Below are positions 1-64,000 of a stretch of DNA of 64,000 bases, in pieces. The notes under the pieces were generated by a model. That model worked only from the letters and a program-made list of their open reading frames with translations, searched no databases and was not told where the DNA came from. Made by a program: the position numbers and the translations under genes. Each line of letters opens with the position of its first letter. Positions within the stretch are counted from its first letter, which is position 1. The stretch comes from an uncultured Nitrospira sp. (GTDB lineage: Bacteria > Nitrospirota > Thermodesulfovibrionia > Thermodesulfovibrionales > UBA6898): the NCBI GenBank assembly GCA_963734475.1, contig CAVTHB010000003.1:60390-124389 (forward strand), written 5' to 3'.

Positions 1-687
1 ACATCTGCGACTGTCCTCGCTGTGGCCGGGCATTACAAGATGGCGGACCAGCAAGCCGCGCACAGCGACGCCATCATCATCTATTTGAAGGTTGCCGGCC
101 TGATCCAGCATTTCCCTGAGGACGTCTGGGACGATGTCCGCATAATCGTCGACTAAAGAAAACCGCTTTCCAATCCTGTTGTCCATATACTTGATGTCCG
201 GGAGATAAATATCCACGAGCCCCCGGATCTGCCGCAGGGCACCTGTTGAATCATAGCCGTTGGAATTATATACAACAGGAATAACAAGCCCTTTTCCCTT
301 AGCCTCAATAATGGCATCGGCCATCTGGAAAATCATATGAGACGGCGAAACAAAATTGATATTGTGCGCCCCTTCATCCTGAAGGCGCAGCATTTCGTAT
401 GCAAGCTCGTCAGAGGTCAGGGTCCTGTCACGACCCTTCTGGAACCCCTGGCTGATCTGGTAATTCTGGCAGAACACACAGCGAAGATTACAGCCGCTGA
501 AAAAAATGGTCCCGGACCCTCTGGAGCCTGAAATAGGAGGCTCTTCGCCGAAATGCAGACCTGCGTGTGACATCCGGATACCGGCACCGACCCTGCAAAA
601 GCCGGTTTTCCCTTCAAGTCTGTTCACACCGCATTTACGTGGACAGCATTCACATTTAATCAGCTGATTTGTGAATCGTTTATTCAT
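1..687 (-). CDS. Radical SAM protein, PflX / pyruvate formate-lyase-activase-like (C-terminus runs off the window start)
   Basis: I translated the minus strand by hand from the ATG at 685-687: MNKRFTNQLIKCECCPRKCGVNRLEGKTGFCRV...FFSGCNLRCVFCQNYQIS. It carries the CxxxCxxC radical SAM cluster motif. The frame stays open to position 1. It is absent from the ORF track because there is no stop in the window. Confidence 0.8.
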   Translation of the reverse strand, partial: MNKRFTNQLIKCECCPRKCGVNRLEGKTGFCRVGAGIRMSHAGLHFGEEPPISGSRGSGTIFFSGCNLRCVFCQNYQISQGFQKGRDRTLTSDELAYEMLRLQDEGAHNINFVSPSHMIFQMADAIIEAKGKGLVIPVVYNSNGYDSTGALRQIRGLVDIYLPDIKYMDNRIGKRFSLVDDYADIVPDVLREMLDQAGNLQIDDDGVAVRGLLVRHLVMPGHSEDSRRC

Positions 688-695
688 AAAACAGC

Positions 696-1205
696 TCAGC
701 TTTTTCCTTTGACTCTTCTGAACCTGCCGGGGTTCGTGAATAAATCCTTATTGTCCTTGTTCTTCAGAAAAGCTTGTTTAAGTGAAGCGGTGTCCTGAAG
801 GTTTTTGTCGACCAAATCGGTATTCAGCACCTTTATCTCAAGTTCACCATTGGATATCGAGTAACTAACGACATGATATTTCCTGGCGTCCTTGAAGTCT
901 CCATCGGCAGTCCCTATCTGCTGGATCTGTACACAAGGGACGCCATCGATCCTGATAGGGTATGCCCGGTAATACCCCTCATCTTTCCTTGTCGGGTAAT
1001 GGACAAGATACTCTGTGTCTGAATATTTAAGTATGAGCATCCTGTCGTCAAGGTCAGGGGGCTTGTTTCCTTCAGGGACCTCTTCCCAGAGGCCAATGAC
1101 CGATGGATCGATTGGGATATTGTGTTCCAGGGCGAGTGGGGCAAGATATTCGCAGCCGGCAAGGAAGAGGGTGAGGGCTAGTACTGCTAATGCAGGGTGT
1201 TTCAT
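696..1205 (-). CDS. Hypothetical lipoprotein
   Basis: The N-terminus MKHPALAVLALTLFLAGCEY has a signal peptide and a lipobox (LAGC). I recognise no domain. Confidence 0.6.
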   Translation of the reverse strand: MKHPALAVLALTLFLAGCEYLAPLALEHNIPIDPSVIGLWEEVPEGNKPPDLDDRMLILKYSDTEYLVHYPTRKDEGYYRAYPIRIDGVPCVQIQQIGTADGDFKDARKYHVVSYSISNGELEIKVLNTDLVDKNLQDTASLKQAFLKNKDNKDLFTNPGRFRRVKGKS

Positions 1206-1362
1206 TTCAGATATCTCCTTTTATTTTAGATAGTATGACATTTCTGGACGTCAGTAGAGACATTATAGACCGGTCCCTGAAAAATCAAAAGAAAAAATGT
1301 AACAGTTCAGGTAATTGCATCTCCGCGACCTCCGTGACTCAGCGGCGAGCTTTTATGGAAAA

Positions 1363-2097
1363 TTATTGCAGCTTCTTTATCCTGAAGTATGTGAAACCGG
1401 CGTCATAAATCAGTCTGGTTTTGCCGCTGATATTTTGTTTCTTCAACTCGGGGTAAAAGGGAATGTCCTTTGCCCGCTGGGACAGGACCTTTTCGACGCT
1501 CAGCAGTTCGATGTCCGCCCCGAATTCCTGAATCAACAGCTGAAGATCACGATAGGATCTGGTCTCATTGGCCAGCTTAACAAAAATGCCGTTGAGGTTC
1601 CAAAACCTGGTTTTGGGATAGTTCTTGCGGTAATCCCCGTATTCTTTCGACTTGTCAGAGGCTATGGCTATCGGTATGTTCCAGGACCAATCAGCAGGGT
1701 CTCCGAAGTTGCCCCACGATATGGTGTCGAATTCTCCTATGGGCCACCGGGAAAAAATTTCTTTTAATATGGCCCTGTGCAGCGGGACCTGTTCGGAGAT
1801 TGTAATTGGGCAGTCCCTCCGGACGCTCAGATGCCTTTTTTCTGCCGGCTCCTTCATCTCAACGGCATTCCATTGGATACGGCAGCCTTTGATTTCTACG
1901 ACAAATGCGTAATCACTTATTTTGTCTGCCCAGCCCGAGGATTCTCTGTCGAGGTATGACCTGACTTTAATCTCTCCGTACTGATGGGGCGCCTCCGCGT
2001 TCGCTACCTCAACGCCTGCAATCACCAGTGCAGCGCAAAGCAAGACGAAACCCTGAACAATACACAGACAAGTTTTTATTGGAGATATTATCGACAT
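1363..2097 (-). CDS. Hypothetical secreted protein
   Basis: 244-aa ORF with a hydrophobic N-terminal signal-like segment ending ANAEAP. No family recognised. Confidence 0.5.
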   Translation of the reverse strand: MSIISPIKTCLCIVQGFVLLCAALVIAGVEVANAEAPHQYGEIKVRSYLDRESSGWADKISDYAFVVEIKGCRIQWNAVEMKEPAEKRHLSVRRDCPITISEQVPLHRAILKEIFSRWPIGEFDTISWGNFGDPADWSWNIPIAIASDKSKEYGDYRKNYPKTRFWNLNGIFVKLANETRSYRDLQLLIQEFGADIELLSVEKVLSQRAKDIPFYPELKKQNISGKTRLIYDAGFTYFRIKKLQ

Positions 2098-2107
2098 TGC
2101 AGTTCCC

Positions 2108-2338
2108 TTACTTATTTTCTTCCTTTTTCCCTCTGTTTCGGATAATAAGGCCGTTCAAAAACCGTCTTAAAATCTGGTCTCCGCATTCTTTGTAATTTCT
2201 GTGGTCCTCGCTCCTGAATAGGGCAGAAAGCTCTGATTTTGAAATGTCGAAATCAGCCAGCTTCAGGATGTCGATAATGTCAGTATCTTTGAGGTTCAGG
2301 GCGATCCTGAGTTTCTTTAGTATATCATTGTTAGTCAT
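2108..2338 (-). CDS. DUF1456 (YehS-like) family protein
   Basis: MTNNDILKKLRIALNLKDTDIIDILKLADFDISKSELSALFR matches the DUF1456 repeat pattern as I remember it. I prefer the internal ATG at 2338 because a GGGAGA RBS lies just upstream. The ORF-track start is 2371. Confidence 0.6.
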   Translation of the reverse strand: MTNNDILKKLRIALNLKDTDIIDILKLADFDISKSELSALFRSEDHRNYKECGDQILRRFLNGLIIRNRGKKEENK

Positions 2339-2685
2339 TTTATCTCCCGTTATGGGAAAATTATAGGGCATTGTAATTACTAAGTTGCTGATAAGCGGTA
2401 TAGTTCAGAAATTCCAAAGTGAACTAAGTATAGGATAAACTACGTTATCTCAAAAAATTATATATTATATAGGAACTCCTGCGGCGCACAGAAGAGCGCC
2501 GTTTAAATCCGGCGCCGTTTAAATCCCCCTGTGTCCGGCACAGGCAAATTCTAGTGTGTGACTGGCTAACACAATAACATTACGTTTCCGAATTGCCATT
2601 GACCGAAAACATACTCTTAACAGGCATTCCCGACAGAACGTAGTGCATTCCGGGAGAAGAGGTCCCCCAGACTCCCAGGTGCTGC

Positions 2686-3234
2686 TCAGGAGGATGCCCC
2701 TTTATCCGTGAGGCGAAGAAGAAAAAGGACGAGACTCCCGATGAGTAATACAGCTGACAAGGTAATACCGATCACATAAAGGATGCTCACGGCAAGATGC
2801 GGTTTCATGAACACGATCTTGTGATCGGAATCAGGTTTGCCGGCGGACTCAAGTCCCTTGATGCTCAGGATGTACCGCCCACGTCTCGGGAGTTCATAAC
2901 TTTTCAGCTCCATTCTGACGGTCGAAAGGCCGGATGTTTTTGCGTGAAACCAGGTGGTCCTGCCCTCGACAGGCATGCCCTCTGCCACGCGCAGTTCGTA
3001 GTCGAGGTTCCCGAAGCGGTTGGTCAACAGGGGCCCTTCCATGCAGAGAACAACGCGACCCGCTTCTGGAAACTCAATTTCCTGCTGCTCCAGCAGCGGG
3101 ACGCTCAGGATATGAGACTGCCTGACCACCCGCACTACACTCATGATGAAGAAGACCAGAAGAGCCGCCGAGACTCCGAAGGCCGGCACGGAGATCCATA
3201 ACCCAAAACGGTACACAAAGCCAAAAAAGTTCAT
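2686..3234 (-). CDS. Hypothetical membrane protein (N- and C-terminal TM helices)
   Basis: 182-aa ORF with hydrophobic stretches at both ends. No family recognised. Confidence 0.45.
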   Translation of the reverse strand: MNFFGFVYRFGLWISVPAFGVSAALLVFFIMSVVRVVRQSHILSVPLLEQQEIEFPEAGRVVLCMEGPLLTNRFGNLDYELRVAEGMPVEGRTTWFHAKTSGLSTVRMELKSYELPRRGRYILSIKGLESAGKPDSDHKIVFMKPHLAVSILYVIGITLSAVLLIGSLVLFLLRLTDKGASS

Positions 3235-3247
3235 ATTTTCTCCAATC

Positions 3248-4903
<1,656 letters not shown>

Positions 4904-4972
4904 GCTCACCTCCATGTGCCGTTAGGGTATATTCTCATAATAAAGTACAGACAGGCAAGACTAAATTCCGTA

Positions 4973-5103
4973 AGCGTTCAGCCCTCAGCAATGAGCTATC
5001 AGCAAAAAGCATAATTTGTGCGGTCATAAACGCGCCATGCGGCCTGGATATTCTTTTTTTCGCCTTTCCTTGTTGAAAGCTGACCGCTGATGGCGACAGC
5101 TGT
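4973..5103. repeat. Intergenic palindromic element, family A (heptamer-phased NNNNAGC arms), copy 1
   Basis: The left arm is gcgttcagc cctcagc aatgagc tatcagc aaaaagc. The right arm is gaaagctgaccgctgatggcgacagctg, roughly its reverse complement. Confidence 0.75.
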
Positions 5104-5114
5104 ATTATTGAATC

Positions 5115-6563
5115 CTACCCGCATGCCCTGCCTCTTAGATTGAAGAAGAATTTCAGTGCCTTTTTCACCTTAGCGGAGAAGATCTTTCCTGCAAAGAAGT
5201 TCCCTGTGACCCGCTTGTTTATCTCTGCCAGAGTAGGGTAGGGATGCACCGCAGAGGCGAGGCTGGAGAGTTTCACCCCTCCGTTCATTACTGCCACCCA
5301 TTCGCTTATCAGCTCCCCTCCGTGAGGGCCGAATATCTGGAGGCCGATCGGCTTTTCTTTTTCATCGAGGAGAAGTTTCACCTTACCATTCTCTTCTCCC
5401 TCCGCCAGGCTCCTGTCGTTGCCCCTGAATTCTTCCGTCCATACGCTGTATTGAATGCCCGCCTCTCTGGCGCGCTTCTCGTTCATGCCGATGCTCGCGA
5501 GTTCAGGGTCAGTGAACGTGCACCATGGAAGGTTGGTGTAATCTGTCTTTCTGGGCAGGTGGAGTATGGCGTTGCTCAGAACGATACCCCCTTCATATCC
5601 CGCTGCGTGGGTAAACTGATATTCACCTGTCATATCGCCTGCTCCGTAGATATGCTTATGGTTAGTCCTCAGCCGTTCATCAAGCTCAAGTCCCTTTCTA
5701 TCAAATCCCACTGATATGCCTTCGAGCCCGAGCCCCGGAATATTAGGTCTTCTACCGAGGGCCACGAGTATCTTTTCAGCCCTGAGGCTTATGGACTCGT
5801 CAGCCTTGTTCTTTATGACTACCTCTCTTTCATTGTTGTGATCTCTGACTTCCTGAATAGCAGACTCCAGATGGAACGTCACGCCTTCAGAAGCCATAAC
5901 GCCCATAACCAGGTCTGCCATGTCCTTGTCTTCTTTGCTCAGTATCTGGTCTGACCGTTGTATTACCGACACTCTTGTCCCGAGACGGCAGAAGGCCTGG
6001 GCCATCTCGATGGCGACCGGACCCGCGCCGATTACGATCATGGAGGAGGGGAGGCGTTCGAGTGAGAAGATCTCCCTGTTGGTAATGAACTGAGTCTTCT
6101 CAATACCAGCTATCGCCGGGACATCAGGCGAAGACCCGGTAGCGATTACCCAGTTCTCTGCGGAAAAGGATTTGCCATCAAGTTTAACTGTGTGCTCATC
6201 GGTAAAGACCGGTCCGCCGAATTCCACTTTAACGCCCAGGCCGCAGAACCTTTCTTCTGAGTCATGTTTCTGGATCTTGCCTATTACAGACTGTATCCTC
6301 TTTGCAACGGTCTGGAAATCTACTGCCGCTGCTTCAACCCGAGGCAGTCCGAACAACTCCGCGTTCTTCATCAGGTGATACACACGGGCAGTCCTGATAA
6401 GCGTCTTGCTGGGAACGCAGCCATAGTGCAGACAGTCGCCTCCTAGTGCCTTTTCTTTCTCGATCAGGAGCGTTTTTGCTCCGAATTGCGCTGCACCGGA
6501 GGCAACGGTCAGACCCGCCGAGCCGCCGCCGATGACGCCTATGTCAAAATCATATTTTGCCAT
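5115..6563 (-). CDS. Pyridine nucleotide-disulfide oxidoreductase (dihydrolipoyl dehydrogenase / mercuric-reductase-like)
   Basis: It has the GxGxxG FAD motif (GVIGGGSAG), the redox-active CLHYGCVPSK disulfide, and a C-terminal dimerisation region with HPYPTLAE. Confidence 0.85.
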   Translation of the reverse strand: MAKYDFDIGVIGGGSAGLTVASGAAQFGAKTLLIEKEKALGGDCLHYGCVPSKTLIRTARVYHLMKNAELFGLPRVEAAAVDFQTVAKRIQSVIGKIQKHDSEERFCGLGVKVEFGGPVFTDEHTVKLDGKSFSAENWVIATGSSPDVPAIAGIEKTQFITNREIFSLERLPSSMIVIGAGPVAIEMAQAFCRLGTRVSVIQRSDQILSKEDKDMADLVMGVMASEGVTFHLESAIQEVRDHNNEREVVIKNKADESISLRAEKILVALGRRPNIPGLGLEGISVGFDRKGLELDERLRTNHKHIYGAGDMTGEYQFTHAAGYEGGIVLSNAILHLPRKTDYTNLPWCTFTDPELASIGMNEKRAREAGIQYSVWTEEFRGNDRSLAEGEENGKVKLLLDEKEKPIGLQIFGPHGGELISEWVAVMNGGVKLSSLASAVHPYPTLAEINKRVTGNFFAGKIFSAKVKKALKFFFNLRGRACG

Positions 6564-6580
6564 GTCCCTTTCCTGTATTC

Positions 6581-7273
6581 TTATCTTATCTCTTTCCTTG
6601 ATTTATACCATGCAATCGTCTTTTTTGCGACCAGGGGCAAGAGTCCGAGCAGCGCGAATGATATTATGAGGCCAGGTGACAGGATGCCTGCGAGGGAATC
6701 TATCTTTGCAAGTTCTTTTCCCGCATTGACGTAAACAATAGTAGCGGGCAGCATCCCTGCCTGCGATACCCAGTAGAATGTTCTGAGGGGCATCCTTGCG
6801 AGGCCCAGGACAAGGTTAATCACGAAGAAGGGGAAGACTGGAATAAGGCGCAACGTGAAAAGATAGAACACGCCTTCGCGTTCTATACCGCTGTTGACGG
6901 TCTTCAGCTTTTCTCCAAACTTTTCCTGTACCCAATCCCGCAGGACGAAGCGCGACACAAAGCAGGCCAGGGTCGCTCCGATACTGCTGGCAAAGGAAAC
7001 AATTATTGTGCCTCTCAGCAGCCCAAACAGTGCGCCACCTGCAAGGGTCATTACAGCGGCTCCGGGCAGCGATAAGGATGTCACCAGGATATAGATGAGC
7101 ATGTACGCCCCGATGACGATGACCGTATGATCGGCATACAATGCCATAAAATTATGCTGCGATTGTTTTATATAGGAGAGTGACAGATAATCTCCGAGGT
7201 TAAATATTTTATAAGCAGCGACAGCCAGGGCAATAAGCGCGAGAATTATTATCTTGTTTAGGTATTTCTTCAT
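6581..7273 (-). CDS. TVP38/TMEM64 (DedA/SNARE-associated) family membrane protein
   Basis: Multi-TM 230-aa ORF with the family-typical FLFTLRLIPVFPFFVINL segment. It lies immediately downstream of the disulfide oxidoreductase, which is a commonly seen pairing. Confidence 0.75.
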   Translation of the reverse strand: MKKYLNKIIILALIALAVAAYKIFNLGDYLSLSYIKQSQHNFMALYADHTVIVIGAYMLIYILVTSLSLPGAAVMTLAGGALFGLLRGTIIVSFASSIGATLACFVSRFVLRDWVQEKFGEKLKTVNSGIEREGVFYLFTLRLIPVFPFFVINLVLGLARMPLRTFYWVSQAGMLPATIVYVNAGKELAKIDSLAGILSPGLIISFALLGLLPLVAKKTIAWYKSRKEIR

Positions 7274-7344
7274 CTGTGTTATGGAAAATAATCAAAGAGA
7301 ATACTTAGAAAAGCTTTGAATATAAACAAATCGAAAGCGCATAC

Positions 7345-7425
7345 CTCTCTCTGTGCTCTCATAGTATTAGCCTCTGCATTCTATAAATCTACAATTCTTT
7401 TTCTCTGTGTTCTCTGTGGTGCATT
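7345..7425. repeat. Family B element, partial (single orientation)
   Basis: The segments are ctctctctgtgctctc ... ttctctgtgttctctgtggtgca. Confidence 0.55.
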
Positions 7426-7434
7426 TCTGAGACT

Positions 7435-8406
7435 TCATGTCATCTCTTCCAGGTCCTTTAGCGTTTGCAGCGCCAGCATTGCCCCGCCCCAGAGTCCGCT
7501 GTTTTCGTCCTTTATGAGGAAGACGGGGATCTTTGAGAGTAAGTCAGCAAGGGTATCGGAACTCCGGAACTCAGTTTCAAAGGCCGGATGGGTAAGCAGT
7601 TCAGGTGTTTTGGCCGCCACGCCCCCAGCAACATACAAACCGCCCATAGCCAGGGTTTCAAGAACATAGTTGCGGCAGACCCTGGCGCAAAACATCGAGG
7701 CCCATTCGAGCGTCTCCGGATAGATGGAAAATTCCTTCACTACATCAGAGGGTTCCAGATTTCTGCCGGTAAAAAAATAATGAAGATAGCTGAGACCTCT
7801 GCCTGAGACAACCGTATTGGCCGTGATGTATTTGTCCTTTCTCTCCTCCATGAGGAAATTCTGATATTCAAATTCTCTGGCGGAAATAAATGGAAAATTT
7901 GTGTGGCCTCCTTCTGAGGGCAGCGCTATGTATCCTCGTTTGACAGAAGGCATGGACACAGCTTTTCCGAGCCCTGTACCGGCTCCGATCACCGCTCTGG
8001 CTGCGGCTGGGTCCGGAAATCCGGGAAGGATTTGTTCTGCCGCTTCGCCGATCGGCGAACGGCAGGCAAAGGCCTGCGCGATAAAGTCATTGATCAGCAT
8101 ACATTTTTTGAATCCGAAATCCTTTTCTGCTGATGAGATATCGATGCCCCACGCTATCAATGGCGGTTTGCTCCGGACTTTCTTCTCGACAGGGCCTGCA
8201 ACAGCGATTATAACCATGTCTGAGGCCCCTGGTTCCAAAGAAAAGCTGCTCTTTCTCAGGTTGGCGATCAGATCAGGGAAAGATGCTGCTTCGACCGTGT
8301 TTAACCATATTGCTTCGACAAGCGACAACCTGTCTTCGCCGTCAATCCTGAAGTGGCCAAACCTGCTGTGCGTTCCGCCTATGTCTGCTGCGAGGATGTT
8401 TTTCAT
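7435..8406 (-). CDS. glk: Glucokinase
   Basis: N-terminal ATP-binding motif LAADIGGTHSRFG, and length and pattern typical of the Glk family. Confidence 0.8.
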   Translation of the reverse strand: MKNILAADIGGTHSRFGHFRIDGEDRLSLVEAIWLNTVEAASFPDLIANLRKSSFSLEPGASDMVIIAVAGPVEKKVRSKPPLIAWGIDISSAEKDFGFKKCMLINDFIAQAFACRSPIGEAAEQILPGFPDPAAARAVIGAGTGLGKAVSMPSVKRGYIALPSEGGHTNFPFISAREFEYQNFLMEERKDKYITANTVVSGRGLSYLHYFFTGRNLEPSDVVKEFSIYPETLEWASMFCARVCRNYVLETLAMGGLYVAGGVAAKTPELLTHPAFETEFRSSDTLADLLSKIPVFLIKDENSGLWGGAMLALQTLKDLEEMT

Positions 8407-8543
8407 TTATACCTTAGATACTATCATGCCCGGCGTTATTGGTTAACCGTAAATACGCATTTGACCCAGAAGAAGCTGTCACTGCGGCATTATAAAGATT
8501 TTTTTACATATCCGCGCAAAAGTGCGTCTTTCAGGTTTATGCA

Positions 8544-9314
8544 TCATTTATACACCTCGATGTAATCGACATAAGAGACCGAGCTTTCCCCTGTGTTGTC
8601 GGAGTCGTTCATGATGGCGATGTCTGCAATAGCAGGCGGCTGAACTCCGAAGGCCTTTTTATAGTCTTCGAGGATGTCCGCCTCCTCTGTAATCCATTGT
8701 CCGGCCTTTTCCCCGCCAGCTTCCATGCTTATCATCTTTGCCTCACTGGCATAGGGATTGGTAATGATCTTTTCCGGATACGTACTGTTGGCCCAGACAT
8801 AATTCAGGCTGCTCTGTGGAGGATATTCACCGTAGATTATTTTGGCCAGCCCATACCTGATCCTCTGGAAGAAGGAGGCTGTTTCCGGATCATATTTGAA
8901 TATTACATAGATGCGGATAGGGTAGTCATCTCCTGCCTTTTTTTCCGGGTCCGCTTTTTTATATGCGTTGCTTATCTTCCATCGCCATTTGATCTTAGGG
9001 TAGTCGTACACATTGAATTCCTTCCTGTATATTATCCCTGATGCAGATGCATTGCTTTCAGCCTTCAGATAAGATCCATTCTGTTCTTTGACGACCGTGT
9101 ATATGCTGTGTCTTTTGATCTTCGGAAAGTATAAGGGCTTCCAGTCATCGAGGCTGTTGAAATCCTCTCTGATGAATACACGCTTCTCCTGGCCAAAAGA
9201 GGGAAGAGCAGTGAAATTCATAAAGAGCAGGGTGAAAAGAACAATAGTACTCAGTGAGTCCAACAATACCGGACCAGCAGGCCAACTGCCTGCTATTGTA
9301 TCGAGCCTATTCAA
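8544..9314 (-). CDS. DUF3047 domain protein (secreted or membrane-anchored)
   Basis: The pattern EDFNSLDDWKPLYFPKIKRHSIY...DDYPIRIYVIF matches DUF3047 as I remember it. A hydrophobic N-terminal segment is present. The listed start is a TTG at 9314 and the true start is probably further downstream. The 5' end overlaps the possible Sec extension of the upstream gene. Confidence 0.65.
   Translation of the reverse strand: MNRLDTIAGSWPAGPVLLDSLSTIVLFTLLFMNFTALPSFGQEKRVFIREDFNSLDDWKPLYFPKIKRHSIYTVVKEQNGSYLKAESNASASGIIYRKEFNVYDYPKIKWRWKISNAYKKADPEKKAGDDYPIRIYVIFKYDPETASFFQRIRYGLAKIIYGEYPPQSSLNYVWANSTYPEKIITNPYASEAKMISMEAGGEKAGQWITEEADILEDYKKAFGVQPPAIADIAIMNDSDNTGESSVSYVDYIEVYK
9276..9294 (-). promoter_or_regulatory. 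SECIS-like hairpin downstream of the in-frame UGA
   Basis: Minus-strand sequence: UGA-AUAGGCUCGAUACAAU-AGCAGGC-AGUUG-GCCUGCU. This is a perfect 7-bp stem with a 5-nt loop containing GU. The apical loop starts 23 nt after the UGA. Confidence 0.5.
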
Positions 9315-10240
9315 GTCGAGCCCTGTCCTGCTGTGCAGCCATAGCAGTGGTCATCAACAGCCAGCTGCCGTCCGGACAGCAGGCGATGGTCGAAATCCCT
9401 GAGAGTGCGGGGATACGTGTCGGGTAATCTGAGCCCGATCATCTGGTTGAAATCACAGTCATAAAGAGTCCCGTCCCATCCGACATTGACCAGGCGTCTG
9501 CACATTATCCCCGTTAATGTTTCAGGGTTGAACGCGCAGCTCAGCTTTTCCATATACCTGTTGAAATTACCGGAGCGAATCAGAAATTCCCGGAAACGGC
9601 CGATAGGCATATTGGCAAAGGTATAGAGGGAGTTGAAGTCGACGTCATATTTTCCCTTCAGTTCTTTGCGGTATTCGTCTTCGAGACCGGCCTGAGAAGG
9701 CGGCAGAAATGCCCCCTGCGGGTTATATACCAGGTTCAGCTTCTTTGTTTCTGTGCCGTATCCAAGGCTGTTAAGTCTTTGCATTGCTGCTATGCTTTTC
9801 ATAAATGTGCCACTCCCCCTGACTTTATCGACACCTGTATCATTATAATAGGGAAGTGACGCGATGATTTCTACGTTGTTTCGGCTGTAGAAGTCAAACA
9901 GGTCTTCCATGCCGTTTTCGAGGAATATTGTCAGGTTGCTTCGCGCTATCACATGACAGCCTATATGTTTCGCCTGTTCAACCAGGTAGCTGAACCCGGG
10001 ATTGAGTTCAGGCGCTCCGCCTGTGATGTCCAGCAGCCTTATATTGCTGTTATCTAATACCCTGAGCACCTCTTCGATCATCTGTTGGTCCATCTTCTCT
10101 TTCCTGGCGGGTCCTGCGCTGACATGGCAGTGTTTGCAGGCCATATTGCAGGCATATCCCAGATTCACCTGCAGGATATCTATCCCGTTTGCATGCAGCG
10201 GGCCTGACTGGACTGTCAGGACTTTGTCCCTGAAATTCAT
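9311..10240 (-). CDS. Radical SAM/Cys-rich domain protein (ArsS-like). It ends at TGA and probably reads through as selenocysteine to the TAG at 9293.
   Basis: It has the CNMACKHC radical SAM motif and a C-terminal Cys-rich domain ending HCYGCTAGQGST-TGA. After the TGA the frame continues in-frame as IGSIQ-TAG. A 7-bp hairpin follows the TGA. Confidence 0.85.
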   Translation of the reverse strand: MNFRDKVLTVQSGPLHANGIDILQVNLGYACNMACKHCHVSAGPARKEKMDQQMIEEVLRVLDNSNIRLLDITGGAPELNPGFSYLVEQAKHIGCHVIARSNLTIFLENGMEDLFDFYSRNNVEIIASLPYYNDTGVDKVRGSGTFMKSIAAMQRLNSLGYGTETKKLNLVYNPQGAFLPPSQAGLEDEYRKELKGKYDVDFNSLYTFANMPIGRFREFLIRSGNFNRYMEKLSCAFNPETLTGIMCRRLVNVGWDGTLYDCDFNQMIGLRLPDTYPRTLRDFDHRLLSGRQLAVDDHCYGCTAGQGST

Positions 10241-10268
10241 GAAATAGCAGTTCCTCTTTTCATATCAG

Positions 10269-10601
10269 TTACATCGATATCTTGTCTGCTGAATTATGGG
10301 CCTGTATGCCGTGTATCAGCGAGGCCCCGCCCCTTACAGCAGATGCCACATGCAGGGCCTCGGTTATATGTTCGAGGTTCATTCCCTCTTCAAGACAGGA
10401 CTTTGTATACGCATCTATACAGTAGGGGCACTGGACAGCATGCGCAACGCCAAGTCCTATAAGGACCTTCTCCCTTTTTGTAAGGGTCCCCGGCTGAAGA
10501 GCTGAGGTGTACCAGGCCATAAATTTTTTGAAGAGCTCGGGGCTGTGCTTGCCGATCTCTCCGAAACGCTCCAGGTCTTCATCATTATAATAATCGCCCA
10601 T
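10269..10601 (-). CDS. AhpD/carboxymuconolactone-decarboxylase-family peroxidase-like protein (rSAM/ArsS-associated type)
   Basis: 110 aa with the CxxC motif VQCPYCIDAYT. It lies directly upstream of the radical SAM/Cys-rich gene. Confidence 0.8.
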   Translation of the reverse strand: MGDYYNDEDLERFGEIGKHSPELFKKFMAWYTSALQPGTLTKREKVLIGLGVAHAVQCPYCIDAYTKSCLEEGMNLEHITEALHVASAVRGGASLIHGIQAHNSADKISM

Positions 10602-10718
10602 TAAATCCTCCTCTCAAGTTACCAACGCCAAAATCTGATTAAATCTTTCTCTGCAATGAAGGTATATAAAAAGTATACAAGATGTTTTTTTCTGTTACAA
10701 TTATTATGTAAATTGCTG

Positions 10719-10858
10719 GCGTTCAGCCGTCAGCAATGGCTGTCAGCGAAAAACGAAATATTTGAAATTTATGCTGAGTTCGGCAAGGCGTCCTTATAGG
10801 TTTTTGTTTGCCTTGTCTTGATGAAAGCTGATCGCTGAGGGCTGATAGCTGAACCGTT
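10719..10858. repeat. Family A palindromic element, copy 2
   Basis: The arms are gcgttcagccgtcagcaatggctgtcagcg ... gaaagctgatcgctgagggctgatagctgaaccgtt. Confidence 0.75.
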
Positions 10859-10902
10859 ACTGCAAAACATAGTATGCAACGGGCAATGAAAAGGGGGTGT
10901 AT

Positions 10903-11814
10903 ATGCAGATAGGAATGGTAGGTCTCGGCCGCATGGGTATGAACATGGCGTTACGCTTGCTCCGGGGCAGGCATGCTGTTGTTGCCTATAATCGTACTCC
11001 TGAGAAGGTCAAGGAGGTAGTAAAAAAGGGTGCGAAAGGGGCTTACACCTTGGAGGAACTTGTCACTGCGCTGAGACCCCCCCGCCATATCTGGATCATG
11101 CTTCCGGCCGGTCTGCCTGTTGATGAAACTATTACAAAGCTTAAGGGTCTGCTTCAAAGGGGTGATACTGTTATAGATGGAGGCAACAGCTTCTACAAAG
11201 ACGATGTCCGCAGGGAGCAGCAGCTAAGGCCTAGTGATATTCACTATCTGGACGCTGGTGTCAGCGGTGGTATATGGGGCCTCAAAATCGGTTACTGTCT
11301 CATGGTCGGCGGGGAGAAGAGGGTTTACAAGCGTCTTGAACCGGTCTTCAAAACCCTGGCGCCGAAGGACGGATATCTGTATTGCGGTCCTGCGGGGGCC
11401 GGTCATTTCGTGAAGATGGTTCATAACGGCATTGAGTACGGCATGATGTCGGCCTATGGAGAAGGGTTCGGGATCCTGAATGCGTCTCCGTATGCAGGAG
11501 GGCTTGATTTTGCGAAGGTGGCCCATCTGTGGAACCAGGGCAGTGTCGTGCGTTCGTGGCTGCTGGAACTGGCTGAGGACGCCTTTGAAAAGGACAAGGA
11601 CCTGTCGTTGATCCAGGGATATGTAGAGGATTCCGGTGAGGGTCGCTGGACATTGCAGCAGGCGATCGATACCGGCGTCCCGGCACCGGTTATATCCGCC
11701 GCGCTTTTTCAGCGGTTCCGGTCGCGGACAACTGATCCTCTTTCAGACAGGGTTCTGGCTGCTCTCAGGAACGAGTTCGGCGGGCATGCGGTCAAGAGCA
11801 AAAAGAAGTCCTAG
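10903..11814 (+). CDS. gnd: 6-phosphogluconate dehydrogenase, short decarboxylating (Gnd-like/YqeC) form
   Basis: N-terminal Rossmann motif MQIGMVGLGRMGMNMA, and a C-terminal 6PGD domain with GHFVKMVHNGIEYG. An AAGGGGG RBS lies 5 nt before the ATG at 10903. Confidence 0.88.
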   Translation: MQIGMVGLGRMGMNMALRLLRGRHAVVAYNRTPEKVKEVVKKGAKGAYTLEELVTALRPPRHIWIMLPAGLPVDETITKLKGLLQRGDTVIDGGNSFYKDDVRREQQLRPSDIHYLDAGVSGGIWGLKIGYCLMVGGEKRVYKRLEPVFKTLAPKDGYLYCGPAGAGHFVKMVHNGIEYGMMSAYGEGFGILNASPYAGGLDFAKVAHLWNQGSVVRSWLLELAEDAFEKDKDLSLIQGYVEDSGEGRWTLQQAIDTGVPAPVISAALFQRFRSRTTDPLSDRVLAALRNEFGGHAVKSKKKS

Positions 11815-11840
11815 CCGAAGATATTTTAATTTTAAAAGAA

Positions 11841-11948
11841 TTCACCACAGAGGACGCAGAGATCGCAGAGGTTAAGATAACATTGTTTCCCTGTGAGTGG
11901 CCAGACAACAAAATCATCCTCTCCGTGCTCTGCGTCCTCTGCGGTGAA
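11841..11948. repeat. Intergenic inverted-repeat element, family B (TTCACCRCAGAGGAC...), complete copy
   Basis: The left arm is ttcaccacagaggacgcagagatcgcagagg. The reverse complement of the right arm is ttcaccgcagaggacgcagagcacggagagg. The spacer is about 46 bp and the CAGAG motif has 9-nt phasing. Confidence 0.8.
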
Positions 11949-11968
11949 ACATCTTCTTTTAATGTATT

Positions 11969-14900
11969 ATGCCGGAAATAATTGATATATGCAGTCTTGA
12001 TTATCTGATAGGCACACTGGCCACTGCTTACAAGGGGCTTATCACTTCCCTGATCGCAAAAGATTTCTGCATGACCGAGAGTGAAGCTAAAGTTACGCTT
12101 AAGGGGACTGTCCTGTCTATGCCTGAGGGGGCTTACCAGGCGTTTCTCATGCAGGGGGGCATAGAACTGGCAAGGGCTGAAATGAGAGGCGGTTTTTTTG
12201 AGTTCCTTGTTGACAGCGAAAAGGTCAGATACGGCAGGAACCTCCAGATCGATATTGTCCAGAGAGGAAGGCATATAGGAACCTTTTTGCTCAGCCAGGA
12301 ACAGTCAGGGAGTATGTACCGGTCGGCCCTGGAACTATCTGAAGATCTTAAGGGTATAAATTTTCATCAGCTTACGGTCTTTCTGCGTGAGAAGCCGGGA
12401 CTCTTTAAAAGGTCCGAGGAGATAATCTCGAAGGTGCTCTCTACAAAAAAGGACTGGAGAAAGTTTTCTGAGGAGATAAACAGTTTTGCGAAGGACCTGT
12501 TCTGGAGTGAGAGAGAGGCGTTTTATTTCTGGTATGGCATACTTGTGGATTATTCGCACAAGGCGGCCGAGGCCGTTGACAGCGCATTCAGGGAAAAGCC
12601 GGTAGAAAACTTTCTTTTTCTGATCGAACTCCTGCTGGAGAACGAGTCTGACGAAGAAAAGATACTCAGGGCTGCCGGGGTCTGGCTTCGGAAGATGAAG
12701 GAGCCGGTAGACCTTTCCGGCACTCTGCCACAGGTCAGAAAGACCCTGACCGCTCTTCGTTCACGCTTCCCTGACGCTCCCATCGAAGCAGCGCTCCGGC
12801 AGCTTCTGCAATCACTGAAAAGGCTTGCAATGAAAGCCCCTGCCATACCTGCGGCCATTATCGACAGCCTCAGGGGGATTGTCTCAGACAGTGATCTTTC
12901 AAGGCTTATCGTCTACAGTGAAGAAAAAAGGGAAGTCTTACTGATAGAGGTAAAAGAACTTGAAGCCCTGCTCAGTGCAGGGAGATATACTGAATTGCTC
13001 GTAAGGATCAACGAAACGGACCTCTCTTTTTCTTATGATGCGGAAATGACCGATACCTTCTTTGCTGTTATAGAGAATAATATAAGCGGGGAGACCGCGC
13101 CGGAATATTTCGATGCGCTTGTTGTCTTTTTATCACTCTTTGCAGCATTGTCGCCGGAGGCATATAAAAGGGGTGTGCTGAACCTCGCGGGACTAATACG
13201 CTATCTCATAAGGCACAGGCTTGTAACGACATGCGCCGGCCTGCTGGGCAATATCGAGAGAGCCGGCCCCGGCATAAAAGAGGATCTCCTGCTGAACACT
13301 GAAATCGCGGCCTCGATCTGTGACGCGGGCAGTGAGACTCTTACAAAACAATACAGGGCGCTCCTTAGACAGATCGTGGTCCCTTTTCCGAGGATTACCG
13401 GCTTCTCGACCGACTCATGGGCCGAGATTGTACCCGGCCCTCACCTGGAAAGGCTGACCGCGTTCCTCTCTATCATCCGGCTGGACAGTGTCTGCTTCAG
13501 GGATGTACTGGTGCATCTTATCTGCAACCTTTCCGTAACAGGGGTCTTTATCCCTGATGACAAGCTTTTTCAGCGTGAAGTATCCTCCTATCTGAATTCA
13601 GCAGTTCTGGAGGAAGACTTCCTGCTGCATTACATACTTCTCAGGAAATTGCCTGTCTTCTTCAATGAGGTCGGGGCCTCCGGGAAGATAAGGGATTATA
13701 CTACTGAAATAGATGCCTGGGGCAACGACACTGTCCTCTATTTTCTGAGGAAGCAGGTCCATGTAAATGCGAGCAGTCAGAACATTGTCCTGGTCGAAAA
13801 GATAATACAGACCTGGCTGCGCCGGGACCCGGAAATCCTCAAAGACGTTGTGCCGGGGGAGATACTGAACAGGCTCGATGTGTCACTTCTCAATCGATAT
13901 TCAGCAGCGCTCCGGCCATTTTTTGAAGGCCTGAAAGTTGTTAAAGGCGGGGAGCTCTGCGTGGAAAAACTCCTTTCTCTTTCAGAAGGGGAACTGGAAC
14001 GGGGTCTGGCAGCCATTGAGACGGAAGAGGAGATCAGGGAAAAAATATTGCTCCTCAGCAGAATATACCTTGAGCTCCAAAAGAAATATTCACTCGAGAA
14101 CAGGAATATCCCGCATGAAGTTGCGGAGCAAAACGAACTCTGCGCAATGCTGGGCAGGAATATCGCGGGGATGAAAGAGCTTTGCAAAACCGTTATTTCT
14201 CCTGAAAAAACGGCGCCCCGGGAATCCCTTTATTTTAAAAGACATATTGCCTTCGGTATCCCCTCGGTTATCGGCACATATCACGAGCCGAAATTCGATG
14301 CCCTGGCAGGCATGCTCAGGATCGGCGAGGAGGTAAGGGTGAGCCTTGAGAAGATAATTTCTTCTGTCGGAAGCGGGTCCGCCGCATATTCTGAGGGCGA
14401 GCCAGGCGAATGGATAATATGTCTTGAAGGCATGCGGGACCTTTTCAATGTTTATGGACTCGGTAATTTTCAGATAGATGAAATTATCACGGTCCTCAGG
14501 ACGAACAGGTTTTTCATTTCCCAGGTAATTGATCTGTTGAGGATCTGGCAGGGGGAACTGGCGGCTATGGCAAATTCTCTCTCAAACACTTTTTATGAGG
14601 GTTTTTCCGGACTGCTTACTGTATTACCCGGGAATGATCTTCCGGAAATCGAACAACTATACGGAAATAGCGCTTTGCCCGGGACAACAGACGTTTATAT
14701 CAGGAACATCTTGAGTTCGGCCGCAGGATTCCTTGAACTTGACAGGCTTCTTGAAAAACTCCTGTCCTTATTAAAGCAGCGTGTTGTATCGGCTCGTGAT
14801 GATATCTTTATGCCGGTCGATACGCTGAAAAAGGAAGAGGAAGTTTTTGTCCTTGACGACCTTTCTGAAGAAGACGCGATGCGTTTGTCTCCTTTGCTCG

Positions 14901-16348
14901 GCGGAAAGGCGAAGAACCTCGCGTACCTCAAACAACAGGGGCTGGAAGTTCCGTCCGGCGTGGTCTTTTCTGCCGAAAAGACGGAATCCTTTCTGCAGTA
15001 CACAGGGGGAGAAGACTTCAAGTCAACTTTAAAAGACGCGGTAAGACATATTGAAGACCGGACAGACAAGGGTTATGGAAGTCCTGTTGATCCTCTCTTT
15101 CTTTCTGTCCGCAGCGGCTCTTATATTTCAATGCCCGGTATCATGTCGTCGATACTCTTTTGCGGTATGAACAGGGAGACACTCAGGGGATTTATAAACT
15201 CCCGCGGGAATGAATGGCTTGCGTACGATTCTTACCGAAGGTTCCTGGAGCACTTCGGTGCTGTTGTGTATGACCTTGGGGGTAATTATTTTGATGCTAT
15301 TCAGCTCTCTTATCTGAACAGCCTGGGGAAGGGGGCGGTGAAGGAATTGGGTACAGAACAGATGAAAACGCTCGCCGGTCTTTATCTGAACGGCCTGGCA
15401 GAACGGGGAATGCCTGTCCCTGAGGATGTATATGAGCAATTGAGACTTTCTGTCGGCGCTGTCTACCGGTCGTGGTATTCTGACAGGGCGCTTAGGTTCA
15501 GGAACGCGATGAATGTTTCAGAGCATTGGGGGACTTCAGTTTTGATCATGCAGATGATCTATGGCAATGAAAAAAACTCGGGGGCCTCGGTATTTTTTAC
15601 AAGAAGGCCGCCTTCGCTGGAAAAGGGTATTTATGGTGACACAGGAGAAAATTCAACTGGAGCTGATCTTGTAAATGGGAAGCAGGTCAACCTTCCTCTG
15701 GCTCGTCAGCAGGCTAAACATGGACAAAAAAGCCTTGAAGAGCTCGACCCGGGGTTGTTCAGGATGCATCAGGAGCTTGCAATACAAATTGAGAAGGTGA
15801 TGAGGGGAATGCCGCAGGAGGTCGAAGTGACCTATGCGACCGGACCGGAGGGAGGGAGGCATATCTATGTCCTTCAGACAAAGAGAATGGAGGTATACAG
15901 GGGGTTTACAAAGAGGTTTCAGGACGTCTGCCAAATGCATGCGAAGATCATAGGACGCGGGGTGGGAGTCCATGGAGGAGCGCTGAGCGGAGTGGCCACT
16001 TTTTCTTCCAGCCCTGAACGTATCAGAAAATTGCGCATGAGTTCAGGAATGCCGGTGATAGTCCTGAGGGCCATGGCTAGTACGGATGACGTTTCCCTGA
16101 TGCCTGAAGTGAACGGTATAATTACTGTTGCCGGAGGAGTTGCATCGCACGCTTCTATCCTGGCTCAGAAATTTGACCTGGCAGCAGTCGTGGGCTGTAC
16201 TGAGATGCATATGTATTCGGATGAAGAAGGCCAACCGTTCGCAAGGATAGGAAAATACCCGGTGAAGGAAGGCACGCTGATCAGTATGGACGGATCAACG
16301 GGTATGGTGTATTCCGGTTCCTGCGGGAGCACTTATCCGGAGCGGTAA
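11969..16348 (+). CDS. Giant PEP-synthase/PPDK-like dikinase-family protein. An uncharacterised N-terminal region of about 950 aa is followed by an ATP-grasp (PPDK_N) domain and a phosphohistidine swivel domain. There is no PEP/pyruvate TIM-barrel domain.
   Basis: The C-terminal third shows LGGKAKNLAYLKQQGLEVPSGVVF (PPDK_N nucleotide-binding domain) and GGVASHASILAQKFDLAAVVG (PEP-utilizer mobile domain with the catalytic His). The first roughly 950 aa have no motif I recognise. The exact start is uncertain. Confidence 0.8.
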   Translation: MPEIIDICSLDYLIGTLATAYKGLITSLIAKDFCMTESEAKVTLKGTVLSMPEGAYQAFLMQGGIELARAEMRGGFFEFLVDSEKVRYGRNLQIDIVQRGRHIGTFLLSQEQSGSMYRSALELSEDLKGINFHQLTVFLREKPGLFKRSEEIISKVLSTKKDWRKFSEEINSFAKDLFWSEREAFYFWYGILVDYSHKAAEAVDSAFREKPVENFLFLIELLLENESDEEKILRAAGVWLRKMKEPVDLSGTLPQVRKTLTALRSRFPDAPIEAALRQLLQSLKRLAMKAPAIPAAIIDSLRGIVSDSDLSRLIVYSEEKREVLLIEVKELEALLSAGRYTELLVRINETDLSFSYDAEMTDTFFAVIENNISGETAPEYFDALVVFLSLFAALSPEAYKRGVLNLAGLIRYLIRHRLVTTCAGLLGNIERAGPGIKEDLLLNTEIAASICDAGSETLTKQYRALLRQIVVPFPRITGFSTDSWAEIVPGPHLERLTAFLSIIRLDSVCFRDVLVHLICNLSVTGVFIPDDKLFQREVSSYLNSAVLEEDFLLHYILLRKLPVFFNEVGASGKIRDYTTEIDAWGNDTVLYFLRKQVHVNASSQNIVLVEKIIQTWLRRDPEILKDVVPGEILNRLDVSLLNRYSAALRPFFEGLKVVKGGELCVEKLLSLSEGELERGLAAIETEEEIREKILLLSRIYLELQKKYSLENRNIPHEVAEQNELCAMLGRNIAGMKELCKTVISPEKTAPRESLYFKRHIAFGIPSVIGTYHEPKFDALAGMLRIGEEVRVSLEKIISSVGSGSAAYSEGEPGEWIICLEGMRDLFNVYGLGNFQIDEIITVLRTNRFFISQVIDLLRIWQGELAAMANSLSNTFYEGFSGLLTVLPGNDLPEIEQLYGNSALPGTTDVYIRNILSSAAGFLELDRLLEKLLSLLKQRVVSARDDIFMPVDTLKKEEEVFVLDDLSEEDAMRLSPLLGGKAKNLAYLKQQGLEVPSGVVFSAEKTESFLQYTGGEDFKSTLKDAVRHIEDRTDKGYGSPVDPLFLSVRSGSYISMPGIMSSILFCGMNRETLRGFINSRGNEWLAYDSYRRFLEHFGAVVYDLGGNYFDAIQLSYLNSLGKGAVKELGTEQMKTLAGLYLNGLAERGMPVPEDVYEQLRLSVGAVYRSWYSDRALRFRNAMNVSEHWGTSVLIMQMIYGNEKNSGASVFFTRRPPSLEKGIYGDTGENSTGADLVNGKQVNLPLARQQAKHGQKSLEELDPGLFRMHQELAIQIEKVMRGMPQEVEVTYATGPEGGRHIYVLQTKRMEVYRGFTKRFQDVCQMHAKIIGRGVGVHGGALSGVATFSSSPERIRKLRMSSGMPVIVLRAMASTDDVSLMPEVNGIITVAGGVASHASILAQKFDLAAVVGCTEMHMYSDEEGQPFARIGKYPVKEGTLISMDGSTGMVYSGSCGSTYPER

Positions 16349-16391
16349 AAAATGAGATTATGTCATAATTCTGATAAAAAAAGGAGAGGTC

Positions 16392-17411
16392 ATGAAAGCA
16401 CAGAATATCGCAATTTTACTGTCATTTTGCTTTTCGCTTTTATTCGCCGGGGTTGTTTCAGCGGAGAAACAAAAAAGCATTTCAGAGCTGAATGAATACG
16501 GCGGCGAATCTATTGAGATCACTACGGAAAAGGGAGATTTTAGGTTTGATGTTATCCGAAAAAAAATTCTATACAATGATAGTAATGGGATAGTCATGAA
16601 AAAGGAAGTGTTTTACACGGAGAAGTTTGCGCGAAAAAGCGGGCATGAAAGACAAATTGACTACTATGGCGGCGACGGGAAAACGTTAAGGATAGAATAC
16701 TTCTATCCGGACAAGTTGGCAAATGAAGAGGGATATTACAGACAAATTGACTACTATGGCGACAATGGAAAAATGATAAAGGAGGAATTGTTCTACACGC
16801 CTAAGTTTTCATCTGAAAAAGGGTTTGACAGATCAATGGTATACTTCGACGAAAATGAGAAAAAAGTGCGCGGTGAAATGTTCCTCACGGATAAGGTCGC
16901 AGGCGAAAAGGGATATGAGATGGCGGTTGAATACTATGATGACAATGGAGATAAGACAAAGAAGGAATATTTCCATTTGGACGGGTCTGGCGGTGAAGAT
17001 GCAGCTAAAGTGGACAAATCTTTTCGTGGTAGCAGCAGAGTTGGCGTTACAAAAAATGAATTGCTGTATACGGACAAGGTAATAAATAAAAATGAATCCA
17101 CCAGGTCGGCAAATTATTATGACAGCGACGGGAAATTGGCAAGAAAAGAAACTTTCTATTCGGAGAAGAACGCTGGTGATAATGGATATAACAGGGAAAT
17201 TGACTACTATGACGGCAGCGGGAAGACTTCAAGGGCAGAAATCTTCTATACGGATGTTTTCGCAGGGAAGAATGGTTTCGATAGAGTAGTAATTTATTAC
17301 AAAGACGGGACACCGACAAGAGTTGAAAAGTATATGAACACGAAACTGGTTAGGAATTCGTCAGTGTCCGATAAACAAAATAAGCGGTCGTCCGGCCGTC
17401 GGGGCCGGTAG
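16392..17411 (+). CDS. Secreted repeat protein (about 30-aa tandem repeats, MORN-variant/YwqK-like)
   Basis: Signal peptide MKAQNIAILLSFCFSLLFAGVVSAE. The repeated unit is E-x-FYT-x-KF-x(3)-G-x(2)-RQIDYY-x(2)-GK, with at least 8 copies. Confidence 0.7.
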   Translation: MKAQNIAILLSFCFSLLFAGVVSAEKQKSISELNEYGGESIEITTEKGDFRFDVIRKKILYNDSNGIVMKKEVFYTEKFARKSGHERQIDYYGGDGKTLRIEYFYPDKLANEEGYYRQIDYYGDNGKMIKEELFYTPKFSSEKGFDRSMVYFDENEKKVRGEMFLTDKVAGEKGYEMAVEYYDDNGDKTKKEYFHLDGSGGEDAAKVDKSFRGSSRVGVTKNELLYTDKVINKNESTRSANYYDSDGKLARKETFYSEKNAGDNGYNREIDYYDGSGKTSRAEIFYTDVFAGKNGFDRVVIYYKDGTPTRVEKYMNTKLVRNSSVSDKQNKRSSGRRGR

Positions 17412-17499
17412 GCTCATACTGTCTGATATGTGATAAAATTACAACATTACGCAGAACAGTATTAAAGTCTCACAAAAGAGAAATCAGGAAGGGAAAATA

Positions 17500-19059
17500 A
17501 TGGAAAAGGTTGAACGTCGGACGGTCTCAGGCGGGGGGCAGGGCGCAGGCCGGAATGGTTTGATTGATAATTGCCAGATAGAGGTCCCGGGACCGTTCTG
17601 TCTTGTGATCTTCGGTGCCTCAGGCGACCTGACCAGGAGAAAGATAATCCCTGCGCTTTACAGACTGGAAAGGGACAGGCTGATTCCGGACGATTTCGTG
17701 GTCCTTGGCGTTGCCCGGACAGAAATGAATAACAGCTCATTCCGTGAGCTCATGCGCAAGGAGATAAGCAAGGCCTTTCCTGGGGACTTCGACAAGTCTG
17801 TCTGGAAGACAATGTCAGACCGCCTCTTCTACACGCATGTCGACTACGAACAGCAGGACTCCTTCAGGAGACTGAGAAGGCGTCTGGACAGCCTCGAAAA
17901 AAAGCATAAGACCCTCGGAAACCGCATCCTGTATCTCGCTGTTCCTCCTGAGGTATACGAGCCGATCATTTCGAATATCGGCTCTGCGGGCCTTTCCGTG
18001 GAAGGGGCAGGATATACCCATATCGTCATTGAGAAGCCGTTCGGCCGGGACCTTGAATCAGCGAGAAAGCTTAATGCTGTATTGAAAAGCTCCTTCAGTG
18101 AAAAACAGATATACCGCATGGACCATTATCTTGCGAAGGAGACGGTGCAGAATATCCTGATGTTCAGGTTCGCAAATTCGATATTTGAGCCCCTGTGGAA
18201 CAGGAGATATATCGACCATGTCCAGATTACGGTTGCCGAGACCCTGGGAGTCGGGCACAGGGCAGGCTATTATGAGCAGGCCGGTGTCCTGCGGGACATG
18301 TTCCAGAACCATATATTCCAGCTCCTTGCCCTTACCGCGATGGAACCCCCCTCGATCTTTGAAGCGGAAAGGGTGCGTGATGAGAAGATGAAGGTCTTCC
18401 GCTCCGTAAGGCCCTTTGCCTTTGACAAGCTTGAGGATGTGGCGGTAATCGGACAGTACAGTAAGGGGAAGATAAACGGTGAGGAAGTCCGCGGCTATCG
18501 TGAGGAGACAGAGGTAGCGCCGCATTCTGTGACACCGACATTCGCGGCCATGAAGGTATTTATAGACAACTGGAGGTGGAACAACGTGCCGTTTTACCTG
18601 CGTTCAGGCAAAAGACTCCTGAAGAGGAAGGCTGAAATCTCTGTTCATTTCAAACCTGTTCCTCATCTGATGTTTGCCGGGACGATCACGGAGGGCATAG
18701 AACCTAATACCGTAGTGATGAGGCTGCAACCCGATGAGGGGATCAGCCTTTACTTCCAGGCAAAGTCCCCTGGCACGCGGATCTGCCTGGACCCGGTAGT
18801 AATGGATTTTTCATATCAGAAGGTTTTTTCACTGAACGACTACGAGCGGGTCCTGCTGGACTGCATGCAGGGAGACCAGATGCTGTTTGTTCGCGGTGAC
18901 GGGGTCGAAGAGGCGTGGTCCCTGCTTTCGCCGGTCATAGAAAAGCTGGAAGCAAAAATATATGCGAAGAACCTTTCCATTTATGAGGCAGGATCAGCAG
19001 GCCCGGACAGCGCCCAGGATTTATTGAGAAAGGACGGACGTTCCTGGAGACCGCTGTGA
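17500..19059 (+). CDS. zwf: Glucose-6-phosphate 1-dehydrogenase
   Basis: It has the NADP motif [11 protein letters not shown] and the active-site RMDHYLAKE motif. It is full length. Confidence 0.93.
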
Positions 19060-19086
19060 CAGCTGCTATTATTTCCCTTTATTAGA

Positions 19087-19761
19087 ATGATATCTGTAAT
19101 CATACCGACACTGAATGAAGAAGCATACATGCGAACCTGTCTTGAAGCCGTCGGACAGGAGGACGCTGCCTGTGAGATCATCGTAGCCGATGGGGGAAGC
19201 ACTGACAGGACTGTTGAGATAGCCGAAAGCTTTCAGAAAGTGATGGTTCTGAACACAGATAAAGGCAGGGGGATTCAGATGAATGCCGGGGCCGCATCTG
19301 CTGCAGGAGAGACACTCCTGTTCCTCCATGCGGACACGATACTGCAAAAAGGCTGGAGCCGGGCGATTGAGCAGATGCTGAAGGACAATACCATTGCGGG
19401 CGGCGCTTTTACCTTTGCGATCGATAGTCCCATGAAGAAATACCGGACAGTAGAGCAGTGGGTGAAATTCAGATGCCGCCTTTTTAAACTCCCCTATGGT
19501 GACCAGGCTATTTTTGTCAGAACCGTTTTTTTTAAGAAACTGCAAGGATATAAAAACATACCTCTCATGGAGGATGTTGAGCTTATCGGAAGGCTTAAGG
19601 GGTTGGGGAGGATAGTAGTCCTTGATGCAAGGGCATTTACTTCGGAAAGGAGATGGCTTAGCAAAGGTTTGCTTTACACAGCCGCAATAAACCAGGCGGT
19701 CATGCTGCTTTACAGGCTCGGGATAAGCCCGCATATTCTGGCGAAGATATATTATCGATGA
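19087..19761 (+). CDS. Family-2 glycosyltransferase of the rSAM/selenodomain-associated type
   Basis: MISVIIPTLNEE...IIVADGGSTDRT is a GT-A fold signature. It overlaps the next gene by ATGA. Confidence 0.8.
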   Translation: MISVIIPTLNEEAYMRTCLEAVGQEDAACEIIVADGGSTDRTVEIAESFQKVMVLNTDKGRGIQMNAGAASAAGETLLFLHADTILQKGWSRAIEQMLKDNTIAGGAFTFAIDSPMKKYRTVEQWVKFRCRLFKLPYGDQAIFVRTVFFKKLQGYKNIPLMEDVELIGRLKGLGRIVVLDARAFTSERRWLSKGLLYTAAINQAVMLLYRLGISPHILAKIYYR

Positions 19762-20381
19762 ACAACAGGAACTTCCTGGGATTTTTTGTAAAATTTCCGG
19801 AACCCGGACAGGTGAAAACACGCCTCGCAAAGGACATCGGGCCTTTAGCTGCTTCGGCTTTTTACCGGAGGATCGCGGAATATGTTCTGAAGAGGACCGC
19901 CCCCCTGGATTCCGGCTATCTCAGAATAGTCTTTTATACACCTGAGGAGGAGAAAGAAGGTTTTGAGGAATGGCTGAAGGGTGAAGTTTTTCGGGCACAG
20001 AGGGGAGATGATGTCGGAGAAAGAATGGCAAATGCGCTGAGGGAGATGTTCGAAATGGGAGCGGAGAAGGCGATTGTTGTGGGCGCGGACATCCCGGGTC
20101 TGCACAGGGGAATTGTCGACCGGGCCTTCGGGCAACTCGATAGCTCCGACATAGTTATCGGTCCTGCCATGGATGGCGGTTACTATCTCATTGGGATGAA
20201 ATCAGCGCACCCTGAGGTTTTCCTGAATATCGACTGGGGGACGGCAGATGTCTTAACGCGGACCTTGTTCAATATAAAAGAAACGGGGTTGCTTTATCGT
20301 ACAGTTGAAACCCTGTTCGACGTTGATATTCTCAAAGATTTTCTGAGGGCAGAGGAAATTTTGAAAGATACCGGATACTGA
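19758..20381 (+). CDS. DUF2064 (CofC-like nucleotidyltransferase fold) protein, rSAM/selenodomain-associated type
   Basis: FVKFPEPGQVKTRLA...PAMDGGYYLIG is typical of DUF2064. It is translationally coupled to the GT2 gene. Confidence 0.8.
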   Translation: MNNRNFLGFFVKFPEPGQVKTRLAKDIGPLAASAFYRRIAEYVLKRTAPLDSGYLRIVFYTPEEEKEGFEEWLKGEVFRAQRGDDVGERMANALREMFEMGAEKAIVVGADIPGLHRGIVDRAFGQLDSSDIVIGPAMDGGYYLIGMKSAHPEVFLNIDWGTADVLTRTLFNIKETGLLYRTVETLFDVDILKDFLRAEEILKDTGY

Positions 20382-20469
20382 GGTCTTTCCATGGGCCTTC
20401 AAACAACACAGATAAGTAATTCAGAAAGGATTAAGTTGTTTTTGACCAAGGTGGGTCGGAATTGAATTT

Positions 20470-21936
20470 CTAAGTTCTTTTTCCGATGTAGGTGTTTTCC
20501 TGGCCTTCCCAGATGTCGCCGGCAAGGTATTCCTTGATATATGACTTCAGGGCCGCGGCACTGTCAGGCCGCATATTCCGGAATTCGATGGCCATGCCGG
20601 TCGGCACTCTGAACAAGTCAGCGTAAAGTCCTCTGATATATATAACGTTGCCGCTTAAGTCCAGGGGGACTCTTCCACTCAGGTTCAAGGAGATATCGAG
20701 TTTTGCGGAGACCGGATATGGCTCTTTTTTTCTGACATATATACCGCCCTCGGAAAGGGATTCGGCAAAGAGATCCTCGCGTGTGTTATCGAATTTTACT
20801 GAAACCCTCTCGTTAAAAGGTATTCTCAGATGCTTTCTTGTAAAACCCATGGGCTTGAATATGCAGTTCTGCAGGCTTTCATGCAAATCCTCTATCTGAA
20901 CAGGCTTTGCAAGCAAACCACAACTCTCGAACTTCTCCGAGGCATGCAGCGTTTTCGGGTTGGAGGACATCATGACGATACTGATACCGGCGATCTCCGC
21001 GTCCGAACGCAGGTAGCGCAGGACAGACATGCCGTCAAGTTTCGGCATCAGGCAGTCCAGCAAGATCAGGTCCGGCTGTGTCTGCTTGATAAGTTTGAGG
21101 GCCTCCATTCCGTTTTCGGCGAGGATGACATTAAATCCCATCCGCCTGAGCAGTATGGCCATATACATCAAAAAAGATTTGTTGTCGTCCGCTACGAGTA
21201 CTTTTTTTCTTTCGATGTCCATTACCGACCCGAGGCCTTTTTGAAAGTCTGACAGCCAGTTTTTCTGTATTTTTAAAACTCTCGACCATGCATCTACCAC
21301 AACAGGGTCGAACTGGGTGCCGGCGTTTTTTATGAGCACTGAGTTGGCCTCTTCTATACTTATGGGAGAACGATACGGTCTTGCCTCTGTCATGGCGTCG
21401 AATGCGTCGGCAACATAAACTATTCTTGCACCAATAGGGATCTGATCGCCTTTGAGTCCGTCGGGATATCCAGTGCCGTCCATTCTCTCGTGATGGTGTC
21501 TTATCATAAGGACCACGTCTTCGAAGTGTCTTATACCTCTCAGAATATCAGCTCCCTGGACAGAATGCTTTTTTACGTTATCATACTCATAATCCGAGAG
21601 GCTGCTCTCCTTGTCCAGGATACTGTTGTCCGTACCGATTTTCCCAATGTCATGGAGGAGTGAGGCGATTGTGACAGCCTTTCTCAGGGTTTCACTTAGA
21701 TTCAACTCACAGGCTATCTCCTGCGCGAAGGCAGCGACACGTTCGGAGTGGCCTCTGGTCCAGACGCTCTTGGCTTCGAGAGCGTTGACCATTGCTTTGA
21801 CGAAGCCCATGAACAGGTCTTCGAGGTCGTGATAGTTTTTTTCAAGCTCGATAAATGTCTTGTACGAAACTTCGTTCATAATTGCCGCTGATAGACCAAC
21901 TTCCGCAAGCCGCAAAAAATGTGCATTTGATTCCAT
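20470..21936 (-). CDS. HD-GYP phosphodiesterase - receiver (REC) - PilZ fusion protein
   Basis: HD-GYP motifs are HDIGK and HHERMDGTGYP. The REC domain shows VLVADDN...LILLDCLMPKLDG. The C-terminal PilZ-like domain has RKHLR (RxxxR) and SLSEGG (a DxSxxG variant). Confidence 0.85.
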   Translation of the reverse strand: MESNAHFLRLAEVGLSAAIMNEVSYKTFIELEKNYHDLEDLFMGFVKAMVNALEAKSVWTRGHSERVAAFAQEIACELNLSETLRKAVTIASLLHDIGKIGTDNSILDKESSLSDYEYDNVKKHSVQGADILRGIRHFEDVVLMIRHHHERMDGTGYPDGLKGDQIPIGARIVYVADAFDAMTEARPYRSPISIEEANSVLIKNAGTQFDPVVVDAWSRVLKIQKNWLSDFQKGLGSVMDIERKKVLVADDNKSFLMYMAILLRRMGFNVILAENGMEALKLIKQTQPDLILLDCLMPKLDGMSVLRYLRSDAEIAGISIVMMSSNPKTLHASEKFESCGLLAKPVQIEDLHESLQNCIFKPMGFTRKHLRIPFNERVSVKFDNTREDLFAESLSEGGIYVRKKEPYPVSAKLDISLNLSGRVPLDLSGNVIYIRGLYADLFRVPTGMAIEFRNMRPDSAAALKSYIKEYLAGDIWEGQENTYIGKRT

Positions 21937-22163
21937 CCCCCGTGATGCAACGCGAGTTAGTGTCGGTACGCCGTATCATACGGAAAACAGTAAAAAAATA
22001 CAATAGGGGTGGAGGGCAATAAATTATCCCCGGCAGACTCCGGAGCATGAAGGTTGGCCCGGTGTTTTTTTGCAACTGTAAGATTAATATAGAGCATGTC
22101 TTTTTTGGGCCGGGGTTGTATTGAAATTGCTGCATTAACAGGATAACTTTAAGTAAAGGCATT

Positions 22164-25100
22164 ATGATGAGGAACTTCATTAAAAGAAATATGAAACGTC
22201 TTTTTATAATATTTTTTGTATATGCTTCATTGGGTTTAATACCGTACGGTCTGAATGCCGGGGGAACAATCCTGATGGAAGAAACGTTCAGGCATGATCT
22301 GGAGGTCAGTCTTTTCCCTGAAGAGCACCGCTTCGCTGCGAAGGATACGGTTGCTATTTCAGATATCAGCCATAAGGAGTTTCAATTCCGACTCCATAGA
22401 GGGCTCAACCCAACATCTCCGACTCGGGGCGTGAAAATCATCAGGGAAGCCCGGGATCGGGATAATGAACTATTTGAAGCTTACAGGGTGGTGCTGCCGG
22501 AGGGACGACATAGCTTTACGCTTGAATACAGAGGGGCCATTTACCATCCGGTAGAGGGCTCCATGGAAGAGCAGGACAGGGGCTTCAATCAGAGTCCCGG
22601 CATTATTTCGGACCAGGGGGTGTATCTTAGCGGCAGTTCCTACTGGTACCCTGTATTTAATGTAGCGCTGATAACCTTTAATCTTAAGGTAAAACTCCCG
22701 GCTCAATGGGACGCTGTCAGCCAGGGAAAGCGCACGCTCCACCTCAAGACTGCAGACGAAACTCTTGCAGGGTGGACGTCTCCTGAACCCCAGGAGGAGA
22801 TATTTCTTGTTGCCTCGCGCTTTAAAGAGTATCTTGGGTCAGCCGGAAACGTTACGTCGATGGTCTTCCTCCGGGCGCCGGCTGAAGACCTTGCGGACAA
22901 GTATCTGAAGGCGACCGCCAGGTATATCCCGATGTACGACAAACTGATCGGCCCCTATCCATATAATAAGTTCGCGCTGGTCGAAAATTTCTGGGAGACA
23001 GGTTTAGGAATGCCGTCCTTTACGCTACTCGGTCCGACTGTAATCAGGCTCCCTTTTATCGTTAACTCCTCCTATCCCCATGAGATACTTCATAACTGGT
23101 GGGGCAACAGTGTTTTCCCTGAATATTCTCATGGAAACTGGTCGGAAGGTCTGACCGCCTATCTCTCGGACCATCTCATAGCCGAGCAGCAGGGTTCAGC
23201 GACAGAATACCGGCAGACTACTATTCAAAAATATGCGGATTATGTACTCAGTGGCCGTGACTTCCCCTTATCCGAATTCCGGTCCCGACATAGCCCTTCT
23301 TCCGAGGCTATAGGGTACGGCAAGTCTCTGATGTTCTTTCATGTGCTGCGCAGGGAACTGGGGGACAGGACGTTTATCGCGGGGCTTCAGGAATTCTACA
23401 AAAAGAATAAATTCAGGTTCGCCTCTTTTGGCGACCTCAGACAGAGTTTTGAAGGCGTGTCACAGAAAGACCTTAAAGCTGAGTTTGATCAGTGGGTGAG
23501 ACGGACCGGGGCGCCGATGCTTAAATTTGACAAAGCACGAATGAAAACAGAAGGGGGCGGCTACGGCCTTGACTTAGTGATAGAGCAGGTGCAGTCTGGT
23601 GATATTTATGTATTACAGATACCTGTAGCTGTGACTATGGAGGGAGAGGGGAAGGCTCTGCAGACTGTCGCCAATATGGATAAAAGGCGTGTTGACCTTC
23701 ATATTGCCCTGCCTTCAAGGCCTTTAAGGGTCGATATAGACCCTGAATTCGATCTCTTCAGAAGACTGGACCGCAGAGAGACTCCTCCCGCCATATCGCA
23801 GGCACTGGGGGCGAAAAAAATGCTGGTTGTTCTTCCATCTTCCGCAGACCATGCCATGCTTGGCGCTTACCGCGAGTTTTCGGAGATGCTCCGGCAAGCA
23901 GTACCTGCTGAAGTAGAGGTCAGGTTTGATTCCGACATGGAAAAACTTCCTTCCGACCGTGCTGTCACTGTCTTGGGCTGGGAGAACCGTTTTTTAGACG
24001 ATATGACGTCAATACTTTCAGGGTATGATCTGGCTATGGCCCGCAAGAGCATACGGATCGGCAAAGCAGAGATGACGGATAAAAACCTCTCTGTAGTCGT
24101 CACGGGTAGAAATCCCGGTAATAAGGAGTTTGCGGTGATGTTTATTGCCGCGGAGTCAACAGGGGCGCTGCCCGGTCTCGGGCGCAAACTCCCCCATTAT
24201 CATAAATACAGCTACCTTGTTTTTGGAGGTGATGAGCCCGTAAAGCTTGTCGAGGGAAGGTGGCCTGTACTTGATTCGCCGATGACAGTCTTCATCCCTT
24301 CGGCTGAGGGAAAGATAGTGAAGACAGCTATGGCGTCGCTTGCGCCCAGGCCTCCTTTGGCCGTCCTGCCGCCGGATTTTTCCAAAGAGCGGATGCTCGC
24401 GACAATCAACTTTCTCACGCAAACAAAACTTGCGGGAAGGGGGCTTGGCACCGAGGGGCTTGATCGTGCCGCAGCATACATCGCTGAAAAATTCAGGGAA
24501 GCGGGACTGGAACCGGGAGGCGATGATAAAGGGAGTTATTTTCAGACCTGGGAGGAGGACGTCAGCGGTCTCGGTCGTTCAATAATGATGAAGAATGTTG
24601 TGGGGGTGATCCCCGGAAAGAATAAAGAGTATTCGGAGCAAAGCGTTGTAATCGGGGCGCATTACGACCACCTTGGTCTGGGCTGGCCTGATGGGAGCGC
24701 TGAAGACAGAGGGAAGGTCCATCCCGGAGCTGATGATAATGCCAGCGGCGTGGCAGTGCTTATCGAACTCGCGGCAGAGCTCAAAAGAAAGTTAAAACCG
24801 GAGCGCGGACTGGTTTTTGTGGCTTTTACAGCTGAAGAAGCCGGAAGACTGGGCTCGCGGCATTATGTGACACATGAACGCCGGTACCCGACTGACAAGT
24901 GCATAGCTATGCTTAATCTGGATACAGTCGGCAGGCTTGGAAAGAAGAAACTGCTGGTCCTTGGCGCTGGCTCGGCCACTGAATGGCCGCATATCTTCAG
25001 TGAGGCGTCATCCGCAGCCGGTGTTGAGCTTGAGACGGTTTCCCGGGAACTCGATTCGGGCGATCAGGTCAGCTTCTGGACTGCAGGCGTCCCCGCAGTT

Positions 25101-25553
25101 CAGCTCTTCAGCGGGCCTAAGGCTGATTATCATCGTGCTACTGACACGCCTGATAAGATAGATCCCGATGGTCTCGAAAAAGTCGTCTCTATTGCAGATG
25201 AGGTCATTGAATATCTGGCGTCCCGGAAAGATGCCTTGACGGCTAACATAAAACAGGACCAAAAGGCGGGTTATGCTCCAAAACAGGTGCGGAAGGTCAG
25301 TCTCGGCGTAATTCCTGATTATGCATACAGTGGAAGGGGATGCCGCATAACCGGTGTCATTTCTGACAGTCCTGCAGAGTCAGCAGGTTTGAGGGAAGGG
25401 GATGTCATTGTCGGGATAAACTCCGATTCTGTAAGCAGCCTGAAGGAGTTTTCCAATATCCTTAAATCACTCAGTCCGGGCAGCAGGGTAAGAATATCCG
25501 TTTTAAGAGATGGTAGGGAAATGACCGCTGAGGCTGAATTGAAGGAGAGATAA
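22164..25553 (+). CDS. Secreted multidomain peptidase: M1 gluzincin aminopeptidase + M28 aminopeptidase + C-terminal PDZ
   Basis: It has a signal-like N-terminus. The M1 domain shows HEILHNWWGN...WSEGLTAY (HExxH-x18-E). The M28 domain shows IGAHYDHLG and HPGADDNASG. The PDZ domain shows GVISDSPAESAGLREGDVIVGIN. Confidence 0.85.
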   Translation: MMRNFIKRNMKRLFIIFFVYASLGLIPYGLNAGGTILMEETFRHDLEVSLFPEEHRFAAKDTVAISDISHKEFQFRLHRGLNPTSPTRGVKIIREARDRDNELFEAYRVVLPEGRHSFTLEYRGAIYHPVEGSMEEQDRGFNQSPGIISDQGVYLSGSSYWYPVFNVALITFNLKVKLPAQWDAVSQGKRTLHLKTADETLAGWTSPEPQEEIFLVASRFKEYLGSAGNVTSMVFLRAPAEDLADKYLKATARYIPMYDKLIGPYPYNKFALVENFWETGLGMPSFTLLGPTVIRLPFIVNSSYPHEILHNWWGNSVFPEYSHGNWSEGLTAYLSDHLIAEQQGSATEYRQTTIQKYADYVLSGRDFPLSEFRSRHSPSSEAIGYGKSLMFFHVLRRELGDRTFIAGLQEFYKKNKFRFASFGDLRQSFEGVSQKDLKAEFDQWVRRTGAPMLKFDKARMKTEGGGYGLDLVIEQVQSGDIYVLQIPVAVTMEGEGKALQTVANMDKRRVDLHIALPSRPLRVDIDPEFDLFRRLDRRETPPAISQALGAKKMLVVLPSSADHAMLGAYREFSEMLRQAVPAEVEVRFDSDMEKLPSDRAVTVLGWENRFLDDMTSILSGYDLAMARKSIRIGKAEMTDKNLSVVVTGRNPGNKEFAVMFIAAESTGALPGLGRKLPHYHKYSYLVFGGDEPVKLVEGRWPVLDSPMTVFIPSAEGKIVKTAMASLAPRPPLAVLPPDFSKERMLATINFLTQTKLAGRGLGTEGLDRAAAYIAEKFREAGLEPGGDDKGSYFQTWEEDVSGLGRSIMMKNVVGVIPGKNKEYSEQSVVIGAHYDHLGLGWPDGSAEDRGKVHPGADDNASGVAVLIELAAELKRKLKPERGLVFVAFTAEEAGRLGSRHYVTHERRYPTDKCIAMLNLDTVGRLGKKKLLVLGAGSATEWPHIFSEASSAAGVELETVSRELDSGDQVSFWTAGVPAVQLFSGPKADYHRATDTPDKIDPDGLEKVVSIADEVIEYLASRKDALTANIKQDQKAGYAPKQVRKVSLGVIPDYAYSGRGCRITGVISDSPAESAGLREGDVIVGINSDSVSSLKEFSNILKSLSPGSRVRISVLRDGREMTAEAELKER

Positions 25554-25740
25554 GAGGGGATAGTGCCTTGGGTAATTAGAAAAGGCTTGACTTAACACAA
25601 CATGAAAAGCTGAAATTACAGCTAGTTAGCATATAATACATAAAGTAAAAGTTTAAATATGGATCTCTGAAGTTTTCCTGTATATTAAGTCTTGAGCTGT
25701 CTGCTGTCTGCAAGCTTTAACTGAACTCATCCGCCTCCAA

Positions 25741-26472
25741 CTATGCGTCTGGCAGGTCAGGCAAAGAGTATGCAACTTCCCGCTCAAGAAAAGGGCAGCG
25801 GAACCTCAGCGAGGCAGCAGATAGTTTCATACCTTCTGTATTCTTGTTGCCGGTCCCGTATTTCGGATCACCTATTACAGGAAAGCCCAGCATATCGAAG
25901 TGCCGCCGGATCTGATGCAGCCTGCCTGTTCTTATTATCACCTCGACCGTTGAGGTGTTGGTATCCCGGGAGATAAGACTTTCACCTCGAACTCTGTAAG
26001 CAGAAGGTTTTCCGTCCAGGGGGAGGTCTATTGTGCCTTGTCGGCCTTTTTCGCCGAGGTTGCCAAGGACCTCGACAAGATATGTCTTGATTATCCGGTT
26101 GCCTTGAAATAAATCCGAGAGCTTTGCTGCCGCGTCTTTGCTATGAGCAAGGAGCATCAGACCTGAGGCCTCCCGGTCGAGGCGATGCACGAGAAAAATC
26201 TCCCGCAATGACCGGAAGTGTAGTTCAGCCTGCCGCATCAGGGAACAATGGTCTCCATACTGAGTGCCCTGCGCCAGCATGCCTGCCGGTTTGAACCAGA
26301 CGCTGTAGTGTTTTTGGTCGCTCAGGCATACGGCCTTCGGCGGCTGAAGAGCCAGGAGCTTCCAGTCATAGTATAATTCGACCTGATCTCCGGGGCTGAG
26401 TGATGTCGAGACCCTGCGCACGCGCTTCATCCTGCTGTTCTTTCTTTTCAGCCAGACAGCGCCCTTGTTCAT
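25741..26472 (-). CDS. RluA-family pseudouridine synthase (N-terminal S4-like part lies upstream without a canonical in-frame start)
   Basis: It has the catalytic HRLDREASGLMLLA motif. The same frame upstream reads GTVAPGQAGLISEFLTAQTGLSRTKVKDA (S4-like) back to a TAA at about 26556. The nearby ATG at 26581 is in another frame. Confidence 0.8.
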   Translation of the reverse strand: MNKGAVWLKRKNSRMKRVRRVSTSLSPGDQVELYYDWKLLALQPPKAVCLSDQKHYSVWFKPAGMLAQGTQYGDHCSLMRQAELHFRSLREIFLVHRLDREASGLMLLAHSKDAAAKLSDLFQGNRIIKTYLVEVLGNLGEKGRQGTIDLPLDGKPSAYRVRGESLISRDTNTSTVEVIIRTGRLHQIRRHFDMLGFPVIGDPKYGTGNKNTEGMKLSAASLRFRCPFLEREVAYSLPDLPDA

Positions 26473-26608
26473 GGCGTCCTTGACCTTTGTCCTGGAGAGA
26501 CCGGTTTGTGCAGTAAGAAATTCGCTGATCAGGCCTGCCTGACCGGGAGCGACAGTTCCCTTGAAATATTATTCTTTTCATCCGCTCTCATCCCAGGCTT
26601 ATACTCGA

Positions 26609-29272
26609 CTAGCCCAGCATTGCATTCAGCGTATCTCTAAGCTCCTCAAGGTTGTAGGGCTTTGTCAGGCGCGCCTTGAAGCCGTATTTATTATAATCCG
26701 ATACAACGGCATCGTCCGAGTAGCCGCTCGATACAATGGCCCTGATGCCGGGGTCGATTGCAAGCAGTCTTTCTATCGTCTCTTTTCCTCCCAGGCCCCC
26801 GCGGATAGTCAAATCCAGGATCACGATATCGAAGGGACTGTCCGACTCACTTGAGGTCTGGTATTTCTCGATAGCTGCTTCTCCATGTTCTGTTAAGTCC
26901 ACATCGTGACCGAGGGCTGTTATGAGTTCTCCTGCGATATTTCGTATCAGTTCCTCGTCATCCATTACAAGGATTTTACCTTTGCGGGCAGGGGCAGTGG
27001 CCACAGAAATTACTGAGGCTGCGGAAGCCTCTCTTTCAGCTTCAAGCGCAGGCAGATAGACAAAAAAAGTGGTGCCTTCGCCCGGTTCAGAAGCCACATC
27101 GATAATGCCGCCATGGTTTCTGATTATGGAATAGGAAGTCGCAAGTCCCAGTCCGCTGCCCTTCTTCCTGGTCGTAAAATAGGGGTCGAAGATCTTATCG
27201 CAGGTACTTGCCCGGCAATACCGATACCGCGTGTCCTGAACAGAAATCTCAACATACTTTCCGTTCTCCAGGAGGTTGGAATGGGTCTTCTTCGGCTCCT
27301 GCAGATTTTTTGCCGTGATCACTATCGTACCACCTGAGGGCATCGCCTGATCAGCATTAAGCACGATGTTCTGGATCACCTGTCCGATCTGTCCCTTCGT
27401 CAGCCTCTACAGCCCAGAGGTCTTCGTCCGGTAAAGATGCGGTATTCAGCCGTGGAACCGCTCAGGGCGAACTTCACGGAATTCTCGATCAGGGTCTGGA
27501 GTCGTATCTTCTTCTTAACCGGTTTGCCGCCTTTTGAGAAGGTCAGAAGCTGTGTGGTAAGGTTTACAGACATATGCAGGGCCTGCTCTGCCTGCTCAAG
27601 CATGGCAAGGGAGCGCTCCTTTCTGTCCAGGGTCAGCTTGGCCAGGGAGATATACCCGAAGACTACCCTGCAGCAGAGTTGTTGAAATCATGCGCAATGC
27701 CGCCTGCCAGGGTCCCGATCGCCTCAAGCTTCTGTGTCTTCAGCCGCTCCTCTTCAAGAAGGTGCTTTTCAGTAATATTATTTACTGTCTCAATAACTGA
27801 GGTAACGGCTCCGGATCTGTCCTTTATCGGAAAGGCCTTTGTCTCAACATACAGGACAGCGTCATGAGCGTCTGCATGTTTGTGGACAGTTGTGCAGGGC
27901 TGCTCCTGTATCGAAGACCTTACGCACAGCACAGTCCTCACCTGTCTCAAAGCACGGCCGCAGGACCTTGTGGGAAATCTCGTAGCAGTGTCTGCCGATG
28001 ACATCATCGCATATCTTGCCTAACTGGCTGCAGTATGCCTTATTGGCAGTCAGTATGCGGAAATCCCTGTCGATCACGATAAACCCCTCATCAACAGTGT
28101 CCAGGACGTTTCTTATAAATTGTTCGCTTTCGCGAAGGTCCTGTTCCACACGTTCCCTTTCAAGTATCTCGTACTTCAGCTCCTCGTTGGTCAGGAACAG
28201 TTGTTCGGTCCGCTCTTTGACCCGCCTTTCAAGATTGTCATGGGCTTCCCGGACCTTTCCGACCATTGAGTTGAATGCTGTAGCAAGCGCCGCTACCTCG
28301 TCGGAACCCTTCACTTCAGCCCTAAGTTCGAGGGAGCCGCTCTCCGTTATACGCTTTGCCGCATCGCTCAATACCATCAGCCTGCCGGTAAGCATCAGCG
28401 AAATCGTCTTTGAGACCCACATGGTAACAGCTATGAACATCAGCCCCGCAACAAAATAGATCCCTACAAGCCACCCTGCCTGTATTTTCCGGTAATCGTC
28501 TATCTCGAACTGAAACGCCATCTTGTCCAGGGGCGGTTGAAGCTTCAGTCGTTTCTTCATCTGAAAGAAACTTGCCTCGTCCCTTTTGTTCTTTTGCAGT
28601 AAAATATTTTGGCTGCTCAGCAGCGACACGCTCCTGTCATTGCTTACATCGAAGGAAGGCAGGGTCTTGTTGAACAGCTCGTCCAGCCTTATCTCCCCAA
28701 CCAGTATGCCCTCAGGTTTGTTTGTCATGACCCAGATGACCGGAAACGCCATCAGGAGGCTTTTTCCATTGCCGTATTTATCGAGTTCTGCGAATCTCTT
28801 TCCTTCCCCGATCGTTCTTTTCAACAGCTCCGGAGAATTGAATGTGCGAGGATTCCGGACATTTGAAGCGATGGGCGTACCCATGAAATCACAGAGGGTC
28901 AGTTTGACTGCGATGTCGTGTTCGAGCTTGTAACTTTTCATGAAAGGGACTATATATGTGTCCCGGCCGGTGGTGTCGACGAGTGCGTTGGTAATGATGA
29001 GGTTTGCAGAAATGTTGGACATGGACTCAGAGATGGAGTTCATCGTTTGCTCGAGCCTCAGCGAAGCCTGGACAGCATCGGATTCGAGCGTCTGCTGGAT
29101 ATTCTGCCTGACGAGGCGCCTCATGAACCCGAAGGACAGCGACTCCGACTATCAGGAGAATAGACAACGTGAGGGCGATCATCGCAAAATTGACACGATG
29201 GTAAATGCTGTTGTTCGTCCGCTCATAATAAGAGAGGAGCTTTGTCCCTGATAACGGAAGGCAGTCGTTCAA
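26609..29272 (-). pseudogene. Hybrid sensor histidine kinase (TM - sensor - HAMP - PAS - HisKA - HATPase - REC) broken by at least 6 single-base frameshifts
   Basis: Fragments lie in different frames: 29027-29272 (TM), 27862-29124 (sensor/HAMP/PAS), 27663-28007 (PAS plus H-box GIAHDFNN), 27400-27603 (DHp) and 26609-27379 (HATPase+REC). My hand translation shows the conserved sequence continuing across each frame switch. Confidence 0.85.
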
Positions 29273-29282
29273 AGAAGGTCAT

Positions 29283-30472
29283 TTGATTTTCCGGATAACT
29301 CCCGAGGCATCATATCGCGCCATTATCACGTTTCGGATGACTCAACGCGTCATGACGGGTTTTGGTGAACGGCTGTTTGTAGTGCATGATGAGGCCGTCA
29401 TAATCAGTCACCTCTTCAAGGGCGTCGTGCACCGCAGTCCTGTCTGGTTGACCCCGCCTTGTTGATTGCAAGCGCAAGGATATGCATCAGGTCGTAGGCA
29501 TGGGCAAAGCCCATGGGAGATTTTATGTCCGCAGGGTCCTTAAGGCCGAAGAGCCGCTGTGCCTCAGCCATTACTGGTCTTTAGTCTTTTCGCTCCTGCT
29601 TTCCTGGAGGTTACAGGTTTGTGGAAAAACCAGATCTACCTTTCCAAGAGCAGTCTCCTGCCATTTTGGGAAAATCTCCTCCTGTTATGCTCGCATGGCT
29701 GATGATGGGCAGTCGTTGTTTTGCCGGCAGTTGAGCCACTTCTCTTACCAACAGGGAACTCTCGGTCTCGATGGCGATCAGGATGACCGCTTTGCCCCTG
29801 ACTTGAGGATGGAATCGTATTGTTCGACAAGCGATTTTTCACCGTAATTGTACCATTGGATAGACGTGATCTGCATTTTCGGATTGGCAGCAACGAACTT
29901 CTTTATCAGCCTCGAGATTGTTGCGTCCCCAGCTGTTATTACGCCAGTATGAGACCGACCTTGTTGTAACCCTTCTTTCCGGCGTAGGACATCATCGCGT
30001 TTGATCGCCCAGGTGTCGGTGATCGACAGTCTGAAGGCGTAATTGGGACTGTAGCCATTGTCTACGACTTTGTCATTGGCTGACCAGGGCAGTCATCATA
30101 GGCAGCTTCAATTCGTGGAGCAGGGGGAGGGATTCAATAATGGCGGAGCTGAACTTCCCGCCGAAGACAGCGACAAGGTCAGGCATTGCCGCAAACTCAC
30201 GGTTGTTCTGGACCGCACGCGCCGGTACGGACCGGTTGTCCTTTTCGACAAGCGCAAGCTTGCGTCCGCCGAGTACGCCGCCCGCCCGGTTTATCTCGTC
30301 GATCGCGATCAGCATCCCCTGTTTAATGGCGTCATCAGAGGTGCTGGTTGGATGGCTTGCCTCGGCATTCAGGCCCACGTAGACCTTCCTGTCGTCGGCG
30401 TGACTATGAACAGGGGGGAGACAGGAACGCAGCGACAAAAAGTACGAAAAATATCAGGCTTATTTTTTTCAT
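29283..30472 (-). pseudogene. LivK-like (type 1 periplasmic binding fold) substrate-binding protein, with multiple frameshifts
   Basis: The ATG at 30470-30472 gives the signal peptide MKKISLIFFVLFVAA. The ORF 30073-30438 encodes KVYVGLNAEASHPTS...IDEINRAGGVLGRKL (Leu/Ile/Val-binding family). The remainder is scattered over all three minus frames. Confidence 0.7.
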
Positions 30473-30594
30473 GGCTTTTATATGTAAATTACGCACTATA
30501 TTCCCACATCCGGCCGGGAAATGCAATAACCAATGTTGCGAAATCAATTGTATTCCCTGTGACGAATTCCAAGGCCTGAAGATGCGTTAGGACG

Positions 30595-31984
30595 TCAGAA
30601 CCCGATGGTCTGCGGCGCCCTGGGGCAGGGGATGACGTCACGGATATTGGTCATGCCGGTAATGTATTGCACCATACGTTCGAAACCCAGCCCGAAGCCC
30701 GCGTGGGGGGCGGAGCCGAACCTCCGGAGATCAAGATACCACTGAAGGTTTTCCAACGGCACATTCGAGTCGCGCATTCTCTCTTCCAGCACCTCCAGCC
30801 TTTCCTCACGCTGGCTTCCGCCGATTATCTCGCCTATTTTAGGGGCGAGCACGTCCATTGCGGCAACGGTTTTTCCGTCCGGGTTAAGTCTCATGTAAAA
30901 GGCCTTTATCTCCTTCGGGTAATCAAAAACAATAACAGGCCCGTTGAAGACCGTGTCAGTGAGATAGCGCTCATGTTCGGATTGCAGGTCCGTGCCCCAT
31001 TCCACAGGAAATTCAAATTGCTCTTTTGCATTTTTTAATTCCTTTACGGCATCGCTATAGGAAATATGCACAAAGGGCGTTTCCGACAGTCTGATCAGAT
31101 CGGCCCTGGATATTTTTTTGTACTGGTTCTCTAAAAAGGCAAGCTCTTTCTCCCCTTTTTCGAGCGCCTGAGCACAGAGATAGCGGAAGAAATCTTCGGC
31201 AAGACGCATGTCGTCACTGAGGTCTGCAAAGGCCATTTCCGGCTCGATCATCCAGAACTCTGAAAGATGACGGGAGGTGTTTGAATTCTCGGCCCTGAAG
31301 GTGGGACCGAAGGTATAGACATTACCCAGGGACATGGCCAGAAACTCGGCCTCAAGCTGGCCGCTCACAGTCAAATATGCCCTTTTGCCGAAAAAGTCCT
31401 GCGTAAAATCTACAGCGCCGGTTTCCCTGCTTTGGCGGATTTCCGATATCGAGTGATGTTACTGAAAAGAGCTCTCCTGCGCCTTCGCAGTCGCTTGAAG
31501 TGATAATAGGTGTATGGACCCAGACGAAGCCGCGGGACTGAAAGAAGTCATGCACGGCAGCGGCGAGGAGATTGCGCAGTCTGAATACAGCTCCGAAGGT
31601 ATTTGTCCGCGGCCTGAGATGTCCGATCTCCCTAAGAAATTCCAGAGTGTGTCCTTTTTTCTGCAGGGGATATTTCTCAGGGTCGGAATCCCCGAAGACC
31701 GTGATTTCAGAAGTTTCAAGTTCCAGCCGCTGGCCCTTTCCGGGTGAGTCCTTCAAAACTCCCTTGGCCATGATGGCTGCCCCGGTATTGCAGCGGACTA
31801 TTTCCCCGAAGGCGGCTGACTCGCCGGGGACTACAAGCTGCAGGGAATCCTGGGAGGACCCGTCATTCAGCACAACAAAGGCAAAGCCTTTTGATTCACG
31901 CCGCGACCTTACCCAGCCGCATACAGTGACAGGGTCACCTGCATTTCCGTTTTGAAGGACCTCTTTTATCAGTGTTCTTTCCAC
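30595..31984 (-). pseudogene. asnS: Asparagine--tRNA ligase interrupted by one frameshift near 31430
   Basis: The N-terminal OB-fold part is 31352-31984 and the class II catalytic core is 30595-31374 ([15 protein letters not shown]...PRAP). Shifting frame near CCGCCAAAGCAGGGAAACC restores ...[28 protein letters not shown]. Confidence 0.9.
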
Positions 31985-32032
31985 AGTGACCTCCGGGATT
32001 ATGACTTAACTGAGTTTGTTTAATGGATCGCA

Positions 32033-32160
32033 AGCGTTCAGCTATCAGCGCTGAGCTATCAGCTAAAGGCGTTATCCTGGTCCGAAATCGCAGTCTTGCA
32101 GTCTCAGGAGTCTGTTTTTAAACTTATACTACTGAAAACTGAATACTGAGAGCTGGAACT
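32033..32160. repeat. Family A palindromic element, copy 3 (right arm diverged)
   Basis: The arms are gcgttcagctatcagcgctgagctatcagctaaaggc ... actgaaaactgaatactgagagctggaac. Confidence 0.65.
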
Positions 32161-32280
32161 AGTACATTGTATCATAATGAGGTGTCTGGATAGAGCGGCG
32201 GTTTTCATTGCATAATAATTCTGAAGTGGAGTACCGAAGAATATTACTGTCAGGGTAAAAGTGCCGGAGCGAATGCCTCT

Positions 32281-32613
32281 TCAAAAATCCGGAAACATCT
32301 TTAAGGAGATGACTGTGCCGTCAGTTGTTTTGGCTGTGGCAGAGAGAATGCCCCCTTCTATATACTCCAACGCAAAGTCTCTGACACCCCTGGATACCAG
32401 ACCTTTGGCATCGGCAGGGCAGCCTTTTTCGCAGCCTGCTATCCCTTTTACCATTTTTGGGATGAGGCCTTTTAAGTCCAGACCGTCCAGGTCAACGCCT
32501 TTTGAAGAGGCAAAATCCTCTATTTTATTGATCATGGAATCCAGCTCCAGCTGAAAGGGTTTGTCGATAGGGAGTGATAGGGAACTACTTCCAATTTTTA
32601 TGTCCAGCTCCAC
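32281..32613 (-). CDS. Hypothetical small protein
   Basis: 110-aa ORF with a CEKGCP motif. No family recognised. Confidence 0.4.
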   Translation of the reverse strand: MELDIKIGSSSLSLPIDKPFQLELDSMINKIEDFASSKGVDLDGLDLKGLIPKMVKGIAGCEKGCPADAKGLVSRGVRDFALEYIEGGILSATAKTTDGTVISLKMFPDF

Positions 32614-32741
32614 CTGAAAACCTCCTCTCTAAAGAATCTTTGAAGCACTGGAAAAGATATAGCCACCGAAATGGCAATGCAAAACGGATTATTCTATCTA
32701 ATTGGATGAAAATACGCAATGAAAAGGCCGAAGGCTCATTA

Positions 32742-32775
32742 TCTCTCTGCGACCTCCGCGTCTTCTGCGGTGATA
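32742..32775. repeat. Family B element, solo arm
   Basis: The sequence is tctctctgcgacctccgcgtcttctgcggtgata. Confidence 0.5.
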
Positions 32776-32862
32776 CTTTGAAAACTTCTTTCACGAAGTC
32801 TACTTTATCAAGTATAATTCTAACATAGCTTAATTTTATCTTTTTCAAGGAGGTCATGAGTT

Positions 32863-33744
32863 ATGAAACTTAAACCACTTCAGGATTGGGCTGTAATTCA
32901 GAGAATAGAGCCAAAGGAAATGACTGCGGCCGGGATAATCATACCTGAGATGGCCAAGGACAAGCCCACGGAAGGTATCGTCCTGGCGATCGGACCGGGG
33001 AAGTTCAAGACAGAGAAAGGCGAAGAGAAAAAGAAAGAGAAGGAGAAGAAAAAGAAATTTGTCCCTACAGTATTGAGACCGGGGCAAAAGATCATCTATG
33101 GGGAATATTCCGCCAGAGAGTTCGAGTTCGATGGTGAGACAATCGTCTTAGTCAGGGAAGAGGATGTTCTGGGAACTGTCGAGGAAACCCAAATCGTTGA
33201 AAAACAGCCTTTTGCCGTGGAAGAAAAACGTCAACAGCCGGTAGCTGTAAAAAAGAAAAACGAAGTTATGGCAATAGCTGCCCCTGAGAAGGAGAAAAAG
33301 AGCGTCTCTGCTCCTGCAAAAAAGGGGAGTACACCTGAAAAAATGACCTCAAAGAAGGCGGCCCCGGATGCAAAGGCGGACGTCAAGAAAGAAAAGAAAA
33401 AGGCCGTTGCGAAAAAAACAGATGAAAGCCTTAAGAAGAAAACAGTAAGGACCAGCAAGGCAAAGACGCCGGTCAACAAACCTGCAGCAAAGAAAACAAC
33501 TGGGAAGCCGATCAAGAAGGCAGTCCCGCTTAAAAAAACAAAAGGTCCTGAAAAGAAAACTGCGGTAAAGAAGGCCGTGACAAAAAAGAAGGTCGTGGAA
33601 AAGACAGCCCCCGCAAAAAAGAAGACGGTCCAAAAAAAGCTTGCTGTCAAACCTGTGAAAAAAACTGCGATGAAAAAAACAACGCCGGTAAAAAAGAAGT
33701 CAGCTGCAAAAAAGCCATCGGCAAAAGGCAGGGCGAAAAGATAA
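32863..33744 (+). CDS. GroES-like co-chaperonin domain fused to a roughly 185-aa Lys/Ala/Pro-rich histone-H1-like tail
   Basis: A strong AAGGAGG RBS is present. The N-terminus MKLKPLQDWAVIQRIEPKEMTAAGIIIPE...VLAIGPG...REEDVLGTVE aligns with the GroES pattern, with a lysine-rich insertion in the roof loop. The C-terminal half is KKxxAKK-type low complexity. No groEL follows. Confidence 0.75.
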   Translation: MKLKPLQDWAVIQRIEPKEMTAAGIIIPEMAKDKPTEGIVLAIGPGKFKTEKGEEKKKEKEKKKKFVPTVLRPGQKIIYGEYSAREFEFDGETIVLVREEDVLGTVEETQIVEKQPFAVEEKRQQPVAVKKKNEVMAIAAPEKEKKSVSAPAKKGSTPEKMTSKKAAPDAKADVKKEKKKAVAKKTDESLKKKTVRTSKAKTPVNKPAAKKTTGKPIKKAVPLKKTKGPEKKTAVKKAVTKKKVVEKTAPAKKKTVQKKLAVKPVKKTAMKKTTPVKKKSAAKKPSAKGRAKR

Positions 33745-33778
33745 GGGCTGCCCTGCTTGGCATGGGTAGAGAGTTTCA

Positions 33779-34735
33779 ATGAAGCTCAGAATAGGCCATC
33801 TTTCCACGTTTTATCATACTGCCATGCTTCTGATGGCCGACGAACATCTCCAGTCGGATCTTGGTGCTGATGTTGAATGGACGCTCTTTGGCACGGGCCC
33901 TTCGATTGTAGCTGCATTTGAAAAGGGTGACCTCGATATCGCTTACGTAGGTTTGCCCCCTGCGCTTATAGGCATTGACAGGGGGGTGGACCTGAAATGC
34001 ATTGCAGGCGGACATATTGAAGGCACGGTAATATGCGGGAAAAAGCGTTACAGAGGCTTTCCTGAAATAGAGGACCTCGGGGAGATACTGGCCCAGTTTC
34101 GCGGAGGAAAGATCGGGGTTCCGGGAAAGGGTTCGATCCATGATGTGATCCTTGCGGACTCTCTCCTCAGGCATCATCTCAATAAAGAAATCGAAGTTGT
34201 AAATTTCTCCTGGGCAGACCGGTTGACAGAAGCGGTTATCCATGATGAAGTATCAGCGGCCTTTGGGACGCCGGCGCTGGCTGCTGTTCTGAAACATTAT
34301 GCCGGGGGCAGGGTGCTCTATCCACCGTCGCAGCTCTGGCCCAACAATCCGAGTTATGGCATTCTTGCGGACAAAAAATTCTTGCAGGATTCGGGGGAGA
34401 CCGTGGAGAGGTTTCTTGTTCAGCATGAAAGGGCTGCTGCAGCTCTGAGGGACCATGCGAGCGAGGCAGCAGTGACCATCTCCAGGTTCCTCGGCTTTGT
34501 CGAGGAAGGCTTGGTCCTGGATGCCCTGAGGATATCACCCAGATATTGCGCAAAGTTGACTGACGGGTATATTTCATCTACGATGACCTTTGCGAAAGTC
34601 ATGAAATCCATGGGATACCTCAGGAGAGATATCACAGCTGAAGAGATATTTGAGACTTCCTTTATCGATAAGGTCCATCCGGAAGAGAACCACTATGCTT
34701 TTCCGGAGCATACGGGTGAGGATGCGAACTCATAA
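33779..34735 (+). CDS. NMT1/SsuA-like (type 2 periplasmic-binding fold) substrate-binding domain protein without an obvious signal peptide
   Basis: MKLRIGHLSTFYHTAMLL...DIAYVGLPPALIG resembles NitT/TauT-family binding proteins. The assignment is by pattern only. Confidence 0.5.
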   Translation: MKLRIGHLSTFYHTAMLLMADEHLQSDLGADVEWTLFGTGPSIVAAFEKGDLDIAYVGLPPALIGIDRGVDLKCIAGGHIEGTVICGKKRYRGFPEIEDLGEILAQFRGGKIGVPGKGSIHDVILADSLLRHHLNKEIEVVNFSWADRLTEAVIHDEVSAAFGTPALAAVLKHYAGGRVLYPPSQLWPNNPSYGILADKKFLQDSGETVERFLVQHERAAAALRDHASEAAVTISRFLGFVEEGLVLDALRISPRYCAKLTDGYISSTMTFAKVMKSMGYLRRDITAEEIFETSFIDKVHPEENHYAFPEHTGEDANS

Positions 34736-34746
34736 AAAGTCGAAAA

Positions 34747-34813
34747 TTACCGCAGAGTGTGCAGAGCACGCGTAGGACAGAGAAGTATTGCGGGCTGTTA
34801 ACTGCGGTGAAAA
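34747..34813. repeat. Family B element, short copy
   Basis: The arms are ttaccgcagagtgtgcagagcacg ... aactgcggtgaaaa. Confidence 0.6.
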
Positions 34814-34859
34814 TATTTTTTTAACTAAGTCTTAAAGTTTGGGAAAGAGAGGCCAGAGT

Positions 34860-35435
34860 ATGTCAAAAAAAGAAAGAAATCTGCCGAAGCCGGGGAAGAC
34901 CCCGTTCAGCAGAAAGAGACCTGTAAATGAGGGGCAGGACGATCTGCTGATGGCAGACCAGATGGCTATGGCTTCTGCAGAGGGAAGACTGGATGAGTAC
35001 CTTGAGCAGGAGATTCCGGAAGGCGAGTATGCAAAAAAACTTGCGAGGATGATGATGGGGATGACCGGGATAGTCCCCCCTGAAGAAGACCGTGCTGGAT
35101 CTTCTGAGGCAAGTGGAACAGAGAAGCCGGAGGAAATTAAAGCTGCTCAGACTGTGCCGGAAGATGTGGTAAGTGCTGTGCATGCCGGTGACGTAGAGAA
35201 ACTAAAGGGGCTGCTTGCGCGGGAGAAACAGCGAAGAGATCCTCAACAGGAGGATGAGACATACTCCGGGGAGAAGATCTTTGAAAAGCAGCCACAACCA
35301 GAAACTGTGCTTGAGAAGGCGATGCTCGATGAAGTGCTCAAGATTGCTGCTGATAACAGCCTGAACGTCGACTGGCTGATAGCCCGGGCGCTGAAGTTGT
35401 ATCTGGAGGAGTACCGGAAGACCGGACGGCTATGA
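34860..35435 (+). CDS. Hypothetical acidic protein
   Basis: ORF with an AGAGAGG RBS before the ATG at 34860. The track start is a TTG at 34839. No domain recognised. Confidence 0.45.
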   Translation: MSKKERNLPKPGKTPFSRKRPVNEGQDDLLMADQMAMASAEGRLDEYLEQEIPEGEYAKKLARMMMGMTGIVPPEEDRAGSSEASGTEKPEEIKAAQTVPEDVVSAVHAGDVEKLKGLLAREKQRRDPQQEDETYSGEKIFEKQPQPETVLEKAMLDEVLKIAADNSLNVDWLIARALKLYLEEYRKTGRL

Positions 35436-36665
35436 TTTTTGCTTTCTGCTCAGGGGCCGCCTGACGCCCAGGAATTGCATAACCTGCTGTTTGATCTCAA
35501 GATGATGGAGAGGGATGTTGGGCACGTCCCTGTTGCCGGGGACCGCTGGAATGTGAAGGAACAGCAGCTCTTTTTGCCTGCTTCTCAGCACACCCGCAAG
35601 TCCCTTCCTGTCTGCTGACTTAATGACGTTTCTTATGCCGAAACCTTTTGCCACAAGAGAGAGGTCGACACATGAGGCGGTCAGTGTAGACTGGTCGCCG
35701 GTAGAGCCGTATGCACTGTTGTCAATGGCAATGATCGTCAGGTTGGCGGGTGAAAAATGAGCTGTTGTAGCGAGAACTCCCGGGTTCATCAGAAGGCTTC
35801 CGTCTCCATCGATCACAACCACTTTTTTGTCCGTGGTCAGACTGAGGCCAAGGCCAATGGGCGTGGCCATGCCCATGCTCCCCAGCATATAAAAATTTGA
35901 CGGCTGGTGTTTTATGAAAAAAAGCTCCTTCGAAGGGATGCCGAGGTTGCAGACAACGACTTTATTGTCGAGATAGGGCGCAAGTGTGTGCAGTATCTCA
36001 AACCGTGTGTATTTGGGAGAAGCGCCGGATTGTTTATTTATTGTCATTCCGGCTTGTCCGGAATCCTTCTTTTTCAATGTGTTACAAAAACAGCCGATTC
36101 CGGACAAGCCGGAATGACAACCAAAAGAGGTCTTCTGTTTTATTGAAGGATTGATAAGCGGTTCCCTACCCCCTGTATGCGCCCATATCGCAGGACTGAG
36201 CAGAAAGGCATGCATCCTGTCCTTCGAATAAACATCTCTCAGCTTTTTCCCGATTATTGTAAAATCATCCCTGCTGCTGATTGTGGAATATGCTATCCCG
36301 GCCCCTCCGAGGATAAGCGGAAGTCGTTTGCCCATAGGCAGCTGGGCCTCGATTTTTTCCTTGTATACTCCCCGCTGGCTGACGAATATCGCAAGGGGAA
36401 GTTTATAAAACCCTGTAAGGGAGAGCAGCGCGTTTATCATATTTCCGACACCTGAACTCTGCACGAACATGGCGGCCCTCCGACCTGAAAGGGCGGCCCC
36501 TGCGCTTACACCTACCCCTTCCTCTTCCCTGGTGAGGGGCACGTGGAAAAATGCCGTGGCTACCATTTCAAGGAGATATTTGATCTTTTCGCACGGCAAA
36601 GAGGAGGTGAAATCAACACCAGCCTTTTTGAGTATCCCGATCAGTTCTTCTTCTGGGTATTGCAT
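35430..36665 (-). CDS. comDE: Fused sulfopyruvate decarboxylase (ComD-ComE type; phosphonopyruvate decarboxylase not excluded)
   Basis: The N-terminal half has VPLTREEEGVGVSAGAALSG...RGVYKEKIEAQLPMG (ComD-like). The C-terminal half has NFYMLGSMGMATPIGLGL...VIDGDGSLLMN...NSAYGSTG (ThDP-binding ComE-like). The two halves are joined by a linker of about 55 aa encoded by a palindromic repeat. Confidence 0.8.
   Translation of the reverse strand: MQYPEEELIGILKKAGVDFTSSLPCEKIKYLLEMVATAFFHVPLTREEEGVGVSAGAALSGRRAAMFVQSSGVGNMINALLSLTGFYKLPLAIFVSQRGVYKEKIEAQLPMGKRLPLILGGAGIAYSTISSRDDFTIIGKKLRDVYSKDRMHAFLLSPAIWAHTGGREPLINPSIKQKTSFGCHSGLSGIGCFCNTLKKKDSGQAGMTINKQSGASPKYTRFEILHTLAPYLDNKVVVCNLGIPSKELFFIKHQPSNFYMLGSMGMATPIGLGLSLTTDKKVVVIDGDGSLLMNPGVLATTAHFSPANLTIIAIDNSAYGSTGDQSTLTASCVDLSLVAKGFGIRNVIKSADRKGLAGVLRSRQKELLFLHIPAVPGNRDVPNIPLHHLEIKQQVMQFLGVRRPLSRKQKS
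36043..36118. repeat. REP-like double hairpin (GTCATTCC-stem-loop-GGAATSC type) inside the comDE coding sequence
   Basis: The arms gtcattccggcttgtccggaat and attccggacaagccggaatgac are perfect 22-bp inverted repeats separated by 32 bp. Each arm is itself a hairpin. Confidence 0.85.
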
Positions 36666-37897
36666 AAGATCTCCTCTATCTCGGTCATGGTTATCTTTTT
36701 AGATACAAAACGCGGCTCGACATTATATACTCTTTTCTCCCTTCCCAGCCTCTTTTCTCCGCCGCCCGTGATGTTTAACAGAATGGAATCGACACTACTG
36801 ACAGCCCTGATATTGACCGCTTCCCTCAGCGCGGCAACAGCAACGCCGGCTGCAGGCACGATATCTATGCCTTCTGTTTCCGCGAACAGGTCCATTCCGG
36901 AAAATACGTCTTCGTTTTTTATCCCGTACATCATGCCATTCGTTGCCTTGAGAGCATCATATAACCCGCCGACAAGGGAATATGCGGGATACCGGGTTGA
37001 CAAAACTCTTGTCGTAATTTTGCCGATCAGTTCAGGTCTTAGATCTTCAGGGGAAAGTTCGCGGCAGTCTTTCCACCAGGCCTTTACCATCGGCCCAAAG
37101 GGAAAATTCTGCGCCAGGTGCAGCCTGGGATGCCGCGACCCGAACCTGCCGTCACGAATAAACCGTTCCGACATCTCCCATACCCCGATGGCGCCTGTGC
37201 CGCTTCCAACCGCCTGGAAATAGTGGTCCGGGAGCCTGCCCATTTCAGAGACCGCTTTGAGCAATACCGCACCGAGGCCGTCTCTTTTTGCGATGTTCTT
37301 TACCCCTCCTTCAAAAGGGAAGCCATAGACGGCAGAGATCCTTTTTGCCACATCGATCGAATCCGCATAATCACCGTCGCCTACAGCAAGGGTAGGAACT
37401 CCGGAAGAGCTCTCCAGATACCACATCTCGGTAAGGCACATAGTCGGCACAACGATTATGACAGGAAAACCGGCTACTACGGACAGATGGGCAAAGGCCC
37501 TTGCTGTGTTTCCGGCAGAAGCTACGATCAGTCCTTTCACATCGTTTTCCATCGCATTCTGCATAACAACCGCGGCCTCGAATTCCTTGAATGTGCATGT
37601 TTCAAGCAGCGCCCCCATCTCAGGCCAGTAGCCGTTGAAGACTATATAGAGGTTTTCAAGGCCGAGATATGAGGAAAGACCCTTTGACTTGTATACGACA
37701 GGGCCTGCCTGGGCAAAGCCGTGGGTGTGGACCGGGAGCCAGTTGAAGCCCCATACCCCGTCGCCTCTGTCGTCACTGAACTCCCTCTCTTTGTAATCTG
37801 TTATGAGCAGGGCGTCTTTGCAGTGTTCGCAGAACGCGCAGAAGACGTTATTCAGTTCAGCGCCGCACTTTCTGCATCGTATGGAGAAATGGCTCAT
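36641..37897 (-). CDS. Threonine-synthase-family PLP enzyme, probably cysteate synthase
   Basis: It has an N-terminal 4-Cys zinc-ribbon-like CRKCG...CAFCEHC, a PLP-lysine context TCTFKEFEA, and a ThrC-like fold. It overlaps comDE downstream and the Fe-S gene upstream. Confidence 0.65.
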   Translation of the reverse strand: MSHFSIRCRKCGAELNNVFCAFCEHCKDALLITDYKEREFSDDRGDGVWGFNWLPVHTHGFAQAGPVVYKSKGLSSYLGLENLYIVFNGYWPEMGALLETCTFKEFEAAVVMQNAMENDVKGLIVASAGNTARAFAHLSVVAGFPVIIVVPTMCLTEMWYLESSSGVPTLAVGDGDYADSIDVAKRISAVYGFPFEGGVKNIAKRDGLGAVLLKAVSEMGRLPDHYFQAVGSGTGAIGVWEMSERFIRDGRFGSRHPRLHLAQNFPFGPMVKAWWKDCRELSPEDLRPELIGKITTRVLSTRYPAYSLVGGLYDALKATNGMMYGIKNEDVFSGMDLFAETEGIDIVPAAGVAVAALREAVNIRAVSSVDSILLNITGGGEKRLGREKRVYNVEPRFVSKKITMTEIEEILCNTQKKN

Positions 37898-39111
37898 GGG
37901 CTACCTCTTTCGATCAGGCCCGACAACAGCTCCATTATATCAACTATTTTGACCTGTCTTTCGTGTCCGATCAGCGCTTCGTTAACTTTAGCGTAGCATG
38001 CCGGACAGCTCAGGACAAGTTTATCAGCGCCTTTGGTAACAGCCTCGTCTATAGTCAATCTTCCCATAGCAATCGCATTTTCATGAAAGACCTTTCTCGC
38101 GGCCCCTCCGGAGCCGCAGCATCTGGAGTTTACACCATGTCTGTCGAACTCTAGCAACTCGACCCCGGGTATGCTGCCAAGAATCCTCCTGGGTTCCTCA
38201 ATGATGCCTACGCCCCTGCTCAGATAACAGGGGTCATGATAGATTATCTTCTCCTTCAATCCCTCGGTGAAGACTAGCCTTTTTTCCTGGATCGCATCTG
38301 AAACTATCTGCGAAATGTGTCTGACCTTGAAAGGAAGCTCCGAACCGTAGAAGGCAGGCCAGTCTCTGACCATGATATTAACGCAGCAGGGACATGAACA
38401 GATGAGGGTCTTCACTCCCCGTGCCATATATGCATCCACAAGCCGTTTTGTCAGGTCTTCAAGTATATCGAACTGTCCGGTAATAAAGAGAGGGAACCCG
38501 CAGCAGACCTCTTCTTCGGGCGGCAGCATCGTGAAGGGTGCTCCGATAGCATCGAGTACAAGCACATCCCCTCTAACCATGGGTTGTGCTTCATATGCTC
38601 CTGTACATCCGGCATAATAGCCCAGCTCAGCATTTTCCGATATAGTGACATTCTCCGGGAACCACGGCTTGAAGCGGTCTGCAGCAGGCTTTTTATAGGG
38701 ATTGCCTGTCTCCCTGACAGCACCTGGAATGTCTGCCTGCGGCCCTATGGGGCCTAGCCCCCTGCGTACCATCTCGGCCCTCAGCATCGGCCATAGCCGC
38801 TGCGTAAAAATGCCGACAGAGCAGTTCTGTCCGCAGGCCCCGCAGGTGGTGCATTCATAAACCGCTTTTGTGAAATCCTCGAGCAGTCTTCTGTCAATCT
38901 GTCCGGGGCCGAAAAGTCTGGCCTTCAGTCCGTCTGTCGCCCGGATGAATTCCCTGAAAAGGCGTATCTTTTCAGGAGGCGAAACCGCTTGATTCGGCGC
39001 TACCTCCTGGACCGGGCAGTGCTTCAGACACTCGCCGCAGAGGGTACAGGCGTCGAGTTCCATTAGCTGCATAGGGGTCAACCCCCGTGTAAAGGAATCC
39101 TTATTTTTCAT
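37894..39111 (-). CDS. HdrD/DsrK/GlpC-family Fe-S oxidoreductase (2x[4Fe-4S] + 2 CCG domains), copy 1
   Basis: The ferredoxin motifs are CTLCGECLKHCP and CTTCGACGQNC. The CCG motifs are EVCCGFP and SRCCGSGG. Confidence 0.85.
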   Translation of the reverse strand: MKNKDSFTRGLTPMQLMELDACTLCGECLKHCPVQEVAPNQAVSPPEKIRLFREFIRATDGLKARLFGPGQIDRRLLEDFTKAVYECTTCGACGQNCSVGIFTQRLWPMLRAEMVRRGLGPIGPQADIPGAVRETGNPYKKPAADRFKPWFPENVTISENAELGYYAGCTGAYEAQPMVRGDVLVLDAIGAPFTMLPPEEEVCCGFPLFITGQFDILEDLTKRLVDAYMARGVKTLICSCPCCVNIMVRDWPAFYGSELPFKVRHISQIVSDAIQEKRLVFTEGLKEKIIYHDPCYLSRGVGIIEEPRRILGSIPGVELLEFDRHGVNSRCCGSGGAARKVFHENAIAMGRLTIDEAVTKGADKLVLSCPACYAKVNEALIGHERQVKIVDIMELLSGLIERGSP

Positions 39112-39838
39112 TCATCAGTGACCTGACCGCCTTCTCCCTCTGGCGCGCATCGAGCAGCGAGACCGGTGCCGCTGCTATGTGCGTGGGAAGATACGCAAAA
39201 ATTATGAGAAAAAGGACAAAGTGCATTATAAAAAGAAGGCTGTGAGGCGCCTCGGCCGGTCTGAAAGTGACCATGCCCAGAGCGAACCATTTGATTCCCG
39301 CGAGATCGGGATGGAACCATACTTTCATCAGCAGGCCACTGATGCCGGACAGGAGCAGGAGGGCAAGGAGGAAAAAATTTGAGCTTGATATATAACTTTT
39401 TTTCTCGATGACCAGCTTTGCTATGAAGATGTATATGAGGGACAGCGGCAGGAGATATTGCGCGATAATGACAGGTGTCTGAAGCGCAAAAATGCAGGAA
39501 GGTACAGGTTCCAGAAAAAAGCGCAGATGCCGGACCATTACGAGAACAAGGCACATATGGAAAAGCCATTCCCCGAACCAGAGGAAGGCGTTCGAGAAGA
39601 AAAGCCTCCTGAGTAACAGGATATCGACCGCGGTTGATGCAGCAACGGAGAGGGTGATGCCGGACCGCGCGGCAGCAGCAGGGAGGACCTCATCTTTTCT
39701 GAGCAAAAGGGATATTTTCTGGATATAGGAGACGATAAAGAGGACCATAACCAGATAGTAACCCCATGTCAGAACAATGCCCATATCGGCGTACCCTTTC
39801 GGAGGTCTCATATGGCTAGAGCCTGGAAAAGGCATCAA
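39101..39838 (-). CDS. NarI/DsrM/HdrE-like integral membrane (putative di-heme b) subunit, copy 1
   Basis: Five to six TM helices carry conserved His residues (FHMCLV..RHLRFF, IMHFV..YLPTH). It overlaps both flanking Fe-S genes. Confidence 0.7.
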   Translation of the reverse strand: MMPFPGSSHMRPPKGYADMGIVLTWGYYLVMVLFIVSYIQKISLLLRKDEVLPAAAARSGITLSVAASTAVDILLLRRLFFSNAFLWFGEWLFHMCLVLVMVRHLRFFLEPVPSCIFALQTPVIIAQYLLPLSLIYIFIAKLVIEKKSYISSSNFFLLALLLLSGISGLLMKVWFHPDLAGIKWFALGMVTFRPAEAPHSLLFIMHFVLFLIIFAYLPTHIAAAPVSLLDARQREKAVRSLMNEK

Positions 39839-41069
39839 TTATGGCCTCTGCTGACACATCCGGGCATACAGACCCTACGAGAACCTCATTACTATGATAA
39901 ACCTTTATCGGTGAGGAAATCTCGTCGACAGCGTGCTGCAGCCCTATAGCGCAAGTCTGACACGGGGTAACGACAGCTTCGGAAGCCGTGGCCTCCGCTT
40001 CCCTTATCCGGCCTGCTGACATCTTCAACTGGACCTCGGGATAGGCGAGTTTCAGTCCGCCCCCCATGCCGCAGCAGGAAGAAAACGACCTGTGCCTCGG
40101 CATCTCTACCAGCCTTATCCCGGGTATTGCCCTGAGTACCTGTCGCGGTTCATCGTATATATTATTATGGCGGCCCAGATGGCACGGGTCATGGTAGGTG
40201 ATTGTCAGCGGCACCCCCCGCCTCAGCAGCAGCCGTCCATCGTGAATCAGGATGTTCAGGAACTGTGTGAGGTGTAGTACTTTAGGCGCATCCGCCCAAA
40301 TACCAGCATAGTCAGAGTGGAGCCCCTTATAGCAGCCGGCACACGAAACTACAAGGGTCTTTATTCCCATCTGTCTTATCATTTCAGCCCTTAGCCATGC
40401 CTCCCGCAGGAAATCACCGTCCCCCATGCGTCTTAATTTGCTTGCACAGCAGGGTTCGTCATTGCCGAGGATCGAGAAGTCTATCCCTGCCTCCTGGAGC
40501 AGACGGGCAGACTGTACGGCAACCGCCTGCTGTGACGGGTCATAGCTGGCGGTACACCCCGCGAAGTAGAGGACCGGGGCGGGATGCTCTTTCCAGAGGC
40601 GGAGAGGCTTCAGGAGAAATCCTGATTCCCATGCCTTATCGGCCCAGAGTCCGCGCTCCTGCTGAGGTCTGCTGTAAGAGTTGTTGAACTCCTTGATGGC
40701 AGAGAGCTGTTTAATCTGGCCTGGGGGCTGAGGGAACCCCGCCTTTACGAGGGAAGCCCTTGACTGTTCCCAGAGTTCAGGCGTATTGATGCGCACCGGA
40801 CAGACAACATGACATTGTCCGCAGGCAGAACATTCGTACAGGCTGTCAATGAATTCCTGCTGTTCCGTGTTGTCGAGACTGTCCCGCACAATCTTCCGGA
40901 GGAACTTTATCTTAGACCGTGCCGTAACCAATTCTCTGCTGTCCCGGGCATAGACCGGACACCACTGCCGGCATTCACCGCAGCGGGTGCAGGCATCCAG
41001 CTCAACGAGCTGTCTCCATGTCAGTCCTTCAGCGATCCGGTCGCCCTGTGTTTTGAGATGTCCGGCCAA
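39816..41069 (-). CDS. HdrD/DsrK/GlpC-family Fe-S oxidoreductase, copy 2
   Basis: The ferredoxin motifs are CTRCGECRQWCP and CSACGQCHVVCP. The CCG motifs are EPCCASK and SSCCGMGGG. Confidence 0.85.
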   Translation of the reverse strand: MAGHLKTQGDRIAEGLTWRQLVELDACTRCGECRQWCPVYARDSRELVTARSKIKFLRKIVRDSLDNTEQQEFIDSLYECSACGQCHVVCPVRINTPELWEQSRASLVKAGFPQPPGQIKQLSAIKEFNNSYSRPQQERGLWADKAWESGFLLKPLRLWKEHPAPVLYFAGCTASYDPSQQAVAVQSARLLQEAGIDFSILGNDEPCCASKLRRMGDGDFLREAWLRAEMIRQMGIKTLVVSCAGCYKGLHSDYAGIWADAPKVLHLTQFLNILIHDGRLLLRRGVPLTITYHDPCHLGRHNNIYDEPRQVLRAIPGIRLVEMPRHRSFSSCCGMGGGLKLAYPEVQLKMSAGRIREAEATASEAVVTPCQTCAIGLQHAVDEISSPIKVYHSNEVLVGSVCPDVSAEAIIDAFSRL

Positions 41070-41860
41070 TAGATATCCTTTCTTTCAAACTCCGCAGAGG
41101 CGTTTAATGCTATGACCATGGGTGCGGAGATGCTGTGTATAAGTTTGCTGTGGGGCAGGTAGACAAGCAGGCCAATTCCGCTGAAAGCATGTAAGCACCA
41201 GCAGGCGGTCAGCCAGGGCTGGAGCTGAACTACAGTATAGGAACCCGGTGGTATGAAAAGAGAGCCCATGAAGGAATAGCGAGAGATTTCAGGCGGTACA
41301 AGCGACAGTCGCAACCCCTCCAGTACGAACCCTGAAAGCGTTAGCCAGAGAAGGAACAGGAGGAGCCAGACATCTGCCTGTTCAGTGCCCTGCTGCGAAG
41401 GCCTCAGGAGAAAACGTCTGACCGAGGCCGCGGCAAGTCCGGTAAGAAGAAAGAGGCCGAAGGTATCACCCCAGACCTTCACCAATATATGACCTTTGGC
41501 TGAAGAGAAAAAATGTCTCGCCGCGCTGTATACATCCGCCATCCCGAGGGCAGAGGCGATGCAGGTAGTCAGGGAAAGCAGGGCGAGAGAAAAAAATCCC
41601 CAGAAGATGAGCATATGAATACCCCAGCGGGCCGGGGAGAGTATGAAGATCTGACGCTGGAAGAGTATTTCAGTAATACATATTTTCAGTGCAGCCCCCG
41701 GGTTCTTCCTGGAGACGGCGCCTGTTTTTGTTCCGCGTGACCACCTCTTCCAGATACGGAAAAAAGAATAATCCATATACCCGTGGGCAAAGAGAGCGGC
41801 TGTCCAGAAAATGGCCCACGGTTTAGCATAATGCATCGGCTGGGGGTCGAACATATTCAA
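41021..41860 (-). CDS. NarI/DsrM/HdrE-like integral membrane subunit, copy 2
   Basis: Multi-TM protein with His motifs (WGIHMLIFWGF, LHAF...YLPHSKLIH). Confidence 0.7.
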   Translation of the reverse strand: MNMFDPQPMHYAKPWAIFWTAALFAHGYMDYSFFRIWKRWSRGTKTGAVSRKNPGAALKICITEILFQRQIFILSPARWGIHMLIFWGFFSLALLSLTTCIASALGMADVYSAARHFFSSAKGHILVKVWGDTFGLFLLTGLAAASVRRFLLRPSQQGTEQADVWLLLFLLWLTLSGFVLEGLRLSLVPPEISRYSFMGSLFIPPGSYTVVQLQPWLTACWCLHAFSGIGLLVYLPHSKLIHSISAPMVIALNASAEFERKDIYWPDISKHRATGSLKD

Positions 41861-41878
41861 AACCTGCAGCTCATGATT

Positions 41879-42202
41879 TCAATCGCCCGTGTCTCTTTCA
41901 AAGACTATACTGACGTCCCTGGGCACAGCAAGCCCTGCCTCAACTTCCAGCGCCTTGAGAATGCCTGACGGGACAGGACAGGCAACATGCTTCAGACAGG
42001 TTGCCCCCTTTGTGTATACCGGGTTGTCAAGGACCCTCTTGAAGGCGTCCATAAAGTTTAATTCAGGCAACTCCGTTCCCAGCTTCTCCGCCATTTTGCA
42101 TTCGGAGGTTATAGTCAGTGTGAAAGTCTTCTTGTCCTTCTTTTTCACCACTACCGTTACCAGCATTCCGCAGGCACCGGGCTGTATCTTTATTTTCGCC
42201 AT
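41879..42202 (-). CDS. Small 4-Cys hypothetical protein
   Basis: 107-aa ORF with Cys at positions 11, 35, 69 and 75. It sits between the RACo gene and the first membrane subunit. No family recognised. Confidence 0.5.
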   Translation of the reverse strand: MAKIKIQPGACGMLVTVVVKKKDKKTFTLTITSECKMAEKLGTELPELNFMDAFKRVLDNPVYTKGATCLKHVACPVPSGILKALEVEAGLAVPRDVSIVFERDTGD

Positions 42203-42234
42203 AGTGTCCTCGATTCACCATTCACCATTCACTA

Positions 42235-44226
42235 CTATCCCTTAATACTTGGCGCAACAGGCTCCTTCTGTTCTTCCAGCATAGCCTTAAGGTTAGGGAA
42301 TTTGTCTTTCATGTGCGGGATATGCATCGCCTGCATGAACTCCTTTTCGAATGCCGGCTCTGTCGCGATCTCTACAAATTCGACCCACCTGGCGCGTTCA
42401 TCAGCTTCTTTTCTCTTGTTCCTGTTGAGCAGCGCCATCCTCGATCCGTCGCCTGCTGCATTGCCGACGACGACGACCTTTTCGATAGGCACATCAGGGA
42501 ACATGCCTAGCGTCAGTGACGCCTCCCGGTCGATATGGCTGCCGAAGGCACCGGCAAGTTCAACGCGGTCCAGTTTTGTGACGCCCATTTTCTGCATCAT
42601 CAGCTTTGCGCCGGCATAAAGTGCGCCTTTTGCAAGCTGGAGGGCCCTGACATCACCCTGTGTTACAGTGATATCCTGGCCTATGGAAGTCTCCTCTGCC
42701 CATGCAAGCACATACTCCGGCTTGCCCTCAGAACTTTTCCTGACTCTGCTGGTGTCGGCATCAGGAACAAACTTGCCCGTTTTGTCGATTATGCCTGCCT
42801 TGAACATCTCGGCTATTACATCTATGATCGCCGAGCCGCATATGCCCTTAGCATTGATCTTGCCTTCGATATGGGTGTGCCAGTCAGCCTTGCCGATCAC
42901 TTTGTACTGTGCTTCCTTTGTTGCCGGATCGATCTTCACCTTCTCGATTGCGCCGGGGGCCGCTCTCATCCCGAACTTGATCTGGGCGCCTTCGAACGCG
43001 GGTCCTGTGGCACATGAGGTCGAACAGACCCTGTCCTTATTACCCAGAAGAAGTTCGCCGTTCGTGCCGATGTCTATAATGAGCACCATATCGTCCTGGA
43101 AATACTGCTCTTGAGCGATGAGCACACCGACATTGTCAGCACCGACGAAACCGGCCTCGATCGGCAGCACATGTATGAATGAGCCTGGGTTGATCCTCAG
43201 TCCGAGATCGCGGGCCTTGATATCAAGAGAACGCTGCACCGCGGGTATAAAGGGTGAACGGCCGATATAGACGGGATTGAGACCAAGGAAGATATGGTGC
43301 ATCGCCGTGTTGAAGACGATCGTAAGGTCGTCTATAGCATGACCGGGATGAGGGCCGTTTTTCCTTATTTCCGAGACAACTTTTTCGATAATCTCATTAA
43401 GGCCTGCAATGATCGCATCCTGCATGGTCTTCAGTCCTTCAGGATTTGTCATGGCGTAGGTTATTCGGGACATTACGTCCTCACCGTATGGCACCTGAGG
43501 GTTCATCATCGACTCCGTATTGATTACTTTTCCGGTGCTGAGGTCGCAGAGATAACCAACACACGTTGTTGTTCCGATATCAACGGCAAGACCGTAGCAC
43601 GCGTCGACATGACCAGGCTCAACTTTAATTATCTCCTTGCCCTGCCAGACAGTTACAGTGATGGTCCAATCTCCGTCCCGCAGGGCGTCCTGAAGCTTGA
43701 GCAGGACCTGAAAATCGAAGGTCAGATCCTTGATGCCATAAATGTCCGACATCGCGGTTATGACCCGCTCATAGTCGCCTGTACTCATATCGTGCAGAGT
43801 GGGGGGGGTGAATGTAAGCGTGTATTTTTTCACCGCAGGGTCAAGCGCGATCACAAGCTCTTTAGCGGCCTTTCGCACTACCTGTTTGCCGGCCCTGGAC
43901 CTCTCAGGCACAAACACCTTCAGGTCCCCGTGGATCTCGCAGGAACAGGCGAGTCTCACCCCGGGGCCGTCTTCCGGTTTCAGATGCTTCAACTCATCCG
44001 GCGTAGGTTGGGCCGGCGTAATATGCGCCATGCCGGATTCGAGATTGTCCTTCTCAGAATAGCCCTCCTCGATCCTGACCTTGCATTTGCCGCAGACCTT
44101 CTTGTCCCCGCAAAGTGCTTCGAGGTCAACGCCGAGAAGCTGCGCTGCCTTGAGAATTGTTGTGCCTTCCTCTATTTCTCCGCGCCTGCCTGCAGGCTGG
44201 AAAATCACCTTGAATTTACGACTCAT
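42235..44226 (-). CDS. RACo-type reductive activator of corrinoid proteins ([2Fe-2S] ferredoxin + ASKHA ATPase)
   Basis: The N-terminus has a plant-type ferredoxin motif CGDKKVCGKCKV...RLACSC. The ASKHA phosphate motifs are VDIGTTT and IDIGTNGE. Confidence 0.88.
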   Translation of the reverse strand: MSRKFKVIFQPAGRRGEIEEGTTILKAAQLLGVDLEALCGDKKVCGKCKVRIEEGYSEKDNLESGMAHITPAQPTPDELKHLKPEDGPGVRLACSCEIHGDLKVFVPERSRAGKQVVRKAAKELVIALDPAVKKYTLTFTPPTLHDMSTGDYERVITAMSDIYGIKDLTFDFQVLLKLQDALRDGDWTITVTVWQGKEIIKVEPGHVDACYGLAVDIGTTTCVGYLCDLSTGKVINTESMMNPQVPYGEDVMSRITYAMTNPEGLKTMQDAIIAGLNEIIEKVVSEIRKNGPHPGHAIDDLTIVFNTAMHHIFLGLNPVYIGRSPFIPAVQRSLDIKARDLGLRINPGSFIHVLPIEAGFVGADNVGVLIAQEQYFQDDMVLIIDIGTNGELLLGNKDRVCSTSCATGPAFEGAQIKFGMRAAPGAIEKVKIDPATKEAQYKVIGKADWHTHIEGKINAKGICGSAIIDVIAEMFKAGIIDKTGKFVPDADTSRVRKSSEGKPEYVLAWAEETSIGQDITVTQGDVRALQLAKGALYAGAKLMMQKMGVTKLDRVELAGAFGSHIDREASLTLGMFPDVPIEKVVVVGNAAGDGSRMALLNRNKRKEADERARWVEFVEIATEPAFEKEFMQAMHIPHMKDKFPNLKAMLEEQKEPVAPSIKG

Positions 44227-44295
44227 TTATATATCCTCCCTGAAATCTTTGTAGTTACTGACCTGGCCTTTATAGAGTTAAAAACATTCAAAGCC

Positions 44296-44360
44296 GTCAT
44301 GCCCGGGCTTGATCCCGGCATCCAGTGATTCCGGATTCCCCCGCTCAGGTGGGGAATGAC
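44296..44360. repeat. REP-like double hairpin of the same family, intergenic copy
   Basis: The arms are gtcatgcccgggcttgatcccggcatcc ... gattcccccgctcaggtggggaatgac. Confidence 0.75.
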
Positions 44361-44478
44361 AAGAATGGGACTTTTATAATGACTTTTTACATATATATTT
44401 ACTCACCGTTGTCCCGCACAAAGTGCGCAACGCAAATAATATCTGAACTACCTACGGCATATCATCCAAAACTTCGGA

Positions 44479-45132
44479 CTACAGGCTTATTTTATTGCCT
44501 CCTCCGTTTTTTCTTGAATAGGGGCAGACTGTCACGCAGAAGCCGCAGTTAGGCTTGCCTTCAAGACTCTGCCGTTCCTGTTTGAGCGCTGAGCATTTGT
44601 CATAGAAAACCATCTCCTTGCGAGGCTCGTTTACAGACCAGTGGTCACCCCTGATCGCACCTGAAGGACAATGCGTTACACAGAGATCGCAGTCCCCGCA
44701 CTCAGACTCCCGCATCGGCTCATCAGGATCCAGCGGTGCATTGGTCAGCACGGTTGCCCAGGAGAGTTTTGAGCCGTATTGCCGGTTGATCACAAGCCCG
44801 TTCTTCCCGACCCACCCGAGACCCGAACAGGTGGCTGCTGTCTTGTGGCAGAAGAGTTTGTAGAGCTTTGTTATGAGCTTGTCTTTCCTCCTGTCTGAAT
44901 CAGGGGGTATGACGAGATTCAGGTAGCCTCTTGATCTCAGCCAATCCTCAGCCAGTCCCTGAAGTTTTAAGAGCATTTCAACGGTTTCACGGTTCAGACT
45001 CCTGTTGACTGCTATTGCCACACCGCGGTTCAGGTGAAGTATCTCGCTCGACAGAGCTTTGGTAATGTCGCCTATGCCGACGAGGGTAGCACCCTCCTTT
45101 TTCAGATACTGCTTGAGCATGTCTGAATTCAC
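44479..45132 (-). CDS. QueG/RdhA-related 2x[4Fe-4S] protein (short form)
   Basis: The Fe-S motifs are CGDCDLCVTHCP and CGFCVTVCP. The preceding region resembles the epoxyqueuosine-reductase core (GLGWVGKNGLVI). Confidence 0.6.
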   Translation of the reverse strand: MNSDMLKQYLKKEGATLVGIGDITKALSSEILHLNRGVAIAVNRSLNRETVEMLLKLQGLAEDWLRSRGYLNLVIPPDSDRRKDKLITKLYKLFCHKTAATCSGLGWVGKNGLVINRQYGSKLSWATVLTNAPLDPDEPMRESECGDCDLCVTHCPSGAIRGDHWSVNEPRKEMVFYDKCSALKQERQSLEGKPNCGFCVTVCPYSRKNGGGNKISL

Positions 45133-45135
45133 GGT

Positions 45136-45822
45136 TTATTGCTTCGCCGCCTTCTCGTCTCTGAGCTTCTTGAGGAACGCGACCATCTTGATTGCCTCCT
45201 TGAGAGCGTTGCTGGCATCCTCTGCATAACCGTCAGCGCCCCACTTGTCGGCAAGATCCTTGGAAGTCGGAGCTCCACCGATCATGACCATGCAATTGGG
45301 GTTCTTTTCCTTGATCTTTTCGATCACCTTCGGCATACCGACCATGGAAGTCGTCATCATTGCAGAGAGGCAGACAAGGTCTGAGTCAGTCTTGAGCTGT
45401 TCTTCAACGAACTTGTCCAGAGGGACATCCCTGCCAAGGTCATAGACATTGAAGCCTGCAACGTCAAACATCATCTTGACGAGGTTTTTGCCGATATCAT
45501 GCACATCCCCTTCAACAGTCCCGATGACAACAGAACCCTTTACGCCAAGGTCCATCTGCTTGCAATGCGGCTTAAGGATCTCAAGACCTGCGTAGAGGGC
45601 GTCGGCGCACATGAGGATCTCGGGTACGAAATATTCCTGCGCCTCAAAAAGCCGTCCGACTTCCTCCATGCCTGACACCAGACCGTCAAAGATGGCCTCG
45701 TTGGCGTCCAGACCAGCCTCAAGCGCCTCGTTAGCGCCTTCCTTGCACGCGTCCTCATCATACTGTATGACGCCGTTTCTCAATTTCTCGAAGATTTCTT
45801 TCTTTTTAGTTTCGTCTGCCAT
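45136..45822 (-). CDS. Corrinoid (cobalamin-binding) methyl-carrier protein, MtaC/MtbC-like
   Basis: It has a B12-binding cap helix bundle and a Rossmann domain with the DxHxxG motif (GDVHDIGKN). Confidence 0.9.
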   Translation of the reverse strand: MADETKKKEIFEKLRNGVIQYDEDACKEGANEALEAGLDANEAIFDGLVSGMEEVGRLFEAQEYFVPEILMCADALYAGLEILKPHCKQMDLGVKGSVVIGTVEGDVHDIGKNLVKMMFDVAGFNVYDLGRDVPLDKFVEEQLKTDSDLVCLSAMMTTSMVGMPKVIEKIKEKNPNCMVMIGGAPTSKDLADKWGADGYAEDASNALKEAIKMVAFLKKLRDEKAAKQ

Positions 45823-46850
45823 TACTTTTTACCTCCATAATGAATAGTTTCATCCAACATAGCCTTCATATTCTGTGGCGGCACTGTGGGCCAGATGTCG
45901 CATCCAGGCCAGACTGCGCTAACACCGTCATCAATGCATTTCCTGACAGTCGACCTGACAAGCTCCTCGCTCCCTGAGACGAGAACATTGTAGGCGTCCA
46001 TATTGCCAAAGATAAGCGCGTCCTTGCCGAGTTTCTTCCTGGACTCCGCGACATCGTTTTTCTGTTCAACGCTTATGGCTGTGGGACCTGCGTCCATCAT
46101 GGACGTGACAATGTCGTTCGTCTTGCCGCAGATGTGGAGCACAGAGAAGACCGATATTGACTTGATCACCTTTTGGAGCGGCGGCAGGATGAGACTTTTA
46201 AAGACCCTCGGGCTCAGGACATCACTGGTTGCTCCCATTTCCCTGACCGTGATATAGTCCACGCCCGCCTTCTCATATTCCTTTGCGGCAAGTATGAGCG
46301 CGTCGGCACAAATATCCAGAAGCTTCGCGACCTTGTCCGCCTTCTTGAAGGAGAGCTTAAGCAGGTCGTTCAATTCCATGATCTGGCCCGCAAGTGTGAA
46401 GGGGCCAAGAACGTACGTGCCGACAGCGACATCATTGCCGATGTCAGCCTTAAGCAGTCGTATAGCTTCCCTCATCATCGGGAGCCTTCCTTTTTCAGAA
46501 AAGCCGTCAGGAATCTTTATGTTGTCCATTTCAGCTTCATTGTGGATGAGTTTTTCCTTGATAGTCGGATAGAGGATGCCCTCTGCGTGGGGATAGACAT
46601 TGATCATACAACCCAGAGCCTCCGCCTCGACACAGAGGTCAACAGGCACAACCCCGCACTCATAGCCGAAGAGCTTGTAGGTGGTTGCAGCGGTCTCTGC
46701 CATCTGCTTTGCATCAAGGTGGATGCCGGCGAATTTGAAGCCGAGCTTGTTAATACCGGTCTCGGTTATGTTGCCCATCCCGCTGAAGCAGGGGACCCGG
46801 TCGATTGGCTCGCCCTTGAAGAGTTTCAGCACTCTTTCTCTTGAATTCAT
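45822..46850 (-). CDS. UroD-family methylcobamide methyltransferase (MtaA/MtbA/CmuA-like) with a Zn-thiol motif
   Basis: It has MtaA-like N-terminal RVL..FKGEPIDRVP, the VEAEALGC motif, and candidate zinc ligands LHICG ... WPGCD. Confidence 0.85.
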   Translation of the reverse strand: MNSRERVLKLFKGEPIDRVPCFSGMGNITETGINKLGFKFAGIHLDAKQMAETAATTYKLFGYECGVVPVDLCVEAEALGCMINVYPHAEGILYPTIKEKLIHNEAEMDNIKIPDGFSEKGRLPMMREAIRLLKADIGNDVAVGTYVLGPFTLAGQIMELNDLLKLSFKKADKVAKLLDICADALILAAKEYEKAGVDYITVREMGATSDVLSPRVFKSLILPPLQKVIKSISVFSVLHICGKTNDIVTSMMDAGPTAISVEQKNDVAESRKKLGKDALIFGNMDAYNVLVSGSEELVRSTVRKCIDDGVSAVWPGCDIWPTVPPQNMKAMLDETIHYGGKK

Positions 46851-46875
46851 AAATTACTGTCTCCTTTCAAATCTC

Positions 46876-47829
46876 TCATTTTTTCTTTCTGCCCCCGCCT
46901 GTCTGAAGCTTTCCGATAAAGTCGGCAAAGTATTTTCTTATAGGGAGGTTTTCATTTTCAAAGATATCGCCTGTCTCCTCATAGACCAATGTTGAGAGGA
47001 GCATATGAGCGCTCGCAACAGCAGGAAAGACTCTGGGGGCTGTAACCGCAGGTCCGCAGAAGTTAAAGTCGCTCCATAAGGCAGACGCCATCCCCTGCAC
47101 TACCGCGTCCATGGCCTTGAACCCGTCGAGACCCCATTTAGCCTTAATCTCACCCCACATGTGAGTCCCGTTTGAATATGCGCCGCCGCAGGGCAGTCCG
47201 TGTTTCTCCTTTATGAGTCTGTTCGCGACAAGAGAAAAAGAAGTGGAAGGCAGGTTCATGACAGAGGTGTCGATGATCGTAGTTTCAAAATCGCCGGCGC
47301 CCTGGGCAAGGAGTGCTTCGAGTGACTTCACCCTGCCCGCAGGGGTCTGGTCCTGGTCGTCAAAGGCCTGTATAACAACATGTTTGATCCCGAGGTCCTT
47401 CAGCTTCCGGACCTGGCCCTTTATGTCCTTGTCCCAAGGGGTTATGCTGTTGTACAGGAATTTGTCCTGGACCCCGAGTTTTGCTACGTACTCCGTTGCC
47501 TTGGCCCTCTGTTCAGCCACCCACATGTCTATGCCAAAGGGCATGTCAGTTGTCTCGAGGTAAAAATCTATATAAATCTTCGCTTCCTCGGGGGAATTTG
47601 CCACCATCGCCACCATTCCCGGGATGCCTGTCACCTTTGCCATTTCTTCCTGTTTTCTTATAATTTCGATTGCACGCTGACGGTCAAAATTGCCCTTCCT
47701 GTCCTGGACTATCTTGTCCTTGTTATGGAACATGGAAGATATCATCAGCGGTGGATTCTCTCCCGGCTGCCCTCCTATCTTTATGTTGTTGAGGCTGAAA
47801 ACCTTCTGTTCTTTTTCAAATCTGAACAT
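46876..47829 (-). CDS. MtrH-family methyl-pterin:corrinoid methyltransferase
   Basis: Length and sequence pattern (IGGQPGENPPLMISSMFH...) are as in tetrahydromethanopterin S-methyltransferase subunit H homologues. Confidence 0.8.
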   Translation of the reverse strand: MFRFEKEQKVFSLNNIKIGGQPGENPPLMISSMFHNKDKIVQDRKGNFDRQRAIEIIRKQEEMAKVTGIPGMVAMVANSPEEAKIYIDFYLETTDMPFGIDMWVAEQRAKATEYVAKLGVQDKFLYNSITPWDKDIKGQVRKLKDLGIKHVVIQAFDDQDQTPAGRVKSLEALLAQGAGDFETTIIDTSVMNLPSTSFSLVANRLIKEKHGLPCGGAYSNGTHMWGEIKAKWGLDGFKAMDAVVQGMASALWSDFNFCGPAVTAPRVFPAVASAHMLLSTLVYEETGDIFENENLPIRKYFADFIGKLQTGGGRKKK

Positions 47830-47927
47830 TACATCTCCTTTTTACGGGGATTATGATAATATAAAATATGCGTTTAACTCAGGGCAGCTTACCTTCGACT
47901 GAAGGTCGCTGCCTTTCTTTTTTTCAC

Positions 47928-48014
47928 CAGGTTCAGGCTAAGGCTAAGGTTGAGGGAAAAACTCAGGAGCATACTTGTCTTTCTTTACCTCTACCTTAAC
48001 CTCAGCCCTTGATC
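47928..48014. repeat. Palindromic element with hexamer-phased GGCTAA/AGGTNA arms (family D)
   Basis: The arms are ggttcaggctaaggctaaggttgaggg ... ctttacctctaccttaacctcagccc. Confidence 0.6.
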
Positions 48015-48019
48015 TTATT

Positions 48020-48466
48020 CTAAAATACTCCGTGATCGAACTTCGGAGGAGGCAGGTACTCCCATTTCTCGCCTTTCCGGTATTTCGCCTCGATATCGAG
48101 ACATTTCAGGGCATACTCAAAGGCATACGGGATGCCCGGTCCGCCGGGAACAAAGCCGGCCAATATCATGCCTACAGACGCGGCTTCGAATATCTCACCT
48201 GTAGTGGCGCCTGCGTTGATTGCGGGAATGACATGGATGATGCAGCGGGGCGAACAGTATGCGACTCCGCCGGACATGAACATCAGTTCCTTCACCTTCC
48301 TTGAAAGTGCGCCGTCCCCAAAGATGCTGGCATAGAAGTCAGCAAAGGTCCTGCCGGGTTCAGGGGTGACGGTATTGATGATCTGGAACATCCTGGGAAC
48401 AAATCCGCACTGTTTTTTCATGTACTCATTAACTTCTTCTACAGTCATTTTCTTTGCATCTGACAT
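48020..48466 (-). CDS. Carboxymuconolactone decarboxylase (AhpD-like) family protein
   Basis: CMD-family pattern with CSPRC. A GGAGGA RBS precedes the ATG at 48466. The track start is 48517. Confidence 0.7.
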   Translation of the reverse strand: MSDAKKMTVEEVNEYMKKQCGFVPRMFQIINTVTPEPGRTFADFYASIFGDGALSRKVKELMFMSGGVAYCSPRCIIHVIPAINAGATTGEIFEAASVGMILAGFVPGGPGIPYAFEYALKCLDIEAKYRKGEKWEYLPPPKFDHGVF

Positions 48467-48609
48467 TTTCTTTCCTCCTTCTGCTTTGTTTCCGGCCTGA
48501 GGCCGCAATTGTTTCAAAAACCTAAAATTCCTATTTGCACCTCCCCGTGCAATGGACTTCGTAACGCCCTTTTTTACCTTTTATTCACCTCCCATCAGGG
48601 TTAATAATT

Positions 48610-49656
48610 TCAATACTTCCAGTTCAGCGCCACGTCGTGGAACTTCATGATATTCTCATAGGGAATCGTCGGTGGTATATCGCAGCCAGGCACGAGGATG
48701 AACCCTTTTGGATCCTTGCCTACTGTCTCGATTATCTCCCTGCAGGCAGCTTCGACCTCTGTCACTGTCTTGTTGAGCAGCACGTGGACAGGCGCAACAT
48801 TGCCTCCGAATGACATCTTCCCGGAAAGGGCTTCTTTCGCTTTTGCAATATCGACCTTCTGGTCAAAAAATATGGTGCTGCAGCCCGTCTGCGGGAAGAG
48901 GTCAAGGCGATCGCTGGTATTGCCGCAGATATGGAGTATTGTATGCACGCCCTTTGACTTTGCCCAGTCACTCATCTTCTTAAGCGGGGGCACAGCGAAT
49001 TTTGCCATCTGCTTGGGATTGATCAGGTCGCCCGAGGCAGTAGGATCCGCAATGCTGAGGGCCTCAACCCCGTCAGTGACAAGGGGTTCATAGAGCTTGA
49101 TGAGCAGATCAGCGCAGAAGTCGACCATCTTTTCGACAAAGGCAGGTTTTTTAAAGGTATATTTCATGAAGGCCTCCTCGCCCACAAAACGGGCGGCCAG
49201 TGTGAATGGTCCCCAGCAGGTCATGGTCACGAGGTACTTGTCGCCGATTTTTTCTTTGACCTTTTTCGTTGCCTCCATCACGTTTAGGACAACAGGGTCC
49301 CGGAAGATGTCCTCCATATCGAGTTTTGCGAGGTCTTCTTCAGAGTTTACGATATGTGTGGTCATGTCAGGAGCGCCTATCTCACGGTATTTGACCCCAA
49401 CACCTTGCTTTCTGCCAAGCGCGATAGCATGGAAGTTATTAAACCCGGACCCGACATAAATAATGTCTGACCTGATCTTTTCAGCCTCGGCAACGCACAT
49501 TTCGACATTCTTCTCTACATTGGTTGCGAGCTCTTCAAAGGATGTGCCGTAGTCCTTGATGGACCACATGCCGCCTCCAAACAAGGTGACGGGGACGCGC
49601 TCGGTCTTCTCCATAGCAAAGGCCTTCAGGATTGTTTCTCTAGGTGTCAAAGCCAT
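48610..49656 (-). CDS. UroD-family methylcobamide methyltransferase (MtaA/MtbA-like) with a Zn-thiol motif, second copy
   Basis: It has the same fold pattern, with candidate zinc ligands LHICGNT ... VPGCD. Confidence 0.85.
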   Translation of the reverse strand: MALTPRETILKAFAMEKTERVPVTLFGGGMWSIKDYGTSFEELATNVEKNVEMCVAEAEKIRSDIIYVGSGFNNFHAIALGRKQGVGVKYREIGAPDMTTHIVNSEEDLAKLDMEDIFRDPVVLNVMEATKKVKEKIGDKYLVTMTCWGPFTLAARFVGEEAFMKYTFKKPAFVEKMVDFCADLLIKLYEPLVTDGVEALSIADPTASGDLINPKQMAKFAVPPLKKMSDWAKSKGVHTILHICGNTSDRLDLFPQTGCSTIFFDQKVDIAKAKEALSGKMSFGGNVAPVHVLLNKTVTEVEAACREIIETVGKDPKGFILVPGCDIPPTIPYENIMKFHDVALNWKY

Positions 49657-49668
49657 TTTTTCTCCTCC

Positions 49669-50019
49669 TTAGGTTATGTGTGTTTTGTTGCTCTGAGGCA
49701 TGGTGTATAAAATGTCCCTGAACTCTTCAAGATCAACAGGAGCGCTAAGGCTCAGGGTGCCTGTCTTGAATTCCGGTTTTCCTGTGACGATTATGAGCAT
49801 GTCCGGAGAAACCGCCTTCATGATCTGCACTGCGTCTTCCACCGGAAGCCCGAAAGATCTGCCGTCGATGATTACGGCATAGTAGGGACTTTTCAGGATC
49901 ATCTGTACGGCAAGGGCAAGGTGGTCGGCTATCTCTACCTCATGGCCTTTGTCACGCAGAATGCCATAAAGGCTTTTTACAAGGATAGGGTCGTGTGTAC
50001 ATAAAAGTACTTCTTCCAT
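49669..50019 (-). CDS. Stand-alone receiver-like (probably pseudo-receiver) domain protein
   Basis: It has REC topology (VLLCTHD..., AVIIDG, LIIVTG). The acidic pair is reduced to T-H-D and the conserved Lys is replaced (SAP instead of KP). Confidence 0.6.
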   Translation of the reverse strand: MEEVLLCTHDPILVKSLYGILRDKGHEVEIADHLALAVQMILKSPYYAVIIDGRSFGLPVEDAVQIMKAVSPDMLIIVTGKPEFKTGTLSLSAPVDLEEFRDILYTMPQSNKTHIT

Positions 50020-50033
50020 GGCTCAATCATATC

Positions 50034-50049
50034 AGCAATTCCAGTGCCA
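50034..50049 (-). promoter_or_regulatory. Candidate sigma-54 promoter (TGGCAC-N5-TTGC)
   Basis: The minus strand reads TGGCACtggaaTTGCTgatatgattgagccATG. The -24/-12 core is perfect. The start codon of the REC-like gene lies only 15 nt after the -12 C. Confidence 0.4.
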
Positions 50050-50157
50050 TCAATGATGGCCCTGCAATAATGGGATTTGTTGGCGGGAAAACTAAAGAAG
50101 AGCTGAATAGTGTGGAAAAATGCCCCATATGCATGGGGAATTATTACCCATCAAAAA

Positions 50158-50307
50158 AGCAGTAAGTGGAAAACAGTAAGCAGTAAGTAGTAAGCAGCCA
50201 GTAGTGTGAGGAAATTAGCGAGTAGTATCATTTTTATACTTGCTATTCACTATTTTTTTTACTATTTACTCCTCACTATTTACTATTCACGTCTCACGCT
50301 TCAGGTC
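50158..50307. repeat. Palindromic element with heptamer-phased CAGTAAG-type arms (family C)
   Basis: The left arm is cagtaag tggaaaa cagtaag cagtaag tagtaag cagccag. The right arm is ...cactatttactcctcactatttactattcac, roughly its reverse complement. It abuts the OsmC stop codon. Confidence 0.7.
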
Positions 50308-50820
50308 TCACGACTTGGGTTTGCTGACCGTTATTTCGCCGGATACCGGGGTAGGTCTCTTCAGGCTGTCCACAACAGGGCAATGCGCCACCACCTTCTC
50401 AGCGAGTTCGCGTATTTTTTCCACGTCATCAGGAGATTCAATATGGAATTCATATTTCAGGTCCTTGAACCCGGCAGACACGTCGTCTACCATGAAGAGC
50501 CCCCTGAGGTCGAGTGTGCCCTCGACATTAACAGTGAGGGAGTTGACGGTAAAACCTTCATGCATGGCAAACTCATAGAACGCCGCCTCGATGCATGCAG
50601 CAAAGGCCGACAGAAGGAGTTCGATAGGGTTCGGTGCCTGGTTGTCGCCGCCTGCTGCCTCAGCATAATCTGACTTCACCAGGTGTTCACGCGCCTTTGA
50701 CTCGGTATAGAGATTTTTTATGTGTTTAGAGGTGACCTTCGGCTTGTAAATGGCGGCCTCAGGTTTTCTTTTAAAGAACTCAATCCTTCTCGCTACTATT
50801 TCTTTTAAATCACTTTTCAT
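50308..50820 (-). CDS. OsmC/Ohr family protein
   Basis: OsmC-like pattern (LLLSAFAACIEAA...VAHCPV). Confidence 0.75.
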   Translation of the reverse strand: MKSDLKEIVARRIEFFKRKPEAAIYKPKVTSKHIKNLYTESKAREHLVKSDYAEAAGGDNQAPNPIELLLSAFAACIEAAFYEFAMHEGFTVNSLTVNVEGTLDLRGLFMVDDVSAGFKDLKYEFHIESPDDVEKIRELAEKVVAHCPVVDSLKRPTPVSGEITVSKPKS

Positions 50821-51427
50821 CGGCCATCTCCTTTATACAGCGAAAACAATTTAAACATCTTGCAACTGGAACTACTAGTTGTTCAGTCGTTGCCCATTTC
50901 GCATTGAGTCTGACGCTATCTCAACTGTCAGCTTTTACAAATGACACCCCGGACACAAGGCATTTGACATGACTTTGATCTTGTCATTTAATTCTGCCGC
51001 CAAGTCTAATTGGTTTCATGATCGACACATATATGGTTCATTAACTCTAATAACTTACACTATTGTCGATTTGTTTGAAAAGAGCGGCTTACAAGGGAGA
51101 CTAAAAAAAAGGTTTGGTTCACATCCAAAAAAACGTTTCAAAGAGCCGAAATTGTGTGGGATACCGGAAGTCATATGGTCAGCACGTGGGATGCAAAAAA
51201 CACTGCTTGTTTTTGTGCTAACGATCTGTGAGAAGATTTTTCCGCTGTAACAGCAAGCAGTGGTCTGAAAGATTTTTTTGCCGGTTGCCGGTCGATGACA
51301 GTATGCTCCTATTCACAATTCTTCATAATTCTTTCGCTGGCTCTTCACATAAATTTGCTAATCTTTTCTTAAGAAGAAAGATAAAAATCAAATCCAAAGA
51401 ACTCAAAAAAGAAGGAGAGGAGAAGAG

Positions 51428-52078
51428 ATGAAATCTATTCAAACGGCATTTAAGTTGATAGTGATTGCATCAGTGTCGACACTATTGGCAGCCGGCGTCG
51501 CATACGCTGACAATCGTGGTGGCGGTCAGTATTCCGGTGGCAGTCTTAATCGTAGTGGCGGTCAGTATTCCGGTGGCAGTCATACTCGTGGTGGCGGTCA
51601 GTATTACAATGGCGGTCATAATCGTAGTGGCGGTCAGTATTCCGGTGGCAGTCATACTCGCGGTGGCGGTCAGTATTACAATAGCGGTCATAATCGTAGT
51701 GGTAATTATTACGGGGGTGATCACTATCGTGGCGGTCACTATTACGGGGGTGATCACTATCGTGGCGGTCACTATTACGGGGGCGGACATTATTATGGTT
51801 CAGGCTATTACTATGGTCCTCGCTATGGGTGGTATGGTCCTCGCTATGGATGGTATGGTTCAGGCTATTACAATGGTCCTCGTTATGGGTGGTGGAGACC
51901 TTGGCGTTACTACCCGTCTGTCTACCCATACTACTATGCTGACTACTACCCTAACTACTATCCATCCTATTACCCATACTCGCCCACAGACGTAGCGCCT
52001 TCATCACCGCCGGCCTACATTGAGCGGGGGCAGGTAGAGGATGCGCCGGCATCCACGAACATTGAGCCGCAGCAATAA
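51428..52078 (+). CDS. Secreted Gly/Tyr/His/Arg-rich low-complexity repeat protein
   Basis: It has a signal peptide (...LLAAGVAYA). Five 12-aa GGQY(S/Y)xG(S/G)Hx R x units follow, then GDHYRGGHYYG and GPRYGWYG units, then a YYP-rich tail. A GGAGAGGAG RBS is present. Confidence 0.7.
   Translation: MKSIQTAFKLIVIASVSTLLAAGVAYADNRGGGQYSGGSLNRSGGQYSGGSHTRGGGQYYNGGHNRSGGQYSGGSHTRGGGQYYNSGHNRSGNYYGGDHYRGGHYYGGDHYRGGHYYGGGHYYGSGYYYGPRYGWYGPRYGWYGSGYYNGPRYGWWRPWRYYPSVYPYYYADYYPNYYPSYYPYSPTDVAPSSPPAYIERGQVEDAPASTNIEPQQ
51521..51700 (+). repeat. Five tandem 36-bp coding repeats (followed by 33-bp and 21-bp repeat units to about 51900)
   Basis: The unit ggcggtcagtattccggtggcagtcatactcgtggt is repeated head to tail with few substitutions. 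Confidence 0.9.
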
Positions 52079-52143
52079 GCGTCAGAACCCGAGTCCACAC
52101 GCACCTGGCTTATTACCCAGGTGCTGTGTGGACTCAAGGTATT

Positions 52144-53040
52144 CTATTCATTTAGAATCAGAATCTCGACTCTTCTATTCTCGAACCTGCCTTTTTCTGT
52201 CTTGTTATCGGCAATAGGATTCGATTCACCGCGTCCGACTGTTGAAATCCGTGAAGGGTCGACTCCAGCCTCCGCTACAAGATATTGTTTCACCGCCTGA
52301 GCCCTCTTTTCGGAAAGCCTCAGGTTATAGGCTTCTGTTCCGCTGTTGTCCGTGTATCCGTCAAGCTCGATTTTAGCGTCAGGATATTTTTTTACAAAAC
52401 CTAACACCTTATCGAGGGCTGCCTTATCGCCTGAGCGAATATTGGCCTGATCGACGTTGAAGTTCACCCTGAGCGTCATCTTGTCTATTATCCTGGCAGT
52501 CGGATGGGGTAACGCCGGCGGGGGCGGCGGAGGCGGAAATTTAGCCGGGGGAGGAAACGCATTTCTTGAGGAAGCTACAAATCCCTGATCGCTCAACCTC
52601 CCGTATACAGGGACCCGGTTTCCCTTCGCATACATGCACTGAAGATAGGCGTTGTCATAACGCTGTTGAGCCTCATAGTAGGAACCTGCCGCATAACCGC
52701 TGCCAGCAGCGCTCCCGATGATCAGCCCGCTCCCTGCGCCGATTGCAGCTCCGGCGCCAAAATCCCCCGTGGCACTCCCTATCGCAGCACCTGCGGCAGC
52801 ACCCAGGATCGTTCCGGCGACAGCGCTTTGTACAGCCGCGTCCTGACCAGCCTGTTGGGCGGCAGCTCCTCCCATCTGATTGTAGGCAAACTGCCGACAT
52901 GTTGCATCGTCTTTCTCGAACTGCTCAAAACTCTTGCCTGTTCCCGGCAGAGACATCACGCTTGGTCCTGTCGGGACCGTCGCACAAGCTGCGAGAGATG
53001 CGATCAGTATGCAAAGCCAGAAAATTATTAAACGCCGCAT
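52144..53040 (-). CDS. OmpA-family lipoprotein with a glycine-zipper region
   Basis: Lipobox IASLAAC. The Gly/Ala zipper is GAAAGAAIGSATGDFGAGAAIGAGSG. A proline-rich linker follows. The C-terminal OmpA peptidoglycan-binding domain shows YTDNSG...NRRVEI. Confidence 0.85.
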   Translation of the reverse strand: MRRLIIFWLCILIASLAACATVPTGPSVMSLPGTGKSFEQFEKDDATCRQFAYNQMGGAAAQQAGQDAAVQSAVAGTILGAAAGAAIGSATGDFGAGAAIGAGSGLIIGSAAGSGYAAGSYYEAQQRYDNAYLQCMYAKGNRVPVYGRLSDQGFVASSRNAFPPPAKFPPPPPPPALPHPTARIIDKMTLRVNFNVDQANIRSGDKAALDKVLGFVKKYPDAKIELDGYTDNSGTEAYNLRLSEKRAQAVKQYLVAEAGVDPSRISTVGRGESNPIADNKTEKGRFENRRVEILILNE

Positions 53041-53327
53041 GACATCACCTCACCATCCCTTATAGCGGCTGCGTCGAAGCTTTCTTCCGACCGCCAGGGA
53101 TCTTTGGATATAACGATGAAAGCATTTCAGCTTCTATTTAAAGGCTATGTCAAAACATTGTTCTTGTCAAGAGAGGTGGCACAGTGAGGGGAAAAGAGTG
53201 GAAGCAGATCAAGGAGAGATCTTAAGCGTTCAATATATGAAAAATAGCCGATTATCATAAATAAATATTTTGACGTGAAAATGTCATAGTATTTGAATTC
53301 AGTGAGTTAGTTTGTTCATACTGAATT

Positions 53328-54206
53328 ATGAGGACGACGATTGTATGCGGACTGTTGGGATCGGGAAAGACAACCTTTATACAGAACTTACTCAGGGACA
53401 GCACTGAAAAAGCGGTTGTCCTGGTGAATGACTTCGGCAGGGCCGGCATTGACGGCGAGATATTCTCGATGAGCGGGATTGAGTCGATTGAACTGCCCAG
53501 CGGGTGTGTATGCTGCACGCTCAAGACTGACCTTATTTCGACAATAGAAAAGATCATCGCGGTCTTTGCCCCAGAGCATCTTCTGATCGAGCCGAGTGGT
53601 GTGGCCTCCCCATCCGGGGTGCTCGAAGCGCTTGATCTGCTCAAAATAACCCCGGTCATGGTAATCGGAATTGTCGATGCAACAGAGTTCATTGATCTCT
53701 ACGAGGCTGAGATTTACGGCGGTTTCTTTCAGGACCAGGTGGCAAACTCGGACGTGATCCTCATCAATAAATCAGATCTGGCGGATGAGGAGAAAATAAC
53801 AAAGACGCTAATCCTTATCGAGGCGATCAATCCCCGAGCCGTCACGTTCCGTACCGTGCAGGCAATCCTGGAATTGCCTGTCCCTGGTACCCTGACCGGA
53901 CAACGGGCTATACAACGGCGCGCGCCTCATCTGCACTTTGATACCTTGTCATTCAGTCTGGACAGGGCAGTAAAGTTTCCTTCCTATAAGAGATTATTTG
54001 CAGAGATGAAAGAAGGAGTCTACGGCCATATCTTACGGGCCAAATCTCTTGTCCAAACAGACCAGGGACCTTTCCGTTTCGATCTTTCCTATGGAAATCT
54101 GGATGTGGCCTCCCTTGCTTTATCGCCGGAGGAAAACCGGTTGGTCATTATCGGTGAGCATCTGGAAAGAGAAGACATCTCCAGGGCGCTTGCCTGCTTC
54201 CCGTAA
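53328..54206 (+). CDS. CobW/COG0523-family metallochaperone GTPase
   Basis: It has the P-loop GLLGSGKTT, the CxCC motif GCVCCT, and the NKSDL motif. Confidence 0.85.
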   Translation: MRTTIVCGLLGSGKTTFIQNLLRDSTEKAVVLVNDFGRAGIDGEIFSMSGIESIELPSGCVCCTLKTDLISTIEKIIAVFAPEHLLIEPSGVASPSGVLEALDLLKITPVMVIGIVDATEFIDLYEAEIYGGFFQDQVANSDVILINKSDLADEEKITKTLILIEAINPRAVTFRTVQAILELPVPGTLTGQRAIQRRAPHLHFDTLSFSLDRAVKFPSYKRLFAEMKEGVYGHILRAKSLVQTDQGPFRFDLSYGNLDVASLALSPEENRLVIIGEHLEREDISRALACFP

Positions 54207-54208
54207 AT

Positions 54209-54869
54209 TTAGGAGACCGCTTTTTTGAATTCTTCAATGCCGATCCGTCTGATAAGATTCGGCATCCGCTCCTTTCCGTTTGCCAGTCTAGCATAAATCT
54301 CAAGGCATTTTCTCAAAAAATCAAGGGCCTGCTCTTCTGAAAGGTCTTCTGCTATCACATCACCAATGCGCGGCCTGCCTCCGGAATTTCCACCGGCAAC
54401 GACCGACCAACCCTTATTGGTGCCAAAGGCCCCGAAGTCTCTTAGAATAGCTTTCAGCGCAGTTGAGTTTGCAGCCTGATATCCCGATTTTTGTCTTAGC
54501 AGGAATGCTGTTTTCTTTTCCGACATAGAGCATTTCGAGCTTCTTCGCAAGTCCGAGTGAATCCTGCTGACCGAACTTGCACCAGGTGTTGCCGGGACAG
54601 GCCTGAACATAGTGAATACACGGCCCCTCTGCGGGACCTATGCCCATGCCCAGGTCCTGCCACGCACCATCGATGTCTTCAGGTTTTAAGCCTATAAAAG
54701 CTATGCGCTGACCTGATGTGATTTTTATGGCAGGTATATTGTACTTGCGGGCCACCTTTGCCATATTCTCAAGGTTCTCAGGGGTAATGATTCCCATCGG
54801 CACACGGGCCACAATCGCATATGTTTTTTTGTCTCTCTGCAGAATCGCTCCAGTTGCTGCCTTATCCAT
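54209..54869 (-). pseudogene. Small siroheme-type nitrite/sulfite-reductase-like protein, split by one frameshift near 54440
   Basis: ORF 54414-54959 (real start probably the ATG at 54869, after an AAAGGAG RBS) carries the cluster Cys motifs CPGNTWC and ISGCKLNCAES. The sequence continues in another frame (54209-54610) as DFGAFGTNKGWSVVAGGNSG.... Confidence 0.65.
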
Positions 54870-55067
54870 CTTACTCGCTCCTTTATTAGAAGTTACTCGA
54901 ATATTATATACCATGGCGATACTCAAGCAATCATAATGAGGCTCGGCACAGGGGTGCAATTGACTGCGCCCGCCAGAATAGATAGACGGAGTCTTTGTTC
55001 AGTAGCAGGGCAGAATTAAAACAGGGCGTAATGAATCACGCCCCTACGATTGCTGGTGACACTGTGC

Positions 55068-56401
55068 CTAACTGATCCCGTATTTTTTCAGCTTCAGATA
55101 AAGCGTCTTCCTGTCTATGCCGAGCATCTGACTGGCCTTTGACTGGTTGCCGTCTGCTTCATGCAATACTTTCAGGATATGGTCTTTTTCCATGTCTTCA
55201 AGTGAGGGGTTCGCAGCGGTTATCTTTACCGGCATGGACGGTCGGCAACGATATATCTTCTTCCCGTATGTTTTCAGAGTCACAAAGAATTACTGCACGC
55301 TCTATTATATTTTCCAGCTCTCTGACATTGCCGGGCCAGTCGTAACCATTAAGAATATCCAGCACGGCCGGGTCAAAACCGGAAATTGATTTTGCCAGCT
55401 TTTGACTGTATTTTTTCAGGAAAAACCTGGAAAGTTCCGGAATGTCCTCTTTCCTTTCCCTGAGCGGAGGCAGCGTGATATTGATAACATTCAGGCGGTA
55501 ATAAAGGTCCTCCCTGAAACGGCCTGCCCCGATCAGGGCAGAGAGGTCCTTGTTCGTGGCCGCGATGACCCGTGTGTCGACGGTGAGGGTCTTGTTTCCC
55601 CCGACCCTTCTGAATTCTCCGGAATCGAGAAAACGGAGGAGGTTCGCCTGGAGACCGAGAGGCATTTCAGCGATTTCATCGAGAAACAGGGTCCCTTTGT
55701 CAGCCACTTCCACTATCCCGTGCTTTGCCTGGTAGGCATTGGTAAAAGCGCCTTTTTCATGGCCGAAGAGTTCGGATTCTATCAGATTTTCAGAGAAGGC
55801 CGCGCAATTCAGGGCGATGAACGGCAGTTTGCTTCTTTTGCTGTGCTGCCAGACAGTGTTGGCTATCAGCTCTTTTCCTGTCCCGCTTTCGCCCTGTATC
55901 AGGACCGTGGAGTCGGTTGGGGCGATCTTCCGGATCAGGGAAAGTATGTTCATGAACTGGGGACTTTTGGCGATGATCTCGGAGGATGTTTCCTGCCTCA
56001 CCAGTTCCTGCTGAAGCAGCTGGTTCTTTATTTTCAGCTGTCCGAACTCATACGCCCTGTTGATGATAATCACCAGTTCATCAAGTTTATAGGGTTTCGT
56101 GAGGTAGTCATATGCGCCGTGTTTCATCGCCTCGACAGCTGTCTCGACCGTGGCCCTGCCGGTGAGCACAATGATCACCGGAGACGCAGGGTCCTGTCTT
56201 GAGTTTTTTCATCAGGGTAATACCGTCGGTCCCGGGCATTACAATATCGAGCAGGACCACATCATACGTATTGCTTTTTATCAACCCGAACGCTGTGTCG
56301 CCGTCAGGGGCGGTTTCCACGGAAAACCCCTTTCGCGGCAGTTCTTTTGTCAGAAGTCTTCTCATCGGTTCGTCGTCGTCGACCGCGAGTATCTTAACCA
56401 T
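55068..56401 (-). pseudogene. NtrC/AtoC-type sigma-54-dependent response regulator (REC - AAA+ - Fis HTH) with two frameshifts
   Basis: The REC domain is at 56108-56401 (ILAVDDDEP...LLDIVMPGTDG). The AAA+ domain is at 55198-56178 (GESGTGKE, GAFTNA, ESELFGHEKGAF). The HTH is at 55068-55283 (NQSKASQMLGIDRKTLYLKLKKYGI). The three parts are each in a different frame. Confidence 0.9.
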
Positions 56402-58867
56402 CTTGTCCTTTGGTCGGGAATCTTATCGTGAAGGTGGTCCCCAGGCCTGCTTCGCTTTCGCAGTCGATCGTGCCATTATGCGACTCGACTATCTTATGGC
56501 AGATCGAAAGTCCGAGTCCTGTGCCCTCACCTACGGGTTTGGTCGTGAAGAAGGGATCGAATATCTTTTCAATAATATTATCCGGTATCCCGGGGCCGGT
56601 ATCGCTGACCGATACCTTTATGAAATCGGCATCTTGTCCGGCTGTATCCATCTCCGTGGTTATGACGATACTGCCGGCGGCAGGGGTAAAATACATCGAG
56701 TTAATGATGATATTCATAAAGAGTTGACGGAGGTTGCCGGGGTCAGCGCAGATCTTCGGCAGGTCCCTGTTTAGTCTGAGCTCAATATTGTGTTTGAGGC
56801 GTTTTGCCCTGTGGTTGACAAGGAGTATCACCTCTTTAATCAATTCGTTTATATCCAGATCACGAAACGTCCCGCCGGAAGGCCGTGCAAAATCAAGCAG
56901 GCTTCTGAGGATCCCCTTGCACCGGAACATCTCGTTATGGATTGTCTCAAGGTATTCAGGGAAGTCTTCAAACTCTTTGTTCTCAAGGAGAGACCGCTCT
57001 TTTGCCCTGTCGAGAAGGGCCTCAGAGTAGCCGGCTATGATGCCAAGCGGATTATTGATCTCGTGCGCAATCCCGGCAACAAGGGTGCCCAGGGACGCCA
57101 GCTTCTCAGAGCGGATGAGCTGCTGTTCAAGCTGCTTCTGAGCTGTGACGTCCTTGAGATAGTGGACGATCGAATATAGTTGTCCTTCTTCGTTTATCAA
57201 GGGGTAAGCCCAGAAATGAAAGATGCTCCTGCCTGTCCCCTTTAGTTCGCGAAATGAGGGTTTTTTTGTGCGGATGGTGGCCCCGCAGAGACAGTCGGTC
57301 TCGTGTATGCCGATCCTGTCGAGAAGTTCCCAGCAACGTTTTCCTGTCACTTCCACTGACGAGAACCCTGTTGTCGAGAGCAGGGTAAAGTTGGCGCGAA
57401 GGATGCGCTGTTTTCCGTCCTCTATCCAGACCATATCGGTTATTGCGTCAAAAGTCTTCTCCCATTCCTTTTTCTCTTTTGATATCTCTTCAAAGAGAAG
57501 GGCATTTTCCAGGGCAATGGATATATGTTTTGCAATGGGGACCAGTATATTGAGGTCTTTTTCAGAATATTTTGCAGGCTCGGTGCTGTCGAGGTTGAAG
57601 ACCCCGAGGGTCCTGTCATGGAAGAGGGGGATGCTGATCGTCGACCTGATGCCTTCCTCGAACAATTTTCTGTCCAGCGGAAACTCTGTTTCTGCCAGGT
57701 CATAACTGATCCAGGGTCTGTTATTTTTTACGACCCAGCCCGCGCTTGTACCCTCTATCGGCGCCTTGACGCCCTTCTTCAGAAATGTCTTTATCTGGGT
57801 ATCAAGGGCAAAGATCAGAAAGTTGTTGTCTTTTTCATTATAGAGGAGGAGGCTCGCCCTGCTGTAGTCGACCAGCTTCTTTATCTCAGCGACCATCATC
57901 CTGAAAATGGTCCCTATGCTCAGACTCGAATTAATAATGCCGCTGAGTTCATTAATGAGTTCGATCTGGCCCATCTTGTCCCGGAGTTGTTCGATCAGTC
58001 TTGAGTTTTCTATCGCAACCCCTATCTGGCTGCCGATGGTGCTCAGCAATTGTATGTCCATGGCCGTAAAATAGGAAGCGCTGCTGCTTGCTATGCCAAG
58101 AACACCCATGACGGTACCTTTTGAGGATATGGGCACCCCGGCTATACTCTCGATATGAAGGTCTTTCCGGGTGATTCTCGGGTCTTTTGACGCATTCTTT
58201 ACCAGCAGCGGCCTCCCTGACGCGATGACCTTCCTGCTGAGGGCTTCGCCGGGATTCGTACTCTTCCCCGGATATGCCGACCCTGGACTTCAGACAGAGT
58301 TCGCCTGTCTTGTCGTCTATGAGGTATATCCAGGATTGCTCTGCCTCCATAATATCGGCCAGCATATCGATCGTCTCCTGCATGATCATGTCTGTAGGTA
58401 TATGTCTGGTCAGGATCTTCGCAAGGGTATTGAATATCGACAGCTCTTTTGTCCTCTGTGAAGCTTTTTGCTGAAGTTTTTTCTGGTCTGATATGTCCCT
58501 GATGACAACAAGCTTCTGATCATCCTTTGGCAGGGGTATGACCGACACCTGCGCGATAAATGTATTGCCGTCTTTTCTCCTGCATGGCGATTCATAAGAC
58601 CCGGTGTTGTTATGACCACTCAGGGAAGTCGACGGCAGGGGAGGGGATATGCCAAACTGGAAATCATTCCAGTTGCTTTGGGTCGATCAATATGAAATCC
58701 CGGATGTTCTCTCCGGAGATATCATCGGCAGAGTACTGCAAGGCAGTGGAGGCGCTATTATTGCACGAAAGGACTCTGTCTTTATTGTCGATCAGAAAGA
58801 CAGGCATATCAAGAGAATCAAATGTGTCAAGAAGAAAAGAAGCTGCGCTGTCTATAAGGTTGATCAT
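56394..58867 (-). pseudogene. PAS-GAF-GAF-PAS-HisKA-HATPase sensor histidine kinase with at least 3 frameshifts in the N-terminal third
   Basis: The intact C-terminal 580-aa ORF has the H-box GIAHEINNPL and N/G boxes. The upstream fragments 57952-58548 and 58664-58867 continue the PAS/GAF sequence in other frames. Confidence 0.85.
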
Positions 58868-58973
58868 TTTTTATTATAACATGCTGCCCTTAACCGGGGT
58901 CTGAGTATAATGTTGCTTATTCACCCCCGGGCTTGACGGAGTCAGGTATTAAGTTGCTGCGGCAGCAGGTTTA

Positions 58974-59720
58974 TCAGGGAACAGGTTTAATCTGAACACC
59001 CATGTCCCCCAGTGCGAATTGTATGACGGAAACAGCGGCGATGGCCGCTGTTTCCGCCCTTAGAATCCTGTTGCCCAGGGTAGCGGTGAGAAACCCTTTC
59101 GCGGATGCGCTCAAGGCCTCCTTTTCGGAAAAACCGCCTTCAGGTCCGATGAGCAGACAAATCTTGCCTGCAAAGGAAAGCCTGTTTAGAATGCCGGAGA
59201 GTTCCTCTCCTGCCCGTTCCCAGAAAATAATCCCTTTTCCTGAAGTCAGCGCGGGGTAATTGAAGATGTCCTCAAAAGAACAAGTTTCGAATATTTCCGG
59301 GACCATGGTCCTGCCTGACTGTCTTGAGGCTTCCTCAGCTATCTTTTTCCAACGGGGATGTTTTCTGGTCTCCCTGACCTGGCTTCTTTCCGTTACTGCC
59401 GGGATTATAGCAGTCACACCGAGCTCTGTTGCCTTTTGGATTACAAAATCCATTTTTTCGCCTTTAAGAAGCCCCTGAGCCAGAATTATATCCAGACCGG
59501 ATTCAGTATTCATAATATAATCGCCTGTGACCTCGATGGTCACAATTTTTTTTGACGCGGTGAGAATTTGAGCAGCGTATGAAGAGCCACTTTCATCAGT
59601 TACAATAATGCGGTCTCCTGATTTGCATCGCAGCACAGAAGAAAGATAATGCGCTTTTTCATTCCCGACAACAACAGGATGATCTGACAAAGATGCTTTC
59701 AGGAGAAATATCCTATGCAT
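58974..59720 (-). CDS. rsmE: 16S rRNA (uracil1498-N3)-methyltransferase
   Basis: RsmE pattern: an N-terminal PUA-like domain and the C-terminal LIGPEGGFSEKE SPOUT motif. Confidence 0.85.
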   Translation of the reverse strand: MHRIFLLKASLSDHPVVVGNEKAHYLSSVLRCKSGDRIIVTDESGSSYAAQILTASKKIVTIEVTGDYIMNTESGLDIILAQGLLKGEKMDFVIQKATELGVTAIIPAVTERSQVRETRKHPRWKKIAEEASRQSGRTMVPEIFETCSFEDIFNYPALTSGKGIIFWERAGEELSGILNRLSFAGKICLLIGPEGGFSEKEALSASAKGFLTATLGNRILRAETAAIAAVSVIQFALGDMGVQIKPVP

Positions 59721-59742
59721 TCATTACCAACTAAACTGAGGG

Positions 59743-59882
59743 TTAACCACAGAGTCCACTGAGGCTGCCGGCAGGAGAATAGTCCACAGAGGTTACTATC
59801 TTTTCTTTTTCATTACTCTTTTGTGAGCAGTTTTGTTGTTCAATAAGCATTGAGTTTTCTCTGTGCTCTCTGTGGTGAAAAC
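59743..59882. repeat. Family B inverted-repeat element, complete copy
   Basis: The arms are ttaaccacagagtccactgagg ... ttctctgtgctctctgtggtgaaaac. Confidence 0.7.
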
Positions 59883-59930
59883 TTTTACAACATCAAACAT
59901 AAAACTGAAACGCCGGAAAGACGATAAATC

Positions 59931-61022
59931 TCAGTTTTCAACGCCGGTAAACAGATCTTTCAGTTTTGTCTTGAAACTCTTTGCTATCTCATCACCATTT
60001 ATGGATGAAAATTCCTCCAGGAGTTCCTTTTGCCGGTGTGTCAATTTTGTCGGCACCTCGACATATACCCTGACGATCTGGTTGCCCCTTTGGTGGCTTC
60101 CGACCCTTGGTGCTCCTTTGCCTTTGATGGTGAAAAGTTTGCCTGACTGAGTTCCTGAAGGTATCTTCAGTTTAGTAGTGCCGTCAATCGTAGGAACCTC
60201 AATCTCTGTCCCAAGGGCCGCCTGCGGGAATGATACCGGCACTTCACAGAATATTTCGGTCCCTTCTCTTTTGAAAAAGGGATGTTCTTCGACGTTCAAG
60301 ACAACATAAAGGTCGCCGTAAGGTCCGCCGAATTCACCGGGCTCTCCTTCCCCGCTTACCCTGAGCCGTGAGCCTGAATCAACACCCGCGGGAATTTTCA
60401 GGGAGATACTCTTGTGTTCCTGGGTCCTTCCTGAGCCCCTGCACTTCTTGCAGGGGTGGGTAATCCTTTTTCCTGTGCCCTGGCATTTACTGCAGGCTTT
60501 TGAAACACTGAAAAAACCCTGCTGAAACCTGATCTGCCCGGCGCCTTTGCATGAAGGACAGGTCTCCGGTGCTTTTCCCGGCTCAGAGCCATTCCCTTTG
60601 CACTCCGTGCAGGTCTCCCATTTTGGGAAATCTATTGTTTTTTCAGTGCCGAATACCGCCTCGGAAAGTGAAATACCGAGGTCATACCTAAGGTCGCTGC
60701 CTTTTGCAGGTCTTTGCCTTCTTGTACCCCCGAAATTTCCGAAGAAATCACCGAAAATATCCTCGAAAATATCTCCAAACCCTGCGCCTGAATAACTCCC
60801 ACCCATGCCTTCGGCAGTTCCGAACCTGTCATAATGAGCCCGTTTTTCCGGATCGCTCAGGCAGGAATATGCCTCGTTGATCTCTTTGAACTTCTCCTCG
60901 GATTCCTTATTGTCAGGGTTCCTGTCCGGGTGGTATTTCATCGCCAGCTGCCTGAACGCTTTTTTAATATCCTCGGCAGTGGCGTCCCGGGAGACACCCA
61001 GTATTTCGTAATAATCTTTCAT
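59931..61022 (-). CDS. dnaJ: Molecular chaperone DnaJ
   Basis: It has the J-domain YYEILGV...HPDRNP, a G/F region, and four CxxCxGxG zinc-finger repeats. Confidence 0.95.
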
Positions 61023-61051
61023 TTATAGTTTTCCTGTTTATATAGAATATT

Positions 61052-61093
61052 ATAATCCCCCTTTCCTTTTCGCAGGAAGAAAAGGGGGATTAT
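61052..61093 (-). terminator. Strong stem-loop between dnaK and dnaJ (attenuator or terminator candidate)
   Basis: ATAATCCCCCTTT...AAAGGGGGATTAT is an inverted repeat with arms of at least 13 bp. AT-rich sequence follows it on the minus strand. Confidence 0.45.
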
Positions 61094-61119
61094 ATTCTGC
61101 ACTGACTGCACACAGCCCT

Positions 61120-63036
61120 CTACTGTTTATCTTTGTCTACATCCTCAAACTCGGCTTCAACGACCTCTTCCTCGCCTTCTTTTTTTGCGGTCTGCTCAGG
61201 TCCTGCTCCGCCGCCGTCTGTCTGTGCCCCCGCAGCCTTGTATATGTGCTCAGCAAGCTTATGGGAAGCAGTAGTAAGTTTGTCCGTTGCCGCCCGTATT
61301 TCAGCCGCATCGCTGCTGGAATCCTTAATTTTTTTGCAATGTTCAAGGGCCTCTTCTATGTCTCTCTTTTCGTCAGCGGAAACTTTGTCGGAATAGTCTT
61401 TAAGTGATTTCTCAACGGAATACACAAGGGAGTCAGCATTATTTTTCGCTTCGACCAGTTCTTTTCTCTTGTGGTCTTCAGCGGTGTGAGATTCGGCGTC
61501 TCGCACCATTTTTTTGATTTCCTCTTCACTGAGTCCGCTGGTGGCTGTTATCCGTATGGACTGTTCCTTGTTTGTGCCGAGGTCTTTAGCGGAAACATGC
61601 AAAATACCATTTGCGTCGATATCGAATGAGACCTCAATCTGCGGCACTCCCCTGGGGGCTGGAGGGATGCCTATGAGTTCAAAATTGCCGAGCAATTTAT
61701 TGTCGGCTGCCATTTCCCTCTCCCCCTGACAGATTTTTATGGTAACTGCGGGCTGGCTGTCCGACGCAGTGGAGAAGATTTGGCTTTTCTTGGTCGGGAT
61801 CGTCGTATTTCTTTCTATTATCTTGGTAAAAATGCCGCCGAGGGTCTCGATGCCGAGTGACAGGGGCGTTACATCGAGGAGCAATACCTCCTTTACATCG
61901 CCTTTGAGGACCGCTGCTTGGATCGCTGCGCCGACCGCGACAACCTCATCAGGGTTGACAGACCGGTTCGGCTCCTTCCCGAAATAATTCTGGACGATCT
62001 CCTGGACCTTGGGCGATCTTGTCTGCCCACCGACCATGATCACCTCATCGATACTCGTCGCCGACAGGTTTGCGTCAGAAAGGGCGTTTTTGCAGGGTCC
62101 TGTAGTCTTCTCGAAAAGATCGCCTACGAGTTGTTCGAATTTCGACCGCGAAATCTTCATAAGCAGGTGTTTTGGGCCGGATGCGTCAGCCGTGACGAAG
62201 GGCAGATTGATTTCTGTTTCTGTTGCAGTCGAAAGCTCTATCTTCGCCCTCTCTGCCGCTTCTTTTAATCGCTGAAGGGCCATTTTATCATTTTTCAGGT
62301 CAATGCCCTGGTCTTTTTTGAATTCTTCGACCATCCAGTCGAGTATTCTCAGATCGATGTCATCTCCTCCGAGGAAGGTATCGCCATTCGTTGACTTGAC
62401 CTCTATTACTCCATCGCCGATTTCCAAAATGGAAATATCGAATGTCCCGCCTCCAAGGTCATAGACAGCGACTTTTTCTTCCTTCTTCTTGTCCATGCCG
62501 TAGGCCAGGGCAGCTGCAGTCGGTTCATTGATAATTCTCAGGACGTTCAGTCCTGCTATTCTTCCCGCGTCTTTTGTGGCCTGTCTCTGGCTGTCATCAA
62601 AGTATGCAGGAACAGTTATGACCGCCTCTGTGACTTTTTCTCCGAGATAATCTTCAGCGGCCTGTTTCAGCTTCTGAAGGATCATGGCGGAGACTTCGGG
62701 CGGAGAGTATTTCTTTCCGAATATCTCCACATGAGCATCGCCATTCGAGGCCTCGACGATCCTGTAGGGAAGTCTCTGTCTTGCGTGGCCGACTTCCGGA
62801 GTATTATATTTTCTCCCCATTAGTCTTTTTATTGAAAAAATAGTATTTTCAGGGTTAGTGATGGACTGCCTCTTTGCAATCTGTCCGACCAGTCTTTCCC
62901 CTTTGTCTGTTATTGCGACTACTGAGGGTGTCGTCCTGTTGCCCTCCTGGTTTGGAATTACTACGGTTTCCCCGCCCTGTACAACCGCAACTACCGAGTT
63001 TGTGGTTCCCAGGTCTATACCAATTGCCTTACCCAT
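61120..63036 (-). CDS. dnaK: Molecular chaperone DnaK (Hsp70)
   Basis: It has canonical Hsp70 signatures ([23 protein letters not shown]). Confidence 0.97.
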
Positions 63037-63038
63037 TT

Positions 63039-63635
63039 TTATTGATCCTCCTCAAAATTGATTTTAATGTCTTCAGATGTATCAGCAGCTTCTTCAGATG
63101 TCTGATCCTGAGCCTTTGTTTGTGGTTTTACCGAGACGGTTACCAGCGAAGGACGCAGCACTTTATCACGGTAAAAATATCCTGCCCGGAGCTCTTCAGC
63201 GACCATCTTTTCCTCAAGGTCTTCCCGCTTCACCTGCGCCATCGCATGATGGACGGAAGGGTCAAACTCTTTCCCGGCGGCTTCTATCTTTGATACCCCG
63301 AACTTCTCGAGGGTCCTTTGCAGTTCTTTAAGGGTCATCTCGACCCCTTGCATCAGCCCCGTTTGGACCTCCTCAGAAGCGTGTTTCAGGGCAAGTTCAA
63401 GGTTGTCTATTATCGGAAGTAATTCATAGACGAGAGACTCATTTCCGTATTTAGCCTGCTCCTCTTTGTCCTTGTTGACCCGTCTTTTGTAATTGTCAAA
63501 TTCCGCATACAACCTCAGGTACTTATTGTTTAATTCTTCGATCTCCGATTTTTCCTGGGTCAACAGCTCCTCAGATTCCTGAGGTCCCGTTGAAGGCGTC
63601 TCAATATTGTATTCATCCATGTCCTGTTCTTCCAA
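63039..63635 (-). CDS. grpE: Nucleotide exchange factor GrpE
   Basis: It has the GrpE pattern ([12 protein letters not shown]...) and sits upstream of dnaK. Confidence 0.9.
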
Positions 63636-63655
63636 GGTTCACCTTTCTGTTGTTT

Positions 63656-64000
63656 TTAAGACAGTAATTTTGTTATAAACCGGGCAGTAGAGTCAATGAT
63701 GGAAATCGCCTCCTGATAATTCATTCTCTTTGGTCCGATTATAGCTAGGGTTCCCATAGGCCTGCTCCCTTCCTTATAAGTGGCAGCAACCAGACTGAAC
63801 TGTTTCATCGCGTCAAGGGGATTTTCAGCTCCGATCAGCACCTGTGTGCCTTCGGAATCAGCGATATGGTCGAGAAGATTTATAATAATATGTTTGGCTT
63901 CGAGTGTCTGCAGTAACTCTCTTATTCTGTTAATGTCGCAGAAATCAGGAAGTCTAAGTACCTCGGAAAGACCTGATATATAGACATTGCCCGGGGCTGA
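63656..64000 (-). CDS. hrcA: Heat-inducible repressor HrcA (C-terminal part; N-terminus lies beyond the window end)
   Basis: The minus-strand frame is open from 64000. It ends ...GTLAIIGPKRMNYQEAISIIDSTARFITKLLS, which is the typical HrcA C-terminus. The gene order is hrcA-grpE-dnaK-dnaJ. Confidence 0.85.
   Translation of the reverse strand, partial: SAPGNVYISGLSEVLRLPDFCDINRIRELLQTLEAKHIIINLLDHIADSEGTQVLIGAENPLDAMKQFSLVAATYKEGSRPMGTLAIIGPKRMNYQEAISIIDSTARFITKLLS

What the first reader, a model, noticed from the sequence alone, without database searches (positions are those of the whole stretch)
35430..37897. Cysteate-synthase-like ThrC paralogue directly coupled to fused ComDE in a bacterial genome
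**Seen in sequence.**
- A 418-aa threonine-synthase-fold protein carries an extra N-terminal 4-Cys zinc-ribbon-like motif.
- It overlaps by 25 nt a 411-aa protein whose halves match ComD and ComE (ThDP motif GDGS...N).

**Established knowledge.** Phosphoserine plus sulfite gives cysteate via cysteate synthase. Transamination then gives sulfopyruvate, and ComDE gives sulfoacetaldehyde.

**Inference.** The window encodes the two committed enzymes of that route. A generic aminotransferase would complete it.
Basis: partly seen in the sequence, partly recalled or inferred. Interest (0 to 1): 0.6.

Follow-up and report, generated by a model that had tools for sequence, protein, structure and literature searches.

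The report
Archaeal-type coenzyme M precursor genes in Nitrospirota
A Nitrospirota bacterium carries true copies of the two enzymes that methane-producing archaea use to start making coenzyme M; they end a conserved operon of methyl-transfer and disulfide-reducing enzymes, so these bacteria probably make and use this cofactor or a close relative.

Summary
ORF 36641-37897(-) is a genuine cysteate synthase: it scores 459.8 bits on TIGR03844 (cut-off 324.9), while every ThrC model stays at or below 77 bits. Its predicted fold matches the solved cysteate synthase CapA2 at TM 0.90.

ORF 35430-36665(-) is a fused sulfopyruvate decarboxylase ComDE. Both halves score above their cut-offs and the phosphonopyruvate decarboxylase model scores below its own. 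The two genes overlap by 25 nt.

The host is bacterial, and its closest relatives are Nitrospirota/Thermodesulfovibrionia MAGs. In 24 of 25 related loci the pair is adjacent. In 21 of 24 it follows a membrane HdrDE/DsrMK-like module, usually preceded by MtaA-like, MtrH-like, corrinoid and RACo genes.

Both gene trees place the Nitrospirota pair beside non-methanogenic Hydrothermarchaeota. That lineage shares a third partner, a cytoplasmic SsuA-like protein. The methanogen CoM synthase MMP16 is absent from all these loci. One relative has a sulfonate ABC importer where ComDE should be.

- **Shown by homology:** a route from phosphoserine plus sulfite to sulfoacetaldehyde.
- **Inferred:** the end product is CoM or a CoM-like thiol.

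NCBI already names the gene, but I found no paper on the system.

The parts
36641..37897 (-). Cysteate synthase (PLP; O-phosphoserine + sulfite -> L-cysteate), 418 aa
   Evidence: TIGR03844 scores 459.8 bits against a cut-off of 324.9. The solved CapA2 cysteate synthase 9k3c scores 303.7 bits by sequence, against ThrC structures at 42 bits or less. The AF2 model (pLDDT 88) matches 9k3c at TM 0.90, against ThrC at 0.73 or less. The PLP lysine K104 and the motif EGGxKNIAKRDG are invariant in the family.
35430..36665 (-). Fused sulfopyruvate decarboxylase ComDE (ThDP), 411 aa
   Evidence: TIGR03845 scores 174.5 (cut-off 147.95) and TIGR03846 scores 222.8 (cut-off 221.5); TIGR03297 scores 190.4, below its cut-off of 312.5. 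It is 37-47% identical to archaeal ComDE that follows CS. It differs from the consensus at only 2 of the columns that are at least 90% conserved.
36041..36120 (.). Perfect 25-nt inverted repeat (REP/MITE-like) inserted in frame in the ComD-ComE linker
   Evidence: One search found the repeat. The linker is 63 aa here and 36-54 aa in 54 homologues. The repeat arm is multicopy in a wetland metagenome, with a depth spike. It forms terminator-like hairpins on both strands.
37894..39111 (-). HdrD/DsrK-like Fe-S protein with two CCG domains (HdrD1); its stop overlaps the CS start
   Evidence: It carries the Pfam CCG domain twice plus Fer4_8. The best NCBIfam matches are TfrB, LdhH and DsrK, all below cut-off. 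It lies upstream of CS in 21 of 24 Nitrospirota loci.
39101..39838 (-). DsrM/HdrE-like membrane subunit (Mem1)
   Evidence: It matches NF038037 cytob_DsrM at 68.7 bits, below cut-off. It is conserved next to HdrD1.
39816..41860 (-). Second membrane + HdrD-like pair (Mem2 41021-41860, HdrD2 39816-41069), an extra copy in this genome
   Evidence: Searches identify the domains. None of the other loci has two pairs in tandem.
41879..42202 (-). DUF6951 small Cys-containing protein
   Evidence: PF22263 scores 104.5 bits. It is conserved in the cluster.
42235..44226 (-). RACo/AcsV-type corrinoid reductive activase
44479..49656 (-). Fe-S protein, corrinoid protein, MtaA-like UroD_a, MtrH-like, CMD/AhpD-like and MtaA/CmuA-like UroD_b genes
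   Evidence: Searches identify the families. UroD_a scores 170 bits to M. mazei MtaA (4ay7) and keeps the HxC...C zinc ligands; UroD_b scores 105.8 bits. The gene order is conserved in about 19 loci.
33779..34735 (+). Cytoplasmic SsuA/TauA-like (NMT1_2) protein, convergent with ComDE; a candidate third partner
   Evidence: It has no signal peptide. The AF2 model (pLDDT 88.6) best matches TauA and SsuA at TM 0.71-0.77. Many His, Cys and Asp residues are invariant. It lies beside CS-ComDE in 9 Nitrospirota loci and in the same operon in 2 of 2 Hydrothermarchaeota loci.
34839..35435 (+). Conserved 198-aa acidic protein of unknown function, convergent with ComDE and overlapping its end by 6 nt
   Evidence: It matches no family. 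Homologues lie downstream of ComDE in about 12 loci.

Best explanation
**Enzymes.** The two overlapping genes encode a genuine cysteate synthase and a fused sulfopyruvate decarboxylase.
- Cysteate synthase converts O-phospho-L-serine plus sulfite to L-cysteate plus phosphate.
- ComDE converts 3-sulfopyruvate to sulfoacetaldehyde plus CO2.
- A housekeeping aspartate-type aminotransferase encoded elsewhere would supply the step between them.
- Together they give the archaeal 'type 2' route from phosphoserine and sulfite to sulfoacetaldehyde.

**Origin and context.** The pair came into Nitrospirota as a unit from archaea. Its nearest kin are in Hydrothermarchaeota, which have no MCR. It forms the 3' end of a conserved operon that also encodes:
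- MtaA-type zinc thiol methyltransferases;
- an MtrH-like methyltransferase;
- a corrinoid protein with its activase;
- a membrane HdrDE/DsrMK-like module.

**Proposed fate of the product.**
- Sulfoacetaldehyde is most likely turned into coenzyme M or a CoM-like thiol.
- That step would need an enzyme other than MMP16.
- The thiol would serve as substrate or carrier for those methyltransferases, and the Hdr-like module would reduce its disulfide.

**Confidence by step.**
- Enzyme identities are shown by homology: about 0.9.
- Biosynthetic direction to sulfoacetaldehyde: about 0.85.
- A CoM-like thiol as the end product is inferred from context: about 0.5.
For: - **Profiles.** HMM scores sit above the curated cut-offs for CS, ComD and ComE, and below them for ThrC and phosphonopyruvate decarboxylase.
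- **Structure.** Sequence and predicted fold are closest to the solved cysteate synthase CapA2, 9k3c.
- **Bracketing.** 9k3c belongs to the Bacteroidota branch, and Methanosarcina CS lies on the branch with the window. Characterised enzymes therefore bracket the Nitrospirota clade.
- **Coupling.** The genes are translationally coupled by ATGA and a 25-nt overlap, each with a ribosome-binding site.
- **Adjacency.** CS and ComDE are adjacent in 24 of 25 Nitrospirota loci and in most archaeal loci. They are not adjacent in any other bacterial phylum sampled.
- **Trees.** The CS and ComDE trees agree: Nitrospirota are monophyletic and sister to Hydrothermarchaeota.
- **Operon partners.** They are the enzyme types that use CoM in methanogens. 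The MtaA homologue scores 170 bits with intact Zn ligands, alongside an HdrD-like protein with two CCG domains and an MtrH-like protein.
- **Importer swap.** In L013 the same operon carries a bona fide SsuABC-type sulfonate importer (SsuA 193.8 against a cut-off of 163.5) between HdrD1 and CS, and has no ComDE. The operon therefore appears to need a small sulfonate that can be either made or imported.
- **Third partner.** A cytoplasmic protein with a sulfonate-binding fold travels with the pair in both lineages.
Against: - No CoM synthase (MMP16 or COG1900a/DUF39) lies in the window or within 10 kb of the pair in 25 Nitrospirota loci. MMP16 lies beside CS in 15 methanogen or ANME loci.
- No known consumer of methyl-CoM (MCR) or CoB supply was seen.
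- Two Nitrospirota loci (L014, L019) have CS-ComDE without the Hdr/methyltransferase genes nearby, so the linkage is strong but not obligate.
- UroD-family and MtrH-type methyltransferases also serve CoM-independent demethylation in bacteria (PMC10418091).
- There is no expression evidence. Metatranscriptome runs gave only spurious 30-nt matches.
- ComE passes its cut-off by only 1.3 bits.
Confidence: 0.6

Rival explanations
1. The enzymes are as named, but sulfoacetaldehyde is converted to a non-thiol sulfonate. Candidates are isethionate by reduction, taurine by transamination, or sulfoacetate by oxidation. The product would serve as a compatible solute, a sulfite sink or a lipid or cell-wall building block. 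The neighbouring Hdr and methyltransferase genes would be functionally unrelated or only share regulation.
For: - No CoM synthase is in the loci.
- L014 and L019 carry the pair among housekeeping genes, without the Hdr/methyltransferase cluster.
- Hydrothermarchaeota carry only CS-ComDE plus the SsuA-like gene.
- Other bacterial cysteate synthases feed sulfonolipids; 9k3c is CapA2.
Against: - No sulfoacetaldehyde reductase, taurine aminotransferase or acyltransferase gene lies next to the pair in any locus annotated.
- An ATGA overlap with the HdrD-like gene and the same order in 21 of 24 loci are hard to explain without a shared function.
- In L013 a sulfonate importer sits inside this operon where ComDE is missing.
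Confidence: 0.2
2. The pair works in catabolism. External cysteate or sulfolactate would be converted through sulfopyruvate and ComDE to sulfoacetaldehyde. Sulfite would then be released for sulfite respiration, with the CS homologue acting as a cysteate-cleaving PLP enzyme and the Hdr-like module passing electrons.
For: - From general knowledge, ComDE is used degradatively in Roseovarius sulfolactate metabolism.
- The host lineage is related to sulfite and sulfate reducers.
- SsuA-like proteins are nearby.
Against: - No Xsc, IslAB, SarD or CuyA-type gene was seen in the window or in the annotated loci.
- The SsuA-like protein here has no signal peptide and no permease or ATPase partner.
- The CS clade is bracketed by biosynthetic enzymes.
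- Phosphate elimination makes the CS reaction effectively one-way (general knowledge).
Confidence: 0.08
3. The genes are a divergent threonine synthase paralogue and a phosphonopyruvate decarboxylase of a phosphonate pathway.
For: - The fold is the ThrC fold.
- The closest solved relatives of P0002 are annotated as putative phosphonopyruvate decarboxylase subunits (9iz3).
- The Ppyr-decarboxylase HMM still gives 190 bits.
Against: - All ThrC and Ppyr-decarboxylase models score far below their cut-offs, while the CS, ComD and ComE models pass.
- No PEP mutase gene is in the window or in annotated relatives.
- ThrC structures match the model only at TM 0.60-0.73, against 0.90 for cysteate synthase.
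Confidence: 0.03

Closest known systems
Archaeal 'type 2' (phosphoserine-dependent) coenzyme M genes of Methanosarcinales and Methanomicrobiales: cs (MA3297), comDE (MA3298), MMP16 (MA3299) (Graham et al. 2009; PMC11844431)
   Same: - The same two enzyme families, in the same order, with ComD and ComE fused.
- CS is 43-49% identical and ComDE 37-47% identical.
- Both families pass the curated HMM cut-offs.
   Different: - The host is a bacterium without known methanogenesis.
- MMP16 is absent from the locus.
- The pair is fused into an operon with an HdrDE/DsrMK-like module and a corrinoid methyltransferase system.
- A cytoplasmic SsuA-like protein accompanies the pair instead.
Hydrothermarchaeota CS-ComDE-SsuA-like three-gene operon (loci L029, L031)
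   Same: - It is the sister clade in both the CS and the ComDE tree.
- It has the same third partner, an NMT1/SsuA-like protein 45-47% identical.
- The organisms lack MCR (PMC6775978).
   Different: - It is archaeal.
- The SsuA-like gene is co-directional and overlaps ComDE.
- No Hdr or methyltransferase genes are adjacent.
Bacterial cysteate synthase CapA/CapA2 of sulfonolipid (capnine) biosynthesis in Bacteroidota (PDB 9k3c, Alistipes finegoldii)
   Same: - The same enzyme family and fold, at TM 0.90 and 39-42% identity.
- The same PLP lysine and the same EGGxKN motif.
   Different: - It lies on a separate branch of the tree.
- It has no ComDE neighbour.
- It lacks the N-terminal Cys motif.
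- Its product, cysteate, is acylated rather than transaminated and decarboxylated.
Bacterial CoM biosynthesis of Xanthobacter autotrophicus (XcbB1-E1, from phosphoenolpyruvate; PMC9457059)
   Same: It is a bacterial route to a 2-carbon sulfonate thiol that uses sulfite.
   Different: The enzymes are unrelated (ComA-type start, aspartase-fold XcbC1 and others) and it has no cysteate or sulfopyruvate intermediates. In that organism CoM serves alkene and epoxide metabolism.
Type 1 mlp gene clusters (MtaA-like methyltransferases + corrinoid protein + RACE) in anaerobic bacteria (Kountz and Balskus, PMC10418091)
   Same: They combine bacterial MtaA/MtbA-like UroD-family proteins with a corrinoid protein and an activase, and are proposed to act on methyl-sulfur compounds.
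   Different: They have no MtrH-like gene, no Hdr-like module and no CS/ComDE. The paper mentions neither Nitrospirota nor CoM supply genes.

Membership tests
Cysteate synthase (TIGR03844, EC 2.5.1.76) | Whole-protein score above the curated equivalog cut-off | tested here: met
   It scores 459.8 bits against a cut-off of 324.9, covering residues 4-396 of the protein and positions 1-395 of the 398-position model.
Cysteate synthase (TIGR03844, EC 2.5.1.76) | PLP-binding lysine, and the family-specific loop EGGxKN[IV]A[KR]RDG where ThrC has N-S-x-N-P-x-R-x-E-G | tested here: met
   K104, E196, G197, G198, N201 and R205 are invariant in both family alignments; D206 is invariant in one and at least 90% conserved in the other. 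The loop is identical in type to that of solved 9k3c and differs from three ThrC structures in the printed alignments. Which residues discriminate sulfite from water is not known to me, so that was not tested.
Cysteate synthase (TIGR03844, EC 2.5.1.76) | Fold closest to an experimentally solved cysteate synthase | tested here: met
   The AF2 model has pLDDT 88.3 and pTM 0.90. It matches 9k3c CapA2 with E 1e-43 and TM 0.90/0.88. The best ThrC match has E 6e-19 and TM 0.66.
Cysteate synthase (TIGR03844, EC 2.5.1.76) | Catalyses O-phosphoserine + sulfite -> cysteate | not testable with these tools
   This needs an enzyme assay.
Threonine synthase (ThrC) | Score above the cut-off of any ThrC equivalog model | tested here: not met
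   The best is NF006050 at 77.2 bits against a cut-off of 303. TIGR00260 scores 35.9 against 167.1.
Sulfopyruvate decarboxylase ComDE (TIGR03845 + TIGR03846, EC 4.1.1.79) | Both subunit models above their cut-offs | tested here: met
   ComD scores 174.5 against 147.95. ComE scores 222.8 against 221.5, which is marginal.
Sulfopyruvate decarboxylase ComDE (TIGR03845 + TIGR03846, EC 4.1.1.79) | ThDP-binding motif and intact conserved core | tested here: met
   GDGS-X25-DN lies at residues 287-316. Only 2 substitutions fall at columns that are at least 90% conserved among 54 homologues.
Sulfopyruvate decarboxylase ComDE (TIGR03845 + TIGR03846, EC 4.1.1.79) | Prefers sulfopyruvate as substrate | not testable with these tools
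   This needs an enzyme assay.
Phosphonopyruvate decarboxylase (TIGR03297) | Score above cut-off, and a PEP mutase gene in the neighbourhood | tested here: not met
   It scores 190.4 against a cut-off of 312.5. No PEP_mutase domain appears in the window scans or in the annotated loci L001-L004.
Complete archaeal type 2 CoM pathway | CoM synthase (MMP16 TIGR03287, or COG1900a/DUF39) present | tested here: not met
   The test covered only the window and the 10 kb either side of the pair in 25 Nitrospirota loci. tblastn with Methanosarcina MMP16 (611 bits to TIGR03287) hits 15 archaeal loci and no Nitrospirota or Hydrothermarchaeota locus.
Complete archaeal type 2 CoM pathway | CoM-using enzymes present (MtaA-type methyltransferase, heterodisulfide reductase, MCR) | tested here: inconclusive
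   MtaA-like proteins with Zn ligands and HdrD-like CCG proteins are in the operon. All score below the methanogen equivalog cut-offs. MCR was not seen in the window and could not be searched genome-wide.

The most novel reading that the evidence does not exclude
Anaerobic Nitrospirota (Thermodesulfovibrionia-type), and their gene-tree neighbours the Hydrothermarchaeota, synthesise genuine coenzyme M by the archaeal phosphoserine/sulfite route.
- They would finish the route with a CoM synthase unrelated to MMP16.
- The candidates are the co-inherited cytoplasmic SsuA-fold protein with invariant Cys and His residues, acting alone or with the DUF6951 protein or the HdrD-like module.
- CoM would then act as methyl carrier in a corrinoid methyl-transfer system that has no MCR.
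- The disulfide of CoM would be reduced at the membrane by an HdrDE-like complex, linking methyl-group metabolism to the quinone pool.
Probability: 0.3. Interest if true: 0.85.

Novelty: new variant of a known kind. Interest (0 to 1): 0.65.

Why it matters
- **Current picture.** Coenzyme M is regarded as a cofactor of methane and alkane-metabolising archaea. Its one known bacterial niche, alkene oxidation, uses a different biosynthetic route.
- **What changes.** A widespread clade of anaerobic, sulfur-cycling Nitrospirota holds the archaeal cs-comDE pair in one operon with MtaA-like, MtrH-like and HdrDE-like genes. That would extend CoM-type chemistry to bacteria that make no methane.
- **New enzyme.** It points to an undiscovered final enzyme of CoM synthesis.
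- **Marker genes.** CoM-pathway genes would become unreliable as methanogen markers in metagenomes.
- **Annotation.** Even the minimal reading gives these organisms an unannotated use for intracellular sulfite.

Tried and rejected
- **Rfam scan of the window.** Nothing was found.
- **Expression evidence.** Only three metatranscriptome runs of a wetland study were offered. Laid on 35300-50100, they gave only fragments of about 30 nt, mostly on the REP arm, so they say nothing about expression.
- **Literature.** Eight searches found no paper that links cysteate synthase or ComDE to Nitrospirota. The Lake Towuti papers and the deep-subsurface paper mention CoM or cysteate synthase only in passing.
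- **First CS tree.** It was spoiled because /data/P0001.fa held several proteins, so it was rebuilt.
- **Fusion caused by the REP insertion.** Rejected, because all 54 homologues are fused without it.
- **Zinc-ribbon geometry.** It could not be measured, because model coordinates are not exposed.
- **Homology search with the SsuA-like protein.** It returned only close Nitrospirota relatives, so its wider distribution remains unknown.

Full report
**Observation**

The two ORFs exist exactly as described.
- 36641-37897(-) encodes 418 aa and 35430-36665(-) encodes 411 aa.
- They overlap by 25 nt. A GAGGAG ribosome-binding site precedes the second start.
- The first gene's ATG overlaps the stop of the upstream HdrD-like gene as ATGA.
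- The same 25-nt overlap is found in relatives.

The window is bacterial.
- It carries dnaK-dnaJ-grpE, an OmpA-family protein and a sigma-54 activator.
- The closest homologues of the 418-aa protein (70-89% identity) come from MAGs labelled Nitrospirae, Nitrospirota, Thermodesulfovibrionales or Candidatus Sulfobium.
- NCBI and JGI pipelines already name these homologues 'cysteate synthase'.

**What the proteins are: cysteate synthase**

- P0001 scores 459.8 bits on the NCBIfam cysteate synthase equivalog (cut-off 324.9). Seven threonine synthase models give 29-77 bits against cut-offs of 167-421.
- Against PDB sequences it matches 'cysteate synthase' 9k3c at 303.7 bits and ThrC structures at 38-42 bits.
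- An AlphaFold model built on 20 sequences from the fetched loci (pLDDT 88.3) matches 9k3c at TM 0.90 and E 1e-43. That entry is CapA2 of Alistipes finegoldii with PLP. ThrC structures reach only TM 0.60-0.73.
- The PLP lysine (K104, in TFKE) and the loop EGGVKNIAKRDG are conserved across the family. The loop is shared with 9k3c. In the printed alignments three ThrC structures have N-S-V-N-P-x-R-x-E-G there.
- The N-terminal cysteines (C8, C11, C20, C23, C26) are a family trait rather than an addition. C8 is invariant and C11 and C23 are at least 90% conserved. The Bacteroidota enzyme has lost them.

**What the proteins are: ComDE**

- P0002 passes both sulfopyruvate decarboxylase subunit models. 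ComD scores 174.5 against 147.95. ComE scores 222.8 against 221.5, which is marginal.
- It fails the phosphonopyruvate decarboxylase model, at 190.4 against 312.5.
- All 54 homologues taken from archaeal and Nitrospirota loci are fused, at 370-394 aa apart from one 411-aa extraction (L012). The window's protein departs from the consensus at only two highly conserved columns.
- Its extra length is a perfect 25-nt inverted repeat (36041-36065 and 36096-36120) inserted in frame in the variable ComD-ComE linker.
- The repeat arm is multicopy in a wetland metagenome. Each arm looks like a small terminator hairpin.
- So the fusion is ancestral and the REP-like insertion is a recent, probably tolerated, event.

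- No PEP mutase, aminotransferase, MMP16 or DUF39 domain appears in any ORF of the window that I scanned. None appears in the pre-annotated flanks of four relatives.

**Context and distribution**

A scan of one genome per species returned 80 loci. I compared them with the window's proteins by tblastn.

Among 26 Nitrospirota-type loci:
- CS is followed by ComDE in 24 of the 25 that have enough flank.
- An HdrD-like protein with its membrane partner lies upstream of CS in 21 of 24.
- About 19 loci show the whole order: UroD_b, CMD, MtrH-like, UroD_a, corrinoid protein, Fe-S protein, RACo, DUF6951, membrane subunit, HdrD-like, CS, ComDE.
- The window has a second membrane/HdrD-like pair, which none of the others has.

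Outside Nitrospirota:
- In archaea CS-ComDE adjacency is the rule, without those partners. The lineages include Methanosarcinales, Methanoperedens, Methanocellales, Methanomicrobiales, Hydrothermarchaeota and Promethearchaeota.
- In Spirochaetota, Moduliflexota, Cyanobacteriota, Bacteroidota, WOR-3 and Aminicenantes, CS stands without ComDE.

Among bacteria sampled, then, the CS-ComDE pair is specific to Nitrospirota.

**Trees**

- In a CS tree of 83 sequences, Nitrospirota form one clade (SH-aLRT 100).
- That clade is sister to Hydrothermarchaeota (98), inside the part of the tree that holds the ComDE-linked archaeal enzymes.
- The other bacterial enzymes form a separate clade (100). That clade contains the solved CapA2, which is 63% identical to the Odoribacter protein.
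- The ComDE tree agrees, with Nitrospirota plus Hydrothermarchaeota on one side of a branch (support 83).
- The pair therefore moved as a unit. Its nearest kin are archaea reported to lack MCR while keeping mtrH, hdr and methyltransferase genes (PMC6775978).

**A third partner**

- In both Hydrothermarchaeota loci an NMT1/SsuA-like gene overlaps the end of ComDE.
- Homologues 40-47% identical to that gene lie just downstream of ComDE in nine Nitrospirota loci, convergent where I checked the orientation. The window has one at 33779-34735.
- The protein has no signal peptide.
- Its model (pLDDT 88.6) best matches the taurine- and alkanesulfonate-binding proteins TauA and SsuA at TM 0.71-0.77. 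Enzymes of the same fold, Thi5 and DszB, rank lower.
- It has many invariant His, Cys and Asp residues.
- It is thus a cytoplasmic protein with a sulfonate-binding fold that is co-inherited with the pair.

**Missing last step and the importer**

- MMP16 was recently shown to be the main CoM synthase of M. acetivorans (PMC11844431).
- It lies beside CS in 15 methanogen or ANME loci and in no Nitrospirota or Hydrothermarchaeota locus.
- In locus L013 the conserved operon has a complete SsuABC-type importer between the HdrD-like gene and CS. The importer comprises an exported SsuA (193.8 bits, above its cut-off), a permease and an ATPase. No ComDE follows CS there.
- This is one case only. It does suggest that the operon needs a small aliphatic sulfonate, which can be made or taken up.
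- Conversely, L014 and L019 carry CS-ComDE with the SsuA-like gene among housekeeping genes. The biosynthetic module can therefore stand alone.

**How it most likely works**

- **Shown by homology.** Phosphoserine plus sulfite gives cysteate through CS. Sulfopyruvate gives sulfoacetaldehyde through ComDE. The transamination between them is left to an enzyme encoded elsewhere, as in Methanosarcina.
- **Inferred from context.** The aldehyde is converted to a thiol, either CoM or a relative. Two MtaA-like zinc methyltransferases act on it. They score 170 and 106 bits to M. mazei MtaA, and their HxC...C ligands are intact. An MtrH-like enzyme, a corrinoid protein and RACo work with them. The HdrD-like CCG protein with its membrane partner reduces the disulfide of the thiol.
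- **Not explained.** The enzyme that makes the thiol, and the fate of a methylated thiol without MCR.
- **Rivals.** The main rival is a non-thiol product such as isethionate, taurine or sulfoacetate. A catabolic role and a ThrC/phosphonate reading are unlikely.

**Known or new**

- The enzyme names are already assigned by annotation pipelines.
- I found no paper that describes the pair or the operon in Nitrospirota.
- The closest described bacterial clusters of MtaA-like genes lack MtrH, Hdr and CoM-supply genes (PMC10418091).
- Earlier AI notes of this scan report the same cluster in several other Nitrospirota genomes. I treated them as leads.
- I re-derived the conservation, the trees, the absence of MMP16 and one case of an alternative sulfonate supply independently here.

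**Verdict**

The system is a new variant of a known kind, and interest is moderate to high.

Noticed in passing
window 36041-36120: A perfect 25-nt inverted repeat sits in frame inside the ComD-ComE linker and adds about 22-27 aa. Each arm is itself a small GC hairpin followed by Ts on either strand, so it looks like a terminator. The arm is multicopy in a wetland metagenome and appears in an abundant RNA contig. A related TTGTCATTCC...GGAATC element lies in the intergenic gap at about 44296-44360.
   Followed up: partly
window 30595-31984 and 26609-29124: A class II aminoacyl-tRNA synthetase (Asp/Asn/Lys type) is split into two overlapping ORFs (31352-31984 and 30595-31374). A hybrid sensor kinase is also broken into pieces. 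These are either frameshift errors of the assembly or pseudogenes.
   Followed up: no
window 32863-33744: A GroES-like domain (residues 1-108) is fused to a tail of about 185 aa, and no groEL lies next to it.
   Followed up: no
L013:7319-9899: In one Nitrospirota MAG a complete SsuABC-type sulfonate ABC importer lies between the HdrD-like gene and CS. ComDE is missing downstream, and a second, weaker Ssu-like set lies 4 kb further on.
   Followed up: partly
L014:10001-13362 and L019:4532-8803: CS-ComDE with the convergent SsuA-like gene stands among housekeeping genes (lepA, signal peptidase, riboflavin synthesis; an amino-acid permease). The Hdr/methyltransferase cluster is not nearby.
   Followed up: partly
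L079:9297-13611 (Promethearchaeota): A PAPS/APS reductase gene, which would supply sulfite, overlaps the start of CS. CS-ComDE is followed by a 373-aa protein with no NCBIfam match, shared with a second Promethearchaeota locus (L062).
   Followed up: no
L003 versus L004: Two assemblies encode an identical CS protein and identical downstream genes. Upstream of the membrane/HdrD pair they differ: one has the methyltransferase genes, the other has ketoacyl synthase, AMP-ligase, radical SAM and ACP genes. This is either a rearrangement or an assembly chimera.
   Followed up: no
window 54414-54959: A 181-aa ORF carries only the ferredoxin-like half domain and the start of the 4Fe-4S domain of nitrite/sulfite reductases. 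It is either a small sulfite-reductase-like protein or a truncated one.
   Followed up: no
window 11969-16348: A 1459-aa protein has PPDK_N and PEP-utilizer mobile domains only in its last 450 residues. The first 1000 residues match no Pfam family.
   Followed up: no
L001:7053-7997: The closest relative (CS 89% identical) has a folD gene (methylene-THF dehydrogenase/cyclohydrolase) between DUF6951 and the membrane/HdrD pair, where the window has its second Hdr-like pair. This links the operon to tetrahydrofolate C1 metabolism.
   Followed up: no
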